Shown here: positions 1 to 35,514 of the stretch, one piece after another
Layout of the letters: each line of letters opens with the position of its first letter
How positions within the stretch are numbered: position 1 is the stretch's first letter
From: a virus
Taxonomy: Duplodnaviria > Heunggongvirae > Uroviricota > Caudoviricetes
Length of the DNA stretch: 35,514 nucleotides
IMG/VR virus record: IMGVR_UViG_2698536443_000010
Coordinates: 1 to 35,514 of that record
Direction: 5' to 3' (one strand)
Made by a program: the position numbers and the translations under genes
The notes under the pieces: generated by a model
Told to the model about the DNA's origin: nothing
Seen by the model: the letters and a program-made list of their open reading frames with translations, nothing else
The model's database searches: none

Positions 1-65
1 CCTCCGGCAGAAGCAGAAAAAGCTTATTATGCTTCCATCGGAAACGATGATCTGGCAGCCTGAGT

Positions 66-458
66 TCACAGATAAAACACTCTCCAGGAAACCCGGGGCG
101 GTTCACACTTCGTATTATCATCAACCTTGTCAAACCGCCGATTCATCTCATCCATAATCTTGTCAAAGCGTTTATCCATCGCTTCGGTAAGCTCACCCTT
201 CAGGCTGTTAATGTCTGATTTGAGCTGCTCTTTCAGGTTAGCTGTATCAGATTTAAGCTCACCTTTCAGATTCGCAATATCGCATTCAAGATCACCTTTC
301 AGATGTGCTATGTCTGCTTTGAGTTCACCTTTCACCTCACCAACATCGGCTTTAGTTGAGAGGTTTGTAGTGCGTTCAGCAAGCGTCGCAAGGTCGTTTC
401 TTGTTAGCGATAAATCACCTTCGAGCCGCTCAATTCGCCTTTCAAGTTTATCTGACAT
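66..458 (-). CDS. Hypothetical coiled-coil protein with five 11-residue repeats (LKGELKxDIAx-type); start chosen at ATG 458 with GGAGG RBS, ORF extends in frame to 575
   Basis: ORF track 66..575; GGAGG 5-6 nt upstream of ATG at 458; 5 x 33-bp tandem DNA repeats at 190..354 encode the repeats. No recognised homologue. Confidence 0.5.
   Translation of the reverse strand: MSDKLERRIERLEGDLSLTRNDLATLAERTTNLSTKADVGEVKGELKADIAHLKGDLECDIANLKGELKSDTANLKEQLKSDINSLKGELTEAMDKRFDKIMDEMNRRFDKVDDNTKCEPPRVSWRVFYL
190..354. repeat. Five imperfect 33-bp tandem repeats (coding, within the coiled-coil gene)
   Basis: Units begin agctcaccc / agctgctct / agctcacct / agatcacct / agttcacct, each followed by ttca(g/c). 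Confidence 0.8.
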
Positions 459-558
459 TCCGCCTCCACTACTGCCGCCATCGCCACCATGATAAAGCAC
501 ATCACGCTCAGAATGCGACACACTACCTGCTGAATTACCGAAAAGATTTCTTGCTACA

Positions 559-1059
559 TTACCCATTATCACCATCCTGCGCTTTGTCTTTCTCCAACCA
601 CTTCAGCACCGCAGACGTACGATAAAGGCTCAGGTAACCACAATTCAGGCAATGCAGCGTGTAATAAGTTTTGCGCATATCAGGTATGCTCTTAACATCA
701 CCCAAAAAAGCATAAGATACATAATGCTTTATGTTCTCTTTAATTAACTCACTCTGCTCCTCCAGGGGTAGATTGTTAAAATTTTCTGGTTTCTTATTTT
801 TATCCCAGCAAAGATCCATACTTTCTGGAACAGATAATCGCGACGATCCACATGAAGGGCAGACACTGGAGACCCCCTTCTCAGACAAGAAACGGAAGAA
901 GATTTCTGGCGTAATCTCCATCAGCCGCTCTTTATGTTTTTTGACACGACTCATCGACTTCTTATTGATTTCATCAGCTTCTTCTTTGCATTTATCTTCT
1001 ATATATTTCGATAGTAAATAGTCATATAACTCTTTTTTTGTAGGTTTTTTTATTTCCAT
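559..1059 (-). CDS. Hypothetical protein with two CxxC pairs (CPSC ... CLNC), putative zinc ribbon; AT-rich moron
   Basis: 166-aa ORF; start 2 nt downstream of the int stop codon; strongly AT-rich, Lys/Glu-rich N-terminus. Confidence 0.5.
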   Translation of the reverse strand: MEIKKPTKKELYDYLLSKYIEDKCKEEADEINKKSMSRVKKHKERLMEITPEIFFRFLSEKGVSSVCPSCGSSRLSVPESMDLCWDKNKKPENFNNLPLEEQSELIKENIKHYVSYAFLGDVKSIPDMRKTYYTLHCLNCGYLSLYRTSAVLKWLEKDKAQDGDNG

Positions 1060-1061
1060 AG

Positions 1062-2039
1062 TTACATTCCTCCCAAGGGATTAAACCTCACCGCATCCTG
1101 CAAGTAATCCGGCGCAAGATGGGCATAAATCATCGTTGTCTGAATCTTTGCGTGCCCCAGAATTTTCTGGAGCGTCAGAATATTGCCGCCGTTCATCATG
1201 AAATGACTGGCGAAGGTGTGGCGCAGCGCATGAACAGCCTGGCCGTCAGGAACATCAGGTGCGACCGTTTTGATGACATCGCGAACCAATGAATAATCCA
1301 GCGTCGGAAACACCAGTTTCCCGCCCCGTTTTTTGATCTTTTCAAACAGGCTTTCAGAAATAGGAACGGTACGGTTTTTGCTGTTCTTCGTTTTTGAAAA
1401 AGTGATTCGACAATGAAGAACACGGCGCTGCTCCAGTGCCGCTACCTCGCCCCATCGCGCCCCGGTCGACAGAAGGATTTCGACGGCCAGCCGTTCATCG
1501 GGATTTTCAGCCAGTGCATCCAGCAACTGAACACATTCAGACTTACTCAGATATCCCATTTCACGCTCGTTAACCTTCATTCCTTTAAGGCCTTGAACGG
1601 GGTTATCGTTAAGAAAATGGCCGGATGAGATGAGTGCGGTAAACATCGCGCTTAACGCCCCAATCTCTCGATTTATGGTGCTGGGCTGTATCCCCTGCTC
1701 TATCCTGGACACACGTAGCTCGGTGAGCATCGTTGTATTAAGTTTATGCACGCACGGGTCATCCATTGCCTCACTCAAGCGCAGCAATTTAAGGCGCGTG
1801 TTATGCCCTGACTTCATTAGCTGGCCGTGGTATTTCCACCACAAGTCAATAAGCACTGACAGCGGACGGCGATCAATGGAGTTTCCTTTCCACTCATTGT
1901 TATGCTGTTGCGCCAGCACCCACCGCTCATATAAAACTGCATCCGATTTCGTTTTAAATTTTTTGCGAATGCGTTTGCCTTTACGCCCCTCAGGACGCAT
2001 GTCAAGAAGATACCCTCCCGGAATTGATTTTATGCTCAT
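1062..2039 (-). CDS. int: Tyrosine integrase, P2 Int-like
   Basis: Resembles P2 Int from MSIKSI...RPEGRKGKRIRKKF; C-terminal HALRHTFASHFMMNGG...ILGHAKIQTTMIYAHL catalytic region. Start at internal ATG 2039 by homology; ORF extends to 2189. Confidence 0.9.
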   Translation of the reverse strand: MSIKSIPGGYLLDMRPEGRKGKRIRKKFKTKSDAVLYERWVLAQQHNNEWKGNSIDRRPLSVLIDLWWKYHGQLMKSGHNTRLKLLRLSEAMDDPCVHKLNTTMLTELRVSRIEQGIQPSTINREIGALSAMFTALISSGHFLNDNPVQGLKGMKVNEREMGYLSKSECVQLLDALAENPDERLAVEILLSTGARWGEVAALEQRRVLHCRITFSKTKNSKNRTVPISESLFEKIKKRGGKLVFPTLDYSLVRDVIKTVAPDVPDGQAVHALRHTFASHFMMNGGNILTLQKILGHAKIQTTMIYAHLAPDYLQDAVRFNPLGGM

Positions 2040-2088
2040 TCGTGAAGCCCCAGCGTTACAAGACCACCATGCCCCCAGCGTTCCATGA

Positions 2089-2400
2089 TTAGCCGGGCTG
2101 TGTGCCAGTCTTGCGGGATTTTTGAGAAGACGATGTGTTTTCTGGCCCATCAGGGGAGAGAGAAGGACTGATCTGCCCAGCAGCCTCATTTGTTTCGTTA
2201 CTCATCAACCACGTAGTGTATTTTTTAAATTCCGGGTGCATTGTGATTTTCAGTAAAACCTCCGTTCCCACACCTCGAATACCAGTCTCGTATTGCTTAA
2301 CCGTACCAACCGCAATACCTATTGAATCCGCGAACTTTGCCTGACTAAGCCCCTCAGATTCTCGAATTGCTTTTAGCTTCTTTGATATCTCTATTGACAT
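2089..2400 (-). CDS. C: Immunity repressor, P2 C-like
   Basis: MSIEISKKLKAIRESEGLSQAKFADSIGIAVGTVKQYETG (HTH) and FKKYTTWLMSNETNEAAGQISPSL resemble P2 C; AGGTG RBS before ATG 2400; divergent from rightward early genes. Confidence 0.8.
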   Translation of the reverse strand: MSIEISKKLKAIRESEGLSQAKFADSIGIAVGTVKQYETGIRGVGTEVLLKITMHPEFKKYTTWLMSNETNEAAGQISPSLSPDGPENTSSSQKSRKTGTQPG

Positions 2401-2495
2401 GGTGTGCACCTGAATACTATATTGGTTATCAGTTGAGTACCACTTGACGCTACAAAGAGCCACAAATAGCACCAGATTGAATAGGTTATCACACC
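2401..2495. promoter_or_regulatory. Immunity switch region (divergent Pc/Pe-type promoters, operators)
   Basis: Intergenic between leftward C-int and rightward early operon; direct repeat GGTTATCA at 2424..2431 and 2484..2491; TTGACG at 2445..2450. Confidence 0.4.
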
Positions 2496-2774
2496 ATGGC
2501 AAAAGTCCTTAACACATACGAACAAGCGGATTTTGAGCGTTTGGCGGCGTTCTACCCATACCGTAATGAACATGGGCTACCGGTACTTGAAGAAAGCCTA
2601 GAGGATTATGCGAAACGCACAAATCAAAGCATTCTCGCTGTAAGAAGGCAGGCTGATAGATCGGTAATTCCCGTTACTCAAGAAGGAAGAAACACAAAAC
2701 GCAAAGTAAATCTCTTCGCAATTTTCCTGAAAACCATCAGAAACGCAGAGAAATACGTGCAGATGACAAAATAA
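2496..2774 (+). CDS. First rightward early gene, Cox-position regulator/excisionase candidate (by position only)
   Basis: 92-aa ORF immediately right of the switch; sequence does not obviously resemble P2 Cox. Confidence 0.4.
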   Translation: MAKVLNTYEQADFERLAAFYPYRNEHGLPVLEESLEDYAKRTNQSILAVRRQADRSVIPVTQEGRNTKRKVNLFAIFLKTIRNAEKYVQMTK

Positions 2775-2788
2775 CGAGGTGTCATTTT

Positions 2789-3127
2789 ATGCTGAAACAA
2801 CGCCGTAATTTTTGTACCGGAACAGAACGCCACGCTAACCGTTTCACTACCAGTGCATCACGCAGCAACATCCGCTACAGCCTGAGTGATACACACGCAA
2901 CGCCGGATGGCTACCCAGTAAAACAAATCGGCGAGCACGCCTGGCTGATTGAGAAAGCTGGAATCGTGATCCACAAATGCCCACGCAATCCGTTTACCGG
3001 AAACCGCATTTTTGCACTGAGCTGTGGCGACAATCAGTTCGGGCAGGATTTCACATTATACGAAGCACTTCGCACGGTTGATCGTCTGCTTCGCGGGCAA
3101 AGTTTTATTAAACAGGCTGATTTATAA
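2789..3127 (+). CDS. Hypothetical early protein
   Basis: 112-aa ORF with GAGGTG RBS; early operon context. Confidence 0.45.
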   Translation: MLKQRRNFCTGTERHANRFTTSASRSNIRYSLSDTHATPDGYPVKQIGEHAWLIEKAGIVIHKCPRNPFTGNRIFALSCGDNQFGQDFTLYEALRTVDRLLRGQSFIKQADL

Positions 3128-3137
3128 CAGGTGCTTT

Positions 3138-3425
3138 ATGACCAAAGACAATGCACAAGGTGTATTTATCCGTTTTATTGATTTTCGCGGTGAACTGTTA
3201 TTACGTGCATCCGCTATTGACGGAGTGACTCCGGCGGGTAAAAACGGAGCCGACGAAGCCACTTACGTTTATCTGAACGGCACGCGACTGCTTGTGGAAC
3301 TTCCGTACCAGACCGTACGAGAAATCATCAGCGAAGCTGAAAAGGCACGCCAGGTTAATGGCGATGAACCCTATATCGAAATTATTTGTATGGATTCAGA
3401 AGCTGAAATACAGAAAGCAGATTAA
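3138..3425 (+). CDS. Hypothetical early protein
   Basis: Internal ATG 3138 with AGG RBS, chosen because the 3024 start would overlap the upstream gene. Confidence 0.45.
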   Translation: MTKDNAQGVFIRFIDFRGELLLRASAIDGVTPAGKNGADEATYVYLNGTRLLVELPYQTVREIISEAEKARQVNGDEPYIEIICMDSEAEIQKAD

Positions 3426-3433
3426 AGGGCGTT

Positions 3434-3679
3434 GTGATGGGCAAAGAATATAAAACTCTCATTAACAAAGCACTTGAGCGTTTTTATTTTCGCTTAAGTG
3501 CATCAGGCGCTCATGCTGAACGTGCGGCCCGTGACTCATTGACCAGAGCAATCCGAAGTCTGTATGACGTGGCTTTTTACGCTGATGATCTGGATGCACT
3601 TAACGAACTTTCCGAGCTGATCTGTGCCGCAGAATGCGGGGAACATATTGAACCGTATAAGCTGGGAAATATCGCATGA
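3434..3679 (+). CDS. Hypothetical early protein
   Basis: 81-aa ORF, AGGGCG RBS. Confidence 0.45.
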   Translation: MMGKEYKTLINKALERFYFRLSASGAHAERAARDSLTRAIRSLYDVAFYADDLDALNELSELICAAECGEHIEPYKLGNIA

Positions 3680-3789
3680 GTATATTTATTTCATGGCTTG
3701 TTCTGATTATTTCGGTGGTCTGCGCCATTGGGATTATGCGAATTATTAATTCAGTAAAAAAGATTGAACGCTTTTTCACTGAAGAATAA
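3676..3789 (+). CDS. Small hydrophobic peptide (37 aa, MSIFISWLVLIISVVCAIGIMRIINSVKKIERFFTEE), putative single-TM protein
   Basis: ATGA start/stop overlap with upstream gene; below the ORF-track length cut-off; translated by hand. Confidence 0.3.
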   Translation: MSIFISWLVLIISVVCAIGIMRIINSVKKIERFFTEE

Positions 3790-3875
3790 CCGCGCAAATA
3801 AGACCCCAGGTTAAATAAGAAAATGTGAAAACAATCCGCATTCGCGGAGGTATTCGCACACGCCAAGGAGGCGTA

Positions 3876-4079
3876 ATGGCAATTAAGCATTTTCCTGTCG
3901 TTCGTTTCACCTCCAGAGGACGTGAATACGAAGTTGACGAACGCCTGATTACCACAATCGACAAACACCGTTCAGAAAAGGATGCACATCACATCTATCT
4001 CACTGACGGCACTTACTTCTGCGCCACCAACGTGGTGCAGGTGAATCTTATCAGACAGGTACAGGAGTCACGCAGATGA
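3876..4079 (+). CDS. Hypothetical early protein
   Basis: AAGGAGG RBS directly upstream of ATG 3876 (in-frame ORF from 3825). Confidence 0.45.
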   Translation: MAIKHFPVVRFTSRGREYEVDERLITTIDKHRSEKDAHHIYLTDGTYFCATNVVQVNLIRQVQESRR

Positions 4080-4321
4080 CCATTCTGGACTACATCGCTG
4101 CCAATCCGGGTTGTAGCAGTGGAGAAATCGCCGCAGCACTGAATACACCAACCACAACCATTAATGCGGAGCTACGCCGTCTCTGGCGCAGCGGTTTAGT
4201 CACAAGAAAAGAGCGCAAAACAGGCGGTCGCTTTTCTTATCAGGTAAACCTGATGCCGTTTGGGTGTAGCAACCCACTAACCCAGATGTTCAACCAGCTA
4301 CTGAGGGAAATCAGAGCATGA
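4076..4321 (+). CDS. Small putative winged-helix DNA-binding protein
   Basis: 81 aa; ILDYIAANPGCSSGEIAAALNTPTTTINAELRRLWRSGLV resembles a wHTH; ATGA overlap with upstream gene. Confidence 0.45.
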   Translation: MTILDYIAANPGCSSGEIAAALNTPTTTINAELRRLWRSGLVTRKERKTGGRFSYQVNLMPFGCSNPLTQMFNQLLREIRA

Positions 4322-4446
4322 GCACCTCCAACTGCCGGAAACCACGTCGGGCTTCAGCAGCTCATCCGGCAGCAAAACAAACTCCATTAATTCCTGTTCC
4401 GGGCCTTTCCTGCACCTTGCGGCGGGAGGCCTTCGCACATCTGTAA
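4318..4446 (+). CDS. Possible small ORF (42 aa), ATGA-coupled to upstream gene
   Basis: Hand translation MSTSNCRKPRR...AFAHL; no other support. Confidence 0.2.
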   Translation: MSTSNCRKPRRASAAHPAAKQTPLIPVPGLSCTLRREAFAHL

Positions 4447-4462
4447 CAAGAGGATTGCCGCA

Positions 4463-4828
4463 ATGATTCTCGCCAACGACTTTCTTGAATACCTGCTCAA
4501 CACAGAGCGTGATCTTGCCGCTCGCGTGCGTGATCGTTATGACATGTACCTGAAATCCCTGCCTGTACCGCAGCTCGCTGACGGAAAGATTGTTATTGAT
4601 GGTCGCTACATGATTGACAGCCACGAGGGAAATTACAGGCTTTACCGCATTGAAGGTGGCACCCCGTCCGTTATTGGCATTTACCAGCGCCCATCCTCTG
4701 CAATCGTCGATGTGATTGCCGACAGCATCCGCATCACACATCGCCATGCCGACACAGAAGACACCGTGCTGGAAATTCAGCGGCTGGCTACAGTCTGCCG
4801 CGACACCCTGAATGGCATGACGAAGTAA
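4463..4828 (+). CDS. Hypothetical early protein
   Basis: 121-aa ORF, AAGAGG RBS; immediately upstream of A. Confidence 0.5.
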   Translation: MILANDFLEYLLNTERDLAARVRDRYDMYLKSLPVPQLADGKIVIDGRYMIDSHEGNYRLYRIEGGTPSVIGIYQRPSSAIVDVIADSIRITHRHADTEDTVLEIQRLATVCRDTLNGMTK

Positions 4829-4834
4829 ATCACT

Positions 4835-7657
4835 ATGACGGCAGAGTACATCAGGGACTGGCAACAACCGCGCCACGCAGTGGGGCGTGAAGGAACGGGG
4901 ATCCCCGCTCCTGAATCCGCGCTTTCCTCCTGGCTGGATGCCCACCGGGCAGAGAACGAGCGCCGCCAGGAAATGGCTGATGCGGCGTTCTCCGCCACGC
5001 CACTGGGCAACCTGATTAATAAAAGCCTGGACGCACAGGAAAAACAGGACAAAACCATCACACTGGCAGGAGACGCCAGAAAACAGGCACGCGGCGCGGT
5101 GGATGAAGCCATGGCCTCGCTGCGCCTGCTGCCGTCCTATCTGCGCGATCCGCTTATTCGCCACCTCTCCTTCCTGCGCAAAAAACAGGAAGCCGATCGC
5201 CGGAAAGGCAAAAAGAGCTGGCAGGCGGAACGCTATGCACGCGGAACCCTGCGCAAAATATTCGAACGTCTGGATCGCACTGACGGACACTGGCTGACAC
5301 CGGGTTATCGCTCCCTTGCCGGACGCGAACGCCTGGACGATTTGCTTTACCTGCCGCAGCTCAACAAACACCAGATACAGACGCTGGCCACCATGACGGC
5401 GGCGATGTTCAGCAGCACCTTCGAAAAACTCTGCGATGGCTTTGGCGCGACCGATGGCGAACTGACCATGGATGTAACGCTGAAGGCGTATCAGATGCTG
5501 GCCCGCATGGCGTTACACCTGCACATCATGCCTCCACATTATGACGCACTGACAACAGATAAAGACCGGAGGAACGAACCGGACACGGAGCTGCTGCCGG
5601 GCACAATCCTTCGCCTGACCTGTGCGGAATGGTGGAAACGCAAACTGTGGCTGTTACGTTGCGAGTGGAGAGAAGAACAACTCCGCGCCGCCTGTCTGGT
5701 TTCCAGAAAAACATCACCCTATCTGAGCCAGGACGCGTTAAGCGAGTTTCGCGCACAGCGCGAGAAAACACGCGATTTCCTGAAAAGTTTCATGCTGGAA
5801 AATGAAGACGGGTTCACGATTGATCTCGAGACGGTGTATTACGCGGGAGTAAGTAACCCGGTTCACCGTAAAGCAGAAATGATGGCCACCATGAAGGGAC
5901 TGGAACTTCTGGCCGAAGCCCGTGGCGACAGAGCGGTGTTTCTGACCGTCACCTGCCCGTCAAAATACCACGCAACAACGGAGAACGGTCATCCGAACCC
6001 CAAATGGAACGGGGCCACCATGCGCGACTCCAGCGATTACCTGGTTAACACGTTTTTTGCGGCGGTCCGCAAGAAACTGAACCGCGACGGCCTGCGCTGG
6101 TATGGCATCCGCACGGTGGAGCCTCACCATGACGGCACCGTGCACTGGCATATGATGGTCTTTGCTCATCCGGAAGAAATCGACACCATTGTGTCCCACA
6201 CCCGCGATATTGCCATTCAGGAAGATCGTCACGAGCTGGGCGATGACATAACTCCGCGCTTTAAGGCGGAGTATGTAGACGGCTCAAAAGGCACGCCAAC
6301 CAGCTACATCGCCACCTACATCGGGAAAAACCTGGACAGCCGCGCCGTGGATGGCATCGACCCGAAAACGGGCAAGCCACGCGTTGACCACGAAACCGGA
6401 AAATCAATGGCCGAGAGCGTGGAACGCGCCATCGGCTGGGCGCGCCTTCACCGGGTCCGCCAGTTCCAGTTCTTTGGCATCCCCTCCCGCCAGGTATGGC
6501 GTGAACTGCGCCGCCTTGCCAGCCAGATGGCACGCAACCCGGAAGGCCCGCAACGGCTGAAGGATGACGCAATGGATGCGGTTCTTGCCGCCGCTGATGC
6601 CGGATGTTTTGCCACCTACATAGAGAAACAGGGCGGCGTACTTGTTCCACGCAAAGACTACCTGATTCGCACCGCCTACGACCTCGCCGATGAGCTGAAC
6701 GATTACGGCGAACAGAGCGTACAGATTTACGGGATCTGGTCACCACTCATCGGGGAATCCTCCCGTGTGTGCACGCATCCGGATAACTGGAAGCTGGTAA
6801 GACGCAAACCGGAAGCGGAAGACAGCGCCCGCGAAAATGGTTTTGACCTTCAGGGCGGCCCTGCCGCCCCTTGGACTCGTGGCAATAACTGTCCCCGTGT
6901 ACAGGAAACGGACAACAACGGGACAAAACAGCCGGAAGAACGGCCAGCACCGTGGCCGCAGCTCCCTGACGGCGTTGATGTGGATGAATGGATGCGCTCA
7001 CTGAAACGGCACGAACGCCGGGCGCTGATGCGTTCGCTTCGTGACAAACAGGCAAAAAACAGCAGTGATGAAATGCAGAGCTGGACACAGAGCCGCAAAC
7101 AGCAGCGGCCTTTGCCTGATAACCACGAATTACTCGCTAAAGAATGGCGGGAGTCTGCTGAATCTCTCGGTCTGCATATCGGTGAACAACAGATGCAGCA
7201 CCTGTTACGGGGCGGCAGTCTGTACGTTGACGGCAGCATCATTGCACCGCAGGGATTTGAAATTGTACGCAAACCGGATACCCGCCCGGACAGCCGAATC
7301 ACGCAGCTCTGGCAGCGCCTGAGCCGTAATCATGGCGTAAGCAGCACGGAGATCCGCCATAACCCGGTCGCCAGCTATCTGACACAGCTGGGGGCATCAG
7401 ACCCTGAAGCCGCCGCACGCCTGGCATCCACACTTCAGCAGGACCAGAACACCATGAAAACACCCGTTACCGTGCTTTCTGACATGCTGCGCGCCATCCG
7501 CGACGCAGAGCACGCACAGAGAATCAGTGAAACCACTGAACGCGCCAGCCGCAAAGCAGACCTGCTGCGGGGTGGCCTGACCAGTGGAAACAAAAAACAG
7601 ACAGAAACGGGACTCACGAATCCCGTAAATGAGCAAAAAACGCGCAGCGATATATGA
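4835..7657 (+). CDS. A: Replication initiation endonuclease, P2 gpA-like, with long C-terminal extension
   Basis: Central region FLTVTCPSKYHATTENGHPNPKWNG...RWYGIRTVEPHHDGTVHWHMMVFAHP...SYIATYIGKNLD typical of the P2 A rolling-circle initiator; 940 aa. Confidence 0.9.
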   Translation: MTAEYIRDWQQPRHAVGREGTGIPAPESALSSWLDAHRAENERRQEMADAAFSATPLGNLINKSLDAQEKQDKTITLAGDARKQARGAVDEAMASLRLLPSYLRDPLIRHLSFLRKKQEADRRKGKKSWQAERYARGTLRKIFERLDRTDGHWLTPGYRSLAGRERLDDLLYLPQLNKHQIQTLATMTAAMFSSTFEKLCDGFGATDGELTMDVTLKAYQMLARMALHLHIMPPHYDALTTDKDRRNEPDTELLPGTILRLTCAEWWKRKLWLLRCEWREEQLRAACLVSRKTSPYLSQDALSEFRAQREKTRDFLKSFMLENEDGFTIDLETVYYAGVSNPVHRKAEMMATMKGLELLAEARGDRAVFLTVTCPSKYHATTENGHPNPKWNGATMRDSSDYLVNTFFAAVRKKLNRDGLRWYGIRTVEPHHDGTVHWHMMVFAHPEEIDTIVSHTRDIAIQEDRHELGDDITPRFKAEYVDGSKGTPTSYIATYIGKNLDSRAVDGIDPKTGKPRVDHETGKSMAESVERAIGWARLHRVRQFQFFGIPSRQVWRELRRLASQMARNPEGPQRLKDDAMDAVLAAADAGCFATYIEKQGGVLVPRKDYLIRTAYDLADELNDYGEQSVQIYGIWSPLIGESSRVCTHPDNWKLVRRKPEAEDSARENGFDLQGGPAAPWTRGNNCPRVQETDNNGTKQPEERPAPWPQLPDGVDVDEWMRSLKRHERRALMRSLRDKQAKNSSDEMQSWTQSRKQQRPLPDNHELLAKEWRESAESLGLHIGEQQMQHLLRGGSLYVDGSIIAPQGFEIVRKPDTRPDSRITQLWQRLSRNHGVSSTEIRHNPVASYLTQLGASDPEAAARLASTLQQDQNTMKTPVTVLSDMLRAIRDAEHAQRISETTERASRKADLLRGGLTSGNKKQTETGLTNPVNEQKTRSDI
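7605..7629. repeat. 25-bp dyad-symmetric element, copy 1 (aaacgggactcacgaatcccgtaaa), inside the 3' end of A
   Basis: Arms acggga / tcccgt separated by 8 nt; 21/25 identical to copy 2. Confidence 0.7.
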
Positions 7658-7677
7658 AGCGCGCACAAAACAGGCAA

Positions 7678-7702
7678 AAACGGGATTTCAGAATCCCGTA
7701 AA
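7678..7702. repeat. 25-bp dyad-symmetric element, copy 2 (aaacgggatttcagaatcccgtaaa), upstream of parM-like gene
   Basis: Same dyad arms; lies 32 nt upstream of the parM-like start. Confidence 0.7.
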
Positions 7703-7733
7703 CGATTAATTAATCAACATAAGGAAAAGCGAC

Positions 7734-8693
7734 ATGAAAATTTGTATCGACGACGGCTCCACCAACATCAAGCTGGCATGGACTGAGAACGGCGAACGCC
7801 GCAACGCCATCAGCCCGAACAGCTTCAAGTCGGAATGGTCTGCGCCGTTCGGTGGCACGCAGCCCGCGAACTACATGCTTGATGGCGTGCGCTATGGTTT
7901 TGATCCGGTCAGCGATCGCTTTGTCCAGACGACCGACACGCAATACCAATACAGCGATGTGAATGTCATTGCCATTCATCACGCGCTGGTCAAATCAGGC
8001 ATCACACCACAGGAGGTGGATGTGGTTGTCACCCTGCCACTGAGCGAGTATTTCGACACAAACGCACAGCCGGACATGGCCAACATCAACCGCAAAAAAG
8101 CGAACGTTATGCGCCCGGTGGAGTACCAGAACGGCGAAGCATTCACTATCCGTAACGTGCGGGTTATGCCTGAATCCATTCCGGCTGGCTTTAAGGCACT
8201 GGCTGACATGAGTCCGTTTGAATCCCTGCTGATTGTGGATTTGGGCGGAACCACGCTGGATGTGGCAAAGGTTCAGGGGCAACTGGCAGGTATCAGCCAG
8301 GTGTTTTGCGATCCACACGTAGGCGTTTCTCTGATGGCCGATGCCGTACTGGCGGTGATGGCCACTAACGGTATGCGCACCAGTCACCACATCGCCAATA
8401 CCATTATCGAACATCGCCATGATGAAGCCTGGCTGCGCCAGCACATCCACAATGACGCGCATTACGCCAGCCTGATGGCGGTTATTCGTGAAAAGGAAGA
8501 AACACTGAAACAACGCGTGATCCGCGCGCTGGCGGTTTTTTCGGGTTACGGGCGGGTGATGGTTGTCGGTGGAGGGGCGGAGATTGTGGCACCCGCTATC
8601 CGCGAAGCCTGCGGAGTTAATGCGACTTTCATCGCGGACGGGGTGCCACAGTTTGCTCTGGTTAATGGGCTGTACGCAATGGACAAGGAGTAA
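7734..8693 (+). CDS. parM: Actin-like segregation ATPase, ParM/StbA family
   Basis: MKICIDDGSTNIKLAW...YSDVNVIAIHHAL...VMPESIPAG...LLIVDLGGTTLDV...VMVVGGGAEI matches conserved ParM blocks of plasmid R1 as recalled. Confidence 0.85.
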   Translation: MKICIDDGSTNIKLAWTENGERRNAISPNSFKSEWSAPFGGTQPANYMLDGVRYGFDPVSDRFVQTTDTQYQYSDVNVIAIHHALVKSGITPQEVDVVVTLPLSEYFDTNAQPDMANINRKKANVMRPVEYQNGEAFTIRNVRVMPESIPAGFKALADMSPFESLLIVDLGGTTLDVAKVQGQLAGISQVFCDPHVGVSLMADAVLAVMATNGMRTSHHIANTIIEHRHDEAWLRQHIHNDAHYASLMAVIREKEETLKQRVIRALAVFSGYGRVMVVGGGAEIVAPAIREACGVNATFIADGVPQFALVNGLYAMDKE

Positions 8694-8697
8694 ACCA

Positions 8698-9009
8698 ATG
8701 ACGACACCAACCAGACGGATAAGTTTCTATCTGAAGCCTGCGGCCGTCAAGAACGAAAGCGAAGCATGCGCCTGGCTGGACAGCCTTACACCAGAAGCCC
8801 GCAAAAGCGGCCAACGCGTGGCTTTTCTGGCCGGGCTGGCACTTCTGAAAATGAATCCAGCAGAGGCTTACCGACTGGCTGCATGGGCTGACGATGAGGC
8901 GTTATCAGTGACACAAACCAGGACAGAATGCCCCGCGTCACAGCCAGTATCAACCGCACAGATAACCAGTCAGATGGCCGGAAATATCCGGGCATTATTT
9001 CCCGAATAA
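8698..9009 (+). CDS. parR: ParR-like adaptor candidate
   Basis: Immediately downstream of parM with AAGGAG RBS; RRISFYLKP...AGLALL...RALFPE resembles R1 ParR as recalled. Confidence 0.55.
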   Translation: MTTPTRRISFYLKPAAVKNESEACAWLDSLTPEARKSGQRVAFLAGLALLKMNPAEAYRLAAWADDEALSVTQTRTECPASQPVSTAQITSQMAGNIRALFPE

Positions 9010-9014
9010 CACAA

Positions 9015-9038
9015 CATCAGGGCGCATCCGCCCTGATG
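9015..9038. terminator. Hairpin downstream of parR-like gene
   Basis: Inverted repeat atcagggcg / cgccctgat with 4-nt loop; weak T tract. Confidence 0.4.
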
Positions 9039-9107
9039 ACTTTAATCCGGGAACATAAACAAGGGGGACAAAATGCAACACATTGACAGAGAAAAAGGAA
9101 AAAAAGC

Positions 9108-9326
9108 ATGAACAGAAAACAGAAACAAGAGTTGAAATACTTCTTACGTAAAGAAATTGCCAGGCTTGAAGATGCAGAGTCACAATCATCAGAAATTCCG
9201 TTCGGAATGGATATCAACGACGCCCGTATGCTTCAGGCATACCGTATAGCTCAGGCTGCACTACAGACAAAACCGTTAAATAACATACATGAAAAGTATG
9301 ATTATTTTACGGATACCGCTTGCTGA
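9108..9326 (+). CDS. Hypothetical protein
   Basis: 72-aa ORF in the A-to-cos accessory region. Confidence 0.4.
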   Translation: MNRKQKQELKYFLRKEIARLEDAESQSSEIPFGMDINDARMLQAYRIAQAALQTKPLNNIHEKYDYFTDTAC

Positions 9327-9511
9327 CATCTGAAGAACAAAAGATAGCCCAACTTTTAGGCGACGCATGGAACCTGTATTTAACATTGCCAGTTGAGCAT
9401 CCAATGGGTAGAGATGAATTTTGCCGGGCAATTCATCATTGCCAAAATATGATGTTGGCACGCCCGGCCATCAGGACGCTGGCCAGGAAGGGGCAAGGCT
9501 ATAAAAGATAA
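9320..9511 (+). CDS. Hypothetical protein
   Basis: 63-aa ORF; followed by a terminator hairpin. Confidence 0.35.
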   Translation: MLTSEEQKIAQLLGDAWNLYLTLPVEHPMGRDEFCRAIHHCQNMMLARPAIRTLARKGQGYKR

Positions 9512-9514
9512 GTA

Positions 9515-9544
9515 AAACGCCCTCCTCCATGGCGTTTATTTCAA
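9515..9544 (+). terminator. Rho-independent terminator
   Basis: Stem aaacgcc / ggcgttt with 9-nt loop, followed by tttattt. Confidence 0.6.
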
Positions 9545-9995
9545 TGCACAATAGTGCACAAATTTGCACAATTTTTTTGAACGACTTTTTGCCCTTCCGG
9601 CCCGCGTTGCGGCTGGATCCGTCAAGGATCCGTGCGTGCACAAAAAAACGCGCTTTTTCTGCGCGCAGGTGACGGGGGAACAGCCCGCGTTTCAGGGGGT
9701 AAATAGCATTCCCTGAACGATGTCGCAGCGACACAACAGAATGGCTGTATTTCTCACGCTGAGCGTGAAAAAGGCGTGAGGGCTTTTGATTTGATGGGGT
9801 GAAAGGTAAGGCCGTCAAAATCGCACTGAGGCGGCGAGAACATACAGTCAACGCGGTGGGATTGCGTAAGAGTCTGACCGTCGATGGTGGCGATAAACTG
9901 GAAGGCGTCGTGAAATTATCTGACTGATACAGGAGCTGGAGAGTCGGGGCATAAATTTTTTATGCCCCGGCGAAGCAGCAGACAAGCGAAGCGCG
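9545..9995. other. Non-coding region expected to hold cos and packaging signals (exact cos not identified)
   Basis: Position between the accessory region and portal Q as in P2; palindromes at 9722..9732, 9754..9768 and 9945..9969. Confidence 0.4.
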
Positions 9996-11042
9996 TCAGG
10001 ATGTGGGCTGGGTGTCTAACAGTGCGTAAGGGTTAAAGCGGATCACCTCTTCGCCAAGCCAGTCATTGATGTGCTTCATGGCCTCCATGACGGGCATCAG
10101 CTCGTTAATTGCGTAAACCCGCGCAGCCTTCTCCACATCACCAAACGCACTTTTTTCGCCCGGCATCGCCCCCATCAGTTGCGGCGGAACGCGGTGCGCA
10201 GCCAGCACATCATCACGGGATGCCGCCTTAACATTCATGAACTCATCCTTTGCGGTGATCTGCTGGAACGGCAAAATTTGCACCCCCTCTTTGCCCCCGT
10301 TGGGCGCATGGATGAGCACGTTTTTAAACGCACCACCACCACGCGCACCCTGTAACGTTTCTTTCAGGGAGTCCATGCTTTCGCGGTTTACCTGCGCTGC
10401 ACCGATGTAGATGATGCACCCGGCGTGGGATCCATTGTCGTAATACAGTTTTCTGAACATGTCCGCCGAATGAGACAGGCTGGCCGAGAGTAATGCGCCA
10501 AGATATTCCGGCATGCCGTAAATTTCCTGGTTAATGTCCGGATTCATCAGGTGGCACACTTTGCCAGGGCGAAACTGAAACGCGTCCTTGCCATCCTGCA
10601 CATACCACCATGATTCAAGATCGCTTCCGCGTCGCATGTATTTCGCCAGTGCGTGCCGTAATTTAAGTGGTTCGCCGAGCATATTGCTCCGAAGCTCAAG
10701 GAATGCGTTACCGAACACAAACCAGTCCAGCGCCAGCGCCGAGAAATCCTGCCGGGAAAGCAGCGGGTGCGGGATGTAGCAACCGAGCAATACATTGCGC
10801 TTAAAGTAAAGCGCAGACTGATGCCAGGACGTTTGCCGGGCGGCTCTTGCCAGACCGTACCAGTCCACCGGGGTTTCATACCACCGCCCGTTATCAGCAC
10901 AGTACATATTGTCCAGCAGGTCATGCCCGGTCAGGCGATAAGGACCATCAAATGTGAATGCACTGAGCGATGATTCTTTCCTGAGCGCATCAGCGAGATC
11001 AATGCGTGAACTCATGCGCACTTTTTTATTTTTTCTGCTCAT
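9996..11042 (-). CDS. Q: Portal protein, P2 gpQ-like
   Basis: 348-aa ORF immediately downstream of terminase P on the same strand; ATGA-type overlap with P. Confidence 0.9.
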   Translation of the reverse strand: MSRKNKKVRMSSRIDLADALRKESSLSAFTFDGPYRLTGHDLLDNMYCADNGRWYETPVDWYGLARAARQTSWHQSALYFKRNVLLGCYIPHPLLSRQDFSALALDWFVFGNAFLELRSNMLGEPLKLRHALAKYMRRGSDLESWWYVQDGKDAFQFRPGKVCHLMNPDINQEIYGMPEYLGALLSASLSHSADMFRKLYYDNGSHAGCIIYIGAAQVNRESMDSLKETLQGARGGGAFKNVLIHAPNGGKEGVQILPFQQITAKDEFMNVKAASRDDVLAAHRVPPQLMGAMPGEKSAFGDVEKAARVYAINELMPVMEAMKHINDWLGEEVIRFNPYALLDTQPTS

Positions 11043-12793
11043 CAGAACTCCATAACCGTGAAACGCTCGTTTTCTCCTTCGCCGCCAATCGGTTCGTTAA
11101 TGACAGCAAGCATGGTTGCCCACGCAAGGTCGCCGTGGCTGATCCCCCTCGCTCGGTCCGTTTCGTAAGTGATAAAGCCGCCCGGTGTTTTCACCTTACG
11201 CACGGCGTTAAAGGCCGCGACCAGCTCGCGTTCGGCGCGATCGTATTCCCACCGCCCGGCACGCATTATTTGCAGCATTTTCAGTGCCAGCGACCGTTTT
11301 GATGACAGCGTGAAGGTGTACGGAATAGCAGCAGGGAAAAACCGCTTCACTATCTGATAAACAGCCTCCCCGTTCCCGCCCGTCACATCAATGCCGATGT
11401 GTTCCACGTTGTAGCGATACGTGAACTCTTCAATGACTCTGGCCTGCTCTTCAAACTCCAGCCCCTGAACGCGTCGAGTCTCCACCGTTCGAAAACGGCC
11501 ACCAGGAACAGCCGGAGGAACCACAACGGACACAGCGCCGCTGTCGCCGTTGCCACTACTGCCGTTTGCGTCATACCCAATCCATACCGGACGATTCCCC
11601 ATCGGTCGGGGAGCAAAAGGTTTCCAGTCTTTCCAGTCGTCGTATCCGTCAACACCGCAGCCAATCAGGATATTCAGGTTAAATGCCGATTCCCCTTCGC
11701 GGACAAACTCACACATATAGAGATTGAGGAACTCGTCTTCGGTGTTTTCATCACGAATTTCGTCGATATCGGTGTGTTTCCAGCCGTGATTAACCACATC
11801 TTCCAGCGTGACAATTTGCCGCCACGTCCGGTCAGGGCAGATAAGCCTGTTATGCAGCGTTTTCCAGTCCACAGAAAAACGCTGGCGTTTATGCGAGGCC
11901 TTTTTCTCGTTCCAGCGGTCGCCATTCCAGTAGGCGTATGCCTCGTGCGTTTCGGTGGATGGCGTGGAGAAGTAGGTGCGCCGCAGTCCGCTGAGGGTTG
12001 CCATAGCGCCAGCCACCTTGCGCAGTTCAGCAAAGCGACTGACCCAGAAAAATTCATCAAAATAAAAATTGCCCGTATAGGACTGTGCCGACGCAGCAGA
12101 AGTGCCGAGAAAATGCAGCTCTGCGCCGTTGGAGAGGATGATTTTATCGCCCCCTTTCAGCTCCACATCAACTTCAGCCGCGGCCTTCTGAATAATGCTT
12201 TTAAACTGGAACGCCTGACGACGCGACGCAGACAAAAAAATCTGGTTACGCTGGTAAGGTTGCGCCACATCGTCACGCAGCGCCATCAGCAGCGCTTCCT
12301 GTGCAAAATACCAGGTCGCCCCAATCTGTCGGGATTTCAGGATCATCCTGTTACGTATCCCGGCTTCCCTGCAAAGGGTCAGGGAGTCAAACCAGCCCCG
12401 CTGATGCCACTCCAGCCTGCTGATGATTTTTTCCCGCAGTGCGGCAATCTGTTCCGGCGTGAAATGATTTTTGAGTTTTTTCGCCCGGCCTTTCTTTCCT
12501 GCGGCCATCACATCCGGCTGGCCATCATGCAGCTTTTTAAGCTGCCGGGTCAGCAGGTCTATTTCCTTAAAGTCACCGCCTGTTTTATTCTGTTTTTCAG
12601 TAAGCTGGATGAGGCGCGCATCGATGGACTGCGTGACACGCTGCACGGGTGGCGTTTCATCCCACTGGTCACGTTTTTTCCACGCATAAATCGTGTTCGG
12701 GTTTATTCCCATCAGACGTGATATTTCTGCGGGCGGATAACCCTGCCAGTAAAGTTGCCGCGCACGCTGGCGCACAAAAGCGTCCTGAATCAT
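11042..12793 (-). CDS. P: Terminase large (ATPase) subunit, P2 gpP-like
   Basis: 583-aa ORF divergent from O; N-terminal MIQDAFVRQRARQLYWQGYPPAEISRLMGINPNTIYAWKK HTH-like region. Confidence 0.9.
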   Translation of the reverse strand: MIQDAFVRQRARQLYWQGYPPAEISRLMGINPNTIYAWKKRDQWDETPPVQRVTQSIDARLIQLTEKQNKTGGDFKEIDLLTRQLKKLHDGQPDVMAAGKKGRAKKLKNHFTPEQIAALREKIISRLEWHQRGWFDSLTLCREAGIRNRMILKSRQIGATWYFAQEALLMALRDDVAQPYQRNQIFLSASRRQAFQFKSIIQKAAAEVDVELKGGDKIILSNGAELHFLGTSAASAQSYTGNFYFDEFFWVSRFAELRKVAGAMATLSGLRRTYFSTPSTETHEAYAYWNGDRWNEKKASHKRQRFSVDWKTLHNRLICPDRTWRQIVTLEDVVNHGWKHTDIDEIRDENTEDEFLNLYMCEFVREGESAFNLNILIGCGVDGYDDWKDWKPFAPRPMGNRPVWIGYDANGSSGNGDSGAVSVVVPPAVPGGRFRTVETRRVQGLEFEEQARVIEEFTYRYNVEHIGIDVTGGNGEAVYQIVKRFFPAAIPYTFTLSSKRSLALKMLQIMRAGRWEYDRAERELVAAFNAVRKVKTPGGFITYETDRARGISHGDLAWATMLAVINEPIGGEGENERFTVMEF

Positions 12794-12947
12794 TGCTCCC
12801 CCTGAGTAATTACAGGAAGATTACCCGCGCGCGAAACTGTTCTCCTTAACCCCCTGTTCTGGCCGTTTTCTTACAACAAAAACCCTTTGTATCAGCCTGT
12901 TACGCTTTGCCATCATGACTGAAGAACCAGTCAGAGGGGCAAAAACT
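12794..12947. promoter_or_regulatory. Divergent late promoter region (PP / PO equivalent)
   Basis: Intergenic between divergent P and O; promoter elements not pinpointed. Confidence 0.5.
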
Positions 12948-13784
12948 ATGGCTAATGAAAAAAAGACATCCCGCAAAAAGTTTCGCGTGGCTGTCTCCGG
13001 ATCAACTGTTGATGGCCGTGAAATCAGTCCGGTGCATCTGCGTGAAGCCGCCGAGAACTTCAACCCGGATGTTTACGCTGCCCGCGTGAACGTTGAGCAC
13101 TATCTCTCGCCATGCCCGTCAAGCGAATTTTCCGCAATGGGCGATGTCACCGCACTGAGTACGGAAGACATTACGGAAGGTCCGCTGGCCGGACGTACTG
13201 CGCTGTATGCAGAAATCGAACCGACCGAGCGCATGAAGCAGCTTGTCGCGGACGGCAAGAAAATCTATTCCAGTATCGAACTGCACCCGCAGTTCTCCGT
13301 TAACGGGCGCGCCTATCTGGTCGGGCTGGCGATGACCGACACCCCGGCAAGCCTGGGCACTGAGCGCCTGAAATTCACGGCACAGCAACGTCAGGCGGTG
13401 ATGACGTTCAACAGTATCCAGGGTGAAGCGCCGCTTATCTCCGAAGCCATCGAGTCTGAAATCATCGAAATGGCAGAACAACGCCAGGAAGAAGGCACCC
13501 AGTGGTTTAACCGCGTAATGGGGATTATTGGCCGTGGCCGCAAAGCGGATGACGCCAGTTTTTCCCGTATTCAGGAAGCGGTGGAAGGCGTCGCAACGTC
13601 ACAGGCCGACATTATCGACCGTTTTAATGTGCTGGAAACCCGCCATCAGCAGGACAGCCAGAAAATTACGTCACTGACCACAGAGCTGGCAGCACTGAAG
13701 GAAAAACTGCGCACGCAGGACGGCGATCCGCAGAACCGGTTCACCGCAACAGGTGCAGCCTCCGACCAGCTGGCTGACTTCTGA
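12948..13784 (+). CDS. O: Capsid scaffolding protein, P2 gpO-like
   Basis: MANEKKTSRKKFRVAVSGSTVDGREISP and YLVGLAMTDTPASLGTERLKF resemble P2 O; ORF extends in frame to 12915. Confidence 0.9.
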   Translation: MANEKKTSRKKFRVAVSGSTVDGREISPVHLREAAENFNPDVYAARVNVEHYLSPCPSSEFSAMGDVTALSTEDITEGPLAGRTALYAEIEPTERMKQLVADGKKIYSSIELHPQFSVNGRAYLVGLAMTDTPASLGTERLKFTAQQRQAVMTFNSIQGEAPLISEAIESEIIEMAEQRQEEGTQWFNRVMGIIGRGRKADDASFSRIQEAVEGVATSQADIIDRFNVLETRHQQDSQKITSLTTELAALKEKLRTQDGDPQNRFTATGAASDQLADF

Positions 13785-13807
13785 TAAGACAAAGGAGCAA
13801 ATTTTTT

Positions 13808-14860
13808 ATGAATCTGGTGATGTCAGATATTACCCGCAACAAGCTGGGTTGCTATATGGCGCAGCAGGCGTCGCTTAATAATATTCCGGTTTCCGCACTG
13901 GTATCGCGATTTACCGTGGAACCCTCGGTGCAGCAGCGTTTTGAAAACGCCTCAAAGGAAAGCACCGAATTTACAAAAAGAATTAACGTGATCGGCGTGA
14001 CCGACCAGAAAGGCGAAAAAATCCTCCTGGACACCACCGGGCCAATTGCACGCACGAATACCAGTTATGACGGCACAAAACGCCGTAACCCGAATAACGT
14101 GGTTGATCTGAAAAACCGCAAATACCAGTGCGAACAGGTGAACTACGACACGTTTATTTCATATCCGCAGCTTGATGCCTGGGCGGCACATCCTGATTTT
14201 CAGTCCCGCATCAGCGCACAGATTGCCCGACAGGTGGCGCTTGACCGCATCATGATCGGTTTCAACGGCACGTCTCACGCGGATGAGTCCAACTTCAGCA
14301 CCAACAAGCTGCTTCAGGACGTTAACGTGGGATGGCTGGAGCACATCAGAACCGACGCCAGCGAACGCGTTATGAATGACGTGACGCTGACCTCCCGCAA
14401 CATGGACAACACCGTGGCGCACGCGGGTAAGTATGCGAACGCTGATGCACTGGTACAGGACGCGCGTTCATCCCTGCTGGATGAATGGCACAAGGAAGCT
14501 GACGACCTTGTGGTGATTATGGGGCGCAACCTGTTTAACTCGCTGCGTCTGCCCGTGCTGAACAGCATCAGCGGCCAGAATCCCAATGCGGAATTACTTG
14601 CCGGGCAGCTCATCCTGTCATCGCGCACCATTGGCGGGCTGGGCGTGTTCCTTGCGCCGTTCTTCCCGGATGCAACGATGCTGATCACCTCGTTCAACAA
14701 CCTGTCGATTTACTGGCAGAAAGGTTCAATGCGTCGCCTGATGAAAGACGAGCCGGAATACAACCGCATCGCCACCTACCAGTCCATCAATGACGCTTAT
14801 GTCGTTGAAGACTATGGCAAGTGCGCGATGGTCACTGGCCTGAAGTTCGCCGACAGCTAA
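13808..14860 (+). CDS. N: Major capsid protein, P2 gpN-like
   Basis: FTVEPSV...KGEKI...MIGFNGT...LQDVNVGWL...DDLVVIMGR...FFPDATMLIT...NLSIYW...YVVEDY resemble P2 N; AAGGAG RBS. Confidence 0.9.
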   Translation: MNLVMSDITRNKLGCYMAQQASLNNIPVSALVSRFTVEPSVQQRFENASKESTEFTKRINVIGVTDQKGEKILLDTTGPIARTNTSYDGTKRRNPNNVVDLKNRKYQCEQVNYDTFISYPQLDAWAAHPDFQSRISAQIARQVALDRIMIGFNGTSHADESNFSTNKLLQDVNVGWLEHIRTDASERVMNDVTLTSRNMDNTVAHAGKYANADALVQDARSSLLDEWHKEADDLVVIMGRNLFNSLRLPVLNSISGQNPNAELLAGQLILSSRTIGGLGVFLAPFFPDATMLITSFNNLSIYWQKGSMRRLMKDEPEYNRIATYQSINDAYVVEDYGKCAMVTGLKFADS

Positions 14861-14905
14861 TCAACTCACGGCGGGCATCATGCCCGCCAGTAACGGAGAG
14901 AACAA

Positions 14906-15706
14906 ATGATTACTCCTGCACAGCAACACTGGCAGAACGTGATGGCACAGCGCGCAGGCCGGGCGAATGAAGGCGTGGACCACGCCGCGCGTACCGCGCA
15001 TGAAGAGGTGCTGTATCGTCTGCGTCTGGCACAGGCCCGGCTTAAGGGTGTACAGGCCAGAAGCGCGAAAGCCGCCATCAAAAAAGAGTTGTTGCCGGAT
15101 TTTTCCGGCTGGATTGAGGGAACGCTGGAGGCTGACGGCGGGCAGCAGGATGAAGTGATTGCCACGCTGATGGTGTGGGCGATTGACTGTGGCGATCTTC
15201 CGCTTGCGCTGCGTATCGGCGCGTATGTGGTCCGTCACAACCTCATCATGCCGGATAACTTTGGCCGTACTGCTGCCACGGTACTGACCGAAGAAATCTG
15301 TAATCCGGTACTGACGCAGGCCGGGACGGATGCCGACGCGGATTTGTCCGCCTTTATCGAACCACTGGACACCCTCCGGGAGATTGTCACCGACCAGGAC
15401 ATGCCGGACGAAGTGCGCGCCAAATTATGCAAAGCGTGCGCCTTTGCCCGCCGTGGCCTGAGTGATGCGGACAGCATGGCCCTGTCACTGAAGCTGCTGC
15501 GCGAAGCAATGCACCTGAACCCGAACGCAGGTGTGAAACGCGAGATTGCAACCCTTTCCCGCGCCCTGAAAAAAGCCGATTCCGCAGCCGCACCAGAAGA
15601 CGCCAGCGCACAGCAGGCGCAGGACGAAAGCAGCAAAAGTAAAAAGACAACGCGGAAGCCTGCAACACGAAAAACCACCGCGACGCAGAAGGCGAAGCGC
15701 GGTTAA
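14906..15706 (+). CDS. M: Terminase small (endonuclease) subunit, P2 gpM-like
   Basis: KKELLP...DMPDEVRAKL...AGVKREI and basic C-terminal tail resemble P2 M. Confidence 0.85.
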   Translation: MITPAQQHWQNVMAQRAGRANEGVDHAARTAHEEVLYRLRLAQARLKGVQARSAKAAIKKELLPDFSGWIEGTLEADGGQQDEVIATLMVWAIDCGDLPLALRIGAYVVRHNLIMPDNFGRTAATVLTEEICNPVLTQAGTDADADLSAFIEPLDTLREIVTDQDMPDEVRAKLCKACAFARRGLSDADSMALSLKLLREAMHLNPNAGVKREIATLSRALKKADSAAAPEDASAQQAQDESSKSKKTTRKPATRKTTATQKAKRG

Positions 15707-15807
15707 CGACTGACCCCGTCAGCGGGCGGCGTGCGCGGTGTTCCGGTTTGACTCCGTGACCGTTTACACCGCGCACCCACCGCCCGATTTTTTCAGGAGT
15801 GAACCCC

Positions 15808-16302
15808 ATGAGTATGGTTGCCAGAACCAACCCCGGACCCGCAGAGGACGACATCACCGATACCGATGATGGTGATACCCGTATTTCAGCGGGTGCATTC
15901 TGGCCGGATATTGTGCTGCGTGAACTGCGTCTGGCGGTACGACTGCCGGGGCGCGTGACCACCTCCCGCCTGCTGCATACCGCCACCGGAGCTGTGGCAC
16001 ACGTTACCCGCGAGCTGGAAGCATGGCAGCAGGAACAGCAGGCGGCTGGCCATCAGACGCTGGCCGATGTTCCGGCACCCGTAATTAACGGAGAAAGCGT
16101 CAATCTCTGGCACTGGCGCAATGCGGTTTACACCGCCACACGCGCCCTGATTCTGGAGCGTTACCGCGATGCGGACACAACGGACAAGGGCGACCGCCGG
16201 GCGGACGCACTGGATATACAGACATCGGATTTGTGGCGCGATGTGAGCTGGGCCATCTCTGACATTCTGTGCCGCCCGCGAATCTTTGCGGAGTTGTGCT
16301 GA
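15808..16302 (+). CDS. L: Head completion / stabilisation protein, P2 gpL-like
   Basis: GAFWPDIVLRELR...RLLHTATGAVAHVTRELEAWQ...INGESV...ILERYRD resemble P2 L; AGGAG RBS before ATG 15808. Confidence 0.85.
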   Translation: MSMVARTNPGPAEDDITDTDDGDTRISAGAFWPDIVLRELRLAVRLPGRVTTSRLLHTATGAVAHVTRELEAWQQEQQAAGHQTLADVPAPVINGESVNLWHWRNAVYTATRALILERYRDADTTDKGDRRADALDIQTSDLWRDVSWAISDILCRPRIFAELC

Positions 16303-16502
16303 TGAAAGTGAAGGCACTGGAAGGCGACACCGTGGATTCGCTCTGTTTCCGGTACTACGGCACGACGCAGGGCGTCACCGAAAAGGTGCTGGATGCCAAC
16401 CCCGGACTCTGTCAGCAGGTATTTCTGGACGCCGGGCAGGAAGTGGAGATGCCGGAGCCGGAGAAGAAGAAACGAGAAATGATTCAGTTGTGGGGGGAGT
16501 AG
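16302..16502 (+). CDS. X: Tail protein X, P2 gpX-like
   Basis: 66-aa ORF MKVKALEGDTVDSLCFRYYGTTQGV...; TGATG overlap with L stop. Confidence 0.8.
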   Translation: MKVKALEGDTVDSLCFRYYGTTQGVTEKVLDANPGLCQQVFLDAGQEVEMPEPEKKKREMIQLWGE

Positions 16503-16504
16503 CA

Positions 16505-16828
16505 GTGAGCACCATTCAAACAGGGATCACAGAGCAGGTTATTGCGTGGCTCTTTGACCACCTGCCAACGGTGTATGCAGTAGGCGCGGCGGTCAGCATT
16601 TCCGCGCTGATGAGTCTTTATGACGGACGAACACTGGTTCAGACCGTAACGGGATCGCTGGCGTGCGGCGTTCTTGCCATGGCCGTGGCCGGGTCGTTGC
16701 GCTTCTTCGGTTTTCCTGAAGATGCCGTGACGTTTATCGGCGCATCAATCGGTTTTATGGGCGCAGAGAAAGCACGCGACAAGGTTATTGCAGCCTTTAA
16801 TCGCAGGGTGAAGGAGAAGGACGAATGA
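16505..16828 (+). CDS. Putative holin (GTG start)
   Basis: 107 aa with hydrophobic segments and charged C-terminus (RRVKEKDE); immediately precedes endolysin with ATGA overlap. Confidence 0.65.
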   Translation: MSTIQTGITEQVIAWLFDHLPTVYAVGAAVSISALMSLYDGRTLVQTVTGSLACGVLAMAVAGSLRFFGFPEDAVTFIGASIGFMGAEKARDKVIAAFNRRVKEKDE

Positions 16829-17217
16829 GCAACACATTTAAATTCAGCAGCCGGAGCGAAAAGAATTTGCAGGGCGTAAATCCTGATCTGGTGAAAGTGA
16901 CCCGACGGGCACTGGAAATTTCGGAAGTGGATTTTGGTATCACCGAAGGGTTGCGCAGCCGTTACCGCCAGAAGCAACTTGTGGCCACAGGTAAGAGCCA
17001 GACCATGAACAGCCGCCACCTTACGGGACATGCCGTGGATGTTGTGGCTTATATCGGCAGCCAGGTGTCATGGGAGTGGCCGCTGTACGAAAAAATCGCA
17101 GCAGCATTCAGACAGGCCAGCCGGGAACTGAATATTCCGGTGGAATGGGGCGGCGACTGGAAGACCCTGAAAGACGGACCGCATTATCAGTTACCACACG
17201 GAGCCTATCCGGCATGA
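16825..17217 (+). CDS. Endolysin, peptidase M15-type (L-alanyl-D-glutamate peptidase-like)
   Basis: SRHLTGHAVDV and WGGDW...DGPHYQL motifs typical of M15 zinc peptidase endolysins; lysis cassette context. Confidence 0.75.
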   Translation: MSNTFKFSSRSEKNLQGVNPDLVKVTRRALEISEVDFGITEGLRSRYRQKQLVATGKSQTMNSRHLTGHAVDVVAYIGSQVSWEWPLYEKIAAAFRQASRELNIPVEWGGDWKTLKDGPHYQLPHGAYPA

Positions 17218-17621
17218 AGCTCTGGCCCACGCTGGGCGTCGCTTTCCTTCTGATTGCCGCATGGGGAACATCCATGCGTCTGTCGTGGTCGCTGGGCCGG
17301 GAGAACGCCAGAAACGAAGCGCAGGCCAGCGCCCTGAAAAGCACCGTCGACAACCTGAATATCATCAGCACCGGGGTACAGGATATGCAGCAGGTGCTGG
17401 CGCAACTCCGCGTGGAAAATCAACAGCGAAATCAGGACGGAGAGGCCAGACGTGAACAGCTACGCAACGATATTGCAAAAGATGAATGCGCCCACGCTTT
17501 GCCTGACGCTCGTTTTACTGACAGGTTGCGCAGGCACGCAGAACGCGCCACGGCCAGCGCCGTCAGTCCGGCTTATACCGCAGACGCTGACCATACCGGT
17601 AACACCTCCCCCCTTCCCTGA
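17214..17621 (+). CDS. i-spanin (Rz / LysB-like)
   Basis: N-terminal TM segment MKLWPTLGVAFLLIAAWG followed by coiled-coil periplasmic domain; ATGA overlap with endolysin. Confidence 0.6.
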   Translation: MKLWPTLGVAFLLIAAWGTSMRLSWSLGRENARNEAQASALKSTVDNLNIISTGVQDMQQVLAQLRVENQQRNQDGEARREQLRNDIAKDECAHALPDARFTDRLRRHAERATASAVSPAYTADADHTGNTSPLP

Positions 17622-17772
17622 CACTCCCACATGGGGAAATCTCGGTATATGGGGCGACCGCCTTCTGGATGCACTGGAAACCTGTAACGCGGATAAACGG
17701 GCCATTGAATTACTGGAACAGCGCAGACTGCAACGACTGAACAACGAGGACAACAACTATGCTGAAAACTGA
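17452..17772 (+). CDS. o-spanin (Rz1 / LysC-like lipoprotein), overlapping i-spanin in another frame
   Basis: Signal peptide with lipobox LLTGC, Pro-rich mature part (PVTPPPFPDTP); start within the i-spanin gene, extends past its stop. Confidence 0.55.
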   Translation: MNSYATILQKMNAPTLCLTLVLLTGCAGTQNAPRPAPSVRLIPQTLTIPVTPPPFPDTPTWGNLGIWGDRLLDALETCNADKRAIELLEQRRLQRLNNEDNNYAEN

Positions 17773-18226
17773 TTCCCTGCGTGAAGCCATGACCCGTTCA
17801 TGCCGATGGTGTCAGGCCAACCCGGAAAAATTCACCATTTTCGTGGAGAGCGGCAACATTGAAACGACAGGAGAAACCCCATCGTTTGTTTACCGCTATC
17901 AGATGGTGATGTTTGTCATGGATTACGCCGGGGAGCTGGACGACCTCACGCTGCCGCTGCTGGCGTGGTTATCCGAAAATCAGCCACAGTTGTTGCTCAA
18001 CCCTGAGCGTAATCAGGACATCAAATTTTCCGCCGTTATCAATGACGATGACAGCGCCGATCTCCTGTTTACGCTCCCCCTGCGGGAACGCGTTCGCATC
18101 ACGCGCAGCAGTCAGGGCACACCGCAGGCAGAACACCTGCCGGAGCCAAAACCCCGCCTGCCCTCTTCCGAAGGCGACTGGTCGCATGTATTCCAGGATG
18201 TGACGTGGGGTGAAAGCGATGGATAA
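17759..18226 (+). CDS. R: Tail completion protein, P2 gpR-like
   Basis: MLKTDSLREAMT...LLAWLSENQPQL resembles P2 R. Confidence 0.85.
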   Translation: MLKTDSLREAMTRSCRWCQANPEKFTIFVESGNIETTGETPSFVYRYQMVMFVMDYAGELDDLTLPLLAWLSENQPQLLLNPERNQDIKFSAVINDDDSADLLFTLPLRERVRITRSSQGTPQAEHLPEPKPRLPSSEGDWSHVFQDVTWGESDG

Positions 18227-18854
18227 GGCATTCACCCGCGTGGATGAAACCTTTGAGGCCATCCGCGACAGCCTGAATCAGCAGGCCATCAATAACATCG
18301 CCAGAAAGCTGGCACAGGATTTACGCCGCGCCCAGCAGGCGCGCATCCGGTCACAGAAAGCGCCAGACGGGACCGCATGGACACCACGCAGACGCCGCGT
18401 AACCCGGATACAGGAACGCATTCGCTTTATCTGGAATAACGAAGCACGCACGCTGAAAAACTGGCATCACGACACGGGGAAATACGGGCGAACCATTACC
18501 GGGTGGGATGAGGATAAAAACAATATCCGCATGTTTTACCGGGATGACATCGACCGTTTTCTGGAAATACGCACCCGGCGCATCAACCAGGACAGCACAA
18601 AGCGCGTCCCCATGTTCGTAAAACTGCGCACCGCCCGCTACCTGAAAGCCCGTGCAGATGCTTCCGGTGTGACGGTGGGTTACAGCGGCGTGGCCGCACG
18701 TATTGCACGCGTTCATCAGTTTGGTGAGCGCGATCAGGTTGCGCCGGGCATTTTCACCGATTACCCGGTACGTGAGCTGCTGGGTATCAGTCAGGCAGAT
18801 GAACGCCTGATTTATAACACGGTGCTGGGCCGGATTGCGGAGGCTGTACGGTGA
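18219..18854 (+). CDS. S: Tail completion / virion morphogenesis protein, P2 gpS-like
   Basis: Position between R and V; ATG 18219 chosen (in-frame GTG at 18210). Confidence 0.75.
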   Translation: MDKAFTRVDETFEAIRDSLNQQAINNIARKLAQDLRRAQQARIRSQKAPDGTAWTPRRRRVTRIQERIRFIWNNEARTLKNWHHDTGKYGRTITGWDEDKNNIRMFYRDDIDRFLEIRTRRINQDSTKRVPMFVKLRTARYLKARADASGVTVGYSGVAARIARVHQFGERDQVAPGIFTDYPVRELLGISQADERLIYNTVLGRIAEAVR

Positions 18855-19432
18855 GCGCAGAACTCATGCGACTGCTGAGCAATATCATCCGCACCGGGAT
18901 CATCTCTGAAGTTGACGAGAAGTCCTGGCGCGTGCGCGTTCGCAGCGGCGAACTGGAAACAGGCTGGCTGCGCTGGAACACCACGCGCGCGGGAGCCTTC
19001 AATGTGTGGCTGCCGCCATCACCTGGCGAACAGGTGGTAATTGCCTGCATTGGCGGCAACCCGGAAACCGCCATGATAATTGGCAGCCTGTGGAGTGATG
19101 CCAATCCGGCCCCCGGCAAAAGCCTGAAAGAAATCGTGATCAGCGCGCCGGACGGCGCGGTGTTCCGCTACGACGCGGACGCAGGCGCACTGAGCGCCAG
19201 CGGCATGAAAACGGCCACTTTACAGGCATCCGTCAGCGTGAAACTGGACACGCCCGTCGTGGAATGCACAAACCTTCTGAGAACGGCGACGCTTGACGTC
19301 ACAAAAGGGGGAAAGATGAGCGGCAATATCACGCACAGCGGCGGCGATTTCACCTCAAACGGCATCACAGTGCATACGCATAAGCACGGTGGCGTTAAAG
19401 GTGGCAGCGATTCGACAGGAGGCCCGCAGTGA
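18851..19432 (+). CDS. V: Baseplate spike protein, P2 gpV-like
   Basis: IRTGII...VVECTNLL...TKGGKMSGNITHSGGDFTSNGITVHTHKHGG resemble P2 V; GTG start overlapping S stop. Confidence 0.9.
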   Translation: MSAELMRLLSNIIRTGIISEVDEKSWRVRVRSGELETGWLRWNTTRAGAFNVWLPPSPGEQVVIACIGGNPETAMIIGSLWSDANPAPGKSLKEIVISAPDGAVFRYDADAGALSASGMKTATLQASVSVKLDTPVVECTNLLRTATLDVTKGGKMSGNITHSGGDFTSNGITVHTHKHGGVKGGSDSTGGPQ

Positions 19433-19779
19433 CAACCCGCTACACAGGAATGAATCCGGACGGGACGGGAAACCTGAACGATATGGAGCACCTGAAACAG
19501 TCAGTCAGGGACATCCTGATCACCCCGCTGGCAAGCCGGGTTATGCGACGGGAATATGGCAGCCTTGTGCCTGATTTGATTGACGAACCCATGAATAACA
19601 CAACTCGTCTGCAATGCATGAGTGCTGCCGTGATTGCGCTGACACGATGGGAACCCCGCATTGCCCTGGACGCCATCGACGTTGTCTGGAAGGCAGGAGG
19701 CCGCGCCGGGGTGACGCTGTCGGGCACTGTCATGCAGACCATGCAGAATGTTGAATTAACCATCACGCTGAGAGAGTAA
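19429..19779 (+). CDS. W: Baseplate wedge protein, P2 gpW-like (gp25 family)
   Basis: TTRYTGMNPDG...ILITPLASRVMRREYGSL...WEPR resemble P2 W; GTG start with GGAGG RBS. Confidence 0.9.
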   Translation: MTTRYTGMNPDGTGNLNDMEHLKQSVRDILITPLASRVMRREYGSLVPDLIDEPMNNTTRLQCMSAAVIALTRWEPRIALDAIDVVWKAGGRAGVTLSGTVMQTMQNVELTITLRE

Positions 19780-19782
19780 ATC

Positions 19783-20679
19783 ATGCCTGCTGTTGACCTT
19801 TCCCAGTTACCGGAACCCGCCATCATCGCGGAGCCTGATTTTGAGGCAATTCTGGCTGACACAAAGGCCATGATGATTGCGTCCTATCCTGCCGAACAGC
19901 GTGAAGCCGTCTCCGCCGCGCTGGAGCTGGAATCGGAACCCCTGAACGTTATCGCTCAAACCATGTCTTTTCGTGAAATGCTGTTACGCCAGCGGGTTAA
20001 CGAGGGCGCACGCGCCTGCATGTTAAGCCACGGTTCAGGGACAAACCTGGACAACCTCGCGGGCAATATGAACACAAAGCGCCTGGTTATCACTCCGGCA
20101 ACGGATACCACCGACGCGGTGATGGAGAGCGACACCTCGCTGAGATTGCGGGCGCAACGGGCGTATGACGGCCTGAGTGTTGCTGGCCCGTCAGGTGCAT
20201 ACGAGTATTTTGCACGCAGCGCCAGCGGTCTGGTGCGTGATGCGCGGGCCATCAGCCCGTCTCCGGCCTGTGTGACGGTTTCCATCCTGTCCACTGAGGG
20301 CGACGGCACAGCAACGGAGGCGTTGCTTAATACCGTTCGCGCCGTTCTGAATGCAGAGGATACCCGCCCGGTGGCCGACCGCCTGACCGTACAGAGTGCC
20401 AGAATCGTGACATGGCGGCTGAATGCAAAACTGTACTTTTACCCCGGCCCGGAATCCGAACCTATTCTGGCCGCGGCGGAATCGTCGTTCAGGAAGTGGC
20501 TGTCTGAGCAGGGGCTTATCGGTCAGGACGTGGCGTTGTCAGCCATTGCTGCCGCACTGCATGTGCACGGTGTGCAACGCGTGGAGATAATCGAACCCAC
20601 ACAAAATATGGCCATCAGCGACATACAGGCGGCGCGCTGTGAGTCATTCACCATCAGCGAAGGTGGGCGTAATGAGTAA
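19783..20679 (+). CDS. J: Baseplate assembly protein, P2 gpJ-like
   Basis: 298-aa ORF between W and I; size and position match P2 J. Confidence 0.85.
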   Translation: MPAVDLSQLPEPAIIAEPDFEAILADTKAMMIASYPAEQREAVSAALELESEPLNVIAQTMSFREMLLRQRVNEGARACMLSHGSGTNLDNLAGNMNTKRLVITPATDTTDAVMESDTSLRLRAQRAYDGLSVAGPSGAYEYFARSASGLVRDARAISPSPACVTVSILSTEGDGTATEALLNTVRAVLNAEDTRPVADRLTVQSARIVTWRLNAKLYFYPGPESEPILAAAESSFRKWLSEQGLIGQDVALSAIAAALHVHGVQRVEIIEPTQNMAISDIQAARCESFTISEGGRNE

Positions 20680-21202
20680 TTCACTGTTACCGCCATCAGC
20701 CAGCAATTTCATGCGTTGTGCCGAAGCTGTCGGAACGCGCATTACAGACACTCCGGTAGACCTCAACACGCTGTGGTCGCCGGACACCTGCCCGGTGCAT
20801 CTGCTGCCTTATCTCGCCTGGGCATTTTCCGTTGACCGCTGGGATCGCAACTGGCCGGAAGAGACAAAGCGACAAGTGATTCGTGATGCATGGCTGATAC
20901 ACCGACACAAAGGGACCATCAGCGCACTGCGCCGGGCCATTGAGCCGCTGGGATACCTCATTCGTGTGTCTGAGTGGTGGGAGTTCGGCGGAGAACCGGG
21001 AACATTTACCGTTGAAGTCGGCACGCTGGACAGTGGCGTGACGGAGGAAATGTATCTGGAAATGGAGCGGTTGATTGCTGATGCCCGCCCGGTCAGCCGC
21101 CACATGACAGGGCTGAATATCATTCAGGAGATCCCGGGGGATATTTTCGCGGCGGCAGCAACTTACGACGGTGAAGTCATTACCATTTATCCGGACGATT
21201 AA
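20672..21202 (+). CDS. I: Baseplate / tail-fibre attachment protein, P2 gpI-like
   Basis: [24 protein letters not shown]...VIRDAW...HKGTI...LGYLI...EWWE...PGTF...MERLIADA resemble P2 I; start at ATG 20672. Confidence 0.9.
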
Positions 21203-21204
21203 GC

Positions 21205-23337
21205 ATGAGTACCACAACACGAAAATTTAAAACCATTATCACTGATACTGGTGCCAAAAAATTAGCTCAGGCAGCCGCGCCAGATGGTAATCCTGTCCGC
21301 CTGACTCACATGGCCGTGGGCGACGGTGGCGGCACGTTGCCCACACCAGACAGTAAGCAGACCCGTCTGGTGCATGAGGTGTGGCGACATACTGTTAATC
21401 GCGTCATCCTGGACGCAACACATCAGAACCGCATTATTGCGGAGCTGGTTATTCCTCCTGAAACGGGAGGATTCTGGATCCGGGAAATTGGTGTGTTTGA
21501 TGAGCACGGCGATTTAATCGCGGTGGGCAATACTGCCGAAAGTTACAAGCCAGCCGTTGCCGAAGGGTCCGGACGTGCACAAACATTTCGCACCATTCTG
21601 ACAGTATCCAGCACTGCCACCGTGGCGCTTACCGTGGATAACACCATGGTTATGGCCACAGTGGATTACGTGGATAACAAACTGAAAGAGCATGAACAGT
21701 CACGACGTCACCCGGATGCCTCGCTGACCGCAAAAGGCTTTGTTCAACTCAGTAGCGCCACTAACAGCGATTCTGAAACGCTGGCTGCAACGCCGAAAGC
21801 GGTTAAGGTCGCGTATGATCTTGCTAACGGAAAATATACAGCGCAGGATGCCACAACAGCGCGAAAAGGCCTTGTCCAGCTTAGTAGTGCAACCAACAGT
21901 ACATCTGAAACGCTGGCGGCAACATCAAATGCAGTAAAAGCTGCCTATGACAATGCTGAAAAACGTCTGCAGAAAGCTAAGAATGGTGAGGATATCTCTG
22001 ACAAAGACACCTTTACGAAAAATATCGGTGCCTGCCGTGCATATAGTGCAGAGCTGAATATTGGTGGAGATAGTGAAGCATGGACAACTGCGCAGTTGAT
22101 TTTTTGGCTAGAGAGTCAGGGGGCATTTAACCATCCTTACTGGATGTGCAAAGGCTCATGGGCTTATGCAAGTAATAAGGTCATTACAGATACAGGTTGC
22201 GGAAATATTTGTCTTGCAGGTGCTGTTGTGGAAGTTATTGGCACCCGCGGCGCAATGACCATACGCATTACCACACCGAGTACATCCAGCGGTGAAGGCA
22301 TCCCTAATGCTCAATTTACTTATATTAATCATGGTGATGCTTATGCTCCTGGCTGGCGAAGGGACTATAACTCCAGGAATAAGCCAACAGCATCAGAGAT
22401 CGGGGCGTTACCGTCAGATGGGACAGCAGTATCGTCAGTTAATCTGGCTTCAAAAGGTCGGCTGACCGCCCTGACAGATAATATGCAGGGGGCCACAGGT
22501 CTGGAGTTATACGAGGCGTATAACAACGGATATCCAACAACGTATGGAAATATCATTCACCTGAAAGGGATGACAGCCGTTGGCGAAGGTGAGTTACTCA
22601 TCGGCTGGAGTGGTACAAGCGGTGCTCATGCTCCGGCATTTATTCGTTCACGACGGGATACGATCGACGCAAACTGGTCGCCGTGGGCGCAGCTTTACAC
22701 CTCGGCTCATCCTCCTGCAGAGTTTTATCCAGTCGGTGCACCAATCCCGTGGCCATCAGATACCGTTCCGTCTGGTTATGCCCTGATGCAGGGGCAGACT
22801 TTTGACAAATCTGCATACCCGAAACTTGCAGCCGCTTATCCGTCAGGCGTGATCCCTGATATGCGTGGCTGGACGATTAAGGGCAAACCTGCCAGTGGTC
22901 GGGCCGTATTGTCTCAGGAACAGGACGGCATAAAATCGCACACCCACAGCGCCAGCGCATCCAGTACGGATTTGGGGACGAAAACCACATCGTCGTTTGA
23001 TTACGGTACTAAAACGACCAGTTCATTTGATTACGGCACAAAAACCACAAATAGCGCAGGAGCTCATTCACACAATATACCTGTTGGTCACACTGGCGCG
23101 GGGAATGGTGTATCAGCCGGTTATAACGCTGCGTTAGGTACTGGTACCACGTCGAGCGCAGGAGAGCATGCTCACAATGTATATATCGGTGCCCATAACC
23201 ACACTATCGGCATTGGTGCTCATGCCCATTCTGTCATTATTGGTCCCCACGGACACACCATCACCGTTAATGCTACGGGGAACGCAGAAAACACCGTAAA
23301 AAACATCGCATTTAACTATATTGTGAGGCTTGCATAA
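21205..23337 (+). CDS. H: Tail fibre protein, P2 gpH-like N-terminus with divergent His-rich C-terminal domain
   Basis: N-terminal ~250 aa resemble P2 H ([23 protein letters not shown], duplicated [15 protein letters not shown] motif); C-terminus has [10 protein letters not shown] tandem repeats and HxH-rich repeats. Confidence 0.9.
22974..23055. repeat. About 2.5 copies of a 30-bp tandem repeat inside H (encodes [10 protein letters not shown])
   Basis: Direct reading of DNA and translation. Confidence 0.7.
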
Positions 23338-23915
23338 TGACATTCAGAATGAGTGAACAATCACGGACCATAAAAATTTATAATCTACTGACCGGAACCA
23401 ATGAGTTTATTGGTGAAGGTGATGCATACATTCCACCTCATACAGGTCTGCCTGCAAACAGTACCGATATTGCCCCGCCAGATATTCCGGCTGGCTTCGT
23501 GGCCGTTTTCAACAGTGATGAGGCATCGTGGCATCTCGTTGAAGACCATCGGGGTAAAACGGTTTATGACGTGGCATCAGGGGACGCGTTATTTATTTCT
23601 GAACTCGGTCCGTTACCGGAAAATGTTACCTGGTTGTCGCCGTATGGAGAGTATCAGAAGTGGAACGGCACATCCTGGGTGAAAGATGCAGAAGCAGACA
23701 AACTATTTCGGATAAGGGAGGCGGAAGAAACAAAAAACAGCCTGATGCAGGTAGCCAGTGAGCATATTGCGCCACTTCAGGATGCCGTAGATTTGGATAT
23801 TGCGACGGAGGAAGAGGCATCGTTACTGGCTGCATGGAAGACATATCGGGTATTGTTGAATCGTGTTGATACAACAGTAGCAGCGGATGTTGAGTGGCCA
23901 GTCGCCCCACAATAA
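23337..23915 (+). CDS. G: Tail fibre assembly protein, P2 gpG-like (divergent N-terminus)
   Basis: C-terminal [12 protein letters not shown]...EWPVAPQ resembles the P2 G C-terminus; TAATG overlap with H. Confidence 0.75.
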
Positions 23916-23923
23916 AAAGAAAA

Positions 23924-23949
23924 AGCCATCGACAGAAATATCGATGGCT
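23924..23949. terminator. Bidirectional terminator between convergent G and acetyltransferase gene
   Basis: Stem agccatcga / tcgatggct with 8-nt loop; T-run on the minus-strand side. Confidence 0.6.
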
Positions 23950-23958
23950 TTATGTACT

Positions 23959-24531
23959 CTATTTATACAATACAGCACCGCTCTTTTTAGTTATATATGT
24001 GCAGTTCGATGGTATATCTTTATTTATAAAAGACATTGCACCTATTTTTACATTATCCCCAATTTTACGGGATAATCCAATGATGCAACAATTAGCTCCG
24101 ATATCAACGTTGCTACCAATTTTTACTCTTGAACCAGGTATGTCACCATCTATCTGTCCAATGGTCGTATTCTGTCGTAACACCAGATTTTCACCAGCAT
24201 CAACAGCAAAATGAACAACAATTCCAGCATGATGGGGAATTGTTAACCCTTTTCCAATATTTGCGCCCAATCCAATTTCACAACCAAATTTGTTAATTAT
24301 TTTACTGTTTAACTTTTTGGCTGCTTTCTTATGTAATTTATTACCATTAATATACATTTCGTTAGCCAACCGCCACCAGAAAAGGAAATTCCGGTTACGC
24401 TGTTTTTTCTCTCTTAAAAGCCTCCAGATATCCATACGTTTCCGCCGAATTACTTCATATTTCCAGAAGTTTTTTAAATTAGTAGAGTTCCCAAATAAAA
24501 CAAAGTGAATTGCCATTAAGTAAGACAGCAC
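23959..24531 (-). CDS. Hexapeptide-repeat (left-handed beta-helix) acetyltransferase, CysE/O-acetyltransferase-like; AT-rich moron
   Basis: Isoleucine-patch repeats IGANIGKGLTIP...VKIGSNVDIGANCCIIG...KIGDNVKIGAMSFI; GTG start at 24531 after AAGGAG RBS (ORF extends to 24564; alternative ATG 24516). Confidence 0.7.
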   Translation of the reverse strand: MLSYLMAIHFVLFGNSTNLKNFWKYEVIRRKRMDIWRLLREKKQRNRNFLFWWRLANEMYINGNKLHKKAAKKLNSKIINKFGCEIGLGANIGKGLTIPHHAGIVVHFAVDAGENLVLRQNTTIGQIDGDIPGSRVKIGSNVDIGANCCIIGLSRKIGDNVKIGAMSFINKDIPSNCTYITKKSGAVLYK

Positions 24532-24687
24532 GATAATCTCCTTAATTATTATTTCAGACGACACATATTATAAGGTTAAGAGATTATAAAATCCTGTTGT
24601 TTGTTATTCAAAAACAATTTTCTGAGAAGGACATACAACAGCAAGTCGCCAGTCACCTTCATCAGGAAATTGGCGACATACGTTAAA

Positions 24688-25182
24688 TCAGAGCAGCCCC
24701 TTAACTGAGCTGGTCGCGCTATTAAGGGATGATGTCACCTTATCTTTGAAGCCGGACAACATATCGCTGAACGATGAGGATTGCAGGCGCTCCCGCAAAT
24801 CCTCATCACAGCGTTCAAGAGTCAGTGAAAATTCTATCTTTTTCGCCTTACCGTAGCGATCAAACTCGGAACGGGTCGTATTCGTTCCGGTCAGGACATA
24901 CATGCCGTAAATCTGCCCGACGCCATCAATCAAAGGCCAGGGTCGTCCTGTATACGCCTGCGTGGTCAGCAGCGACAGCGACACTTCGCCACCTGTAATT
25001 TCAGGATAAAGCACACCAGAAAGAACGATGCGATCATCACCTGCACCGATATACTGCCAGCTTGCTGAACGGTTAACGCGTTCATTTTTCACATGCCGCC
25101 AGCTTTTGTTTTGCTGTAACTGCTGATGCGGCAGCGTGCGCAGCTCAAAAACAAACATGCCGTAGATCATCATCATGGCCAT
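24688..25182 (-). CDS. U: Tail protein, P2 gpU-like
   Basis: SWRH...VNRS...GAGDD...LSG...ITGGEVSLSLLTTQAYTGRPWPLIDG...IYGMYV...LRERLQSSS...SGFKDKVT resemble P2 U. Confidence 0.9.
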   Translation of the reverse strand: MAMMMIYGMFVFELRTLPHQQLQQNKSWRHVKNERVNRSASWQYIGAGDDRIVLSGVLYPEITGGEVSLSLLTTQAYTGRPWPLIDGVGQIYGMYVLTGTNTTRSEFDRYGKAKKIEFSLTLERCDEDLRERLQSSSFSDMLSGFKDKVTSSLNSATSSVKGLL

Positions 25183-25188
25183 GACTCC

Positions 25189-28005
25189 TCAATCTTTATC
25201 GTAAAAACTGCCACGCCCGGCACGGGCGCGCCGTTCCATTTCTGCCCTGACCATTTCACCGACCAGTTTCGCCAGTTCGCGGGGATTCTGCGTAACAACG
25301 TTATGCAGATGAACATGAATTTCACCACCAAATTCGGAGGCAACAGGCTCCCGGTTACGGGAAGTTACAGGAACTGATGCCACTGGAGATCGTATAGCCT
25401 CCGCCACCGGGCGGGAGCTGGCCGCAACAACAGTGACCAGCGCCGGAGGCAGCGGAGCCGGGACCACGGGTGTGATATTAATTGCGGGGGCAGGCTTACT
25501 GACCTGCGCAATCTTCCGCTCCTGCCACTCCCCACGAACAGCAAGTGCCCGGGGCAGGTTTTTAAAGACAATATCGCCGGGGCCAATGCGTTTTTTCGTC
25601 TCCTCAACCAGCTTACCTGTGTTATCAGCAATTTTGCTGAGTCTGCGCAGCGTACCGGTATTGCTGTCTGTGAGCGGTTTATTGTCTTTGGGGTTATCAC
25701 CTCCGGTGCCATTGCCATTTTCCACAGGCTTCGGCGGATTGATTTTCGCCAGGTCCCCCTGAAGCAAGGCAACCTTGTCCTGAAGAATGGCCGCACGCTG
25801 TGCGTCTTCGATTTTCTTGCGCGCCCTTTCCGCTTCATCCGGAAGCACACCAAGCTTTTCAAGTATCCACGCCAGCGTATCCAGCAACATTTTTGCAGGT
25901 GTCAGAACAAGTTGTAACGCACCGCCAAGAACGTTACCGAATATCTCGCCAGCACTGGTACATTTATCCAGAGTTTCCTTGCTGGACTCCATCGGTGACA
26001 GCAGCGATTTAAACCAGTTAAACACCTGGCTGATCCCACTCCCGATTGCGTCAAAAACAGGACTAAACCGTTCAAAGGTTTCGCGCAACGGGGTCAGCCT
26101 TTCCATAATCCCGCTGAACACCCCGGCAAAAAATGCCCTGATGGGATCCCAGTATTTCCAGATAAGAACGGCAGCTCCGGCAAGCGCAGCCACGATAAGA
26201 CCAACCGGACTGAACAACGCCCCGATAGCGCCTCCCAGCAAAGAAACGGAACCCGTCACCATTCCCCATAGTGCTGGCAGAACCCTGACAGCATTCATTG
26301 ATCCGGTCAGGAGGGAAAAACCAAGACGCAGTTTTGCCAGCGGGCCAGCAAGCACACCAATAGCCAGCGACAACGAGCCAACCGTTGCAGTCATTGCCAG
26401 CAGTGCACCGCCTGCAATCAGTAGCTGGCGCGTCAGTGCGGGATGGGCCTGCGCCAGCGCCGTCACCTTTGATACCACACGCGTGAGCCACTGCGTGACA
26501 GAACGCAGCGGACCGTCAATCAGATCTGCAATGCGGATGCGCAACCCTTCCCATGCACTGCTGAGTGATTTCAGATCGCCGTCAAGGTTGTTGGCCATAA
26601 CCTTTGCCGTGCGTTCAGCCTCACCGCGCGCACCTTCAAGTTCTTTTCTCAGTTTGGGTAAGGAGCCGTCACCTGCCGCATCAACGAGGGCCATAAATGA
26701 TGTGAAAGCCTCTTCTCCGGCAATGTCCTTAAAGAACGATACCCGGTCAACTTCCCCGTATTTGCGGGTAGCTTTATAAAGGTCAGCCAGCACATCCTCC
26801 ATCGGACGCATTTTGCCCCCGGCATCCGAGACAGACACGCCAAGCTCTTTCAGCGCCTCTGCTGCCGCCTTTGGCGGTGATGCCAGACGAGCCAGGCTGG
26901 CACGCATTGCCGTCCCGGCATCACTCCCTCTGATACCCATATTCGCCAGCACGCCCGCCATCGCTGCGGCCTGCTCCAGCGATATTCCCAGCTTGCCCGC
27001 CACCGGACCTGCATATTTCATGGTTTCGCCCAGTGCGCGAAGGTCAGTGTTGGTACGGGTAAATGCTGCGGTGAGCGTGTCGCCAACCCGGTCCATCTGG
27101 TCAGCAGAAAGGCCGAACTGCGTCAGGATATTTGAGCCAATATCCGCCGTCTCGCCGAGATCCATGCCGCCAGCCGTTGCCATGCTCAGCACGCCCGGAA
27201 GCGCAGCCTGAATGGCCTGCGGAGTGAAGCCAGCCATTGCAAGAAATGCCTGCCCACTGGCGGCATCGCCTGCGGTGAACTGCGTTTCAGAGCCAAGTTT
27301 TAACGCCTGCTCACGCAGAGCCTTAAACTGCGGGCTGTTTTTGTCGATTCGCGTCAGTGCCTGAACGCGGGACATCTCTTTGCCGAACCCGATCGCAGGC
27401 TGTAAAAAACGCCCGGCAGCATAGCCGCCAGCCGCTGCCGCACCAATTGCCAGCGCACCACCTGTTTTCAGTTTTCCCGCGGTTTCCTGCACGCGCGAAT
27501 ACCGCTCACGCGCCCGCGTTACACGCGCAAGCGCCTGCCGTTCGCGTTCAAGCTGGTTGTTGTACTGTTCGGTGCGTCTGATGGCCTGCTGGATGGTGTT
27601 ATCGCTGCCTGTCAGGGAAATGCCGTGGCGTTTCAGCTCTCCGCCAAGCTCCCGCATTTTCTGAATTTCCCGTGTGCGCGATTCATTCAGGCGTTCAAGC
27701 CGGGTGCTTAACTGCTGCATCAGCTTTTGTTGTTTTTCGCTGAGCACTGTACCCGTGCGTTGTAACTGATTAAGGGCGTTAAGCTGGCGTCGTGCTTTCA
27801 CGATACCCGCATCCGCTTTACTGACAGCGTCGCGGGCGCGCTCAAATGAACGCGCCTGACGCTCGAGATTTTTGATCGCCCCCTGCGTTCGCTGGATGGA
27901 GTCACCAAACTGCCCCATCAGGCGGCGGGCGTTTTCGGCAGGCCGGGTCAGCCTGTCAACGGCGCTGAAAGCGACCCGGATATCAAGAGTCTTCATTGTC
28001 TGCAT
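25189..28005 (-). CDS. T: Tail tape measure protein, P2 gpT-like
   Basis: ~940-aa ORF with coiled-coil N-terminus and Gly/Ala-rich hydrophobic core, downstream of E/E'; start at ATG 28005 (alternatives ATG 27996, GTG 28050). Confidence 0.85.
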   Translation of the reverse strand: MQTMKTLDIRVAFSAVDRLTRPAENARRLMGQFGDSIQRTQGAIKNLERQARSFERARDAVSKADAGIVKARRQLNALNQLQRTGTVLSEKQQKLMQQLSTRLERLNESRTREIQKMRELGGELKRHGISLTGSDNTIQQAIRRTEQYNNQLERERQALARVTRARERYSRVQETAGKLKTGGALAIGAAAAGGYAAGRFLQPAIGFGKEMSRVQALTRIDKNSPQFKALREQALKLGSETQFTAGDAASGQAFLAMAGFTPQAIQAALPGVLSMATAGGMDLGETADIGSNILTQFGLSADQMDRVGDTLTAAFTRTNTDLRALGETMKYAGPVAGKLGISLEQAAAMAGVLANMGIRGSDAGTAMRASLARLASPPKAAAEALKELGVSVSDAGGKMRPMEDVLADLYKATRKYGEVDRVSFFKDIAGEEAFTSFMALVDAAGDGSLPKLRKELEGARGEAERTAKVMANNLDGDLKSLSSAWEGLRIRIADLIDGPLRSVTQWLTRVVSKVTALAQAHPALTRQLLIAGGALLAMTATVGSLSLAIGVLAGPLAKLRLGFSLLTGSMNAVRVLPALWGMVTGSVSLLGGAIGALFSPVGLIVAALAGAAVLIWKYWDPIRAFFAGVFSGIMERLTPLRETFERFSPVFDAIGSGISQVFNWFKSLLSPMESSKETLDKCTSAGEIFGNVLGGALQLVLTPAKMLLDTLAWILEKLGVLPDEAERARKKIEDAQRAAILQDKVALLQGDLAKINPPKPVENGNGTGGDNPKDNKPLTDSNTGTLRRLSKIADNTGKLVEETKKRIGPGDIVFKNLPRALAVRGEWQERKIAQVSKPAPAINITPVVPAPLPPALVTVVAASSRPVAEAIRSPVASVPVTSRNREPVASEFGGEIHVHLHNVVTQNPRELAKLVGEMVRAEMERRARAGRGSFYDKD

Positions 28006-28512
28006 TCCCGCTGCGAAGTGCCGCCCGCTCACGCCAGCTAACCACTTCACCGGGCGTCATCATGAAGATTTCGGCGGGCGACCAGTTAAAAATAACGGCA
28101 ATATCTGCCACAAAGTCTTCTATGTGCTCAAAGCACACAACCGTGATCAGGCTTCCGTCGCCTGTTCGTTCTTCCCGCCAGAGTCCGCACCGCTCAAAAA
28201 ATTTACGGCAACCACACATAACTGAATAAAGTCACGGGATGCCATTTTTTTGATCGTCACTTCATCCAGTCGCGGTGATGTCACGCGTGACAGCAGCGTA
28301 AACATGGCTTCCGCTTTCAGATTCAGCACATCAGACAGCGACAAATCTCGCAGAGATCCAGCCTGCTTAATAGCCCCGGAGATCTCCACATACGTGATTT
28401 TTTCGCCGCCTCGCTCAATTGGTTGGGTAAGTTTTACGCCACACTCACTGGTTTCTTTCACAGTGTCAGCAACTACCGTGTTTTCGGTATCGATGTTTTT
28501 CGTCTCTTTCAT
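27983..28512 (-). CDS. E+E' fusion produced by programmed -1 frameshift
   Basis: Heptamer T TTT TTG in the E zero frame (minus strand, 28201..28195); the -1 frame stays open to 27983, overlapping the T start. Confidence 0.65.
28147..28512 (-). CDS. E: Tail assembly chaperone, P2 gpE-like (zero-frame product)
   Basis: Position between FII and T; contains the TTTTTTG slip site near its 3' end. Confidence 0.8.
   Translation of the reverse strand: MKETKNIDTENTVVADTVKETSECGVKLTQPIERGGEKITYVEISGAIKQAGSLRDLSLSDVLNLKAEAMFTLLSRVTSPRLDEVTIKKMASRDFIQLCVVAVNFLSGADSGGKNEQATEA
28195..28201 (-). other. Slippery heptamer TTTTTTG (-1 programmed ribosomal frameshift site)
   Basis: Zero-frame codons AAT TTT TTG; -1 frame reads AAA TTT TTT GAG. 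Confidence 0.7.
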
Positions 28513-28566
28513 CAGGAAACTCCTTTCAGTCAGAGGCGACGCACTGCGCCGCCTGCATATTACTTA

Positions 28567-29079
28567 TCAGCCAAGCCCGAGCGCGGAACGGATGCGATCG
28601 GGCACAATGTCCTTGCCGTCCTTCCGGTAAATGAAGTTCAGCAGGTCAATCTCCCACAACGGGCGATCGTTAACACTCAGCTTGTAGTAGGTGTTTTTAA
28701 TGGCGTAAGTGTGTGATGTGGCTTCGCCCTGTTTGGCTTCCCCCATATCAATTTCCGTCACACGTCCGCGCATTTCGACTTCATACAGGTCGCTTTCTGC
28801 ATCGGTGTAATATTCACCCGCAAAACGCAGCAGCGTGCCGTCAATCGTGCCGCCATACTTAAGGAACAGCTCACGAACTGCGCCCCCCATGACAAAGCTC
28901 GCATCAAGCGCGGAGTCGTCCAGACCGAGATCAATACTTACCGCACCCATCATGCCACCACCCCGGTAGCTGTCGGTTTTGCGCGTCAGCTTAGGCAGAG
29001 TGACGGACGTCACCTTACCCACTTCGTTTTCACCATCCACAAACAGCGTAAAAAAGCGAAGATGTTTTGACACAGCCAT
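28567..29079 (-). CDS. FII: Tail tube protein, P2 gpFII-like
   Basis: 170-aa ORF directly downstream of FI; size and position match P2 FII. Confidence 0.85.
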   Translation of the reverse strand: MAVSKHLRFFTLFVDGENEVGKVTSVTLPKLTRKTDSYRGGGMMGAVSIDLGLDDSALDASFVMGGAVRELFLKYGGTIDGTLLRFAGEYYTDAESDLYEVEMRGRVTEIDMGEAKQGEATSHTYAIKNTYYKLSVNDRPLWEIDLLNFIYRKDGKDIVPDRIRSALGLG

Positions 29080-30263
29080 CAGGCACCTCCCAGCACCGCA
29101 AATGCGGGACCAAAGAATTCATCAGTAAACGTCTGGTAAAGCTCCATGTCTTCCAGTGGCGGAACGGGCGTATATTTGTAGCGAATACGCACACGCCCCT
29201 GACGTAAATCCGTGGTGCCGTTATCCACCACGTCATACCAGCACGACGCCCCAATCAGTTTCCCGGCAGTAACCAGTGAATCCAGTTTTGCCCTGATGGC
29301 ACTGATAACATCTTTCACGTTCGCAGGCGTCAGTGGACTGTCGATGGTTTCAAACTGCGCTTCCGCAATTGAATCAGCCAGCACCTGTGCGGTTCGGGTA
29401 TACACCTCAAAGATGTAGGCGTTCGTTTCCGGTGTGCGGTTGCCCCAGAAGCGGAACCCGTTGCGACGAATAATGGTCGTGATTTCTTTGTTGTTGAGGC
29501 TGTTGGCATCACTGTCTTCGGCCTGCAACGACCAGAACACATGCCTCGACATCCCCAGCACATTCTTAACCGGAACGTTGGAGAGTGATTTGTGCCATCC
29601 CTGCTCATGGTCAATGTACGCACGAAGGCCGCACGCATAGGCAGGCGCGGGGAACGTTTCGTTTTTGCCACTTTTCGGGTTGTAGGCGATGAAGTCCGGC
29701 CATAAGAGCATCACCTCACGTTCGTTGAATTTCTGGCGGTAGGTAATCGCATCAGCCATCGTGTCACAGCCATGACATGAGGCATACACAAACGCGCGCA
29801 GTTTACCCGCAATCACGCACAGGGATTTTGTCACCGCCTCCGTATCCAGCTCCGGCGCGGCCAGAATACGCGGACGGTATCCGATGCTTTCATCCTGCTC
29901 TGCAACAAGCAGCGCATACATCCCCGTATAGCTGCCGTCAGATTCAGAACCACCGATAACCAGTTGATCCTGCGTCTTTCCGTCTTCTTCTTTGTGTTCA
30001 GCCACGCGAACGACGATCACCTTTGTGCTCACCTGGTCTGCAATGGCCTTAAGCGCACGATAAAGCGTCCCCGTTGTCCCGCATTTTCCCAGCACGTCAT
30101 TGACGCGGGTCAGCAGTGTGGGCTTGTTCAGCGGGAACAGCTCCGCGTCCGCATCATCCGCCGTTGCCACGATACCGATAACACTGGAATCAACATCATT
30201 AATCGCTGTTACCAGGTCGGTACTTTCCGTAACACGGGCACCATGAAAACGAGTTTCACTCAT
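29079..30263 (-). CDS. FI: Tail sheath protein, P2 gpFI-like
   Basis: 394-aa ORF at the head of the FI-FII-E-T-U block; size and position match P2 FI. Confidence 0.85.
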   Translation of the reverse strand: MSETRFHGARVTESTDLVTAINDVDSSVIGIVATADDADAELFPLNKPTLLTRVNDVLGKCGTTGTLYRALKAIADQVSTKVIVVRVAEHKEEDGKTQDQLVIGGSESDGSYTGMYALLVAEQDESIGYRPRILAAPELDTEAVTKSLCVIAGKLRAFVYASCHGCDTMADAITYRQKFNEREVMLLWPDFIAYNPKSGKNETFPAPAYACGLRAYIDHEQGWHKSLSNVPVKNVLGMSRHVFWSLQAEDSDANSLNNKEITTIIRRNGFRFWGNRTPETNAYIFEVYTRTAQVLADSIAEAQFETIDSPLTPANVKDVISAIRAKLDSLVTAGKLIGASCWYDVVDNGTTDLRQGRVRIRYKYTPVPPLEDMELYQTFTDEFFGPAFAVLGGA

Positions 30264-30420
30264 AGCTTCAGCCCCTTGTATCCGTTAAATGATTCGGCAA
30301 CAATCATCACCCACCACGCGCGTAATCTCACTCCTGCGCCGTTCTCCCGCCACGGCGACAACAAAAAGCAGTAACCCCCTCCGCACGCACATGCGACCAT
30401 GCCGCACAGGGAGGGAACAG
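30264..30420. promoter_or_regulatory. Divergent intergenic region between FI (minus) and D (plus); presumed promoters
   Basis: 157 bp between divergent starts; no TGT-N12-ACA element found by eye. Confidence 0.35.
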
Positions 30421-31524
30421 ATGACCGACACCACCATGCAATTGCTCAGTCAGGGCACAGACCCCGTGAAAATGCCGGATTTTGATATTCTCGCGGAGGG
30501 TAAAACGCTGTCAGGCGTGGCAGAGCGCCTGATGAGCCTGTCACTGACCGACAACCGGGGATTTGAAGCGGACCAGCTCACCATCACGCTGGATGATGCG
30601 GATGGTCAGTTGCAGCTACCGCCACGGGGCGCGCGCCTGACGGTTCTCATTGGCTGGAAAGGAGAACCGCTGACAGAAAAAGGCACTTACATTGTTGATG
30701 AAATCGCTCACGAAGGACCGCCGGACAGGCTGACTGTTTCAGCCAGAAGCGCAGATTTTCGGGATGAATTTAACGTTAAACGTGAGGTGTCCTGGCATGA
30801 TGTGACCGTTGAGCGTGTGGTATCCGCCATCGCTCATCGGTATGGTCTGAAACCGCAAATCAGCGAAATGCTGATGGATATCGAAATCGACCACGCCGAC
30901 CAGACCGAAGAAAGCGACATGTCCTTCCTTACGCGCATGGCGGAAATGCTGGGCGCAATCACCACAGTAAAAAGCGGCAATCTGTTATTCATCATGCCAG
31001 GTGGTGGCGTGAACGCACAGGGCCAGCCGTTGCCCTCGTTCGCCATTACACGCAGCAGCGGCGATCGCCATCAGTTCCGTATTGCTGACCGCGAGGCGTA
31101 TACGGGGGTACGCGCCTACTGGCTTGATCTTAATTACGGGAAAAAGAAAAAAGTCAGCGTGAAACGCCGTAAACCGCCAAAACCCAAAAAGGAGAAAAGC
31201 AGCAGCCGTGAAGGTGATTATATGGAAGGCGCGGAAGGCAATGTGTTTGTGTTACGCAAGACTTATCAGAACGAGCAGGCAGCAAGACGCGCAGCGGCGG
31301 CAAAGTGGCAGCAGCTACAACGCGGAGCCGCAGCGTTCTCCATCACACTGGCACGTGGACGCGCAGAACTCTACCCCGAAATGCATGGCACGGTAACAGG
31401 CTTTAAAAGCGAGATTGATAATCAGGACTGGATTATTGCGAAAGCCGAGCACACCATTGATAACAGCGGCTTTACCACGCAGCTTGAGCTTGAGGCAAAA
31501 ATCCCGGAATGGATAGCAGAATGA
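30421..31524 (+). CDS. D: Late control / tail protein, P2 gpD-like
   Basis: LSLTDNRGFEADQL...RSADFR...SWHD...FLTRLAE...ITRSSGDRH...YTGV...REGDYM...NVF...KWQQLQRG...FTTQLELE resemble P2 D; GGGAGGG RBS before ATG 30421. Confidence 0.9.
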   Translation: MTDTTMQLLSQGTDPVKMPDFDILAEGKTLSGVAERLMSLSLTDNRGFEADQLTITLDDADGQLQLPPRGARLTVLIGWKGEPLTEKGTYIVDEIAHEGPPDRLTVSARSADFRDEFNVKREVSWHDVTVERVVSAIAHRYGLKPQISEMLMDIEIDHADQTEESDMSFLTRMAEMLGAITTVKSGNLLFIMPGGGVNAQGQPLPSFAITRSSGDRHQFRIADREAYTGVRAYWLDLNYGKKKKVSVKRRKPPKPKKEKSSSREGDYMEGAEGNVFVLRKTYQNEQAARRAAAAKWQQLQRGAAAFSITLARGRAELYPEMHGTVTGFKSEIDNQDWIIAKAEHTIDNSGFTTQLELEAKIPEWIAE

Positions 31525-31688
31525 GACTCTTAAATGTATTAGTCCAGACACGTACTAGCGGGCTAAACGGCACAGTCTTATCTGACCATCTGCCCCTAAC
31601 ACAGAGCAGACGGTCCTTGATCTTACCCACTAATAATGGACGCGCGACTAATATAATTTATTGCTTTTTATTTATACCTCACTGAGAT

Positions 31689-32324
31689 TTAGCGAGCTAA
31701 TATATTCAAAGAATTTAACAATTGAGTGTCGAGTGTTTCAGTTGCAGGAATCGGTAATCCATTCGCAATGCGGTAATTTTTCACAGACAGCCTTGTGGAT
31801 GGCCCCATTATGCCGTCAATATTTCCGTTATAAAATCCCCTGTCCAGCAATGCGAACTGAACTCGCATAATCAATCGCTTACGTTTCTCTGCATCAGAAG
31901 CAAGCCCATTACTCGTACGGTTAACCTCTGAAGTTCCAACAGAACTCGTGTTAGTGGTTCTATTATTATCGTTAGAACGAAGTGCACGCACCGAGGAAGA
32001 GGACGATGAGGAACTTGCACCTGAACTTGAAGAACCAGATGAACGTGGTGAGCTGTATGTTTTTGGATAATAGGGGGTACTTCCACCATAGTATCCACCA
32101 CCTGATGAGGATCTATGAGAGCTATGGCTCCTATGAGAGCTATGGCTTCGATGCCCTGCGATATAAAATGGGACTTCCGTGTTAAGTGGAGCTATCACTA
32201 AATCATGCTCATTAAGAGTCATACCAGGTAAATCACTCGCTCCTGTAGATGAATCGCTTGCCCATACAGAATTGTTGAGAGCCAAAAATCCCGGAAGTAG
32301 AGCAGCAAAATTAAACTTTTTCAT
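31689..32324 (-). CDS. hxsA: His-Xaa-Ser repeat protein (HxsA-like): signal peptide, HRS/HSS repeat tract, Ser/Gly-rich linker, peptidoglycan-binding-like C-terminal domain
   Basis: MKKFNFAALLPGFLALNNSVWA signal peptide; HRSHSSHRSHSSHRS; C-terminal LIMRVQFALLDRGFYNGNIDGIMGPSTRLSVKNYRIANGLP; ATGA overlap with upstream radical-SAM gene. Confidence 0.7.
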   Translation of the reverse strand: MKKFNFAALLPGFLALNNSVWASDSSTGASDLPGMTLNEHDLVIAPLNTEVPFYIAGHRSHSSHRSHSSHRSSSGGGYYGGSTPYYPKTYSSPRSSGSSSSGASSSSSSSSVRALRSNDNNRTTNTSSVGTSEVNRTSNGLASDAEKRKRLIMRVQFALLDRGFYNGNIDGIMGPSTRLSVKNYRIANGLPIPATETLDTQLLNSLNILAR

Positions 32325-33433
32325 AAAATTGGTCTCGGTGATTGATGAAAACGGCCTTTTGAGGAACTGAAATAGCCAGCACAGGAAGGCTTCTGAGTAC
32401 ATTCATCACATTCTTTTGGATAGTAATTTTTCCAATCAGAGATCGACTGAACAGCAAGCTCCCTAGCCCTTTCAGGAAGATAACACAAAGGATAATTAAA
32501 AATTGTCAGAGGTATGCCTGACCTGTATGCAGCGTCTATGGCAGAGATTATTTTCTCACTATAACTACTGTGATCAATGAAGATGGTGGACCAGTTTTTT
32601 CGTGCCCAACCGATAGGCTCCAACCCCATAAGGGAAATCTGATTGATGTTGGAGAACACACGGCCAGCGAATTCTACAATATCATCCAATTCGGTATAGT
32701 TAGCCAGTGTAGGAATAACTCTAAGTTCGATATTAATCCCCAAGTTTCCTGCATTGATTAACCCTTTAACCGTTTCATTAAATGCGCCATCACTCCCTAC
32801 CAGATGATCATGCACAAGTGGTCTTGATGAGTAGAGCGGGATACCAAAGGTGATTTTGATCTTTTTGCTTCGCTTTGCCATTTCCTGTGTAAAGTTGATA
32901 TCAGCAAATTTGCGTCCGTTTGTTAAAACATGTAAAGCAGTATCTGGTGAATTCTCGATGATAAAATCAATGAAGTGAAGGAAGTCATCCCCATATAGCA
33001 AAGGTTCACCACCGCTGACCCCAACAACTCCGTTCAAGCCAAATGAAGCTATAGCAAGAGCTGATTGGGTAAGTAGCCAGTCATCATTTATTTTCTTTGG
33101 TGGCTGCGAACAAAACAGACACAAGTTATTGCAGCGTTCCGTAACTAAGACAGTATTATGATTGGCTTTGCGTGACAGAATAACGCGTATCATATTGCCA
33201 TTGTTGATTATCCCAATATCTCCATCTTCAATTGACTCAAATAATTCAGTGCTAATAACAGAGAAATCAAAGCATGGTGGAATGGCATCATTATTGCCTT
33301 CAGCAACTACTAGCAAATTGGGCAAAAAGAATAAAGGGTTCACTGGTTTTTGTTTGCATAACCGATAGAACCCCGTGGGCACGTTCTCTGTAGAAGCAAA
33401 ATGAAAGATATCGTTCCTGATAACCTCAGACAT
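32321..33433 (-). CDS. hxsB: Radical SAM enzyme with SPASM-like C-terminus (HxsB-like maturase; B/C assignment tentative)
   Basis: CNNLCLFC (CX3CX2C), GGEPLL motif, C-terminal Cys cluster CDECTQKPSCAGYF. Confidence 0.75.
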   Translation of the reverse strand: MSEVIRNDIFHFASTENVPTGFYRLCKQKPVNPLFFLPNLLVVAEGNNDAIPPCFDFSVISTELFESIEDGDIGIINNGNMIRVILSRKANHNTVLVTERCNNLCLFCSQPPKKINDDWLLTQSALAIASFGLNGVVGVSGGEPLLYGDDFLHFIDFIIENSPDTALHVLTNGRKFADINFTQEMAKRSKKIKITFGIPLYSSRPLVHDHLVGSDGAFNETVKGLINAGNLGINIELRVIPTLANYTELDDIVEFAGRVFSNINQISLMGLEPIGWARKNWSTIFIDHSSYSEKIISAIDAAYRSGIPLTIFNYPLCYLPERARELAVQSISDWKNYYPKECDECTQKPSCAGYFSSSKGRFHQSPRPIL

Positions 33434-34814
33434 ATGCCCATCCTTTTAGCATCTCAGCCTTCGAACCACCCTCTGAGATGCAGTTCATCAGATACCTGAA
33501 CATCCCCTTGTGATATTGACAAAACGTTGAACGACTCCTATCACCGACAGGCTCACCCTGTACACTTATGTTCTGGCATGGATCTGAACCACAAAATGGT
33601 TGATATGCACATGTATCACAACCTGGCAGAGCAAAATTGAACGATGAACTCAATACTGCGTTATAGTAAGGACTATCAGAAAATGATAGCGTCTTAACTT
33701 CACCCGCACTGAACTCCGTTTCAGGATTCACCTTCTGCAACATACGGCTCTCATCGCTACCATATACTCGACCGTCATAATTGAAAAGAATACTGTTAAG
33801 CACGACTCCACTTGGAGACTTTAAATCCGCATAACCACTAAAACCGGGATTGAAGATCCTTTTCAGATGAATGGAGGCCGAATGTTCCACAACCCTTATC
33901 CCTTCATTATTAATCTTAAGGATTTCATCTATCAACGAGGCATAGAAGCTGAAGTATTCGTCCATAGAAAAGGTGAAAGAAGCTTTTTGTGCAAACCCAT
34001 AGGGACTAACAGGTCGGATAAACATGTCCTTGAGACCAAGAGACAAGTGAGCCTGAACAATCGATTCAGGACGTTTGATAAGCTCTTTAGTAACTGTAGT
34101 AACCGTTGCAACGCGGCCAGCACCTAAAGAGTGTTTGATAGCCTCTACCCCTGACACTGTTCTACTGTACGCAAGCCCACGACCAAGAATTCGATTACTG
34201 TTGTGAACAACTTCCTCACCATCAAGCGACACAGAGAACGTTATGTTCCGGTCTCTCGACCATTCAATCATATCCTCATTCAAGACGGACAGACTTGATG
34301 CCACCACCATCTCAAAATTGGTTCTTCCCAGCGTTTCAGCACATTGATCATAGATGCTCTGAATTAAATCAAACCGCAAGAGAGGCTCCCCACCCTGTAT
34401 CTCTATTTTGTAAGGTGGCGTTGATAGTTTTTTAATAGCCGAAATAATATCGGGGATGAGCTCAGGATTTAGGTCGTAACCTGAGGCATTAACAGAAGCT
34501 CTACTAACCTGGCAATACTTGCATGTATGGTCACAACGTAATGTGGGTACAATCATGAAAATTGGCCTGACAGCCAGTTCATTCATCAATCGTTTTGCAA
34601 AAGCAGAACTTAAAGCATAGGGAGTTATAGCAGATGAGCTTTCACTGGTTATGAAAAGCTTACTTTCTAGCACGTTTGATTGCTCCGAACTAATTCGCTC
34701 ATCAGAAAGATCAATAAGGTCTTGCTCACCAATGAAATGATGAAAACCTGCAAGGTTGCTTATAAACACCTGTCCATTAGGCAATCTGTCAAAATTAAAT
34801 GGCATCAATTCCAT
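33426..34814 (-). CDS. hxsC: Radical SAM enzyme with SPASM-like C-terminus (HxsC-like maturase; B/C assignment tentative)
   Basis: CDHTCKYC (CX3CX2C), GGEPLL motif, C-terminal CDTCAYQPFCGSDPC. Confidence 0.75.
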   Translation of the reverse strand: MELMPFNFDRLPNGQVFISNLAGFHHFIGEQDLIDLSDERISSEQSNVLESKLFITSESSSAITPYALSSAFAKRLMNELAVRPIFMIVPTLRCDHTCKYCQVSRASVNASGYDLNPELIPDIISAIKKLSTPPYKIEIQGGEPLLRFDLIQSIYDQCAETLGRTNFEMVVASSLSVLNEDMIEWSRDRNITFSVSLDGEEVVHNSNRILGRGLAYSRTVSGVEAIKHSLGAGRVATVTTVTKELIKRPESIVQAHLSLGLKDMFIRPVSPYGFAQKASFTFSMDEYFSFYASLIDEILKINNEGIRVVEHSASIHLKRIFNPGFSGYADLKSPSGVVLNSILFNYDGRVYGSDESRMLQKVNPETEFSAGEVKTLSFSDSPYYNAVLSSSFNFALPGCDTCAYQPFCGSDPCQNISVQGEPVGDRSRSTFCQYHKGMFRYLMNCISEGGSKAEMLKGWAYV

Positions 34815-35128
34815 TATGAAAGCCTCTCATCAACACTGCGAAGCACTTTATGGACAATAGAGTCTCTCAACGCCCCTGTTTTATGCTGTAGCTTTTCTCG
34901 CAAAGAGTAATCATTAAGCAGCCTATCGAATTCATAAAGGAATTTGGGATTATCGTTTTCAAAAGAGATTATCCAGTGGGAAACGTCTTCATGGAGTTTC
35001 CATCGAGTAAGCGGAGTCATCCAATATAGACTATTGCGTATAACCCATTCAGAATATAGTTCTTTCTCAAACACTCTTTCGCTCATTGCAATTATCTTCC
35101 AATACAAATATTCATGATCAGCAACCAC
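34814..35128 (-). CDS. hxsD: HxsD-like small protein with LLNDYSLRE motif
   Basis: FDRLLNDYSLREKLQ matches the LLNDYxLRE signature; first gene of the operon; start uncertain (GTG 35128 or ATG 35086). Confidence 0.65.
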   Translation of the reverse strand: MVADHEYLYWKIIAMSERVFEKELYSEWVIRNSLYWMTPLTRWKLHEDVSHWIISFENDNPKFLYEFDRLLNDYSLREKLQHKTGALRDSIVHKVLRSVDERLS

Positions 35129-35162
35129 TTTAAAGCGGATTTTTCCTATGGCAACAATAATA

Positions 35163-35182
35163 TAACATATCCATAGATATGT
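35163..35182. repeat. Perfect 20-bp palindrome AACATATC-cata-GATATGTT in the hxsD / ogr divergent intergenic region
   Basis: Read directly; candidate operator. Confidence 0.6.
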
Positions 35183-35338
35183 TACAGATGCCTTGTTTCC
35201 CGTTGACTAATACATCACAACGTTAGTAATGGCTATCACAATTGTGAACTTCCACTTTTCACACAAGACAAGCTGTTAATTGGAATCTGTATCAGTACAA
35301 CTTAGAATAGAGGAAGCACCACAGTAAGGGAGGTCGCT

Positions 35339-35509
35339 ATGTTCCGTTGTCCACTTTGTGGCGCATCTGCCCGTATCCGCACTAGTCGTCCGGAAAATGA
35401 TTCAAACACTGTGCGGCAAAAGTGGATTTGCCCCTATATTTCCAGACATCTGTTATCACTTAACCCATTACAAGCCCGCTGCCGCAGATATTCCCGTGGC
35501 GAGCGATAA
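35339..35509 (+). CDS. ogr: Ogr/Delta-family late transcription activator, divergent or possibly frameshifted (56 aa)
   Basis: N-terminus MFRCPLCGASARIRTSR resembles P2 Ogr MFHCPLC..ARTSR; strong RBS AGGGAGG; C-terminal half lacks the expected second Cys pair. Confidence 0.55.
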   Translation: MFRCPLCGASARIRTSRPENDSNTVRQKWICPYISRHLLSLNPLQARCRRYSRGER

Positions 35510-35514
35510 CCCAG

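What the first reader, a model, noticed from the sequence alone, without database searches (positions are those of the whole stretch)
66..1059. Uncharacterised two-gene module translationally coupled downstream of integrase
A 166-aa AT-rich protein with two CxxC pairs (putative zinc ribbon) starts 2 nt after the int stop. It is followed by a coiled-coil protein built from 11-residue repeats with a strong GGAGG RBS. Both lie between int and the expected attL, a classic moron position, and I recognise neither as a known family. A small nucleic-acid-binding protein plus a repeat or coiled-coil partner is a pattern seen in several anti-phage or exclusion systems, but this is speculative.
Basis: inference. 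Interest (0 to 1): 0.65.

Follow-up and report, generated by a model that had tools for sequence, protein, structure and literature searches.

The report
Conserved prophage zinc-ribbon/membrane-stalk gene pair
Downstream of the integrase of a P2-like prophage sits a two-gene cassette of unknown function (a small zinc-ribbon protein plus a membrane-anchored coiled-coil protein) that recurs as a strict pair in the lysogeny-control regions of several unrelated temperate phage groups, making it a good untested candidate for a phage-exclusion system, although in this window an IS629 insertion has cut off the second gene's membrane anchor.

Summary
The two ORFs are real and form a conserved cassette. 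Gene A (559-1059, minus strand, 166 aa) is an AT-rich C4 zinc-ribbon protein that starts 2 nt after the int stop. It has no curated family, no PADLOC match and no structural relative. Gene B is a DUF1640/XhlA-like protein: a disordered N-terminus, a Gly-run, a coiled coil with a beta-layer motif and hendecad repeats, and a C-terminal membrane anchor.

The finding needs three corrections:
- Window 1-105 is the end of IS629. It replaces B's last 28 residues, the anchor, so the stop at 66 is IS-derived.
- B's frame opens at A's stop (575/566). The "GGAGG RBS" lies inside a conserved Gly-run before a conserved internal Met.
- B belongs, at borderline score, to a named family.

A is followed directly by B in all about 17 lineages inspected. 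These include P2-like (C-int-A-B-att), 186-like (cI...A-B-int), lambdoid (cI-A-B, the rexAB/bstA slot) and SPN3UB-like siphoviruses. Related prophages with the same int carry a different gene in this slot.

The function is untested. The best guess (about 0.45) is a lysogen-expressed exclusion or abortive-infection module acting at the membrane.

The parts
1..105 (+). Right end of IS629 (IS3 family): the last 20 codons of the transposase plus its stop (1-63), and the terminal inverted repeat (66-105). The insertion junction is at 105/106, inside gene B.
   Evidence: Positions 1-116 are 96-98% identical to IS629/IS1203 ends in Stx phages, including the annotated 'inverted repeat from right end of IS629'. 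Thousands of copies occur in E. coli genomes, while the prophage match starts at 106. The translation reads PPAEAEKAYYASIGNDDLAA*.
66..575 (-). Gene B as it stands in this window (169 codons). It is a truncated DUF1640/XhlA-like coiled-coil protein. Residues 1-156 are native. The last 13 residues (CEPPRVSWRVFYL) and the stop come from IS629.
   Evidence: ORF list. Comparison with the intact 184/145-aa protein of L001 shows an identical prefix of 156 aa and loss of WRWSGIIVPVCTTIFTAAVAVFVAKFVG. The best 19-residue hydropathy falls from 2.43 to 0.70.
106..575 (-). Native part of gene B. It comprises an N-terminal disordered extension (575-459), a Gly-run, a coiled coil with the beta-layer motif LSTKAD, hendecad repeats, and the conserved ...DDNTK just before the lost anchor.
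   Evidence: 100% identical to E. coli O26 RM8426 from position 106. Family alignment A3. AF2 monomer model: residues 1-35 below pLDDT 50, helices at 38-69 and 73-147, a break at the STK motif, and a TM helix at 150-180 in the intact protein.
456..467 (-). Conserved internal Met codon (458-456), preceded by GGAGG (467-463) that is built from Gly codons. This is the PGAP-annotated start and a possible second translation start.
   Evidence: Every one of 11 lineages keeps a GGAGG/GGGGA-type core 4-10 nt before a conserved Met at the start of the coiled coil. PGAP starts the gene here, whereas the gene calls in other collections start at the overlap with gene A.
230..334 (.). 33-nt tandem repeat that encodes the 11-residue (hendecad) repeats of gene B.
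   Evidence: TRF reports period 33, 3.2 copies and 75% matches. The copy number varies among close relatives, which are 112/123/134/145/156 aa long.
559..1059 (-). Gene A: a 166-aa cytoplasmic C4 zinc-ribbon protein of an uncharacterised family (PHROG 4293). Cys codons: C67 861-859, C70 852-850, C137 651-649, C140 642-640.
   Evidence: ORF. phrog_4293 at E 8e-23, function unknown. Nothing above threshold in Pfam, NCBIfam, PADLOC or PDB sequences. Invariant Cys and W154. AF2 model with pLDDT 82 and no structural neighbour.
1062..2039 (-). P2-type tyrosine integrase. The annotated start is at 2039; the ORF is open to 2189. The Shine-Dalgarno sequence of gene A (1074-1069) lies in its 3' end.
   Evidence: Pfam Int_N and Phage_integrase. 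PGAP coordinates were transferred from L001.
2089..2400 (-). P2 C-type repressor (HTH). It is the first gene of the leftward lysogeny operon C-int-A-B.
   Evidence: Pfam HTH_3 and phrog_147. Annotation of L001. No convincing terminator was predicted between C and the end of gene B. A strong terminator (GGCCGCTCTGCGGCC followed by a T-run) lies about 110 nt after gene B in the intact relative.

Best explanation
Genes A and B form a mobile two-gene accessory cassette of temperate phages that is expressed with the lysogeny genes.

Shown:
- A is a soluble C4 zinc-ribbon protein.
- B is a tail-anchored inner-membrane protein. Its cytoplasmic part consists of a disordered N-terminal peptide, a Gly-rich linker and a DUF1640/XhlA-type coiled-coil stalk of variable length.
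- The two genes are always adjacent and translationally coupled.
- The cassette sits in the repressor/integrase operon or in an immunity-type accessory region of four different temperate phage groups.
- It occupies a slot where cargo is exchanged.

Inferred: the cassette most likely protects the lysogen against other phages, in the manner of lambda RexAB. The cytoplasmic zinc-ribbon protein would act as sensor or regulator, bound to the stalk or N-terminal peptide of B. The membrane-anchored B oligomer would act at the inner membrane, by blocking DNA entry, collapsing membrane potential, or mistiming the invader's holin (XhlA is a holin partner).

In this window the cassette is probably inactive, because IS629 has removed B's membrane anchor.
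For: - Strict pairing. B follows A directly, overlapping or abutting it, in every lineage inspected.
- Position in lysogeny-control regions. P2-like C-int-A-B-att. 186-like cI-x-x-A-B-int. Lambdoid cI-A-B, which is the slot of rexAB and bstA (PMC8585504; lambda map). SPN3UB: beside arc/ant and two exported or lipoprotein morons.
- Cargo behaviour. A is 38.7% GC. The same A-B pair is found in only 23 of 300 genomes that carry this int. In 4 of 4 inspected int-only records a 131-aa gene fills the slot, with exact boundaries at the int stop and the att arm.
- The int-att region of P2 is reported as a minor defence hotspot (PMC13586616).
- Signs of rapid diversification in B: hendecad copy number from 1 to 7, two alternative anchor modules, and hypervariable N-termini.
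- Membrane anchor and stalk. Beta-layer motif of DUF1640 (PMC4786415). XhlA and CCDC90 HMM hits in family members.
- No terminator between C and B, and a strong terminator after B.
Against: - No phenotype exists for any member, and no paper describes the pair.
- Neither protein matches a PADLOC model beyond coiled-coil noise, and neither is related to RexA or RexB.
- Position in a lysogeny operon is also compatible with regulators, addiction modules or host-fitness genes.
- The only characterised relative of B, XhlA, acts in the phage's own lysis (PMC5589764).
- The loci inspected are a small, non-random sample.
- Expression in lysogens is inferred from operon structure and has not been observed.
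Confidence: 0.45

Rival explanations
1. The pair serves the phage's own life cycle. B would be an XhlA-like accessory or regulator of the phage's holin, or a membrane scaffold for injection or replication. A would be its zinc-dependent regulator, for example tuning lysis timing or the lysis-lysogeny decision.
For: Three of 11 B-family members hit Pfam XhlA (best E 4e-7), and one was pre-annotated XhlA. XhlA is needed together with the holin XhlB and the endolysin for PBSX lysis (PMC5589764). The conserved internal SD and Met in B recall the dual-start holin/antiholin arrangement. In SPN3UB-like phages and in L015 the pair lies within the structural or late half of the genome, near the tape-measure gene.
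Against: No holin or endolysin is adjacent in any locus. In P2-like phages the lysis genes lie in the late operon, far away. The pair is dispensable: most prophages with the same int lack it. It is transcribed in the direction of the repressor and int genes, not of the late genes.
Confidence: 0.2
2. The pair is a toxin-antitoxin-like addiction module. B would be a small membrane toxin and A, upstream and translationally coupled, its antitoxin. The module would stabilise the prophage and might double as an abortive-infection switch.
For: The gene order is antitoxin-first, with overlapping stop and start. B is a small single-pass membrane protein. IS elements have disrupted the cassette in three lineages: window (IS629 in B), L041 (rve-family IS in B) and L030 (IS upstream, with A cut). 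One locus lies next to HigBA-type genes.
Against: B is much larger than classical membrane toxins and is mostly a long cytoplasmic stalk. There is no homology to known TA families. The IS hits occur in IS-rich genomes and may be chance.
Confidence: 0.15
3. The pair is a lysogenic-conversion factor for host physiology, such as envelope or stress tolerance or a membrane scaffold like the mitochondrial MCUR1/CCDC90B. It would have no role in phage-phage conflict.
For: The distant family relationship of B to CCDC90/MCUR1 scaffolds. In SPN3UB it lies beside exported or lipoprotein morons.
Against: The similarity to CCDC90 is below the Pfam threshold and is largely coiled coil. The rapid repeat-number and module variation in B fits conflict better than housekeeping.
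Confidence: 0.08
4. The ORFs are decaying or spurious reading frames with no function.
For: In this window gene B is broken by IS629.
Against: Gene A has 91 representative clusters with four invariant Cys. The pair is kept intact, with conserved motifs and coupling, across hosts from Escherichia to Providencia and in isolated phages.
Confidence: 0.02

Closest known systems
Lambda RexA/RexB (abortive infection, cI-rexA-rexB operon)
   Same: Both are two-gene cassettes co-oriented with the prophage repressor. In lambdoid relatives A-B directly follows cI, exactly where rexAB lies. Both combine one soluble protein with one inner-membrane protein.
   Different: There is no sequence relationship: hhalign probabilities are below 1%. 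RexB is a polytopic channel-like protein, whereas B has a single C-terminal anchor and a long coiled-coil stalk. RexA has no zinc ribbon. Function is untested here.
XhlA of Bacillus subtilis PBSX (Pfam PF10779)
   Same: Both are small phage proteins with an N-terminal coiled coil and a C-terminal membrane helix. Some B-family members hit the XhlA HMM.
   Different: XhlA sits in a lysis cassette with a holin and an endolysin and is required for lysis (PMC5589764). Here no lysis genes are adjacent, the partner is a zinc-ribbon protein, and the context is lysogeny control. The window protein itself does not hit PF10779.
DUF1640 / CCDC90-like family (PF07798; MCUR1, CCDC90B; prokaryotic membrane proteins with a beta-layer stalk)
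   Same: The beta-layer motif [aliphatic]-[AS]-T-K-x-[DE] sits at the start of the stalk, there is a C-terminal membrane anchor, and the stalk is a coiled coil (PMC4786415). NCBI names the protein DUF1640/CCDC90.
   Different: The Pfam score is 23.6-24.1 bits against a cut-off of 33.5. The phage proteins add a disordered N-terminal peptide and a Gly-run. The function of the eukaryotic members (a mitochondrial scaffold) gives no direct lead.
Other cargo of prophage lysogeny or immunity regions: BstA, and P22 SieA next to immI
   Same: They sit in the same kind of slot, downstream of the repressor or beside arc/ant, that houses prophage defence or exclusion genes (PMC8585504; PMC10883804, listed).
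   Different: There is no homology, and BstA and SieA are single proteins. That SieA lies next to immI in P22, and that it is a polytopic membrane protein, comes from my own knowledge and was not checked here.

Membership tests
DUF1640 / CCDC90-like (PF07798) | Pfam HMM score at or above the gathering threshold (33.5 bits) | tested here: not met
   The window protein scores 23.6 bits (E 5e-5) and the intact L001 protein 24.1 bits. Some close homologues carry precomputed PF07798 hits, and the best E among family members is 2.8e-7. Membership is therefore borderline.
DUF1640 / CCDC90-like (PF07798) | Beta-layer motif [aliphatic]-A-T-K-[polar]-[DE] at the start of the stalk (Hartmann et al. 2016) | tested here: met
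   LSTKAD in the window protein; FATKSD, YASKED, FSTKSD, YATRED and others in all aligned relatives. The AF2 helix breaks exactly there. The motif definition comes from PMC4786415.
DUF1640 / CCDC90-like (PF07798) | Integral membrane protein with a C-terminal transmembrane anchor | tested here: inconclusive
   Met in intact relatives (hydropathy 2.43 over residues 162-180 of L001). Not met in the window copy, where IS629 replaces the anchor.
XhlA (PF10779) | HMM match | tested here: not met
   No PF10779 hit for the window or L001 protein. Three of 11 family members match (best E 4.2e-7). The link is at superfamily level only.
XhlA (PF10779) | Encoded in a lysis cassette next to a holin and an endolysin | tested here: not met
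   No holin or endolysin is adjacent to A-B in any of the inspected loci.
RexAB-type abortive infection | Sequence or profile homology to RexA and RexB | tested here: not met
   hhalign of A2 against RexA gives probability 0.7%. A3 against RexB gives 0.04%.
RexAB-type abortive infection | Two genes co-transcribed with the prophage repressor: one soluble protein and one membrane protein | tested here: met
   cI-A-B in lambdoid loci L032 and L033. C-int-A-B here, with no terminator before the end of B. A is soluble and B is membrane-anchored. Co-transcription itself is inferred.
RexAB-type abortive infection | Exclusion or abortive-infection phenotype with membrane depolarisation | not testable with these tools
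   This needs phage challenge and membrane-potential assays.
Known anti-phage defence systems (PADLOC-DB 2.0.0) | Match of either protein to a defence-system HMM | tested here: not met
   For A the only hit is DUF3800_VII at E 0.005 and 14 bits. For B there are only coiled-coil-region hits to LmuB, ZorA and LeoBC (E at or above 3e-5, 21 bits or less).
Zinc ribbon (C4) | Two CxxC knuckles on beta-hairpins, with the Cys residues invariant | tested here: met
   C67, C70, C137 and C140 are invariant in 21 sequences. In the AF2 model they sit at hairpin turns, beside strands 79-83 and 131-147. There are weak hits to Zn_ribbon_13, CpXC and TFIIB ribbons. Metal binding itself was not tested.
Ogr/Delta zinc-finger late activators of P2/P4 | PF04606 match and the C-X2-C-X22-C-X4-C spacing | tested here: not met
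   No PF04606 hit. The spacing here is CxxC-66-CxxC. A separate ogr gene is annotated at the far end of a related prophage (E. coli 01_3327), just beyond the part of that prophage that the window covers.

The most novel reading that the evidence does not exclude
A-B is a previously unrecognised class of prophage immunity cassette, shared by P2-like, 186-like, lambdoid and SPN3UB-like temperate phages. A zinc-ribbon sensor would control a tail-anchored, length-variable DUF1640/XhlA-type stalk protein, possibly made as two isoforms from a conserved internal start. That protein would then abort or exclude superinfecting phages at the inner membrane. If true, this would give the first function for bacterial DUF1640-like proteins and for PHROG 4293.
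Probability: 0.35. Interest if true: 0.72.

Novelty: new variant of a known kind. Interest (0 to 1): 0.55.

Why it matters
Slots next to prophage repressors and integrases have repeatedly yielded new anti-phage systems, such as RexAB, BstA and the P2/P4 hotspots. This pair has no characterised member, is absent from the 2023 PADLOC models, and yet is kept as a strict unit in the lysogeny-control regions of at least four temperate phage groups of Enterobacterales.

Testing it is cheap: two small genes and natural variants already exist, including this window's anchor-less allele as a ready-made negative control. A positive result would assign a function to two unknown families and to the bacterial branch of the DUF1640/XhlA superfamily. 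If it instead turned out to act in lysis or lysogeny control, that would still explain a recurrent feature of these phage genomes.

Tried and rejected
- Gene A against the phage collection by tblastn: no match. A lambdoid-type homologue (P0142) likewise gave none. Only the 186-type homologue P0081 reached isolated phages.
- The search for related loci with the broad alignment A2 failed because it had no conserved 7-10-mer. With A1 it returned almost only near-identical loci.
- Profile search against PDB sequences found nothing. NCBIfam found nothing.
- Literature searches on DUF1640, XhlA, tail-anchored exclusion proteins, P2 hotspots and the protein accession numbers found no description of the pair.
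- Considered and rejected: an Ogr/Delta-type activator (no PF04606 hit and wrong Cys spacing); an integrase accessory or recombination directionality factor (in lambdoid and SPN3UB contexts the pair is not next to any int); spanin or apolipoprotein hits for B (coiled-coil noise).
- The AF2 monomer model of B is low confidence (pLDDT 60) and was used only for secondary-structure boundaries.

Full report
**What is in the window**

The window is a P2-like prophage. Reading leftwards on the minus strand it carries:
- a C-type repressor at 2089-2400;
- a tyrosine integrase at 1062-2039;
- the two ORFs of the finding.

Rightwards it carries cox-like genes and a 940-aa gpA replication endonuclease.

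Gene A (559-1059, 166 aa) starts 2 nt after the int stop, and a GGGAGG lies in the 3' end of int. Gene B is the ORF 66-575.

**The left edge is an IS629 insertion**

Positions 1-105 are the right end of IS629, consisting of transposase C-terminal codons and the terminal inverted repeat. All complete E. coli genomes that carry the cassette match only from position 106.

In the 100%-identical relative, E. coli O26 RM8426 (L001), gene B continues for 28 more residues: WRWSGIIVPVCTTIFTAAVAVFVAKFVG. This is the protein's only hydrophobic helix. In the window these residues are replaced by 13 IS-derived residues and a stop codon. The end coordinate in the finding is therefore an artefact of the insertion, and the window's allele lacks its membrane anchor.

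In intact relatives the prophage lies between ihfA and btuC. About 190 nt separate gene B from btuC. This stretch holds a strong terminator and repeated TGTGGTCA/TGTGGATCA motifs that abut the stop of B.

**Gene A**

Four Cys (C67, C70, C137, C140) and W154 are invariant across 21 homologues that go down to 20% identity.

The family is small:
- 18 clusters in the indexed search, all from Enterobacterales and all named 'hypothetical';
- 91 representatives among 1.84 billion proteins in the exhaustive profile search.

It corresponds to PHROG 4293, function unknown. Nothing reaches threshold in Pfam, NCBIfam, PADLOC or PDB sequences. The recurrent weak hits are to generic zinc ribbons.

The AF2 model (pLDDT 82) shows, in order:
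- a long N-terminal helix, which is absent from the shorter homologues;
- a short helix carrying the conserved motif ITPELFxxFLxxKG;
- a zinc ribbon whose two knuckles are separated by a helix-plus-strand insertion;
- a C-terminal helix ending in an acidic tail.

No structural neighbour was found.

**Gene B**

NCBI annotates the intact protein as DUF1640/CCDC90. The Pfam score is below the cut-off, at about 24 bits against 33.5. Other members of the same partner family hit either CCDC90-like or XhlA, so the family sits between these two models.

It carries the beta-layer motif that Hartmann et al. described for DUF1640 ([aliphatic]-A-T-K-[polar]-[DE]; here LSTKAD). The AF2 helix breaks exactly at that motif.

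The 11-residue repeats are real. They form a 33-nt tandem array at 230-334. Their number varies from about 1 to 7 among close relatives, which gives proteins of 112, 123, 134, 145 and 156 aa. Two alternative C-terminal anchor modules also occur.

**Where gene B starts**

PGAP starts the gene at the Met behind the GGAGG (window 458). However, in 11 of 11 diverged lineages the frame is open for 26-43 more codons, back to a start codon that overlaps or abuts the stop of gene A. Per-lineage shuffles give a probability of 0.035-0.17 for no stop by chance. The product is about 1e-11 if the lineages are treated as independent.

The extension contains a loosely conserved [PNQ]-L-[FV]-x-[DG] peptide and a Gly-run (GGxGGGGDxM).

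The Gly-run contains a GGAGG- or GGGGA-like core 4-10 nt before a conserved Met in every lineage. The long form is therefore very probably translated. An additional internal start, which would give a shorter isoform, is possible but unproven.

**Conservation of the pair**

In every lineage I inspected, A is followed at once by a B-type gene.
- P2-like, order C-int-A-B-att: the window type; a second E. coli type with a 54%-identical A; Salmonella; a Klebsiella element; three further lineages.
- 186-like prophage: cI, a 135-aa gene, a Flk_N-like tail-anchored protein, then A-B-int.
- Two lambdoid lineages: cI-A-B, with kilR/ydaE or recET further on.
- Salmonella phage SPN3UB, a Klebsiella phage and a metagenomic contig: A-B lies in an accessory cluster beside arc/ant and two exported or lipoprotein genes, upstream of the tape-measure gene.
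- Providencia: A-B plus two unknown genes, next to ogr.
- One locus beside HigBA-like genes, with B cut by an IS.
- One locus with an IS upstream and A cut.

The link to int is therefore not essential. The common denominator is a lysogeny-control or immunity-type accessory region.

**Cargo behaviour**

Gene A is 38.7% GC in a 51.9% GC window. Of 300 E. coli genomes with this int, 23 carry this A-B and some carry the diverged variant. All four 'int-only' records I opened carry an unrelated 131-aa gene instead. Homology breaks about 16 nt inside the int 3' end on one side, and exactly at the cargo stop next to the att arm on the other.

A 2026 survey lists the int-att interval as a minor defence hotspot of P2-like phages, holding 3% of their systems (PMC13586616). 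The slot downstream of cI in lambdoid phages is the home of rexAB and bstA (PMC8585504).

**Interpretation**

Shown: a conserved, exchangeable, translationally coupled cassette that encodes a soluble zinc-ribbon protein and a tail-anchored coiled-coil membrane protein, placed where lysogen-expressed genes sit.

Inferred: it is co-transcribed with the repressor, and it acts against superinfecting phages at the membrane, in the manner of RexAB (sensor plus membrane effector). I give this about 0.45.

There is no homology to RexA or RexB or to any PADLOC model. No paper describes the pair.

Rivals:
- a role in the phage's own lysis or lysogeny control, suggested by the XhlA link and the possible dual start (0.2);
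- a toxin-antitoxin-like addiction module (0.15);
- a host-physiology factor (0.08);
- junk (0.02).

In this window the cassette is probably non-functional, or altered, because B cannot insert into the membrane.

**Verdict**

The cassette is an uncharacterised but clearly real and recurrent unit, and a good experimental candidate. Its function remains unproven.

Noticed in passing
window 1-105: The right end of IS629 is inserted inside gene B, immediately after the conserved ...DDNTK and before the W of the TKW motif. It removes the membrane anchor. The rest of the IS and the other junction lie outside the window, so the target-site duplication could not be checked.
   Followed up: yes
window 230-334, and homologues P0025, P0033, P0038, P0041, P0043, P0044, P0054: The copy number of the 11-residue repeat KGELKxDIAxL varies from about 1 to 7 among close relatives. 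Protein lengths step by 11 aa (112, 123, 134, 145, 156), so the stalk length is polymorphic.
   Followed up: partly
window 456-575, and 10 related loci: B's frame is open from A's stop in all lineages. In addition, a Shine-Dalgarno-like core made of Gly codons precedes a conserved internal Met. Two isoforms, long and short, may be produced. Annotation pipelines disagree on the start.
   Followed up: partly
L012 5431-6063: The B homologue of a 186-like prophage contains six tandem 9-residue repeats (ATKADLQ[NS][FT]). These are repeated beta-layer motifs of the kind that form alpha/beta coiled-coil fibres in Hartmann et al. 2016.
   Followed up: no
L035 2082-2477 (also L036, L037, L038): Most prophages with the same int and the same btuC attachment site carry an unrelated 131-aa gene (WP_000416308/304) in the int-att slot instead of A-B. 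It has no Pfam or NCBIfam match.
   Followed up: partly
L041 5371-5598; L030 2497-5375: Two other lineages also have IS elements disrupting the cassette: B is cut by an rve-family IS in L041, and in L030 IS elements lie upstream with gene A truncated. This could be chance in IS-rich genomes, or it could reflect a cost of the cassette.
   Followed up: no
window 7734-9009: The classical P2 defence hotspot between gpA and the portal gene holds a ParM-like segregation ATPase (319 aa) and a 'plasmid partitioning/stability family' gene rather than a recognised defence system.
   Followed up: partly
window 31689-35128: A His-Xaa-Ser system (hxsA, hxsC, hxsB, hxsD, including two radical-SAM maturases) lies just after gpD on the minus strand, at 41.7% GC. 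In a relative that matches this stretch at 100%, ogr follows, so the system lies between gpD and ogr inside the prophage. It is a second AT-rich cargo of unknown role.
   Followed up: partly
L001 3792-3806 and 3890-3915: A strong intrinsic terminator (GGCCGCTCTGCGGCC followed by a T-run) lies about 110 nt after gene B. Direct repeats TGTGGTCA...TGTGGATCA abut B's stop codon and may be Int arm-type sites. The cargo therefore lies between int and the att arm.
   Followed up: partly
L012 4285-4896: In the 186-like locus a second tail-anchored protein (Flk_N domain with a C-terminal hydrophobic helix) lies immediately upstream of A-B in the same lysogeny operon.
   Followed up: no
L045 4199-4862 (Salmonella phage SPN3UB gp26, gp27): Directly after A-B come two small genes, one with a signal peptide and one with a lipoprotein signal. 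These are typical exported morons and sit between A-B and the tape-measure gene.
   Followed up: no

Follow-up and report, generated by a model that had tools for sequence, protein, structure and literature searches.

Two palindromes that flank the stop codon of gene A and precede parM and parR in a P88-like (P2-related) Escherichia coli prophage probably form the cis-acting parC site (centromere) of the ParM-ParR cassette, with ParR as their predicted ligand; possibly they serve as an operator as well. The window, i.e., the whole stretch of 35,514 nucleotides analysed here (IMG/VR record IMGVR_UViG_2698536443_000010), carries parMR in the cargo slot between gpA and gpQ of the prophage. We favour parC because the dyads are linked to the cassette, conserved as footprints and adjacent to parM, and because the cassette encodes a DNA-binding ParR. 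A centromere or operator for the ParMR pair had been one of two options in an earlier sequence-only reading of the window; cassette membership, the conserved islands in Hafnia and the constant distance of 37 nt to parM make it the best-supported reading.

The 25-bp elements AAACGGGACTCACGAATCCCGTAAA (7605-7629) and AAACGGGATTTCAGAATCCCGTAAA (7678-7702) are identical at 21 positions, and their description in that reading, with 6-bp arms around an 8-nt spacer, proved accurate in sequence and coordinates. They contain the only two exact ACGGGA-N8-TCCCGT dyads of the window, where the next-best match has 2 mismatches, and are embedded in a 42-nt direct repeat with 81 % identity and 73 bp from start to start (Table 1). 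The unit conserved across relatives is a 16-bp palindrome, GGGATT-N4-AATCCC; the two palindromes of the window precede the parM start codon by 127 and 54 nt. Dyad 1 of the window has a single arm mismatch, GGGACT, where the majority of relatives have GGGATT. Dyads of the 6/8/6 type occur 16 times in the window for an expectation of 9.9 ± 3.0, thus a lone dyad is ordinary; two dyads no more than 150 bp apart with identical arms appeared in 0 of 300 Markov-1 simulations. Further copies of the palindrome with up to 2 mismatches were not present nearby, and none elsewhere in the window was convincing. AA dinucleotides recur with a phase of 10-10.5 bp over 7586-7733 (p about 0.01-0.02 against shuffles), which fits bent DNA.

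Table 1 Features of the window from gene A to the portal gene
Feature	Position	Strand	Remarks
Gene A	4835-7657	+	stop codon 7655-7657, between the repeat copies
Gene A C-terminal tail, cassette-specific, ~30 codons	7566-7657	+	similarity to L009-L011, prophages with other cargo, is lost after ...ERA.RKA.LL
Repeat block 1 (42 nt)	7591-7632	.	16-nt A-rich flank, dyad 1 and TAAATGA; within the last gene A codons
Dyad 1	7607-7626	.	ACGGGACT-CACG-AATCCCGT; conserved core 7609-7624, GGGAyT-N4-AATCCC
Variable spacer between the repeat blocks	7633-7663	.	holds the A stop (7655-7657); length kept, sequence not
Repeat block 2 (42 nt)	7664-7705	.	A-rich flank, dyad 2 and TAAACGA
Dyad 2	7680-7699	.	ACGGGATT-TCAG-AATCCCGT, perfect palindrome (8-bp arms, 4-nt spacer); conserved core 7682-7697, GGGATT-N4-AATCCC
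parM leader	7706-7733	+	Shine-Dalgarno AAGGA 7721-7725; nearly invariant in the population
parM, actin-like segregation ATPase	7734-8693	+	Pfam StbA_N (PF06406) 1.8e-82; ParM C-terminal (PF21523) 1e-68
parR, ribbon-helix-helix adaptor	8698-9009	+	Pfam Plasmid_stab_B (PF10784) 1.7e-24
GC-rich hairpin	9015-9038	.	directly after the parR stop; right cassette edge
Portal gene	9996-11042		with gene A (4835-7657), basis for the gpA-gpQ slot

The presence of a ParMR-like pair downstream of A, already suspected from the sequence, was confirmed by Pfam matches to both genes, those of ParM at full length. The protein identity of ParM to plasmid ParMs, including the R1 type, is 40-52 %. The parR gene starts 5 nt past the parM stop. 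Its product belongs, according to profile comparison, to the ribbon-helix-helix family of pB171 ParR (PDB 2JD3, E=8e-18 for the ParR family profile); a single-sequence search against PDB gave no match, hence the family profile was needed. In the allele alignment the N-terminal ~60 amino acids and a C-terminal NI..LFPE tail are conserved around a hypervariable linker, and the N-terminal RRISFYLKP...AFLAGLAL is invariant despite an overall identity of 52-57 %. All ParR alleles adjoin the same dyads. Type II (ParMRC) systems combine a ParM ATPase gene with a downstream gene for a small ribbon-helix-helix ParR and repeated elements at one locus 5' of parMR; all of these are present here. The cassette is known as a common cargo of the P2 hotspot, and about one quarter of P2-like phages carry a partition system (PMC9122126). 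Of 5,426 complete E. coli genomes, about 1,280 have parMR at the A junction. In other relatives the slot is occupied by an AAA ATPase with an S8 peptidase, a Dam methylase with an AAA ATPase, or hypothetical genes.

Comparison with P88-like prophages that carry other cargo after A (L009, L010 and L011) delimited the cassette. Homology ends at about 7555-7565, their A genes finish in unrelated tails, and no dyad was present within 600 bp on either side of their A stop. On the basis of these alignments the left cassette edge lies inside gene A, and the dyads are part of the parMR cassette, not of the A backbone. On the right, homology among parMR carriers stops between the parR stop and the hairpin. 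Cassette edges and the absence of dyads elsewhere leave the dyad region as the only non-coding DNA that moves with parM and parR. This inspection of A 3' ends had been recommended by the sequence-only reading, which named a lack of the repeats in every other parMR-carrying relative as the contrary outcome; Hafnia, Salmonella and E. albertii keep both copies.

A gene-blind scan for the paired motif retrieved 93 IMG/VR contigs, of which 92 were scored. The parM start followed dyad 2 after exactly 37 nt in 91 of these viral contigs, the lone exception being a deletion that truncates parM, and the paired motif spanned 89 bp in 88 of the 92. Both cores were perfect in Salmonella, E. albertii and a contig labelled Vagococcus. 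The Hafnia relative has a ParR with 75 % identity and a parM with 88 % nucleotide identity to the window, while flanking A sequence at the 3' end has only 51-53 % and the spacer between the dyads 48 %. Within this diverged sequence repeat blocks 1 and 2 stand out with 81 % and 86 % identity, close to the value for parM. Both GGGATT-N4-AATCCC cores are exactly 73 bp apart in Hafnia despite offsetting +1/-1 indels in the spacer; dyad 1 reads GGGATT-CATG-AATCCC and its loop holds the A stop codon. In repeat block 2 E. coli and Hafnia share AAAACAGGCAAAAACGGGATTT without a difference, the 16-nt A-rich flanks of the dyads are no less conserved than the palindromes, and the parM leader is kept as CAACATAAGGAAA. 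The informative relatives represent one narrow clade of Enterobacterales with Hafnia as the sole deep comparison: a ParR-based scan with one genome per species yielded only 4 loci, and a second protein search with a divergent ParR query remained confined to Escherichia, Salmonella, Cronobacter and Hafnia. Attempts to add a third deep lineage gave no intact junction, as two candidates were cut inside parM (L016, L018) and another was rich in indels (L200).

Variation within the dyads was tallied over 83 distinct junctions. The arms are nearly invariant, e.g., positions 7682-7687 of dyad 2 are constant bar two single variants, while the loops and the outer pairs carry polymorphisms: 31 junctions differ at loop positions 7689 and 7691, and 34 at outer position 7680. 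At position 7613 T is present in 62 junctions and C, the minority base found in the window, in 20. Every departure from symmetry is one-sided; among the 8 stem positions of each dyad not a single compensatory double change was observed (76-83 distinct junctions). This pattern is typical of a protein site. Against this record the dyads are unlikely to act as RNA hairpins, either as tandem intrinsic terminators on the minus strand that would keep antisense transcription out of gene A or as plus-strand hairpins for processing or stabilising the A-parM transcript. On the minus strand both dyads do resemble terminators, with an 8-pair stem, a 4-nt loop and a following TTTTGCCTGT or TTCTGTCTGT. The predicted stabilities of -9 to -12.7 kcal/mol (z-scores -1.9 to -3.7), the conservation in Hafnia of the A-rich plus-strand flank, which is the U-rich tail of the minus strand, and the G.U pairing retained on the plus strand by most dyad 2 variants point in the same direction. 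The one-sided changes, however, favour opposite strands in the two dyads, since T7613C in dyad 1 is wobble-compatible on the minus strand only, A7680G and C7697T in dyad 2 on the plus strand only. Stems in Hafnia are down to 6 bp and -7.1 kcal/mol, with z = -0.9 for the minus-strand copy 1, and independent hairpins have no need for a spacing of 73 bp held despite indels. The terminator match on the minus strand is weak (4 GC pairs, an interrupted T-run), and read-through from the portal/terminase operon would meet stronger terminator-like hairpins first, at 9666-9648 and 9038-9015; the plus strand is devoid of a U-tract. Rfam families were absent from 7300-9800 at E<=1.

We also regard it as improbable that the palindromes are the operator of a protein other than ParR, a host or another phage regulator, which controls read-through from A into the cargo. 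Helix-turn-helix dimers classically occupy palindromes of this kind, 16 bp long with a 10-bp distance between the half-sites, and the dyads lie between the early operon and the cargo without a recognisable promoter of their own. But the sites travel with parMR between phage backbones that are only 53 % identical and are missing from otherwise near-identical phages with other cargo, which makes a regulator of the phage backbone unlikely. The cassette, moreover, itself supplies a DNA-binding protein, the DNA-reading N-terminus of which is invariant, and to our knowledge no host factor has a GGGATT-N4-AATCCC consensus.

It is very unlikely that the repeat is a functionless scar of cargo insertion, a duplicated A 3' end or a target-site duplication, the second option of the sequence-only reading. 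The 42-nt direct repeat (81 %) does straddle the A stop, and the possible translations of the copies, KKQTETGLTNPVNE and TKQAKTGFQNPVND, are alike. The similarity itself stands, but copy 2 reads TGFQNPVND only in frame +1 relative to A, because 73 = 3 x 24 + 1. Both copies lie to the left of the cargo and so cannot flank an insertion, and neither occurs in A genes that precede other cargo; repeats on either side of the insert with one copy in the uninterrupted target, the mark of such a scar, are not seen. In Hafnia A stops in the loop of dyad 1, thus conservation does not extend to the shared peptide. The arrangement predates the Escherichia-Hafnia split of the cassette, with a fixed spacing while the spacer decays. 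Equally little credit is due to a 26-codon ORF at 7629-7709 (MSKKRAAIYEARTKQAKTGFQNPVND), e.g., a parM leader peptide, as the conserved feature with the repeat as incidental: judged from the sequences, its start, stop and length recur in Salmonella and Hafnia, but no Shine-Dalgarno precedes the ATG in either genus, about 7 of the 26 residues differ between E. coli and Salmonella, frequent polymorphisms (4, 9 and 7 at codon positions 1, 2 and 3) show no third-position excess, stop codons are rare by composition in this T-poor sequence, and the ORF has no Pfam match. A role of the dyads as replication origin or as single-strand hairpin signal for gpA was rejected, as they are wholly missing from closely related A genes that precede other cargo.

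For the parC reading, the following course of events may be proposed. From the sequence comparisons we infer ParR binding, looping, centromere activity and autoregulation. ParR would bind each palindrome as a ribbon-helix-helix protein via two half-sites, the centres of which are 10 bp apart and hence on the same face of the helix. The palindromes, separated by 73 bp or about 7 helical turns, would again present the same face and could be bridged by ParR-ParR contacts, with the spacer of ~57 bp looped out. Such a complex would display the conserved C-terminal tails of ParR, which may capture the ends of ParM filaments. Known type II systems have parC directly 5' of parM, in some cases split around a looped-out middle, and ribbon-helix-helix centromere binders accept inverted repeats, as known from the omega protein (PMC5016525). 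Bound ParR would probably also limit parMR expression, as an operator or a roadblock, at a site between A and parM with neither a plus-strand terminator nor a strong promoter. The operator role is uncertain since no sigma-70 promoter is conserved in the three genera: none reached the scan threshold in 7300-7734, and none of the weak candidates around the dyads is shared by E. coli, Salmonella and Hafnia. GATATA in the spacer was discarded as a conserved promoter element on account of its loss in Salmonella. Several features speak against parC: there are only two sites (four half-sites) where characterised relatives have many direct iterons, simple half-site recognition leaves the conservation of the A-rich flanks unexplained, and palindromes of 16 bp with half-sites 10 bp apart are likewise typical of helix-turn-helix dimers.

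In the literature searched we found no earlier description of the cis site of this cassette, which ranks with the most frequent cargoes of the P2-like gpA-gpQ hotspot. A defined cis site makes the role of parMR in an integrating phage testable. If ParR binds, an R1-family ParR would work from two inverted repeats compared with the ten-iteron array of R1, with a bearing on the minimal size of a ParM-capturing complex. Tentatively, and with considerable doubt, we suggest that a two-palindrome centromere might suffice for R1-family ParMRC and that the integrating P2-like phage might use it on excised or replicating circles, co-transcribed with the early replication operon (as CGP3 AlpACS), or for a temporary plasmid-like persistence. 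If true, this would be a second, non-plasmid role of ParMRC, present in roughly one quarter of E. coli genomes.

Among known systems, ParM and ParR of plasmid R1 belong to the same Pfam families as the proteins encoded here, although the ParR proteins are only ~26 % identical. In R1 the PF10784 ribbon-helix-helix ParR binds parC and its C-terminal tail engages ParM (PMC5016525). The R1 parC is likewise a cis site directly 5' of parM (Dam and Gerdes 1994, via PMC5016525), and its repeated units form two groups around a looped-out middle (PMC5016525), a looping that is proposed here. However, R1 parC consists of ten direct A-rich 11-bp iterons (of the AACCCAAAA type, seen in L026) that flank a clear promoter. 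The prophage has instead two inverted-repeat palindromes of unrelated motif without a clear promoter, the upstream one inside the coding 3' end of a phage replication gene, and the R1-type architecture of about ten direct iterons with one ParR dimer each is absent. A 73-bp offset shared with R1 and IncL/M parC was dismissed as coincidence, as other self-offsets dominate in those regions. The closest solved ParR homologue by profile search, pB171 ParR (2JD3), forms an N-terminal ribbon-helix-helix dimer and assembles into a helical scaffold that wraps parC (PMC5016525). Its DNA-reading strand is RKKYTLYLHP versus TRRISFYLKP here, thus the prophage ParR should recognise another target sequence.

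The nearest phage-borne ParM outside the P88 group, 48 % identical, is that of the P1-like phage-plasmid D6, which also has parR 3' and repeats 5' of parM. D6 is a true plasmid prophage, and its upstream repeats are direct, contain CTCA and form three clusters without a GGGATT palindrome. A precedent for a palindromic parC is the cParCMR of Clostridium botulinum, a chromosomal, non-plasmid ParMR cassette as here, with three palindromic repeats bound by ParR in EMSA (PMC12270681). It stems from an unrelated Firmicutes lineage, its parC is drawn after parR and not 5' of parM, and it is not described as prophage cargo (PMC12270681). The Corynebacterium prophage CGP3 combines an actin-like filament, an adaptor and upstream DNA repeats (AlpC, AlpA and alpS; PMC4446434, PMC5539076). 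AlpA is not homologous to ParR, and alpS differs from a palindrome pair in being a short repeated TTAAnnG motif, of which the test DNA had seven repeats. The Alp system is induced early and needed for efficient replication and transport of the phage DNA (PMC4446434, PMC5539076), and AlpACS can serve as functional model for a possible role of ParMRC in a prophage.

The window represents a P88-like (Xuanwuvirus, P2-related) temperate phage, and across the studied region it shares 95-99% identity with phage P88 and relatives. The sequence-only reading had placed two 25-bp dyad elements, identical at 21 of 25 positions, one before and one after the A stop codon; the dyads, their positions and their identity were confirmed. 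Only two sites in the window fit ACGGGA-N8-TCCCGT without mismatch, one in each copy of a 42-nt direct repeat whose copies are 81% identical and begin 73 bp apart; the dyad of copy 2 forms a perfect 8+4+8 palindrome, and the stop codon falls between the copies. Single 6/8/6 dyads are not unusual (16 in the window versus about 10 expected); a same-arm pair within 150 bp was obtained in 0 of 300 simulations. Between 7586 and 7733, AA dinucleotides recur with a 10-10.5 bp phase (p about 0.01-0.02 versus shuffles), which suggests intrinsically curved or bent DNA. The proposed function as centromere or operator gained good support from comparison among relatives, and the dyad pair is a well-supported putative site of this type.

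Features of the window and their nucleotide identity to the Hafnia P2-like phage
Feature	Position	Strand	Identity to Hafnia (%)
Integrase and HTH repressor	left end of window		
Replication gene A	4835-7657		
A 3' end			53
Segment upstream of repeat block 1	7556-7590		51
Repeat block 1	7591-7632		81
Dyad 1	7607-7626		
26-codon ORF	7629-7709		
A stop codon	7655-7657		
Spacer between repeat blocks			48
Repeat block 2	7664-7705		86
Dyad 2	7680-7699		
Leader			75
parM (R1 family)	7734-8693		88
parR	8698-9009		75
Hairpin	9015-9038		
Second variable segment	9040-9990		
Portal and terminase genes	9996-12793	minus	
Right-end stretch	31689-35128	minus	

The sole deep comparison was with a Hafnia P2-like phage, whose ParR is 75% identical. 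Both of its copies carry GGGATT-N4-AATCCC, spaced at 73 bp despite offsetting +1/-1 indels in the spacer; neither retains the outer AC/GT pairs found in E. coli. Two perfect cores were also present in Salmonella, E. albertii and a Vagococcus-labelled contig; in a Cronobacter copy, dyad 2 is altered on one side. When IMG/VR was scanned for the paired core irrespective of genes, 93 contigs were returned. The pair spans 89 bp in 88 of the 92 scored contigs, and the parM start codon lies exactly 37 nt past dyad 2 in all of them except one with a deletion truncating parM (91/92). Among 83 distinct junction sequences the dyad 2 arms are nearly invariant, loop positions 7689 and 7691 and outer base 7680 vary in 31-34, and position 7613 of dyad 1 is mostly T, the window carrying the minority C. 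The same deletion, which joins parM from about codon 16 to the terminase gene (junction AAGCTGGCATG|TCGCCGTTGCC), was observed in one E. coli chromosome and one IMG/VR contig (L012, 3458-3600; L177, 6300-6500), and each retains both dyads. Assemblies labelled Vagococcus sp. (L019) and Fredinandcohnia humi (L021) carry parR near-identical to the E. coli type, probably through contamination.

The gpA-gpQ slot is a known cargo hotspot of P2-like phages (PMC9122126), and the parMR cassette is already known as its cargo: Rousset et al. reported "a putative plasmid partitioning system" in about one quarter of these phages, with no description of a centromere (PMC9122126). Positions 6700-8300 were searched against 5,426 complete E. 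coli genomes. The A-parM junction was found in about 1,280, nearly always chromosomal, as were P88-like prophages with homology ending about 840-855 nt into the query; of 1,778 locations in E. coli genomes, only 2 were plasmid-borne. Three loci (L009, L010, L011) have other cargo after A, namely AAA ATPase and S8 peptidase, Dam methylase and AAA ATPase, or hypothetical genes. The A genes of these loci follow the window as far as ...ERA.RKA.LL (about 7555-7565) and continue into unrelated tails; no dyad occurs in the 600 bp before or after their stop codons. At the right-hand end, parMR carriers share homology up to the parR stop or the hairpin. These limits define a mobile unit of about 7566-9040, comprising the A tail, two repeats, leader, parM and parR, with the repeat region as its sole non-coding DNA. 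By this comparison the dyads belong to the parMR cassette and not to gene A.

The left boundary of the slot lies inside gene A (7555-7657), and the last approximately 30 codons are cassette-supplied, giving the replication protein a cargo-specific C-terminal tail that is evidently dispensable, judging from these relatives. At the right edge, the GC-rich hairpin (CATCAGGGCG-CATC-CGCCCTGATG), 6 nt past the parR stop, scores as terminator-like on the minus strand. The second variable segment, between parR and the portal gene, holds different genes in relatives; small ORFs at 9108-9326 and 9320-9511 had no Pfam match. The right-end stretch encodes two neighbouring radical-SAM proteins (370 and 462 aa), a peptidoglycan-binding-domain protein and a 104-aa ORF, and may be a further cargo locus or flanking host DNA. 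A 34,461-bp circular sequence deposited as an E. coli plasmid (L202, NZ_CP148288.1) is a complete P88-like phage genome with all structural genes as well as integrase, Cox, repressor, A and parMR. Over 7560-9100 it and the window are 99.5% identical; the sequence could represent the phage in a plasmid state or after excision.

ParR, of the R1 family like ParM, is the likely trans factor for the dyads. It belongs to PF10784, and the family profile matches the structure of pB171 ParR (2JD3, E=8e-18), a ribbon-helix-helix centromere binder. Several alleles were compared (the window's own; L007, 4501-4815; P0028, P0031, P0056), which are 52-57% identical overall with a hypervariable middle and share an invariant N-terminal RRISFYLKP...AFLAGLAL and a C-terminal NI..LFPE tail, predicted to bind DNA and ParM, respectively. 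The same dyads adjoin all alleles; ParM beside divergent alleles is 98-99% identical, and the breakpoint of recombination falls within parR, about 55 nt from its start.

The most serious alternative is that the dyads act as an RNA hairpin or minus-strand terminator. Both are terminator-like on the minus strand, where a T-rich tail is conserved, and fold at -9 to -12.7 kcal/mol. However, no compensatory double changes at stem positions occurred across the junction sequences. The frequent one-sided changes are inconsistent as to strand, since those of one copy allow wobble pairing on one strand and those of the other copy on the opposite strand. The Hafnia stems are weaker (6 bp), the dyad spacing is conserved, stronger terminator-like hairpins lie further downstream on the minus strand, and Rfam gave no match. 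The palindromes may instead be an operator for a protein other than ParR, but a phage-backbone factor is unlikely as the sites travel with the cassette. The 26-codon ORF (MSKKRAAIYEARTKQAKTGFQNPVND), which overlaps the A end and reads through dyad 2, has equal length in Salmonella and Hafnia, but without Shine-Dalgarno sequence or sign of coding constraint it is not supported as a conserved feature. A duplicated A 3' end or insertion junction, earlier proposed from similar peptides in both copies, was rejected, and an insertion scar is likewise not supported; the Hafnia A stop codon lies inside the dyad 1 loop, thus the TG.TNPVN peptide is not conserved.

As a centromere, the site would bind ParR dimers on both half-sites of each palindrome, the half-site centres being 10 bp apart. 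With seven helical turns between them, the palindromes share one face of the helix, so that a bridge of ParR could join them with the spacer looped out. This complex would capture ParM filament ends via the ParR tails; the AA phasing fits bent DNA. Neither a plus-strand terminator after A nor a sigma-70 promoter conserved across three genera was found, thus parMR may be expressed by read-through from the early operon and restrained by bound ParR. Speculatively, read-through would make parMR active after infection or induction, a timing like that of AlpACS in the Corynebacterium prophage CGP3. Interest would be greater if the site functioned as a minimal centromere, or if the DNA of the lytically growing phage were acted on by the system.

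Related plasmid and phage-plasmid systems differ from the cassette in the N-terminal ParR strands and the upstream repeats. In an R1-type system (L026), two clusters of A-rich 11-bp direct iterons surround a TTGACT...TAAACT promoter, whereas the P1-like phage-plasmid D6 has CTCA units; lineage-specific parC motifs are thus the norm. Looping of the spacer would resemble that described for split parC sites. Both inverted and direct repeats are bound by ribbon-helix-helix partition proteins (PMC5016525), and a palindromic, EMSA-verified parC occurs in the chromosomal ParCMR of C. botulinum (PMC12270681). The cassette site is set apart by its few sites and inverted symmetry, and a palindrome pair partly embedded in a replication gene would represent a new variant of parC.

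Follow-up and report, generated by a model that had tools for sequence, protein, structure and literature searches.

A conserved ParMRC-like partition module beside the replication gene of P88-like prophages of Escherichia coli

An integrated P2-like prophage of Escherichia coli carries an actin-type (type II) partition pair, parM and parR, just downstream of its replication gene gpA, and the pair belongs to the conserved replication block of the phage and not to its variable cargo. In our judgement there is about an even chance that these genes form a functional ParMRC system that is part of the early/replication module in P2-like phages, those of the P88 type included, and that the system acts on the extrachromosomal, replicating phage genome, a reading that we reached by sequence comparison. 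RefSeq and PHROGs already annotate parMR, and in literature searches we came across no experimental studies of these genes in P88-like phages. The window referred to below is the whole stretch of DNA analysed, 35,514 nucleotides in length.

The partition pair and its carrier

The window is an integrated prophage of the P88 type (Xuanwuvirus), inserted between btuC and ihfA. A 2.2-kb query taken from it was 100% identical to E. coli NZ_CP074961, in which the prophage lies between the same two genes and encodes a tyrosine integrase, and in the identical RefSeq locus int, cox and the repressor have all been retained by the phage. A repeat search found no att direct repeats within the window; attR is positioned beyond its right end. 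The replication gene gpA (4835..7657, plus strand) encodes a 940-aa rolling-circle initiator, annotated as 'replication endonuclease' in the RefSeq locus of identical sequence, and the gpA of relatives contains the Pfam domain Phage_GPA.

The original prediction that the 319-aa ORF at 7734..8693 (plus strand) encodes a ParM-like protein was borne out by an HMM search, and the product is a predicted actin-fold, filament-forming ATPase. Two Pfam domains, StbA_N (E = 1.8e-82; 275 bits, cutoff 24.6) and the C-terminal domain of ParM (1e-68), together span the whole protein, which also matched PHROG 691 'partition protein' (3e-90) and the R1 ParM structures (1mwk; E = 1.5e-92, residues 2-316). An NCBIfam search with ParM gave sub-threshold matches only, which reached at most 22 bits (cutoff 215). 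The protein is 47% identical to R1 ParM and 52-53% identical to the ParMs of IncI, IncFIA and IncL-M plasmids. The phosphate-1 motif DDGSTN, E147, D169-GGTT and GGGA are invariant in comparison with four plasmid ParMs including R1, the aligned invariant residues being D6, D7, G8-S9-T10, E147, D169, G171-G172-T173-T174 and G279-G281. ParM is full-length and all of its nucleotide-binding motifs are intact, as the definition of a type II system demands.

The second gene, parR (8698..9009, plus strand), starts at an internal ATG of the ORF 8563-9009 and encodes a 103-aa adaptor with a predicted N-terminal DNA-binding region, a hypervariable linker and a C-terminal NIRALFPE tail. The protein had been described as ParR-like, and the HMM search agreed (Pfam Plasmid_stab_B, E = 1.7e-24, 85.9 bits, cutoff 25), as did the match to PHROG 2515 'partition protein' (1.5e-57). 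Profile A3, which includes this ParR, matches the pB171 ParR structure 2JD3 at 1.2e-15; as a single sequence ParR matched none of the solved structures, and an NCBIfam search with it gave no matches. Family membership is established through the Pfam and profile matches, and a ribbon-helix-helix fold is putative. In the AF2 monomer, a low-confidence model (pLDDT 57.6), residues 1-14 are disordered, helices 20-29 and 32-52 fit a strand-helix-helix arrangement and tail residues 86-100 are predicted to be helical; Foldseek with this model returned meaningless matches only. Prophage and plasmid relatives of ParR are 116-147 aa long, against 103 aa here, and the alignment shows that this ParR lacks some of the sequence that follows helix 2. 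The tail motif (K/G)NI(R/Q)xxFPE is kept in 29 of 29 ParR alleles, and the NIxxLFP tail aligns with the C-termini of plasmid ParRs, with N96 invariant.

The Pfam, PHROG and structure matches score far above what chance would give and, together with the btuC-ihfA insertion, uphold the claim of a type II actin-type pair within a P2-like prophage whose integration depends on Int. Type II systems are otherwise defined by an autonomous low-copy replicon as carrier, which this prophage is not; the difference concerns the carrier and not the proteins.

Conservation, linkage to gpA and selection

In 65 of 74 related loci exactly 76 nt separate the gpA stop from the start of parM. Beyond the parR stop the loci vary in sequence, and the parR-to-portal distance ranges from 991 to 4167 nt. 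The fixed spacer and the variability after parR put the start of the hotspot downstream of parR, and the earlier placement of the pair in A-to-cos hotspot cargo is not supported. Directly after the parR stop lies a strong hairpin (9015..9038; 10-pair stem, -18.4 kcal/mol, z = -5.1), a probable terminator or RNA-end hairpin that scored as terminator-like on the minus strand. Homology among relatives stops at this hairpin, the boundary of the conserved block. P2-like prophages of Plesiomonas, Hafnia, Serratia and Enterobacter share the order gpA, parM, parR, variable cargo, portal, and their ParMs are 54-63% identical. A contig scan with ParM returned three loci only, all near-identical; the divergent relatives were obtained through protein searches and contig look-ups. 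In a neighbour-joining tree the ParMs of P2-like prophages separate from those of plasmids.

Of 5426 complete E. coli genomes, 1279 (about a quarter) contain at least 80% of parM and 1328 contain a P88-type gpA, which parMR accompanies in about 96% of cases. These counts, the existing RefSeq and PHROG annotation and the occurrence in at least four other genera mean that the description of the pair as unexpected was overstated. The pair is lost or truncated now and then (about 8 of 76 loci), which indicates that parMR is not essential for persistence of the prophage.

Purifying selection is evident on both proteins. Among 50-68 relatives the dN/dS of ParM is 0.07, below the 0.13 of gpA, and that of ParR varies by region: 0.13 in the N-terminal part, 0.53 in the linker and 0.07-0.09 in the C-terminal tail. 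The ParR values form the pattern expected of a working DNA-binder with a flexible linker and a ParM-binding tail. These data bear on the notion that parMR is a non-functional remnant of an old plasmid-phage recombination, hitch-hiking beside gpA. The occasional deletions and truncations, and a minimal centromere of two sites only, would suit such a remnant. Yet ParM is more constrained than the replication gene, the ParR pattern is domain-specific, all catalytic motifs are kept, an intact 319-aa ParM occurs in 68 related IMG/VR loci, and the module is retained across genera at the divergence given above. We find a remnant barely credible, and the selection analysis effectively refutes it.

A second alternative is that parMR is an accessory function expressed in the lysogen, which would act in trans against plasmids or co-resident or superinfecting phages (incompatibility, exclusion) or would serve host fitness. 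The gpA-cos interval is a P2-like site of defence and addiction cargo, and in relatives it holds HicAB, KAP NTPase and Fic/Doc-like genes. ORF35 of PhiSM has been listed as a fitness cargo gene (PMC6456863), a genome can contain up to three parM copies, and ParR exists as several alleles with a common DNA-reading strand. But PADLOC gave no matches, which argues against a known defence system, and parMR is fixed beside gpA and kept across genera, unlike true cargo. The palindromes described below occur nowhere else in the window, and on genuine plasmids ParR fell below tblastn detection (E 1e-3), so that a parC shared with plasmids is unlikely. Overall we give an accessory role only a slim chance.

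A candidate centromere upstream of parM

The repeats noted upstream of the pair are real. They consist of two 42-nt direct-repeat units (7591-7632 and 7664-7705) that are 81% alike and lie 73 nt apart, start to start, each with one 20-bp palindrome; the whole region (7591..7705) is a candidate centromere/operator, parC. Candidate site 1 (7607..7626) lies within the last codons of gpA and reads ACGGGAcT-CACG-AATCCCGT. Candidate site 2 (7680..7699), 35 nt upstream of the parM ATG, is the perfect palindrome ACGGGATT-TCAG-AATCCCGT. The palindrome pattern was found in these two places only in the window, against a chance expectation of 0.15, and none of 100 shuffles reached the observed count. The motif AAAC[AG] is also concentrated here, with 7 copies within 7588-7700 compared with 3 per kb across the window. 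The palindromes resemble minus-strand terminators as well.

The cis sites are conserved among relatives. The GGGATT/AATCC core is retained in almost all of the 74 scored loci, and most of the variation is confined to the 4-nt spacer. Within the P88 group, where divergence is low, the palindrome arms were not significantly more conserved than their flanks. Exactly two GGG-N10-CCC sites were found at -125/-52 in the window, -131/-59 in Plesiomonas and -128/-55 in Hafnia, a spacing of 72-73 bp in three genera against a background of 0.1-0.4 sites per kb. The ParRs of the window, Plesiomonas and Hafnia have a common strand, TRR[IV]SFYL, and a different inverted repeat lies upstream of the pair in Serratia and Enterobacter, whose ParRs read NRKISFYL. 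The two GGG-N10-CCC palindromes are thus a candidate centromere, with support from three genera only.

A simple consensus scan detected no sigma-70-like promoter and no plus-strand terminator in the gpA-parM interval. Since parMR follows gpA on the same strand and neither a promoter nor a terminator was recognisable in between, the pair is probably co-transcribed with the replication initiator. Downstream of site 2 lies a conserved ATTAATCAA box that might belong to a weak promoter under autoregulation, in which case expression of parMR in lysogens would be possible.

Comparison with known partition systems

The phage module has much in common with the ParMRC systems of plasmids (R1, pB171, IncI, IncL/M, IncFIA): homology over the full length of ParM, the order parC (a candidate in the phage), parM, parR, ParRs in one Pfam family and a C-terminal ParR motif that aligns. 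The differences lie in the carrier, which is a low-copy plasmid there and an integrating tailed phage here, in the length of ParR (117-147 aa in plasmids, 103 aa in the phage) and in the centromere. The parC of R1 comprises ten 11-bp iterons, arranged as two direct-iteron blocks that flank the promoter, whereas the phage candidate has two 20-bp palindromes 73 bp apart. In addition, the plasmid centromere normally overlaps the par promoter, whereas the consensus scan found no clear autoregulated promoter in the phage.

The closest precedents are two systems from integrated elements, srpMRC of SXT/R391 and AlpAC of the Corynebacterium glutamicum prophage CGP3, both compared here at the level of function. 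Like parMRC, srpMRC is an actin-type type II locus conserved family-wide on a normally integrated element, whose excised form replicates through a rolling-circle initiator, and the M gene is preceded by its centromere (PMC4489591). It differs in that its carrier is an ICE, that SrpM and SrpR are described as only distant relatives of R1 ParM and ParR, to which the phage ParM is closely homologous, and that its activity has been demonstrated experimentally (PMC4489591), whereas phage parMRC is known from sequence. CGP3 likewise pairs an actin-like filament protein (AlpC) with a co-transcribed DNA-binding adaptor (AlpA) on an integrated prophage; the adaptor sites (alpS) lie in the upstream region of the operon, the genes are induced early and the target is circular phage DNA (PMC4446434, PMC5539076). 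AlpAC is required for efficient phage replication (PMC4446434). It belongs to another actin-like family, another host phylum and an unrelated phage, and its adaptor gene comes first.

Episomal forms and the case for a plasmid-like state

The srpMRC precedent suggests that ParMRC might mainly prevent loss of the unintegrated or excised circle at cell division, either in the time from infection or excision until (re)integration or in a carrier or pseudolysogenic state. In SXT/R391, srpMRC is co-expressed with int, acts on the excised, rolling-circle-replicating form of ICE R391 and stabilises it by cutting its loss (PMC4489591). The gpA rolling-circle initiator and parMRC together make up a contiguous plasmid-like cassette, and the same phage is integrated in NZ_CP148378 (100% identity) and found elsewhere as a 34.4-kb circular replicon (NZ_CP148288). 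A non-integrating carrier state has also been described for a P2-like phage, in a paper that nowhere mentions partition genes (PMC10321612). On the other side, if expression is confined to the early lytic operon, the cell would normally be bound for lysis and inheritance would be moot, and in complete E. coli genomes 1441 of the 1443 places with parM lie on the chromosome. A safeguard of this kind is possible, though we hold it to be somewhat unlikely.

We considered the 34.4-kb circular 'plasmid' record as proof of an episome and rejected it as not specific; pENTAS02, a P2-like phage that has no parMR, was likewise deposited as a plasmid.

The original prediction raised a plasmid-like lifestyle as one option, and the 1441 chromosomal and 2 plasmid places speak against a habitual one. 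As a facultative phage-plasmid, the phage would persist for long periods at low copy number, for example where no usable attB is present, with gpA and its origin providing replication and parMRC partition. The circular record is complete (34,461 bp) and was typed as a non-mobilisable plasmid. The P1-like plasmid prophage D6 also encodes a StbA-type ParM, phage-borne, of the same family and 47.8% identical. However, D6 is kept as a plasmid, so that a partition system is expected there, and its ParM is no closer to that of the window than plasmid ParMs are. The circular record is the one intact phage-sized example in 72,556 plasmids, compared with more than 1400 chromosomal copies, and int, cox and the repressor are retained. 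When driven by gpA, rolling-circle replication is of the lytic type, and it is not known to be copy-controlled. PhiSM, of the same phage group, forms ordinary integrated lysogens (PMC6456863). We regard a phage-plasmid as highly unlikely.

Proposed function

The function that we favour, partition of the extrachromosomal phage genome during replication, would operate as follows. The parMR genes would be made only while the genome is extrachromosomal, circular and replicating, after infection or excision, and would be silent when it is integrated. ParR dimers would bind parC (7607-7699), whose two GGG-N10-CCC palindromes lie on either side of the gpA stop codon, and the C-terminal tail of ParR would capture the ends of ATP-ParM filaments. 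The growing filaments, which ParM is predicted to form, would then push copies of the phage genome apart. The classical literature on P2 describes replication and packaging from monomeric circles. For the phage, the likeliest payoff would be the spatial separation or positioning of replicating circles, which may improve replication and packaging, as with CGP3 AlpAC. As a by-product, both daughter cells would receive a copy if division precedes lysis or integration.

Several observations count against the favoured function. Among those given above are the short ParR, palindrome arms that are no more conserved than their flanks within the P88 group, the resemblance of the palindromes to minus-strand terminators, the possible promoter at the ATTAATCAA box and the occasional loss of parMR. 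Moreover, a ParR ring capable of filament capping may not be able to form on only two palindromic sites. The lytic cycle is short, and a benefit from 'segregation' is therefore not self-evident.

Biological significance

For the annotation of E. coli prophages, parMR should be taken as evidence neither of a plasmid nor of 'fitness cargo', a caution that covers the prophages of STEC strains such as O157:H7 JEONG-1266 and O26:H11 11368. The module also offers a natural minimal centromere, with two palindromes and a 103-aa ParR, for mechanistic work.

We think it improbable that the phages have an overlooked, regular plasmid-like phase based on gpA replication and two-site ParMRC partition, or that ParM filaments organise a replication/packaging zone in E. 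coli. If the plasmid-like phase were true, the P2-like phages with gpA-parMRC would be facultative phage-plasmids or carrier-state phages, and the consequence would reach roughly one in four E. coli genomes as well as several other enterobacterial genera.

The textbook spindle of plasmids, ParMRC, here belongs to the replication module of very common integrating temperate phages, where it is conserved and under strong selection. This raises the question of what use a segregation motor has for a phage that is inherited with the chromosome. The answer would separate a positioning of phage circles like that in CGP3 from the guarding of an excised or unintegrated episome like that in SXT/R391.

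ParM and ParR proteins

The two plus-strand ORFs of the original prediction, parM (7734-8693, 319 aa) and parR (8698-9009, 103 aa), were proposed to encode a ParM/StbA-like and a ParR-like protein, and HMM searches bore this out. Judged by sequence, both are clear family members. ParM is covered end to end by the Pfam StbA_N (E 1.8e-82) and ParM C-terminal (E 1e-68) domains, matches PHROG 691 ("partition protein"), and aligns over residues 2-316 with R1 ParM crystal structures (E 1.5e-92). It is 47-53% identical to the ParMs of R1-type, IncI, IncFIA and IncL/M plasmids; in this alignment all nucleotide-binding elements are kept (DDGSTN 6-11, E147, D169-x-GGTT and GGGA 279-282) and no sign of degeneration was seen. 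We take E147 and D169 to be R1 E148 and D170, the sites of hydrolysis-deficient mutants. In a neighbor-joining tree built without bootstrap, prophage ParMs form two basal groups apart from the plasmid ParMs.

ParR matches Pfam Plasmid_stab_B (E 1.7e-24) and PHROG 2515, and a profile that includes it matches the pB171 ParR structure 2JD3 at 1.2e-15. The N-terminal region (MTTPTRRISFYLKP, then two predicted helices) is conserved, as is a C-terminal motif, NI(R/Q)xxFPE; the linker between them is hypervariable among relatives. This motif, presumably the ParM-binding part as in R1 ParR, lines up with plasmid ParR C-termini, N96 being invariant. The phage protein is short (103 aa versus 116-147 aa in relatives) because some of the sequence that follows helix 2 is absent, and the AlphaFold monomer (pLDDT 57.6) is of too low confidence to establish a ribbon-helix-helix fold.

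ParR is also diverse. Across the window and the related loci L009-L088, 51 distinct proteins were found in 80 loci, in two main classes with a mutual identity of only 52-56%. The first 18 and last 8 residues are common to the alleles; whatever the allele, the accompanying ParM is near-identical and the palindromes are the same. Relaxed constraint could explain this diversity, as could the avoidance of cross-talk between prophages sharing a cell.

Candidate centromere

Two 42-nt repeat units lie 5' of parM, each with one 20-bp palindrome, ACGGGAyT-N4-AATCCCGT, a pattern with no further occurrence in the window. Site 1 (7607-7626) falls within the last codons of the replication endonuclease gene gpA, and site 2 (7680-7699) lies upstream of parM. 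In R1, by comparison, direct iterons form two blocks, one on either side of a TTGACA promoter. Rfam gave a single match in the window, IS009 (RF02111; 23680-23878, plus strand), which scored 188 bits (gathering score 117) and lies where the tail-fibre assembly gene region ends; within it, at 23727-23745, the 19 nt adjoining site 1 (7587-7605) recur with 89% identity, probably by chance.

Scoring of 74 P88-like loci showed the GGGATT/AATCC core to be nearly always retained, most changes affecting the 4-nt spacer or the outermost base; at the low divergence of this set the arms were not statistically more conserved than their flanks. A frequent C-to-T variant makes site 1 a perfect palindrome at the price of a Leu-to-Phe change in the gpA C-terminal tail, which suggests constraint at the DNA level.

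More distant relatives give stronger support. In Plesiomonas and Hafnia prophages ParM is only 62-63% identical, yet GGG-N10-CCC sites number exactly two in each, at -131/-59 and -128/-55, respectively, counted from the start of parM (-125/-52 in the window), against a background of 0.1-0.4 per kb. Their ParRs share the strand TRR[IV]SFYL with the window, while Serratia and Enterobacter ParRs (NRKISFYL) are preceded by a different inverted repeat of 14-20 nt. This is the pattern expected if ParR reads the candidate sites.

Conservation and genomic context

The region matches an E. coli chromosome (NZ_CP074961) at 100% identity, and phage P88 (Xuanwuvirus, Peduoviridae) with its relatives at 97-98%. 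In the RefSeq record, btuC and ihfA flank the prophage on either side, and the gene order is integrase, repressor/cox-type regulators, small early genes, gpA, ParM, ParR, a hypothetical gene, portal, terminase and P2-type structural genes. Since the window ends within ogr, attR lies outside it, as does a hok/gef gene just beyond. gpA (4835-7657, plus strand) encodes 940 aa, versus 785-907 aa in other parMR-carrying P2-like prophages.

The module had been placed at the A-to-cos cargo hotspot, but the variable hotspot starts only after parR. In 80 IMG/VR loci encoding P88-type gpA, intact 319-aa ParM was present in 68, and the spacer from the gpA stop to parM is 76 nt in 65 of 74. Directly 3' of the parR stop, at least 12 sequence types occur, and the distance from parR to portal varies between 991 and 4167 nt. 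Loss events are rare: parMR is replaced in two loci and truncated in about six more. A Fic/Doc-like toxin-antitoxin pair occupies its place in L039 (8836-9800), where the first 17 parM codons are left, and a 454-aa KAP-NTPase-like gene does so in L086 (9763-11350), where the gpA C-terminus is trimmed.

Complete E. coli genomes carry parM (at least 80% present) in 1279 of 5426 cases and P88-type gpA in 1328. P2-like prophages of Plesiomonas, Hafnia, Serratia and Enterobacter share the order gpA, parM, parR, variable cargo (a KAP NTPase or HicAB), portal; remaining chromosomal ParM homologues lie in an ICE or integrated plasmid. Fixed spacer, co-occurrence with gpA and cross-genus order together mark parMR as a long-standing, conserved partner of the P2-type replication gene. 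A 226-kb contig of a Gram-positive "Vagococcus sp." assembly (NZ_JBQPOM010000071.1, locus L090), 98% identical over parM and flanks, most likely reflects enterobacterial contamination or mislabelling of the assembly.

Further genes were noted. Two small ORFs 3' of parR (9108-9511; 72 and 63 aa) are one 135-aa gene, frameshifted by 4 missing nt (one GCTT of a GCTTGCTT repeat) relative to pZ1323PEC0009-2 and most E. coli copies; its second half matches PHROG 13916, labelled "DNA ligase". A serine-acetyltransferase/hexapeptide-transferase gene (23959-24564, minus strand) follows the tail-fibre assembly gene in a low-GC patch (about 40%); it is probably a moron gene, serotype-converting or otherwise. 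A second variable site of the prophage, between gpD and ogr, holds as cargo a low-GC His-Xaa-Ser system, hxsA/C/B/D (31689-35128, minus strand), whose two radical-SAM maturases gave weak, pVip-like PADLOC matches.

Selection and expression

Pairwise Nei-Gojobori dN/dS is 0.07 for ParM versus 0.13 for gpA, values that rule out a decaying remnant; we regard that reading as scarcely credible. Within ParR, the N-terminal domain (0.13), linker (0.53) and C-terminal tail (0.07-0.09) fit a putative three-part functional architecture.

The gpA-parM interval contained no sigma-70-like promoter and no plus-strand terminator. From this negative scan we infer that parM and parR are the last early-operon genes, produced jointly with gpA. 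Behind the parR stop, where homology among relatives ends, lies a hairpin (10-bp stem, -18.4 kcal/mol). A ATTAATCAA box conserved between site 2 and the ribosome-binding site could be part of a weak ParR-controlled promoter.

Episomal forms and proposed role

A plasmid-like lifestyle had been suggested as one possibility. In complete E. coli genomes 1441 of 1443 parM places are chromosomal. The one complete circular copy in PLSDB, 34.4 kb and labelled plasmid, is of a phage that in identical form is integrated in another strain. A true plasmid lifestyle is improbable. A complete P2-like phage with an integrase, pENTAS02 of Enterobacter soli (NC_015969.1, 32.6 kb, L100), is also deposited as a circular plasmid and lacks parMR in the gpA-portal interval, so circular records are no proof of parMR-dependent maintenance. 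pENTAS02 makes a useful control and may itself be an excised or episomal P2-like phage.

The best-supported reading of the sequence evidence is a working ParMRC that would act on the extrachromosomal phage genome during gpA replication: ParR would occupy both palindromes, and ParM filaments would drive genome copies apart. In the classical P2 literature, gpA-initiated rolling-circle replication yields monomeric circles, the packaging substrate; if so here, they would offer ParMRC a population of plasmid-like molecules.

For the role itself, even odds may be given to positioning and separation of replicating circles, by analogy with AlpAC of prophage CGP3, which is induced early, binds upstream of its own operon and is required for efficient phage replication (PMC4446434). 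A more tentative possibility, modelled on srpMRC, is that the system keeps an episome that is unintegrated or excised from being lost when the cell divides; srpMRC stabilises the excised ICE R391, itself replicating by rolling circle (PMC4489591). Expression in the lysogen, with the function acting in trans, seems unlikely.

An integrating phage is an unusual but not unprecedented ParMRC carrier. RefSeq, GenBank phage records and PHROGs already carry annotations for these genes; our literature search found no experimental study of this module, and a 2026 survey of P2-like viruses makes no mention of partition genes. The module is common, well conserved and readily testable, and has so far been without an assigned role in P2-like phage biology.

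What the first reader, a model, noticed from the sequence alone, without database searches (positions are those of the whole stretch)
23959..24564. AT-rich hexapeptide-repeat acetyltransferase moron next to the tail-fibre genes
A left-handed-beta-helix acetyltransferase on the opposite strand to H and G, strongly AT-rich, with its own AAGGAG RBS and a bidirectional terminator (23924..23949). This position corresponds to the known P2 cargo hotspot beside the tail-fibre genes. Such an enzyme could O-acetylate surface polysaccharide (lysogenic conversion or receptor masking) or act as an acetylating toxin; function cannot be decided from sequence.
Basis: partly seen in the sequence, partly recalled or inferred. 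Interest (0 to 1): 0.55.

Follow-up and report, generated by a model that had tools for sequence, protein, structure and literature searches.

The report
Prophage sugar acetyltransferase beside tail fibre
A small AT-rich gene next to the tail-fibre genes of this E. coli prophage encodes an acetyl-transferring enzyme that databases call a serine acetyltransferase. It lacks the serine-binding residues and most likely acetylates the cell's lipopolysaccharide, so it looks like a fairly ordinary, though untested, phage gene for altering the host surface.

Summary
The gene is real, but the coding sequence is 23959..24531 (-), 190 aa. It starts at a GTG six bases after AAGGAG, not at 24564. GC is 35% against 52% for the window. 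A strong hairpin lies 8 nt past the stop.

The prophage is P88-like (Xuanwuvirus), not P2 proper. In P88 this slot holds an alternative fibre set plus an invertase.

The protein (WP_000954204, "serine acetyltransferase", in 530 of 5,426 complete E. coli genomes) has the CysE/WcaB-type fold and keeps the catalytic His/acid pair. It lacks CysE's Asp157 and His193; the Arg192 position is not conserved. It also lacks the N-terminal extension and the CysK-binding tail, and scores far below every curated cutoff.

Relatives at 44-99% identity sit directly beside tail-fibre assembly genes in several phage backbones. Fibre tip (T4 gp37-like), tfa and this gene move together as one cassette into P1-like phages.

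Four independent contexts link the family to LPS core:
- the last gene of the Leminorella waa operon, after waaZ and facing waaL;
- a Pseudomonas core/O-antigen cluster;
- two prophages that pair it with GT25 or GT9 glycosyltransferases beside tail fibres.

Best reading: an LPS O-acetyltransferase that masks a phage receptor (confidence about 0.55). There is no biochemical evidence. It is a new member of a known kind; interest is moderate.

The parts
23959..24531 (-). CDS, 190 aa, CysE/WcaB-like left-handed beta-helix O-acetyltransferase (WP_000954204.1; PHROG 2154). It has a five-helix N-domain (res 2-82) and an LbH domain (res ~84-180). Catalytic His100 and Glu85.
24538..24543 (-). Shine-Dalgarno AAGGAG, 6 nt before the GTG start at 24531
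   Evidence: sequence. Invariant with the GTG in five diverged loci.
24583..24611 (-). Sigma-70-like promoter, TTGAAT-17-TATAAT (10 of 12 matches). It lies in the 156-bp gap between the gpU stop and the acetyltransferase start.
   Evidence: consensus match only. Conserved in the window and L007, degenerate in L069, L076 and L078. Homology of the mobile cassette ends at 24613-24615 in three other phage types.
23922..23951 (.). Hairpin shared by the convergent tfa and acetyltransferase genes. It is an intrinsic terminator with a U-run on the - strand only.
23916..24687 (.). AT-rich island (34.5% GC) between tfa and gpU
23337..23915 (+). Tail-fibre assembly chaperone (G/Tfa, Caudo_TAP), convergent neighbour. 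It travels with the acetyltransferase.
22694..23337 (+). 3' part of tail-fibre gene H (whole gene 21205..23337) encoding the receptor-binding tip. It is 65.6% identical to the T4 gp37 C-terminus and forms the left end of the exchanged cassette.
24688..25182 (-). gpU tail protein, right border of the slot. It is co-directional and upstream of the acetyltransferase.

Best explanation
The gene encodes a soluble, cytoplasmic, acetyl-CoA-dependent O-acetyltransferase of the CysE/WcaB branch of the left-handed beta-helix superfamily. Its acceptor is a sugar of lipopolysaccharide, not L-serine. The most likely acceptor is the core oligosaccharide, while it is being built at the inner face of the inner membrane.

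The gene is probably expressed from its own promoter in the lysogen, and possibly also by read-through from the gpU/tape-measure operon late in infection. The enzyme would add acetyl groups to LPS and so change a surface structure used as receptor or co-receptor by T4-gp37/P1/Mu/P2-type tail fibres. The outcome would be lysogenic conversion, meaning superinfection exclusion and/or protection of progeny from adsorbing to debris.

The gene moves between phage families as one cassette with the receptor-binding fibre tip and its chaperone.

Shown: the gene, its signals, the fold, the retained catalytic dyad, the loss of serine-binding residues, the linkage to tail fibres, the cassette transfer, and the LPS-cluster contexts of relatives.

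Inferred: the acceptor, the expression pattern and the phenotype.
For: 1. Enzyme.
- PDB phmmer hits SATs at E about 1e-12 over the LbH domain.
- The AF2 model has pLDDT 83.8 and a SAT-like fold.
- His100 (= CysE His158) is 98% conserved, and position 85 (= Asp143) is always Asp or Glu, across 41 homologues at 41-85% identity.

2. Not serine.
- CysE Asp157 is Pro99 here and variable in the family.
- CysE His193 is a gap.
- The Arg192 position is only 24% conserved (residue roles from PMC9547175).
- The C-terminus is ...VLYK, with no tail and no terminal Ile.
- No SATase_N domain was found.
- TIGR01172 scores 60.9 bits against a cutoff of 210.65.
- The loop that forms the acceptor pocket in CysE (res 125-137) is the most variable part of the LbH domain: 2.67 vs 1.33 bits entropy.

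3. LPS context of in-family relatives.
- Leminorella L102 scores 234 bits on the family HMM, against 94 for WcaB and 71 for CysE. It is the last gene of waaG-waaP-GT4-GT8-waaY-waaZ, facing waaL.
- Pseudomonas L104 lies between WaaP-type kinases, a NodU-like carbamoyltransferase and a GT2 on one side, and wbpA/B/D-like genes on the other.
- A Xenorhabdus prophage has the homologue plus GT25 (123 bits) next to the tail fibre.
- A Morganella prophage has the homologue plus GT9, the heptosyltransferase family (32.6 bits, cutoff 22), next to tail fibre and baseplate genes.

4. Tail-fibre linkage.
- 10 of 25 sequence clusters (85% identity) have a Caudo_TAP or fibre gene within two genes. This holds down to 44% identity.
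- The backbones include P88-like, P1-like, P2-order and other myoviruses.
- Window 22694..24523 (tip + tfa + acetyltransferase) is 93.9% identical in P1-like phages.

5. The fibre tip is a T4 gp37 homologue. The gp37 receptors are OmpC and LPS core glucose (my own knowledge).
Against: - There is no biochemical or phenotypic data for any family member. The JL22 paper states the reason for its presence is unknown (PMC9603915).
- Several members are not near fibres or LPS genes: the EPEC EAF plasmid after bfp, a prophage end by hok/copA, and isolated chromosomal genes.
- Adjacency to tfa could be simple hitch-hiking in a recombination hotspot. The SAT-Tfa identity correlation (rho 0.80) is expected from linkage alone.
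- Fibre tips vary (62-100%) beside nearly identical enzymes, so there is no one-to-one pairing.
- The best curated profile hits still carry the name serine O-acetyltransferase (EpsC 74 bits).
- The promoter is only a consensus match and is degenerate in some loci.
Confidence: 0.55

Rival explanations
1. It is still a sugar O-acetyltransferase used for lysogenic conversion, but it acts on another surface glycan: the O-antigen repeat unit, colanic acid, a capsule or ECA, rather than LPS core.
For: - WcaB (colanic acid) is a detectable relative: 52 bits, and 94 bits against the family HMM.
- The top NCBIfam hit is an EPS-cluster enzyme.
- The Pseudomonas homologue borders wbpA/B/D-like O-antigen genes.
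- The known precedent NeuO acetylates a capsule (PMC3046976).
Against: The most specific contexts are core-specific: the waaZ/waaL operon, and the GT9 and GT25 partners. No homologue examined here lay in a wca, kps or typical E. coli O-antigen cluster.
Confidence: 0.2
2. It is a genuine, feedback-insensitive serine O-acetyltransferase, as annotated. It would be an auxiliary metabolic gene raising O-acetylserine and cysteine or CysB signalling in the lysogen.
For: - The RefSeq name.
- The nearest solved structures are all CysE.
- The catalytic dyad is retained.
Against: - The counterparts of the serine-binding Asp157 and His193 are absent, and the Arg192 position is not conserved in the family (PMC9547175).
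- No SATase_N domain and no C-terminal tail.
- It scores 60.9 bits against a cutoff of 210.65.
- Relatives sit in LPS operons.
Confidence: 0.08
3. It is an intracellular anti-phage or toxic acetyltransferase, for example one that acetylates a phage or host macromolecule or metabolite. This would be analogous to cargo such as Z/fun in the equivalent P2 slot.
For: It occupies a variable slot downstream of G. In P2-order relatives it lies exactly between G and FI. Prophage hotspots are rich in defence genes (PMC9122126).
Against: - No PADLOC match.
- It is a single gene with no partner.
- It is stably carried in about 10% of E. coli genomes.
- The LPS-cluster members are hard to reconcile with a toxin.
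- Known acetylating toxins are GNATs, not LbH enzymes (my own knowledge).
Confidence: 0.07
4. It serves the virion, for example by acetylating the tail fibre or its chaperone or by assisting fibre assembly. Alternatively it is a decaying passenger with no function.
For: It is tightly linked to tfa and the fibre tip, and co-directional with late tail genes in this phage.
Against: - The same tfa type occurs in lambdoid phages without it.
- P88 itself lacks it.
- Family members occur outside phages.
- Catalytic and core residues are conserved down to 41% identity, which argues against decay.
Confidence: 0.05

Closest known systems
[quoted passage not shown]
   Same: It is a prophage-borne, soluble LbH, acetyl-CoA-dependent O-acetyltransferase that modifies a surface glycan used by phages. 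It gives lysogenic conversion and phage resistance (PMC3046976; PMC13001214).
   Different: NeuO belongs to another LbH branch (MAT/GAT-like) and did not appear among PDB sequence hits at E<=1e-3. It is phase-variable through 5' heptanucleotide repeats, and no repeats are present here. Its target is a capsule, not LPS. The phage backbone is different.
CysE, serine O-acetyltransferase (TIGR01172; PDB 1T3D, 6WYE, 4N69)
   Same: It has the same overall fold (helical N-domain plus LbH), and the same catalytic His and acid pair.
   Different: The protein here is 190 aa against about 273. It has no SATase_N extension and no CysK-binding tail. Asp157 and His193 are missing and Arg192 is not conserved. 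It scores far below the cutoff.
WcaB and the EPS-cluster 'EpsC' short CysE-like sugar acetyltransferases
   Same: They are of similar size (146-168 aa profiles), share the I-x-H-H/IPHH active-site motif and have a short helical N-domain. They are encoded in polysaccharide clusters.
   Different: Scores are only 52-74 bits against cutoffs of 150-196. The family has its own invariant motifs, FWWRLA and RQNTTIG. It is carried by mobile elements.
Oac/GtrABC-type seroconverting functions of Sf6, P22 and related phages
   Same: They share the biological logic: a temperate phage modifies the LPS that its own kind uses as receptor, and the gene sits near the tail or att end.
   Different: Those are integral-membrane acyltransferase_3 or bactoprenol-linked glucosyl systems acting on O-antigen in the periplasm. 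This protein is a soluble LbH enzyme acting in the cytoplasm (no such Pfam hits).
The invertible tail-fibre segments of P88, P1 (C segment) and Mu (G segment), and P2 Z/fun
   Same: They occupy the same genomic slot downstream of the tail-fibre chaperone. In P1-like phages the gene lies inside the C segment between the two convergent chaperone genes.
   Different: Those elements switch or extend host range, or (Z/fun) block T5. Here the alternative fibre set and the invertase are replaced by an enzyme gene.

Membership tests
CysE serine O-acetyltransferase | Reaches the curated equivalog score (TIGR01172 cutoff 210.65; NF008349 cutoff 397) | tested here: not met
   60.9 and 35.9 bits
CysE serine O-acetyltransferase | Catalytic His158 and Asp143 dyad | tested here: met
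   His100 is 98% conserved; position 85 is Glu or Asp
CysE serine O-acetyltransferase | L-serine/cysteine-binding residues Asp157, Arg192 and His193 (PMC9547175) | tested here: not met
   Asp157 is Pro99 here and variable. His193 is a gap. The Arg192 position is 24% conserved. Asp92 could not be placed from sequence.
CysE serine O-acetyltransferase | N-terminal SATase_N domain, and a C-terminal tail ending in Ile that binds CysK | tested here: not met
   No SATase_N hit. The protein ends ...GAVLYK about 10 residues after the LbH domain.
Left-handed beta-helix (hexapeptide) acyltransferase superfamily | Hexapeptide repeats folding into an LbH, with an active-site His | tested here: met
   Pfam Hexapep is sub-threshold (23.6 vs 27). 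PDB phmmer gives E 1e-12, the AF2 model has pLDDT 83.8, and Foldseek gives probability 1.00.
WcaB colanic acid acetyltransferase | Equivalog score (cutoffs 194.65 and 196) and location in the wca cluster | tested here: not met
   51.6 and 52.3 bits. It lies in a prophage, not in wca.
PHROG 2154 (phage protein family, function unknown) | Full-length profile match | tested here: met
   E 2.1e-86, residues 13-190 against profile 3-181 of 185
NeuO-type prophage O-acetyltransferase | NeuO-like sequence and 5' phase-variable tandem repeats | tested here: not met
   NeuO is absent from PDB hits at E<=1e-3. No tandem repeats in 23800..24800.
Lysogenic-conversion (receptor-modifying) moron | Non-essential gene in a prophage next to receptor-binding genes, with atypical composition and its own expression signals | tested here: met
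   Absent from P88. GC is 35% vs 52%. RBS, promoter-like site and terminator are present. Adjacent to tfa and the fibre.
Lysogenic-conversion (receptor-modifying) moron | Demonstrated chemical change of the surface glycan, and altered phage adsorption | not testable with these tools
   Needs LPS mass spectrometry and adsorption assays. No paper was found that characterises the gene.
LPS core biosynthesis/modification enzyme | Family members encoded within waa/core clusters or paired with LPS-specific glycosyltransferases | tested here: met
   L102 waaZ-[homologue]-waaL. L104. GT25 partner. GT9 partner. This applies to relatives at 42-50% identity, not to the window gene itself.
Known anti-phage defence systems (PADLOC) | Match to a defence-system protein model | tested here: not met
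   0 families at E<=1
P2 Z/fun cargo slot | Located between tail-fibre chaperone gene G and sheath gene FI | tested here: inconclusive
   In the window the right neighbour is gpU, because the tail block is inverted. Homologues in P2-order phages L081-L084 do lie between G and FI. The position of Z/fun itself is from my own knowledge.

The most novel reading that the evidence does not exclude
The acetyltransferase is functionally paired with the receptor-binding module. A three-part cassette (gp37-like fibre tip, Tfa chaperone, receptor-modifying enzyme) is exchanged as a unit among Peduoviridae, P1-like phage-plasmids and other myoviruses. The enzyme would put an O-acetyl group on the LPS core of about one in ten E. 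coli, many of them STEC. That modification is not part of the standard E. coli core structures, and it would block the whole class of gp37/P1/Mu-type fibres.
Probability: 0.3. Interest if true: 0.6.

Novelty: new member of a known kind. Interest (0 to 1): 0.4.

Why it matters
If the prediction holds, three things follow.

1. A gene annotated "serine acetyltransferase" in about 10% of complete E. coli genomes, and in many other Enterobacterales mobile elements, is mis-named. It would actually alter LPS. That bears on phage host range, phage-therapy resistance, serology and possibly serum or antimicrobial-peptide sensitivity of STEC and EPEC strains.

2. It would give a simple case of a receptor-binding protein and a receptor-modifying enzyme travelling as one recombination cassette across unrelated phage backbones.

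3. It would assign a function to PHROG 2154.

The idea is cheap to test. The concept itself, a temperate phage acetylating a surface glycan, is well established, so the surprise value is moderate.

Tried and rejected
- PADLOC scan for defence models found nothing.
- The search for phase-variable tandem repeats, as in neuO, found none.
- The search for invertase crossover-type inverted repeats around the slot found only short chance-level pairs.
- Literature searches for the accession, for serine acetyltransferase plus tail fibre, and for core-OS acetyltransferases found no functional study. There were only two passing mentions: JL22 sacF 'reason unknown', and a C. rodentium phiNP ORF4 listed as a 'fitness' gene.
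- Rousset et al. 2022 and the 2026 follow-up preprint do not mention acetyltransferases.
- Beyond about L113 the genome-contig scan returned generic CysE-like proteins at 25-45% partial identity. These are not family members and were not used.
- My crude gene caller picked a shadow ORF for L104. This was corrected by hand.
- The SAT-Tfa identity correlation was computed, but I do not count it as functional evidence because adjacent genes co-diverge by linkage.
That comparison is supportive only.

Full report
**1. What is in the sequence**

A - strand ORF ends at 23959. The AAGGAG he cites lies inside that ORF at 24543..24538. It is followed after six bases by GTG at 24531.

RefSeq annotates exactly this 190-aa product (WP_000954204.1, "serine acetyltransferase") in a 99.9% identical locus. 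The string TAATAATTAAGGAGATTATCGTG is invariant in five loci whose coding regions differ by up to 30%. Homologues start at the same residue.

The CDS is 34.9% GC, against 51.9% for the window and 48-50% for the flanking tail genes.

Eight bases beyond the stop lies a 11-13 bp hairpin at 23922..23951, with free energy -16 to -18 kcal/mol and z about -4 to -5. It carries a U-run only on the acetyltransferase strand.

A TTGAAT-17-TATAAT match lies at 24611..24583. It is a consensus hit only. It is conserved in the closest relatives and degenerate in others.

**2. The surrounding element**

The window is a P88-like (Xuanwuvirus, Peduoviridae) prophage, not P2 itself. It contains:
- an integrase at 1062..2189;
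- the replication gene gpA;
- a ParM-like gene;
- the head and baseplate genes;
- H (21205..23337) and G/tfa (23337..23915) on the + strand;
- gpU, the tape-measure gene, E, FII and FI on the - strand, converging on H and G.

In P88 and in Citrobacter phage Shae_phiSM, the gap between tfa and gpU holds a second chaperone, a second fibre tip and a DNA invertase. Here that invertible unit is replaced by the acetyltransferase. So the "P2 cargo hotspot" analogy is only loosely right. In relatives with true P2 gene order (L081-L084), a 65% identical homologue does sit between G and FI on the opposite strand.

**3. The protein**

Curated profiles place it near, but well below the cutoffs of, the following:
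- EPS-cluster "EpsC": 74 bits, cutoff 150;
- CysE: 61 bits, cutoff 211;
- WcaB: 52 bits, cutoff 196.

PHROG 2154 (unknown function) matches at full length. PADLOC gives nothing.

PDB sequence search aligns only the C-terminal LbH half to serine acetyltransferases, at E about 1e-12. An AF2 model built on 41 homologues (pLDDT 83.8) shows five N-terminal helices followed by the beta-helix. It matches SAT structures with TM 0.5-0.69.

Against CysE, whose residue roles are taken from PMC9547175:
- The general base His158 is kept as His100 (98% conserved). Its partner Asp143 is kept as Glu/Asp85.
- Asp157 is Pro99 here and variable in the family.
- His193 falls in a gap.
- The Arg192 position is 24% conserved.
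- The long N-terminal extension and the CysK-binding tail are absent.

The loop corresponding to CysE's acceptor-pocket loop (res 125-137) is the most variable part of the beta-helix, at 2.67 against 1.33 bits. The family has its own invariant motifs, FWWRLA and RQNTTIG.

The enzyme is therefore probably active, but L-serine is an unlikely acceptor.

**4. Distribution and linkage**

The DNA occurs in 530 of 5,426 complete E. coli genomes: 534 chromosomal and 66 plasmid places. A diversified family of about 190-aa proteins at 40-85% identity exists across Enterobacterales.

I analysed the neighbours of 106 loci.
- In 10 of 25 sequence clusters, the gene is within two genes of a Caudo_TAP chaperone or a fibre gene. 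In most it is directly convergent with it.
- This holds from 99% down to 44% identity.
- It holds in P88-like, P1-like (inside the C segment between the two chaperones), P2-order and other myovirus backbones.
- Two further clusters are three to four genes from fibre or baseplate genes.

Window 22694/22724..24523 covers the last ~205 codons of H, then tfa, then the whole acetyltransferase. It is 93.9% identical in P1-like phages whose other genes are unrelated. In three other phage types the homology runs from about 22728 or 23336 to 24613-24615, just past the -35 hexamer.

The fibre tip is 65.6% identical to the C-terminus of T4 gp37.

The same chaperone type also occurs in lambdoid phages without the enzyme. 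Some family members are on the EPEC EAF plasmid, at prophage ends, or isolated in chromosomes. The gene is therefore an accessory and not part of the fibre machinery.

**5. What the relatives point to**

Four independent contexts tie the family to LPS core.

- *Leminorella grimontii.* A clear family member scores 234 bits on the family HMM, against 94 for WcaB and 71 for CysE. It is the last gene of waaG-waaP-GT4-GT8-waaY-waaZ and faces waaL. WaaZ scores 402 bits against a cutoff of 200.
- *A Pseudomonas genome.* The homologue follows two WaaP-type kinases, a NodU-like carbamoyltransferase and a GT2. It precedes wbpA/B/D-like genes.
- *Xenorhabdus prophages.* The homologue forms a two-gene unit with a GT25 LPS glycosyltransferase, between the integrase and the tail fibre.
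- *A Morganella prophage.* The homologue is followed by a GT9 (heptosyltransferase-family) gene and then the tail fibre and baseplate genes.

A further member lies next to, but divergent from, an arnT-ugd region.

**6. Mechanism proposed**

I propose a cytoplasmic acetyl-CoA-dependent O-acetyltransferase that decorates LPS. Core oligosaccharide is the most likely target; the O-unit or another glycan is less likely. It would be expressed from the prophage and would change a structure used by gp37/P1/Mu/P2-type fibres.

The benefit would be exclusion of related phages and/or protection of progeny from debris.

The acceptor, the expression pattern and the phenotype are inferences. Nothing has been measured, and the one paper that discusses the gene says its role is unknown (PMC9603915).

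**7. Comparison and verdict**

The nearest functional precedent is NeuO of prophage CUS-3. It is an LbH O-acetyltransferase that modifies the K1 capsule and raises phage resistance (PMC3046976, PMC13001214). It belongs to a different LbH branch and is phase-variable, which this gene is not.

Membership in CysE proper fails on score, domain architecture and substrate residues. Membership in the LbH superfamily is met.

I rate this a new member of a known kind: a prophage surface-glycan acetyltransferase. It probably carries a mis-annotation, and it shows a neat cassette association with the receptor-binding tip. Interest is 0.4.

Noticed in passing
L181 (phage P88) 1767-4471; L182 (Shae_phiSM) 1511-3978: In the reference Xuanwuviruses, the slot between tfa and gpU holds a second, inverted chaperone and fibre tip plus a DNA invertase, as in the Mu G or P1 C segment. 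The window phage has lost this host-range switch and carries the acetyltransferase in its place.
   Followed up: partly
L004-L006, about 5617-6605: A variant of the same slot has the 70% identical acetyltransferase, then a truncated 87-aa Caudo_TAP fragment and a 222-aa class I SAM methyltransferase, before the intact tfa. This suggests repeated insertion at this junction.
   Followed up: no
window 31689-35128 (- strand): Four co-directional genes lie beyond gpD (30289..31524). They are a 237-aa protein with no Pfam hit, two radical-SAM proteins (370 and 462 aa) and a 104-aa protein. They could be prophage cargo or host flank; I could not decide.
   Followed up: no
window 7734-8693 (+): A ParM/StbA-type actin-like segregation protein lies next to the gpA replication gene. 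This matches the plasmid-partition cargo that Rousset et al. report in about a quarter of P2-like phages (PMC9122126).
   Followed up: no
window 21732-21957 and 22969-23190: Tail-fibre gene H contains internal direct repeats: two 94-nt copies, three 30-nt units encoding D(L/Y)GTKTT-type repeats, and HxH-rich repeats. These are typical of gp37-like needle domains.
   Followed up: no
L012-L015 (EPEC EAF-type plasmids), gene at 5001-5594: A 50% identical family member sits just downstream of the bfp (bundle-forming pilus) operon among IS66 fragments, far from any phage genes.
   Followed up: no
L008-L011, 4662-5573: A 57% identical homologue lies at the end of a prophage, immediately after a hok/gef-type toxin gene and before chromosomal copA.
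   Followed up: no
L003 (phage-plasmid JL22) 5660-6136: The deposited sacF annotation (477 nt) is N-terminally truncated relative to the 573-nt CDS supported by the conserved RBS and GTG. In P1-like phages the gene lies inside the invertible C segment, so inversion would place it co-directional with either fibre operon.
   Followed up: partly
L016-L017 (Salmonella), 5001-9959: A 62% identical homologue abuts an integrase in an island. The island also carries a MazE/PIN toxin-antitoxin pair and a second, unrelated 208-aa hexapeptide-repeat protein.
   Followed up: no

Follow-up and report, generated by a model that had tools for sequence, protein, structure and literature searches.

By its sequence, the window analyzed here (the whole stretch of 35,514 nucleotides, IMG/VR record IMGVR_UViG_2698536443_000010) is a P88-like E. 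coli prophage of the family Peduoviridae, closest to Xuanwuvirus phage P88, in which the tail genes from the sheath gene FI through U are inverted relative to P2 and 186, and D is transcribed away from FI. We consider it highly likely that this order is the ordinary, lineage-typical layout and not an anomaly; not all P2-like phages share the gene order of P2, and in a large, very common enterobacterial branch the block from the sheath gene to U is reversed. We also favor, with less assurance, the view that in P88-type phages the FI|D spacer acts as a bidirectional late promoter with mirror symmetry, born of the inversion, with the box of the P2 promoter pF reused. The layout itself has been public in annotated genomes since the deposition of P88; the proposed mirror-symmetric promoter is the only, mildly, new element. 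Our literature search found no paper on the inversion or on the FI|D promoter architecture for this clade, and neither the P88 report nor the phiSM paper mentions an inversion or rearrangement.

In the account that we propose, a single old inversion would have turned the pF-FI-FII-E/E'-T-U segment round, while D and ogr stayed where they were. The layout would then have been inherited and become fixed across the branch, which takes in Xuanwuvirus, Reipivirus, Senquatrovirus, and many unnamed Enterobacterales prophages.

Identity of the prophage and gene assignments

When positions 21000-32500 are compared with phage genomes by megablast, P88 and its relatives match at 94-97% identity, on a single strand throughout; P88 aligns to this 11.5-kb tail query at 97.4% identity over 68% of its length, the uncovered part being cargo or fiber tip. 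The structural region of P88 has the same layout as that of the window, and the left 5 kbp of the window differs from some relatives. Comparison with P2 proteins by blastp pairs 22 window genes at 26-72% identity, and the full P2-type structural set (tested as Q P, O N M L X ... R S V W J I H G, and FI FII E T U D) is present. In complete genomes the prophage lies between btuC and ihfA; its left end differs between strains, and the coordinates of strain 01_3327 gave internal stops there. The genes of the tail region are as follows.

21205-23337, plus strand: H, tail fiber (ORF map)
23337-23915, plus strand: G, assembly protein (ORF map)
24688-25182 (RefSeq start 25176), minus strand: gpU, tail protein (PF06995, 1.5e-38; 46% identical to P2 U)
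25189-27996 (or 28050), minus strand: gpT, tape measure protein (PF10145; 33% identical to P2 T)
27983-28138, minus strand: E' reading frame, a GpE family phage tail protein in RefSeq, reached by a -1 frameshift from E
28147-28512, minus strand: gpE, tail assembly chaperone (33% identical to P2 E)
28195-28201, minus strand: putative -1 frameshift site, slippery heptamer T_TTT_TTG in the E frame, which would make E+E'
28567-29079, minus strand: gpFII, tail tube (PF04985, 1.6e-46; blastp pair with P2 FII)
29079-30263, minus strand: gpFI, tail sheath (sheath domains; 45% identical to P2 FI)
30421-31524, plus strand: gpD, baseplate hub/late control D, 367 aa (PF05954; 49% identical to P2 D)

The ORF map and a Pfam scan agree with the gene calls of an earlier note made from the sequence alone, and its central claim, that the FI-U block is inverted relative to P2 and 186, is borne out by the ORFs, by Pfam, and by blastp against P2. 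U, T, E/E', FII, and FI (24688-30263) are on the minus strand, and V-W-J-I-H-G together with D are on the plus strand. The tail genes FI through U and D are 33-49% identical to their P2 namesakes, with FI through U on the opposite strand. The match of gpE to PF10109 is weak and below the curated cut-off. The frame of the slippery heptamer follows from the position of the E stop, 28149-28147; the E' frame stays open to 27983, and in the P2 record a -1 frameshift is annotated at the equivalent place in E.

The P2 record also confirms what the earlier note said of P2, that FI, FII, E, E', T, U, and D are co-directional behind pF, and 186 and Fels-2 have the same order. The P2 F operon and the 186 J operon thus code for the same seven gene products (33-49% identity) and share the T_TTT_TTG E/E' site, but D is the last gene there, overlapping U and without a promoter of its own, whereas in the window it is divergent and either monocistronic or transcribed with downstream genes.

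The likely start of D is the ATG at 30421, which has its own Shine-Dalgarno sequence (GGAGGG at 30410-30415) and is the start annotated in P88 and PhiR44_2; this sets the FI|D intergenic spacer at 30264-30420 (157 bp). A longer ORF from 30289 was considered and rejected as merely an open upstream frame. PGAP often annotates D as truncated here.

Distribution of the inverted layout

The inverted layout is widespread and old. Of 5426 complete E. coli genomes, 1355, about a quarter, match in a single uninterrupted alignment (at least 80% coverage, identity nearly always 95% or more) a 1.1-kb FI|D probe that runs from the 5' part of FI across the spacer into the 5' part of D, and a 1.6-kb probe across G, the adjacent acetyltransferase gene, and U is contiguous in 508 complete E. 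coli genomes. Both junctions that the earlier note had singled out for checking are thus each spanned by one uninterrupted alignment.

The same inverted order is found in phages P88, P884B11, 520873, Shae_phiSM, and PhiR44_2, in Klebsiella phage ST16-OXA48phi5.4, and in Salmonella phages SEN4 and SEN5. P88 and the other Xuanwuvirus phages (P884B11, 520873, 503458, Shae_phiSM, PhiR44_2) are 94-97% identical to the window in nucleotide sequence across U-T-E-FII-FI-D and the baseplate genes, and their gene order and strands are identical to those of the window: J, I, H, and G, then cargo, then U, T, E', E, FII, and FI on the opposite strand, with D divergent. They differ at the G-U boundary, where P88 has an invertible H/G fiber segment and an invertase and the window has a lambdoid-type fiber tip, tfa, and the acetyltransferase gene; unlike P88, the window also has hxsABCD between D and ogr, a different left-end immunity and early region, and an IS2 in ogr. 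Reipivirus (ST16-OXA48phi5.4) and Senquatrovirus (SEN4 and SEN5) share the inverted U-T-E-FII-FI block, the position of the box described below, an Ogr-like gene downstream of D, and a cargo slot between the fiber genes and U, but their D proteins are only 63-73% identical to that of the window. SEN5 has the canonical TGT half-site. The cargo is a DUF262 protein in Reipivirus, and in SEN5 a macro-domain gene lies within the fiber cluster.

Other species were surveyed through 80 loci with relatives of D, on contigs from one genome per species, with J, I, FI, FII, E, T, U, and D placed by tblastn. The layout is inverted in 48 loci and collinear in 31, and the remaining one is truncated. The split by identity to the D protein of the window is perfect, with inverted loci at 60.9% or above and collinear loci, which are closer to P2 D, at 52.9% or below. 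Inverted loci come from more than 20 genera, with hosts including Salmonella, Klebsiella, Enterobacter, Citrobacter, Kosakonia, Serratia, Erwinia, Pantoea, Pectobacterium, Brenneria, Edwardsiella, Hafnia, Yersinia, Morganella, Providencia, Xenorhabdus, Photorhabdus, and others.

P2, 186, Fels-2, Pseudomonas phage phiCTX, and Aeromonas phage LPM4 have the collinear order FI-FII-E-T-U-D, as does Burkholderia phage KS5 according to a published table (PMC3091744). Fels-2 was considered as a carrier of the inversion and rejected, its gene order being collinear. In the window FI through U run opposite to D, as they do in three ICTV genera of the family Peduoviridae (Xuanwuvirus, Reipivirus, and Senquatrovirus); the collinear arrangement is a trait of P2, 186, Fels-2, and others, and does not define the family. 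The P88 report (PMC5285337) describes this phage as obtained by induction and lytic, so the inverted layout is functional and part of a working virus.

For annotators and prophage finders, it follows that the reversed layout should not be treated as an error or as a prophage boundary; cargo past D, such as the HXS anti-phage system, may otherwise fall outside predicted prophages.

The FI|D spacer

The P2 late promoters carry a dyad, TGT-N12-ACA, that is bound by Ogr (PMC3931495). A strict search for TGT-N12-ACA found nothing in the late spacers of the window. Across the whole window the looser T[GC]T-N12-ACA shows no enrichment (14 sites against about 30 expected), and for this reason we argue from position and from conservation between genomes and not from motif counts. 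Aligning the FI|D spacers of inverted loci brings out T(G/C)T-N12-ACA(AC), conserved apart from its N12, which varies. Of the 46 distinct spacers, 43 have this box, at 78.5-88.5 nt (mode 82.5) from the FI ATG; in the window its center is 88.5 nt from that ATG. In P2, too, 82.5 nt separate the center of the pF box from the FI ATG, as is most common among the inverted genomes, with the -10 at an equal offset. The box reads TCT-N12-ACA in the P88 subgroup and has TGT in more distant inverted relatives. The elements predicted in the spacer of the window are as follows.

30343-30360, no strand assigned: putative Ogr/Delta-type activator box, TCTCCCGCCACGGCGACA (T[G/C]T-N12-ACA), centered at 30351.5, from the spacer alignment
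30303-30308, minus strand: predicted -10 GATGAT of an FI-ward late promoter (pF homologue), last T 48.5 nt from the box center
30392-30400, plus strand: predicted extended -10 TG-c-GACCAT of a D-ward late promoter (TG at 30392-30393, GACCAT at 30395-30400), last T 48.5 nt from the box center

When 44 sequences are anchored at the box with no gaps allowed, two elements stand out: on the minus strand nAnnAT, whose A, A, and T are near-invariant, and on the plus strand TGn-nAnnAT, whose G, A, A, and T are conserved. In each, the distance between the last T and the box center is exactly 48.5 nt; the sequence between the box and these -10 elements is variable, and there are no indels relative to the box. 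As a control, 14 distinct collinear pF regions were compared, among them that of P2, whose F start site is annotated. They have the box and, at equal offset, the FI-ward -10, and their far side is unconserved, often just the terminator of the preceding gene, which makes the D-ward element specific to genomes with D in that place. A generic sigma-70 scan gave no match at either predicted late promoter, as expected for activator-dependent promoters.

We infer that these elements are promoters and that Ogr binds the TCT variant, with transcription predicted to start at about 30293-30296 (minus strand) toward FI and at about 30407-30410 (plus strand) toward D. The leader predicted for D would be very short, only about 11-14 nt, and would begin at the Shine-Dalgarno sequence. 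The conserved A/T to the left of the box can also be read as a plus-strand -10, and it is only homology with the mapped pF of P2 that favors the minus-strand reading.

The earlier note had held that D is divergent from FI and would need its own promoter in 30264-30420. D is divergent and not transcribable from pF as in P2, and the conserved promoter-like elements in that interval point at D, which is probably served by a late promoter separate from that of FI but using the same pF activator site. The inversion would have put the dyad-symmetric Ogr/Delta site of pF, some 55 nt from the predicted FI start, next to D, and D would have gained a -10 at the mirror-image distance, so that the one box at 30343-30360 might serve two divergent late promoters, leftward for FI-FII-E-T-U and rightward for D, in the manner of P2 pP/pO.

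It is also conceivable, though we judge it unlikely, that D is transcribed from an activator-independent sigma-70 promoter or under another regulator, with the box serving FI only. The D side of the SEN4/Xenorhabdus/Photorhabdus subgroup carries TTGTCT, a fair -35 at 17-nt spacing to nAnnAT, which would make a fair constitutive promoter. In the window, however, the D-ward -35 region is TAACCC, which is as poor as in activator-dependent P2 late promoters, and an exact, indel-free 48.5 nt between box and D-ward -10 in 44 diverged sequences, mirroring the FI-ward side, argues for use of the box. P2 itself drives two divergent promoters from one box: that of pP/pO (3063-3080) is 55.5 nt from both annotated start sites.

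If the shared box does drive both FI and D, a symmetric activator site would let an operon be split and inverted with co-regulation kept, which would explain why the inversion, though it broke an operon, was tolerated and became fixed in many genera.

The P|O spacer and late control

A second copy of the motif lies in the divergent P|O spacer.

12858-12875, no strand assigned: Ogr-type box TCT-N12-ACA (TTCT-N12-ACAACAAAAA), candidate activator site of P|O

The longer form TCT-N12-ACAAC has four matches in the window against 0.95 expected, two of which fall in the two divergent late spacers, and P88 has identical boxes in both. The P|O box is flanked by TAATCT on the minus strand and TGc-CATCAT on the plus strand, and starts would be predicted at about 12808-12811 (minus strand) and 12922-12925 (plus strand). 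S stops at 18854 and V starts at 18866, leaving no room for a promoter before V. Late genes in the clade appear, on these motifs and spacings, to be driven by two control regions that each work in both directions, P|O and FI|D, which would replace the pP/pO, pV, and pF of P2.

In P2 pP/pO, one dyad box lies midway between divergent late promoters, and two promoters, pP' and pO', have been reported on the same 18 bp in Smp131 (PMC3931495). The predicted FI|D arrangement resembles this in having two -10 elements equidistant (48.5 nt) from one box, and differs in the gene pair (FI|D versus P|O) and in the left half-site (TCT in the P88 subgroup versus TGT). The boxes of P2 itself are imperfect, as in TGT-N12-CCA.

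Origin of the inversion

The collinear order of distant phages makes the inverted state most simply a single derived change in an enterobacterial sub-branch. The converse, with the divergent order of P88-type phages as the ancestral state and the collinear one of P2 derived from it, seems improbable to us. Both states are old, and the direction of change is drawn from a few outgroups; yet collinear order is found in distant hosts and genera (phiCTX, LPM4, KS5, P2, 186, and Fels-2), and inverted order only in one cluster of enterobacterial D sequences.

A switchable, invertase-driven inversion, or one that is recent and strain-specific, is very improbable. Invertible segments are known in the fiber regions of P2-like phages, Mu, and P1, and P88 has a Cin/Gin-type DNA invertase between its fiber segment and U that might flip the tail block like the fiber segment. 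The earlier note had suggested inverted repeats at the ends of the block, but a search of 23300-31700 found short, scattered pairs at chance level and none joining the two ends, and neither the ORF map nor the RefSeq annotation has an invertase gene in the window, so nothing points to a recent or reversible event. Of the 1379 E. coli genomes with the junction sequence, 1355 agree in orientation and the rest are partial, not split, matches; the 48 loci from more than 20 genera agree as well, only one orientation being seen among the E. coli and inverted-cluster genomes examined. The spacer also holds conserved promoter elements that are specific to this orientation.

The earlier note had left the choice between a real rearrangement and an assembly artefact. 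A block mis-oriented at contig joining is a fair worry, since the window resembles a short-read contig with IS ends at its bounds, the left one IS629-like; the block is inverted relative to P2 and 186, but an artefact or a peculiarity of this genome can be dismissed, since both junctions are well inside the contig and uninterrupted in 1355 (FI|D) and 508 (G-acetyltransferase-U) complete genomes, and independently sequenced phage genomes have the same junctions. Many P2-like genomes, which the note had named as what would speak against its reading, do have the same orientation, among them the P88-type phages, these E. coli genomes, and 48 of the 80 surveyed loci.

The left boundary of the block

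Between G and U lie one further gene and several predicted signals.

23922-23951, no strand assigned: hairpin between the G stop (plus) and the acetyltransferase stop (minus), likely a bidirectional terminator
23959-24564 (RefSeq serine acetyltransferase 23959-24531), minus strand: hexapeptide (serine) acetyltransferase, cargo at the G/U boundary
24611 to 24583, minus strand: predicted sigma-70-like promoter of the acetyltransferase gene (sigma-70 scan)
24641-24681, minus strand: stem-loop just 3' of the U stop

The acetyltransferase gene (23959-24531/24564) had been grouped with the inverted block in the earlier note, but it belongs instead to the fiber module of the H C-terminus and G. The segment from about 22729 to 24523 (H C-terminus, G, and acetyltransferase) occurs as one 94%-identical piece in unrelated phages, where the acetyltransferase gene is already convergent with tfa; by this match it is cargo imported with the fiber module and unrelated to the inverted tail block. 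The differing content at this position (the acetyltransferase here, the invertible segment and invertase in P88, and the DUF262 gene in Reipivirus) marks the G/U boundary as a cargo slot, the positional equivalent of the Z/fun site of P2. A PADLOC search gave no match for the acetyltransferase, HxsA, or HxsD, and only weak, generic radical-SAM (pVip) matches for HxsB and HxsC.

The hairpin at 23922-23951 was scored as a terminator-like site; it folds at -16.1 and -19.9 kcal/mol (z -5.2 and -6.2), with a U-run on the minus-strand transcript, and is likely a bidirectional terminator at which leftward tail transcription would meet the rightward transcription of O through G within the G-U cargo slot. 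The stem-loop at 24641-24681 (z -4.1, with a weak U tail) is a possible terminator of the FI-U operon.

Interruption of ogr

Downstream of D lies an ogr-like C4 zinc-finger gene, which is intact in sister genomes (86 aa, CX2C...CX4C) and cut short in the window.

35339-35423, plus strand: ogr/Delta-like late activator gene, first 28 codons, cut by the end of IS2 (35424-35514)

Homology to intact copies of ogr stops at 35423, and the remaining 91 nt are the IS2 end; judged from the intact protein, the cut removes two of the four zinc-binding cysteines. With ogr interrupted in this way, the predicted late promoters are probably silent in this strain unless the activator comes in trans.

Late activator and its sites

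The ogr/Delta-like late activator gene of the prophage is interrupted at the right end of the window, and the predicted activator sites (boxes) in the two late spacers, P|O and FI|D, share an altered left half-site.

12858-12875 and 30343-30360, late boxes with a TCT left half-site
35339-35514, ogr/Delta-like late activator gene, interrupted by IS2 (IS2 end after codon 28)

In translation, the ogr frame past codon 28 reads into WICPYISRHLL..., and the final 91 nt of the window match sequence annotated as IS2 in thousands of genomes. The insertion removes two of the four zinc-binding cysteines, so the prophage is probably unable to activate its late genes by itself. The left half-site of both boxes is TCT in the P88 subgroup (surveyed loci L006-L021), with TGT kept in the more distant relatives in which FI to U run opposite to D (L022-L051). 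The Ogr homologue of the P88 subgroup is longer, at 86 aa, and has CX2C-X24-CX4C spacing as opposed to X22 in P2; the differences in half-site and homologue may represent co-variation of activator and site.

Whereas P2 has a separate pV, there is no box ahead of V in the window, and the gap between S and V (18854-18866) is only 11 nt, such that O through G may constitute a single late unit of roughly 11 kb. A palindromic TGT-N12-ACA is present within S (18532-18549), with -10 elements absent at the expected distance from it.

Accessory genes

31689-35086, hxsA-hxsC-hxsB-hxsD on the minus strand, His-Xaa-Ser radical-SAM system with a GC content of about 0.42
22729-24564, module of tail fibre tip, tfa (G) and serine acetyltransferase

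The hxs genes are placed within the prophage, with D on one side and ogr on the other. The D-hxsA junction is present in 46 of 5426 complete E. coli genomes and an hxs allele at least 99% identical in 46, and on the strength of the equal numbers these are taken to be the same genomes; a 90-95% identical allele is found in 45 other genomes in a different context. HXS was recently demonstrated to block phage DNA entry, and 77% of E. coli hxs operons lie outside predicted prophages (PMC13128918).

The fibre module is 88-94% identical to modules of lambdoid and other phages and lies where P88 instead has an invertible fibre segment and invertase. The acetyltransferase has a sigma-70-like promoter of its own (24611 to 24583, 10 of 12 matches), and such a separate predicted promoter is typical for a lysogenic-conversion gene. 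ParM/ParR-type plasmid segregation genes, which P88 likewise has, are located at 7734-9009, flanked by the genes for replication (A) and portal, in the position of the P2 old/tin cargo slot.

Annotation of D and nature of the contig

For the 5' region of D (30421-30730), the PGAP annotation of RefSeq strain 01_3327 has the gene begin at the equivalent of window position 30730 (264 aa, 'VgrG/Pvc8 family') and includes an additional partial antisense pseudogene; the same product names recur across the FI|D junction in most other RefSeq entries among the matches listed. With the frame open as far back as 30289 and an SD-ATG at 30421 in agreement with the P88 annotation, the shorter D appears to be a systematic annotation error.

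1-105, left end differing from the known prophage left arm, overlapping ORF 66-575

These 105 nt are not part of the prophage left arm found in complete O26-type genomes and terminate in an IS-type terminal repeat (...CCCGGGGCGGTTCA) that cuts the DUF1640 gene. With this repeat, which we take to be IS629-like, at the left and IS2 at the right, the window has the appearance of a contig assembled from short reads that ends in an IS copy on either side.

Atypical loci in the cross-species survey

Locus L007 (NZ_JBQPOM010000071.1) is labelled 'Vagococcus sp. WN89Y', a Gram-positive; its prophage tail proteins are 93-99% identical to those of the window (D 96-98%), and the assembly is most likely contaminated or mislabelled. 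L062 (Yersinia sp. HM-2024) and L069 (Y. nurmii) are remnants of the collinear type, in which FI to D share one strand as in P2. Here J/I directly adjoin U/D or D, the genes for fibre, sheath, tube and tape measure having been deleted, and these two are decayed P2-like prophages.

Follow-up and report, generated by a model that had tools for sequence, protein, structure and literature searches.

A predicted HXS defense operon between D and ogr of a P88-like prophage, probably brought in by a non-autonomous inverted-repeat cassette that has since decayed

Between tail gene D and the ogr-like gene of an E. coli prophage, we identified what is, according to profile matches, a complete and intact HXS anti-phage defense operon. 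It probably represents a lysogenic-conversion cassette of non-autonomous inverted-repeat origin, inserted where D meets ogr in a P88-like phage and present here as a decayed copy. The window, that is, the whole stretch of DNA analyzed, is 35,514 nt long. The D ORF (late control D or baseplate hub; 30289..31524, plus strand) ends with a stop codon at 31522–31524, and its true start is likely the ATG at 30421. Its product matches Pfam Phage_GPD (E 4e-17), and its nucleotide sequence is 95–97% identical to gene D of P88, phiSM, and P884B11. By gene sequence and layout, the prophage is assigned to the P88-like phages (Xuanwuvirus/Gemsvirus) and not to P2 proper. An earlier reading, made from the sequence only, had set this prophage against P2-type genomes; it does belong to the P2-type branch, but its FI-FII-E-T-U block lies on the strand opposite to D, unlike in P2.

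The sequence-only reading had placed about 3.8 kb of AT-rich DNA between the end of D at 31524 and the start of ogr at 35339. The spacing is 3,814 bp, with a GC content of 0.41 against about 0.55 for the phage, and 500-nt windows give 0.39–0.45 within the gap versus 0.52–0.59 across the flanking phage genes. Equally borne out is the view that this DNA was acquired horizontally as cargo and contains neither an integrase nor a transposase. As for ogr, the proposed start stands, the ATG at 35339 opening an Ogr-like frame that begins MFRCPLCG; the gene itself is present only as a 28-codon 5′ fragment (35339..35422, plus strand) cut by IS2. By tblastn the fragment aligns only at residues 1–29, with 96.6% identity to Ogr of phage 500465-2, and Pfam Ogr_Delta matches residues 3–18 of the ORF, within its first 18 residues. 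The IS2 end (35423..35514) is 100% identical to IS2 copies in many records and runs off the window. The D-ogr block adjoins the prophage end, with ogr alone following.

The cargo, which the sequence-only reading had left without a name, corresponds to the HXS defense system in the NCBIfam models. Its four genes, hxsD-hxsB-hxsC-hxsA, are contiguous or overlapping and all on the minus strand. The identification is based on full-length matches to all four Hxs models above their curated cut-offs. The hxsD gene (34814..35086; TIGR03976, 90.6 bits vs. a cut-off of 50) encodes a small accessory protein; its ORF can be extended to 35128. The hxsB gene (33426..34814) encodes a radical SAM/SPASM maturase with a CDHTCKYC motif, which covers positions 1–466 of the 466 in TIGR03978 (560 bits vs. 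370), and hxsC (32321..33433) a radical SAM maturase with a CNNLCLFC motif, covering positions 2–292 of the 292 in TIGR03977 (397 bits vs. 268). Pfam Radical_SAM is present in both maturases, each of which has the CxxxCxxC cluster motif. The effector precursor gene hxsA (31689..32324; TIGR03979, 161 bits vs. 122), whose start was placed by analogy with annotated homologues, encodes a protein with the leader MKKFNFAALLPGFLALNNSVWA, judged by eye, with no predictor, to be a signal peptide. Five His-Xaa-Ser repeats (HRSHSSHRSHSSHRS) are readable in the translation, and a peptidoglycan-binding domain is suggested by a Pfam PG_binding_1 match of 22 bits, slightly under the gathering cut-off of 23. 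A consensus scan proposes two candidate sigma-70 promoters for the operon (35127..35185, minus strand), GTAACA-17-TATTAT and TTGCCA-16-TAAAGT. PADLOC v2, which has no Hxs model, returned only weak radical SAM matches to pVip.

The system has been shown to block phage DNA entry: HxsB and HxsC mature HxsA, which, once exported to the periplasm, halts the DNA of incoming phages (Li et al., Nat Commun 2026, PMC13128918). The copy described here shares with it the same four genes in the same order, including the two radical SAM maturases (TIGR03976-03979; PMC13128918), as well as the signal peptide, the five HxS repeats, and, as a sub-threshold match, the peptidoglycan-binding domain of HxsA. We assume, by homology to the experimentally tested operon, that the D-ogr copy would have antiphage activity. 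The tested operon comes from strain MEM (PMC13128918), which is not among the 46 genomes carrying the D-ogr hxs cassette. In these 46 genomes, the entire 3,814-bp block including its boundaries is found at 99.4–100% identity; they make up about 30% of the 152 hxs-positive complete E. coli genomes. The block is also found in IMG/VR viral contigs (locus L010). This copy is phage cargo, in contrast to the 77% of E. coli hxs operons that lie outside predicted prophages (PMC13128918). The other three hxs copies examined are all in integrase-bearing islands, and related operons occur in integrase islands at ssrA and tRNA-Thr. HxsB and HxsC are 92–94% identical to the island variants examined. Homology to the island copies ends near the operon limits (query positions 162–178 to 3666); in the tRNA-Thr island unit, which is 90% identical, it continues beyond the operon and reaches the inner portion of the left repeat described below.

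The D-ogr junction had been presented as a non-classical site for cargo. For P2 proper this holds, since ogr directly follows D at 80–82 bp in 79 of 79 IMG/VR loci (81 bp in P2 itself); in this sample the Peduovirus junction is never occupied. Among P88-like relatives with a D protein at least 99% identical, 44 of 77 junctions are empty and span 44–48 bp, and the remaining 33 are occupied. These 33 loci fall into at least 16 unrelated cargo clusters, with GC contents of 0.32–0.43 throughout. They encode, among others, PDC-S06, PifA/KAP, PIN, and DUF3800 proteins, several kinds being defense-like, and phages 500465-2 and 520873 carry different cargo at the same place. As related phages carry diverse genes there, D-ogr is an ordinary, routine cargo hotspot of the P88-like genus and not an unusual site. 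Defense hotspots of P2-like phages have been described as small loci between conserved phage genes with rapid turnover, at A-Q, at G-FI or downstream of L, and at int-proximal sites, and these studies leave the mechanism of exchange open (PMC9122126; 10.64898/2026.02.27.708500; 10.1101/2024.10.15.618418). Published papers place the classical hotspots at G-FI and A-Q, in support of the earlier reading, and the D-ogr cargo lies outside both (Z/fun between G and FI; the TO region between A and Q).

No flanking direct repeat had been seen in the window's sequence taken by itself. The family does have a 7-bp duplication and ends that are inverted repeats, which become visible only by comparison with relatives. 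A single ACTTAGA is present in 42 of the 44 empty D-ogr sites. In the window, comparison with relatives places the right copy, ACTTAGA, at 35300..35306, and comparison with sister cassettes and empty sites the left copy, TCTTAAA, at 31528..31534; the two agree at 5 of 7 positions. In sister cassettes at D-ogr, the left position reads ACTTAGA or ACTTAAA. Among the other cargo types read, the two 7-mers agree at 5–7 of 7 positions in 12 of 14, and at 3–4 of 7 in loci L017, L038, and L047.

Inside these repeats, a putative decayed left inverted repeat of type 1 (31535..31627, plus strand) was delineated by HMM and alignment; the layout of this type is TGTATTAG...ATCTGAC...hairpin. It aligns with the annotated Z-region inverted repeats (see below) and with the cassettes L078 and L070. 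At the other extremity, HMM and homology point to a decayed right repeat of type 2 in its short form (35233..35299, minus strand), ending ...CAGTACA; sister cassettes have homologous right ends in a well-preserved state. An HMM trained on eight ends, all from outside D-ogr, has its three best matches in the window exactly at the two cargo junctions: 31536–31613 (plus strand, E 0.035) and 31587–31615 (E 4e-4) on the left and, third, 35237–35288 (minus strand, E 0.68, weak alone) on the right. A profile HMM made only from right ends failed to detect the left ends on the opposite strand. Aligning the consensus left boundary of D-ogr with the reverse-complemented consensus right one gives a score of 48, against 17.1 ± 2.9 for shuffles (z 10.7). 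Within single cassettes, inverted similarity is seen in L078 (z 11.5), L070 (z 4.0), and L028 (z 2.8); it is not significant for most D-ogr cassettes including that of the window, whose own left and right repeats are no more similar than shuffles (z −0.7). Because most single cassettes give no significant value, the inverted-repeat claim relies on the consensus comparison, the three well-preserved cassettes, and independent copies elsewhere. Likewise, as the window's signal is weak and its 7-mers are identical at only 5 of 7 positions, the case for its cassette ends is drawn from the sister cassettes. A promoter-like site for ogr, TTGGAA-17-TAGAAT (35280..35308, plus strand; from a scan), has its −35 within the right inverted repeat and a −10 that lies partly in the 7-bp repeat and partly in the phage flank. 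TTGGAR and TAGAAT/TAAAAT are the best-conserved positions across the 16 cargo types. An Rfam scan of the cargo boundaries matched no known RNA family.

The same ends of about 90 nt, TGTATTAGCTCAGAC...TACA, bracket unrelated cargo elsewhere: in a P2-type G-FI hotspot, a lambdoid-like phage, a tRNA-Ser island, plasmids, and Acinetobacter. They are flanked by perfect 7-bp duplications whose sequence changes from one site to the next: GCTAACT, CATTAAT, AATAATT, CTTAATA, CACTATT, GCTAATA, TATTAGC, GCTAAGG, CTATATC, TTTCATG, and CATAAAT. Cargo length is variable and includes a 731-bp near-empty copy. A 15-nt pattern scan of IMG/VR gave mostly chance matches, the element being present in only 17 of 119 new loci. 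As neither a transposase nor a recombinase turned up inside or beside any cassette examined, we infer mobility from these footprints only. The hxs cassette contains only hxsDBCA, with no integrase or transposase, and no transposase was seen in the plasmid contexts. Candidates for an autonomous parent were rejected: the lambdoid "pairs" of 7.4–9.7 kb span phage core genes and consist of two separate ends, the 5.6-kb and 6.3-kb cassettes contain metabolic genes, and the end of IS100 (IS21 family) is unlike the repeat. Integron attC, XerCD/dif, and invertase (hix/gix) sites were rejected on reading the sequences against the consensus sites.

Mobile insertion cassettes (MICs) and MITEs are non-autonomous derivatives of DDE transposons with passenger genes. 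The cassettes described here likewise have terminal inverted repeats, a fixed-length target duplication, no transposase, and variable cargo; they differ by unusually long ends (about 90 nt) of two distinguishable types, and no parent IS or transposon was identified. An integron cassette has a single 3′ attC and depends on IntI and attI, whereas here two repeats lie 3.7 kb apart at opposite ends; Pfam, NCBIfam, and PADLOC scans of the D-ogr region detected no IntI. Nilsson, Karlsson, and Haggard-Ljungquist reportedly described, in 2004, "lysogenic conversion" inserts at the Z-region of P2-like coliphages. The Z-region (G-FI, Z/fun) inserts in GenBank AJ512676-AJ512681 carry homologous left and right inverted repeats, and two of these 2004 records, AJ512677 and AJ512680, annotate the very ends described above as such. 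Like the D-ogr cassettes, these inserts are AT-rich, have one to few cargo genes and no mobility gene, and place the right repeat just upstream of the next phage gene. The site differs, G-FI in Peduovirus versus D-ogr in Xuanwuvirus. None of the papers searched contains the repeat sequence, and keyword searches for such cassettes gave nothing relevant.

The arrangement could also arise with no dedicated element, D-ogr being a permissive intergenic spot where co-infecting or co-resident P2-like phages swap cargo via homologous flanks and the shared boundaries being ordinary conserved intergenic DNA, for example the promoter of ogr and a terminator that follows D. D and ogr are indeed 95–100% identical between loci with different cargo, the right boundary is promoter-like, and published work puts hotspot turnover down to recombination. 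Moreover, variation linked to the cargo type is not confined to the repeats but also affects the region of the D stop and the leader of ogr, as expected from exchange of whole segments by flanking homology. Such exchange accounts for the spread of existing cassettes but not for the origin of their frame. It leaves unexplained the inverted relationship of the two consensus boundaries, the presence of exactly one 7-mer copy at the empty site, and the same ends with site-specific 7-bp duplications in unrelated replicons. We regard a permissive spot as the sole explanation as unlikely.

Insertion might alternatively be conservative, a tyrosine recombinase acting on a 7-bp overlap with the inverted repeats as binding arms. 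Seven base pairs is a typical overlap length of these enzymes, one 7-mer is used by all D-ogr cargo types, and several cassettes adjoin integrase genes. A joined circle would give a lox-like site with inverted arms around a 7-bp spacer, and the title of Nilsson et al. (2004) suggests site-specific recombination. Against this, at least 11 different perfect 7-mers lie beside near-identical termini, which is the mark of a staggered and filled-in cut, that is, of target duplication, and not of a core shared between partners. TG...CA termini and sub-terminal repeats, as found here, are typical of DDE transposons, and no recombinase accompanies the cassettes consistently. This makes site-specific recombination rather improbable. 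A further possibility is that the AT-rich block came from the host or an island, picked up at the prophage end when excision went wrong or when a larger island inserted, and is unrelated to the architecture of the phage itself. This is very hard to credit: the block does adjoin the prophage end with only ogr beyond, and related hxs operons do sit in the islands at ssrA and tRNA-Thr, but phage genes lie on both flanks, the block recurs nearly unchanged with its boundaries in bacterial genomes and viral contigs, and similarity to the island copies gives out close to the limits of the operon. No bacterial flanking genes were seen between D and ogr in related prophages.

Under the cassette origin that we favor, a non-autonomous cassette with imperfect inverted repeats of about 90 nt at its termini (5′-TGTA...TACA-3′), mobilized by an enzyme supplied in trans, would have entered the D-ogr junction, and its insertion would have duplicated 7 bp of target (ACTTAGA). 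The frame may have been kept in the genus ever since, holding many alternative cargoes swapped between phages by recombination in D, ogr, or the repeats, and an ogr promoter seems to have recruited the right repeat as its −35. This account combines steps read from comparison with steps that we infer. For the insertion mechanism, which the sequence-only reading had left open, the inverted repeats with the ACTTAGA direct repeat now provide a lead. Concerning the 7-mer shared by all D-ogr cargo types, one ancient insertion followed by cargo replacement fits as well as repeated insertion. As its repeats are decayed, the copy in the window is probably no longer active and persists as a fixed fossil. 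With ogr cut by IS2, the late genes are probably not activated and the prophage is probably grounded. By stopping incoming phage DNA, HxsA, and with it the HXS cargo, may protect the lysogen from other phages.

Both the HXS system and, through the 2004 GenBank records, the Z-region inverted repeats were already known. The cargo is itself ordinary, a known defense system in a phage hotspot, and its route of arrival may matter more: the same ends are found at two different P2-type hotspots, in lambdoid-like phage contigs, on plasmids, and in islands. These footprints make the open question of exchange testable, by way of an enzyme that recognizes the ends. More tentatively, the cassettes might form a widespread and still active family, with ends of about 90 nt in two types and a 7-bp duplication, driven in trans by a not-yet-recognized enzyme and delivering defense and accessory genes to phage hotspots, plasmids, and islands of Enterobacterales and Acinetobacter. 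The targets of such a general vehicle would be G-FI of P2, D-ogr of P88, lambdoid tail-fiber ends, plasmids, and integrative islands. If true, the rapid turnover of defense systems at phage hotspots would gain the mechanism that it has lacked.

The prophage is a P88-like member of the Peduoviridae and not P2 proper; it best matches P88, phiSM, and P884B11, of the genus Xuanwuvirus, and 500465-2, a Gemsvirus. A block of tail genes, U, T, E, FII, and FI (24688–30263), is on the minus strand, opposite to D (30289–31524, plus strand), whereas H and G are on the same strand as D. This orientation corresponds to an inversion relative to P2, where all genes from FI to D share one orientation, and is common to P88, 500465-2, and 520873. 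The stop codon of D is at positions 31522–31524 and an Ogr-like ORF (MFRCPLCG...) begins at 35339; these genes match the Pfam families Phage_GPD and Ogr_Delta, respectively. The intervening 3,814 bp have a GC content of 0.41 as a whole and of 0.39–0.45 per 500-nt window, versus 0.52–0.59 in the neighboring phage genes. Because ORF limits, Pfam matches, and GC contrast agree, the AT-rich segment of about 3.8 kb noticed between D and the ogr-like gene is confirmed. The latter does start downstream of the cargo, as first read, but is merely a 28-codon stub followed by an IS2 end.

The sequence-only reading considered the D–ogr junction as a nonclassical cargo site. This is true of P2 proper: the gap is 81 bp in P2, where it contains the ogr promoter, and 80–82 bp, hence empty, in all 79 IMG/VR loci with a D at least 98% identical to P2 gpD. 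It is not true of the P88-like genus. The P88-like sample comprised 77 loci in which both D and ogr are present: the window, three phage records, and 73 of the 80 IMG/VR loci fetched for a D identity of at least 99%. Of these junctions, 44 are empty, with a gap of 44–48 bp, and 33 are occupied by inserts of 995–3,814 bp. By DNA sequence, the inserts form at least 16 clusters, all AT-rich (GC 0.32–0.43). Among the proteins they encode are a PDC-S06 ATPase recognized by PADLOC (918 bits), an NTPase of the PifA/KAP type (217 bits), a ParA-like ATPase, two proteins with a PIN domain, one with DUF3800, one with a SEC-C motif, and one with a weak match to HEPN. In the published phages 500465-2 and 520873, this junction likewise holds other genes. 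Given the occupancy of 33 of the 77 loci by at least 16 cargo clusters, D–ogr is therefore an ordinary hotspot, specific to the P88-like genus, and the diverse genes of these relatives contradict the idea of an unusual location. The literature consulted describes hotspots at A–Q and G–FI.

The cargo of the window consists of four minus-strand ORFs matching NCBIfam His-Xaa-Ser equivalogs over their full length: hxsD (TIGR03976, 91 bits for a cut-off of 50), hxsB (TIGR03978, 560 bits for 370), hxsC (TIGR03977, 397 bits for 268), and hxsA (TIGR03979, 161 bits for 122). Both maturases, HxsB and HxsC, possess a CxxxCxxC motif. In HxsA, a hydrophobic leader is accompanied by five HxS repeats (HRSHSSHRSHSSHRS), and a peptidoglycan-binding domain scores at the borderline in Pfam. 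The HXS system was characterized experimentally in 2026: all four genes are required, HxsA is matured by HxsB and HxsC, and the processed protein works in the periplasm and stops phage DNA entry, with 110 of 113 coliphages inhibited (PMC13128918). As the tested operon originates from strain MEM (PMC13128918), which is absent among the genomes with the exact D–ogr hxs cassette, the anti-phage activity of the window copy is predicted by homology. HxsB and HxsC of the window share 92–94% amino acid identity with those of the island variants examined. The identity of the D–ogr cargo is settled: it is a known defense system in a slot routine for the genus.

Of 5,426 complete E. coli genomes, 46 contain the entire 3,814-bp block with both its boundaries at 99.4–100% identity, always in the arrangement D–hxs–ogr (e.g., E. 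coli O26:H11 11368). Complete E. coli genomes with an hxs operon number 152 in total. Five copies of the 75–91% identical hxs variants were examined: four are located in integrase islands, the fifth is in an island that has a relaxase gene, and none is in a P2-like phage. These examples show that the "chromosomal" copies examined also sit on mobile islands. The prophage share of hxs observed here agrees in number with the published 23% of hxs operons overlapping predicted prophages (PMC13128918). In three islands of E. coli chromosomes (L085, L086, and L087), the operon is followed by a DUF6119/TIGR04141 gene and has integrase genes nearby; relaxase genes are found close to it in L085 and L087, and ABC-three-component genes in L085 and L086.

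Alignment of the D–ogr junctions of the 16 cargo types revealed boundary sequences conserved in every occupied site and missing from empty sites. On the left, ...GAGCA ACTTAGA is followed by TGTATTAGCTCAGAC...AATCTGACAGTCCGCTCTGTGCCAGAAGCGGAC...; on the right, ...TCCGCTCTTCGCTCAAAGCGGACTGTCAGTTGGAATCTGAGCTAGTACA precedes ACTTAGA ATAGCGG... and the ogr ribosome-binding site. At empty sites the sequence is GAGCA ACTTAGA ATAGCGG, with a single copy of the 7-mer. The left consensus aligned to the reverse complement of the right one with a score of 48, versus 17.1 ± 2.9 for shuffled sequences (z 10.7; maximum 32 in 2,000 shuffles); in direct orientation z was 2.6. Within individual cassettes, inverted similarity was significant in three loci only, L078 (z 11.5), L070 (4.0), and L028 (2.8). 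The window showed none (z −0.7), and an HMM built from the right ends alone missed the left ends.

A pattern scan also detected the right-end sequence at places remote from D and ogr genes, the homology ending exactly at ...GAGCTAGTACAA. A wider search with an 84-nt query identified the element in 1,489 of the 5,426 complete E. coli genomes (1,903 places), 68 plasmid records, 49 phage records, and at least 120 loci of IMG/VR viral contigs; a 21-nt pattern scan of species genomes (more than 20 Enterobacterales and one Acinetobacter) yielded 25 loci. The termini read TGTATTAGCTCAGAC... and ...GTCTGAGCTAATACA, and the repeats, of about 90 nt, are of two types: type 1 (...CTGACAGTCCGCTCTGTGCCAGAAGCGGAC) and type 2 (...CTGACAGTCTGCTTTGAGCGAGGAGCGGA). 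With a left-end HMM built from D–ogr left ends only, we found inverted end pairs bracketing unrelated cargo outside D–ogr: in L208, a tRNA-Ser island holds a short-pAgo-like defense set; in L209, a FlxA-like gene occupies the G–FI interval of a classical P2-type prophage; in L210, one gene without assigned function adjoins the integrase of a prophage; and in L121, genes for a methyltransferase and for a protein with a SMEK domain follow the tail-fiber assembly gene in a lambdoid-like phage. On plasmids (L239–L241) the cargo is one small gene each, and the Acinetobacter copy (L231), of 731 bp, is nearly empty. Comparison of both ends in L208, L209, L210, L121, and the D–ogr consensus showed one end of each type per cassette. 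No cassette examined contains a transposase or recombinase gene. The Acinetobacter sp. copy (L231, 4981–5711), which lies outside the Enterobacterales, is the smallest, MITE-like form, with near-perfect ends, the duplication CTTAATA, and a sole ORF of 112 aa.

Perfect 7-bp direct repeats, specific to each site, flank these cassettes: GCTAACT, CATTAAT, GTAACAA, AATAATT, CTTAATA, CACTATT, GCTAATA, TATTAGC, GCTAAGG, CTATATC, TTTCATG, and CATAAAT. Such varied 7-mers beside near-identical termini are what a staggered cut with fill-in leaves behind, i.e., a target-site duplication, and are not the mark of a shared recombination core. Three loci from E. coli and Pantoea, L208 (2931–7084), L219 (1582–7838), and L374 (214–4366), have the same insertion site (flank ...gaggctaact), the GCTAACT duplication, and near-identical ends. 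Their cargo differs: 4.15 kb with pAgo-like defense genes in L208 versus 6.26 kb with regulatory and transport genes (LysR/MFS-type, GC 0.56) in L219. As these two loci share site, 7-mer, and ends but not cargo, the cargo seems replaceable inside a fixed frame. Six lambdoid-like IMG/VR contigs (L339, L396, L400, L387, L393, and L432) carry two ends 7.4–9.7 kb apart with nonmatching 7-mers, spanning phage core genes (Q antiterminator, DUF968). Rather than one large element, each pair seems to represent two independent insertions or solo ends within the same prophage.

We searched both strands of the whole 35.5-kb window with an HMM built solely from eight ends outside D–ogr. The three best matches correspond to the two junctions in the expected orientation: the left end at 31536–31613 (plus strand, E 0.035), a palindromic hairpin of this end at 31587–31615 (E 4e-4), and the right end at 35237–35288 (minus strand, E 0.68). 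The 7-mers are TCTTAAA on the left (31528–31534) and ACTTAGA on the right (35300–35306). An hxs unit of 90% identity, located in a tRNA-Thr island, is homologous to the window from 31609 to 35246; this homology passes the operon into the inner part of the type-1 repeat (...CACAGCCAGAAGCGGAC), where it is cut by an IS30-like element. Because it enters this repeat, it suggests that hxs and its repeat frame moved together as the mobile unit. The window probably holds a decayed and immobile copy of this type of inverted-repeat cassette. The cargo would thus have been inserted at D–ogr as a cassette mobilized in trans, with duplication of 7 bp; the footprints argue strongly for this scenario for the family and weakly for the decayed window copy. 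At D–ogr, every cargo may have come with an insertion of its own or may have replaced another within a single ancient frame.

Elsewhere in the window, a hexapeptide-repeat acetyltransferase-like ORF of 201 aa (23959–24564, minus strand; EpsC/CysE/WcaB-like) lies in a patch of GC 0.35 between the tail-fiber assembly gene, which ends at 23915, and U. It is a second AT-rich moron, possibly modifying the O-antigen or the surface, and the window search detected no inverted-repeat cassette ends around it. An Rfam IS009 match (RF02111; 23680–23878, plus strand, 188 bits for a gathering score of 117) falls within the 3′ end of the tail-fiber assembly gene. The expected A–Q hotspot region (7734–9996, A and Q being assigned by position only) contains ORFs of 319, 148, and 126 aa, none of which has a PADLOC match; GC dips to 0.44 at 9001–9500.

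The phage matches include four GenBank "proviral Z-region" records, AJ512676, AJ512677, AJ512680, and AJ512681, from P2-EC30, -31, -46, and -48. In AJ512677 and AJ512680, a "left inverted repeat" (3–115) and a "right inverted repeat" are annotated around "putative lysogenic conversion protein" ORFs, and they align with cassettes elsewhere and with the D–ogr boundaries. Since these records annotate homologous repeats, the inverted-repeat frame at the P2 G–FI hotspot is already known. Recent hotspot papers, which call the exchange mechanism open, do not mention the 7-bp duplication, the P88-like D–ogr site, or the wider occurrence on plasmids, in islands, and in Acinetobacter, and the cassette repeat sequence was not found in the literature searched. 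The cassette family is the part of the finding worth following.

The insertion has possible consequences for ogr. The right repeat contributes a TTGGAA hexamer 17 nt upstream of TAGAAT, which overlaps the 7-mer and the phage flank, and when cargo types are compared, no positions of the right boundary are better conserved than these two hexamers. Because empty sites retain the −10 only and the right repeat adds TTGGAA, a hybrid ogr promoter, TTGGAA-17-TAGAAT, seems to have been created by the insert. Such a promoter would be needed once 1–4 kb of mostly antisense cargo parts ogr from D. In the window, ogr is interrupted after codon 28 by an IS2 end (35423–35514), inside which the window stops; the same junction exists in only 3 of the 46 cassette genomes. 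Other copies of the hxs cassette have IS2, IS3-family, ISVsa5, IS30, or IS66 elements in or beside hxs. Ogr is the activator of late genes in P2-type phages. As IS2 cuts its gene, the prophage is probably grounded, with its defense operon still intact.

Follow-up and report, generated by a model that had tools for sequence, protein, structure and literature searches.

Results

A four-gene hxs cassette in a prophage

The window, by which we mean the whole stretch of 35,514 nucleotides analysed (IMG/VR virus record IMGVR_UViG_2698536443_000010), holds four hxs genes on one strand between the tail gene D and a truncated ogr (Table 1). The cassette spans positions 31689–35086, or reaches 35128 if a GTG start is taken for hxsD. 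Families were assigned with the curated NCBIfam equivalog cut-offs of TIGR03976–TIGR03979. All four products scored above these cut-offs, with full-length matches and intact reading frames, and this four-family match to HXS is far beyond chance. Further, Pfam Radical_SAM matched both HxsB and HxsC. These searches bear out the first-pass annotation, which had named the genes HxsD/HxsC/HxsB/HxsA and described two of the products as radical-SAM enzymes from the letters alone. In PADLOC v2, which has no HXS model, the only matches were weak ones between the viperin model and the radical SAM cores.

The genes overlap by 1, 8 and 4 nt (TAATG at 34812–34816, an 8-nt overlap at 33426–33433 and ATGA at 32321–32324), and all open reading frames and overlaps quoted earlier for four coupled minus-strand genes were recovered. 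The same was true of the quoted motifs, namely LLNDYSLRE, CDHTCKYC in HxsB, CNNLCLFC in HxsC and HRSHSSHRSHSSHRS at residues 58–72 of HxsA. The arrangement hxsD-hxsB-hxsC-hxsA, together with translational coupling, is the pattern found in 99.6% of HXS systems (PMC13128918). The longest open reading frame of hxsA extends to 32402 (237 aa).

Table 1. Features of the hxs locus and its flanks (positions in the window).
Feature	Position	Strand	Description
Tail gene D (gpD-like, late control D / VgrG-like)	30421..31524	+	ORF; left flank
Inserted block	31522..35297		3,776 bp, GC 0.414; defined against sister phages
Stem-loop downstream of hxsA	31584..31615	-	13-bp stem, without U-tract
hxsA	31689..32324	-	effector precursor, 211 aa from MKKF; TIGR03979, 161.3 bits (cut-off 121.65)
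hxsC	32321..33433	-	radical SAM maturase, 370 aa; TIGR03977, 397.5 bits (cut-off 267.9)
hxsB	33426..34814	-	radical SAM maturase, 462 aa; TIGR03978, 560 bits (cut-off 370), model positions 1-466/466
hxsD	34814..35086	-	90 aa from ATG; LYW and LLNDYSLRE motifs; TIGR03976, 90.6 bits (cut-off 50)
Upstream region moving with the cassette	35087..35260	-	putative own promoter; homology to island/plasmid copies
ogr, 5' part	35339..35423	+	28 codons, truncated; late-gene activator; right flank
IS2 end inside ogr	35424..35514		also the window end; matches IS2 of many records at 100%

Start codon and fold of HxsD

HxsD had been read as a 104-aa protein. The open reading frame from GTG 35128 does exist, but the true start is most likely ATG 35086, which gives 90 aa. 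In support of this start, the RefSeq annotation of identical loci gives hxsD a length of 273 nt. Homologues of HxsD begin MAM..., where the same stretch reads IAM... here, and positions in the published protein are therefore two higher than ours.

Sequence searches with HxsD against the PDB and Pfam gave nothing meaningful. An AF2 model was obtained at a pLDDT of 95, and we considered HxsD as a PqqD-like RiPP recognition element. This candidate was rejected, as the protein lacks a PqqD/RRE-like fold (a winged helix in which three helices come after a three-stranded sheet).

The maturases HxsB and HxsC

Both enzymes carry the CX3CX2C motif of radical SAM proteins (C94/C98/C101 in HxsB and C101/C105/C108 in HxsC). 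At the C-terminus, six cysteines are clustered in HxsB (C399/C402/C408/C413/C432/C445) and only four are present in HxsC (C317/C342/C345/C351). The nearest solved structures were CteB for HxsB (5wgg, E 7.8e-6) and SkfB for HxsC (6efn, E 7.9e-4), and HxsB aligned to PapB and anSME through its six-cysteine C-terminus. Like HxsB and HxsC, these four enzymes combine a CX3CX2C core with C-terminal auxiliary-cluster cysteines and a ribosomally made substrate. The HXS pair differs from such SPASM/twitch maturases in that its similarity to the solved structures is weak and in that it acts on an exported protein of 211 aa, not on a short peptide.

At E<=10, the Pfam SPASM model matched neither the last 124 aa of HxsB nor the last 99 aa of HxsC. 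The description of both C-termini as SPASM-like has loose support at best: the cysteines are there, whereas the Pfam model is unmatched and HxsC, with four cysteines, appears twitch-like at most.

The HxsA precursor

HxsA is laid out as a signal peptide (residues 1–22, MKKFNFAALLPGFLALNNSVWA), a pro-region (23–57) and five HxS repeats (58–72), with SHRSS at 69–73 followed by a Ser/Gly-rich linker. A C-terminal peptidoglycan-binding-like domain occupies about 175–235, counted on the 237-aa open reading frame; PG_binding_1 scored 22.0 bits, slightly below Pfam's 23, inside the full-length match to the HxsA model.

Compared with four other variants, the first 93 codons of hxsA carried 29–35 nucleotide differences and no amino-acid change. 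Identity of HxsB, HxsC and HxsD fell to 62–80% in the two more distant of these variants. Change of this synonymous-only kind suggests selection on the substrate, and we count it for the HXS reading.

Insertion site in the prophage

The tail gene D has 94–96% DNA identity to D of phages Chuche and P88_4B11, and in RefSeq it appears either as 'contractile injection system protein, VgrG/Pvc8 family' or as 'phage late control D'. In both phages D and ogr are spaced by 42 bp. Positions 24681–31521 of the window align to Chuche 1081–7924, and positions 35298–35423 to Chuche 7935–8060. The element is thus a P88/Xuanwuvirus-like, P2-related prophage and the hxs block a cargo insertion between D and ogr, where sister-phage alignment and annotations place it in agreement with the first reading of the locus. 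In the O104:H4 and IHE3034 prophages, the same site holds other cargo on the same strand, either a DUF3800 gene or a 340-aa open reading frame.

An AT-rich cassette on a GC-richer backbone had also been claimed, and the GC content of positions 31522–35297 is indeed 0.414 vs about 0.55 for the structural genes. Conserved flanks, absence or replacement in relatives and deviant composition, the marks of a moron, are all seen in the block. Recent acquisition is plausible at most, as the nearest non-phage copies are about 90–91% identical in DNA.

Cargo hotspots of P2-like phages have been described between gpA and the portal gene (old/tin) and in the tail genes (Z/fun) (PMC9122126, Rousset et al. 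2022; bioRxiv 10.64898/2026.02.27.708500). Like their contents, the hxs block is AT-rich, has its own orientation between conserved genes, is swapped in relatives and is common to islands and plasmids. In contrast, the D–ogr junction is not among the hotspots named in the available parts of these two sources, in which 'Hxs' occurs 0 times. Such surveys will have missed HXS because their tools have no HXS models.

The prophage in the window is damaged and decaying. An IS end lies at the left edge of the window, and ogr is cut by IS2; the intact Ogr of O26:H11 11368 has 86 aa, with which the window agrees through MFRCPLCGASARIRTSRPENDSNTVRQK and diverges beyond. Strain 11368 carries the hxs cassette in identical form. 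This exact IS2–ogr junction was found in no complete E. coli genome of the collection. Among sister loci, IS2, IS3 or IS4-family insertions lie in hxsC, and one sister remnant has IS2 there.

Upstream region and downstream hairpin

Homology upstream of hxsD continues to 35190 in island copies and to 35260 in a Klebsiella plasmid copy. Since these 100–170 bp move with the cassette between replicons, the genes presumably have a promoter of their own in this region. Sigma-70-like matches lie at 35185–35157 and 35154–35127; their count is no higher than in shuffled sequences (12 found, 9.8 expected).

Downstream of hxsA, the minus strand of 31515–31700 folds at -60.2 kcal/mol (z = -3.97). The stem-loop found here has its stronger form in the minus-strand transcript, with G-U pairs at three positions, and it may serve as a 3' end or a stabilising hairpin. 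A terminator scan called no intrinsic terminator after hxsA.

Distribution on mobile elements

Among 154 hxs-positive complete E. coli genomes, 46 (30%) carry the genes at the D junction. At three loci examined, other E. coli copies lay in islands bearing an integrase and a relaxase, two of them beside ssrA. The island neighbours at the examined loci were Gabija-like ATPase and helicase open reading frames, along with genes bearing Abi, TOPRIM and ABC-three-component annotations. At 90–91% DNA identity, the cassette occurs in ssrA-linked islands and on a Klebsiella IncFIB conjugative plasmid, and hxsB was found in a further 418 plasmid records, mostly conjugative and mostly from Klebsiella.

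The phage-borne form was seen only in E. coli genomes, with O26, ETEC and STEC isolates among the carriers of this allele, and in three IMG/VR contigs. No isolated P2-like phage with hxs was present among 50,697 phage records, where the only matches were a Leptospira phage (30% identity) and a faecal contig, and no P2-like flanks surrounded hxs in 34 species-representative genomes.

Comparison with the characterized E. coli operon

The HXS operon of E. coli strain MEM (CP012378) is an anti-phage defence (Li et al., Nat Commun 2026;17:3910; PMC13128918), reported in a bioRxiv preprint in January 2026 and in the Nat Commun paper in March 2026. HxsB, HxsC and HxsD mature HxsA by N-terminal processing and a change of +8 Da on SHRSS; mature HxsA is periplasmic, where mass spectrometry found its fragment 48–214, and delays the entry of phage DNA (PMC13128918). 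Entry of T7 DNA shifts from about 8–12 min to 30–50 min, and escape mutations map to gp15 and gp16, two proteins of the ejectosome (PMC13128918). Restriction covered 110 of 113 coliphages and needed all four genes as well as the peptidoglycan-binding domain, with unchanged adsorption and no abortive death; knock-outs and point mutants connect it with the four genes and the HxS repeats (PMC13128918). These data come from one laboratory and a plasmid clone, and the authors leave the +8 Da chemistry and the DNA-binding model unresolved (PMC13128918).

By residue numbering, the window retains all residues at which mutation abolished function in that study. This includes C98/C101 and C399/C402 of HxsB, C105/C108 and C342/C345 of HxsC, the HxsA signal peptide (1–22), its five HxS repeats and SHRSS within the peptide 48–78, and in HxsD the LYW and LLNDYxLRE motifs as well as Y21, D59 and R63, which correspond to the mutated Y23, D61 and R65 (PMC13128918). 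The two operons share the four families, gene order, cysteine numbering, signal peptide length, number of HxS repeats and HxsD motifs. They differ in the length of HxsA (211 aa here, 214 aa in MEM) and of HxsD (90 aa vs 92 aa, an effect of the first Met codon being ATT here), and the MEM operon is described as typically chromosomal, whereas the present copy lies inside a P2-like prophage.

Discussion

We consider the block to be an HXS anti-phage system that is complete, probably functional and carried as cargo by a P88/Xuanwuvirus-like, P2-related prophage, with a probability of roughly 0.8. Expression, activity and each biochemical step of this copy are inferred by orthology from the E. coli operon. 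By that analogy, HxsB and HxsC, the latter complexed with the small protein HxsD, would act on the precursor HxsA in the cytoplasm, and matured HxsA would pass to the periplasm and be held at the peptidoglycan through its C-terminal domain. There it would delay or block the translocation of incoming phage DNA, leaving adsorption unaffected and the cell alive. Expression would probably be driven by a promoter of the cassette and be uncoupled from the Ogr-dependent late genes. A defence or exclusion role had been put forward in the first-pass annotation as a hypothesis, and it matches the published experiments on the E. coli operon (PMC13128918); the accompanying statement that neither a biochemical nor a biological function was known is out of date, both having been reported in 2026.

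A prophage-encoded HXS would therefore be a broad superinfection-exclusion module for the lysogen. Further phage-encoded superinfection exclusion systems also block DNA entry. T4 Imm and Sp, discussed in PMC13128918, are likewise envelope functions of a (pro)phage that stop the DNA of a second phage while the cell survives. However, they have no sequence relationship to HXS, in which maturation of a secreted protein depends on a pair of radical SAM enzymes plus a helper, and HXS acted against diverse coliphages, not close relatives only (PMC13128918).

It is improbable that the cassette is an inert passenger, unexpressed or no longer active in a decaying prophage. The IS insertions at both window ends, one of them in ogr, and those in hxsC of sister loci would fit such a fate, as would a putative promoter with consensus matches at chance level. 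Against it, the four frames are intact and full length relative to the models, all functionally tested residues are kept, changes in the 5' region of hxsA are synonymous only, and the upstream 100–170 bp travel with the cassette. An even lower probability is given to lysogenic conversion unrelated to phages, in which a His-rich periplasmic protein would bind metal or modify the cell wall and so alter STEC/ETEC fitness or virulence. The His-rich repeat, the peptidoglycan-binding-like domain and the occurrence of the phage-borne allele in O26, ETEC and STEC isolates speak for this role, but the published mutants link phage restriction to all four genes and the HxS repeats (PMC13128918), the island neighbours at the examined loci look like defence genes, and none of the papers found describes a virulence or metal phenotype.

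It is very improbable indeed that the cassette yields a diffusible product of RiPP type, either a bacteriocin or a signal, from the HxsA N-terminus in place of a wall-anchored effector. Among radical SAM enzymes, HxsB and HxsC most resemble those that modify peptides, for example PapB, CteB and SkfB, and HxsA is cleaved N-terminally (PMC13128918); yet the large fragment in the periplasm and the need for the peptidoglycan-binding domain (PMC13128918) speak against such a product, and the cassette has neither an exporter nor an immunity gene.

The HXS system and its anti-phage function are already known. Since what a His-Xaa-Ser cassette does was answered in 2026, the present locus no longer opens that question. 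Its remaining value lies in a phage lineage that carries HXS at a defined insertion site, and the invariant 93-residue N-terminus of HxsA is a concrete lead for the maturation chemistry. In print HXS has been presented as a chromosomal system of the host, set apart from phage exclusion, and the prophage, island and plasmid context also qualifies this view.

A more speculative proposal, which we regard as unlikely on present evidence, is that HXS would not be an 'intrinsic bacterial' defence but a module spread almost wholly by mobile elements, namely P2-like prophages, ssrA islands and conjugative plasmids, and that a contractile-tailed P2-like phage might carry it because of its own insensitivity. 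The only phages that escaped HXS in the published panel were T4, a second Tequatrovirus and P1 (PMC13128918). All three have contractile tails. If the proposal is true, the prophage would shut out most of its competitors, and phages released from it would nevertheless be able to infect hosts that carry HXS.

The prophage-borne cassette is a complete His-Xaa-Ser system

The four predicted proteins were searched against NCBIfam profiles with curated equivalog cut-offs. All four gave essentially full-length matches above their cut-offs (see the table), which agrees with the HxsA-D identities proposed in the first-pass annotation. ORF calls likewise placed the four minus-strand reading frames where that annotation had put them, and the three junction overlaps and every motif that it quoted were found in the sequence. 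Further, Pfam Radical_SAM matches in both HxsB and HxsC bear out the proposed pair of radical-SAM enzymes. The SPASM-like character suggested for their C-termini was supported in part: C-terminal cysteines are present (six in HxsB, four in HxsC), but no Pfam model matched these segments at E<=10. In the C-terminus of HxsA, the Pfam PG_binding_1 match was borderline (22.0 bits vs. 23). As for HxsD, the frame held, while the length of 104 amino acids is probably too long. Its relatives start with MAM, the first codon of which is ATT in the window, and, in line with RefSeq and the homologues, we favour a predicted protein of 90 amino acids.

Features of the window, with NCBIfam scores and conserved HXS residues
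Feature	Position	Strand	NCBIfam model	Score (bits)	Cut-off (bits)	Remarks
IS3-family terminal sequence	1-105					left end
D	30421-31524	plus				tail gene
hxsA	31689-32324	minus	TIGR03979	161.3	121.65	MKKF start, giving ATGA overlap with hxsC stop; signal peptide 1-22, five HxS repeats 58-72, SHRSS 69-73 inside peptide 48-78
hxsC	32321-33433	minus	TIGR03977	397.5	267.9	C105/C108, C342/C345
hxsB	33426-34814	minus	TIGR03978	560	370	C98/C101, C399/C402
hxsD	34814-35086 from ATG; 34814-35128 from first-pass GTG	minus	TIGR03976	90.6	50	Y21, D59, R63 (Y23, D61, R65 of PMC13128918; two-residue N-terminal offset)
ogr	35339-35423					cut after codon 28
IS2 end	35424-35514					right end

The first-pass annotation knew of no function for such a cassette. 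The system is, however, already known: hxsD, hxsB, hxsC and hxsA are so named in RefSeq for genomes with identical sequence (e.g., O26:H11 strain 11368), and a biological role with an outline mechanism was published in 2026, in a January preprint and in Nature Communications on 13 March (Li et al., PMC13128918). In that study, an hxsDBCA operon from E. coli conferred restriction of 110 of 113 coliphages, and all four genes were needed. Adsorption was unchanged and an abortive-infection phenotype was absent. The entry of T7 DNA was delayed, to 30-50 min as against about 8-12 min, and escape mutations mapped to the ejectosome proteins gp15 and gp16. HxsA was found to be periplasmic and N-terminally processed, with +8 Da on SHRSS; neither the signal peptide nor the peptidoglycan-binding domain nor any one of the HxS repeats was dispensable, and HxsD was bound by HxsC. 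The modification chemistry and the manner in which DNA entry is blocked were left open by the authors.

All residues mutated in that study are kept at the same position in the window copy. Its function would be transferred by orthology and residue conservation rather than by a measured identity to the tested operon, and the first-pass interpretation of the cassette was essentially right.

The N-terminal part of HxsA is strongly constrained

Codons of hxsA were compared between the window and four variants (L003, L004, L005 and L050, the last a K. pneumoniae IncFIB plasmid). Over the first 93 codons there were 29-35 nucleotide differences, 100% of them synonymous, which indicates that the N-terminal third is under very strong constraint, while the last 62 codons held 5-12 amino-acid changes. 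In the two more distant variants, identity of HxsB, HxsC and HxsD drops to 62-80%. The constrained third comprises the signal peptide, the pro-region and the repeats, followed by a Gly/Tyr/Pro stretch; this pattern fits a region that would serve both in recognition by the maturases and in the activity of the effector. Mature HxsA contains 19 Lys+Arg, 13 Asp+Glu and 6 His; the published idea of an electrostatic DNA trap therefore depends chiefly on the repeat segment of 15 residues.

HxsD was also considered as a PqqD-like recognition element. This was rejected: modelled with confidence (pLDDT 95), the protein shows a strand-helix-strand-strand-long-helix fold and has generic structural neighbours only.

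The D-ogr junction is a cargo position in P2-related prophages

Between IS ends at both sides, the window holds a P2-related prophage, which in O26 relatives is located between btuC and ihfA; the window resembles a contig from a draft assembly that broke off at an IS copy at each end. The left IS3-family end is inserted in a DUF1640-like gene beside the prophage integrase (1-105, 66-575). The layout is P88/Xuanwuvirus-like, with an FI-FII-E-T-U block on the strand opposite to D, then ogr and a hok-like gene. This orientation (24688-31524) is normal in the P88/Xuanwuvirus-like phages Chuche and P88_4B11, in contrast with the classical P2 gene order, where the tail block is not opposite D; a short divergent region separates FI and D. 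For D itself, RefSeq annotates identical loci (30289-31524) with a 264-aa "VgrG/Pvc8 family" protein and a small overlapping pseudogene, while the ORF and phage records favour about 367-369 aa with a start near 30421.

In Chuche and P88_4B11, ogr starts 42 bp after the stop codon of D. In the window, 3,776 bp (31522-35297) replace 10 bp of these sister phages, and the cassette is AT-rich as first noted (GC 0.414 vs. about 0.55 in head and tail genes). Other prophages carry other minus-strand cargo at the same junction, namely a DUF3800 gene in O104:H4 FWSEC0009 (L051, 6373-7542) and a 340-aa hypothetical ORF in IHE3034 (L052, 4402-5424). The reading of the cassette as a moron is therefore upheld, and the D-ogr junction is a variable cargo hotspot, one not named in the available passages of the P2-hotspot literature.

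At the right end, IS2 cuts ogr ahead of its second Cys pair, a junction found in none of the complete E. coli genomes of the collection. In the window prophage, activation of the late genes has probably been lost, which would leave it locked in and defective; hxs is intact.

Other features of the prophage were also observed. Between the convergent genes D and hxsA there is a 13-bp stem-loop (31584-31615) that has no U-tract and whose pairing is better on the hxs transcript, via three G-U pairs. The classical Z/fun cargo position, flanked by the tail-fibre assembly gene and gpU, is a pocket of GC 0.40 that encodes a 201-aa protein (23959-24564, minus strand); the gene at this position in a sister O26 prophage is annotated in RefSeq as a serine acetyltransferase. 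The main P2 hotspot, between the portal gene and replication gene A, holds genes for a ParM-like protein and a small partition protein (7734-9009), an arrangement described by Rousset et al. (2022) in about a quarter of P2-like phages.

Related cassettes reside on islands, plasmids and prophages

The cassette core (31686-35190) shares 91% DNA identity with an ssrA-linked, relaxase-bearing island of E. coli EC4 and about 72% with two other island variants; the longest shared stretch (31609-35260, 90.3%) is with a Klebsiella IncFIB conjugative plasmid. Among 5,426 complete E. coli genomes, 154 carry hxsBC: 46 at >=99% identity, 45 at 90-95% and 63 near 71%. The D-hxsA junction occurs in exactly 46, so that 30% of hxs-positive genomes have hxs beside this D, close to the 23% prophage overlap obtained with geNomad (PMC13128918). 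Conversely, of the 1,137 genomes that have this end of the D gene, about 4% hold hxs there. P2-like flanks surrounded hxs in 0 of 34 species-representative loci.

Three IMG/VR contigs have the same phage context, and another four resemble integrase islands, with Gabija-like genes nearby. Close HxsB relatives were absent from isolated phage records and were encoded by 418 plasmid records (322 from Klebsiella; 331 predicted conjugative, e.g., L050, 5729-9126). Such carriage is the probable reason for the high prevalence of HXS that PMC13128918 reports for Klebsiella.

On islands, a DUF6119/TIGR04141 "sporadically distributed" gene often directly follows hxsA (e.g., L003, 9657-11300), as seen in 11 of the 34 species-representative loci and one IMG/VR contig (also L012, L016, L017, L019, L022, L026, L028, L029, L033, L035 and L040). 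It is absent from phage-borne and plasmid-borne cassettes, and the sole literature mention of DUF6119 found concerns an unrelated plant gene family.

In E. coli TD225-C4 (L001, 9190-13923), what remains of the same prophage is degraded and has IS2 inside hxsC. Insertions of IS3-, IS2- and IS4-family elements in hxsC recur in other genomes, indicating that HXS has been repeatedly inactivated as well as retained. Taken together, carriage by a phage, a defined site of insertion and a distribution over mobile elements refine the known picture modestly, and this setting qualifies the framing of HXS as "chromosomal, not phage" in PMC13128918 rather than being something new.
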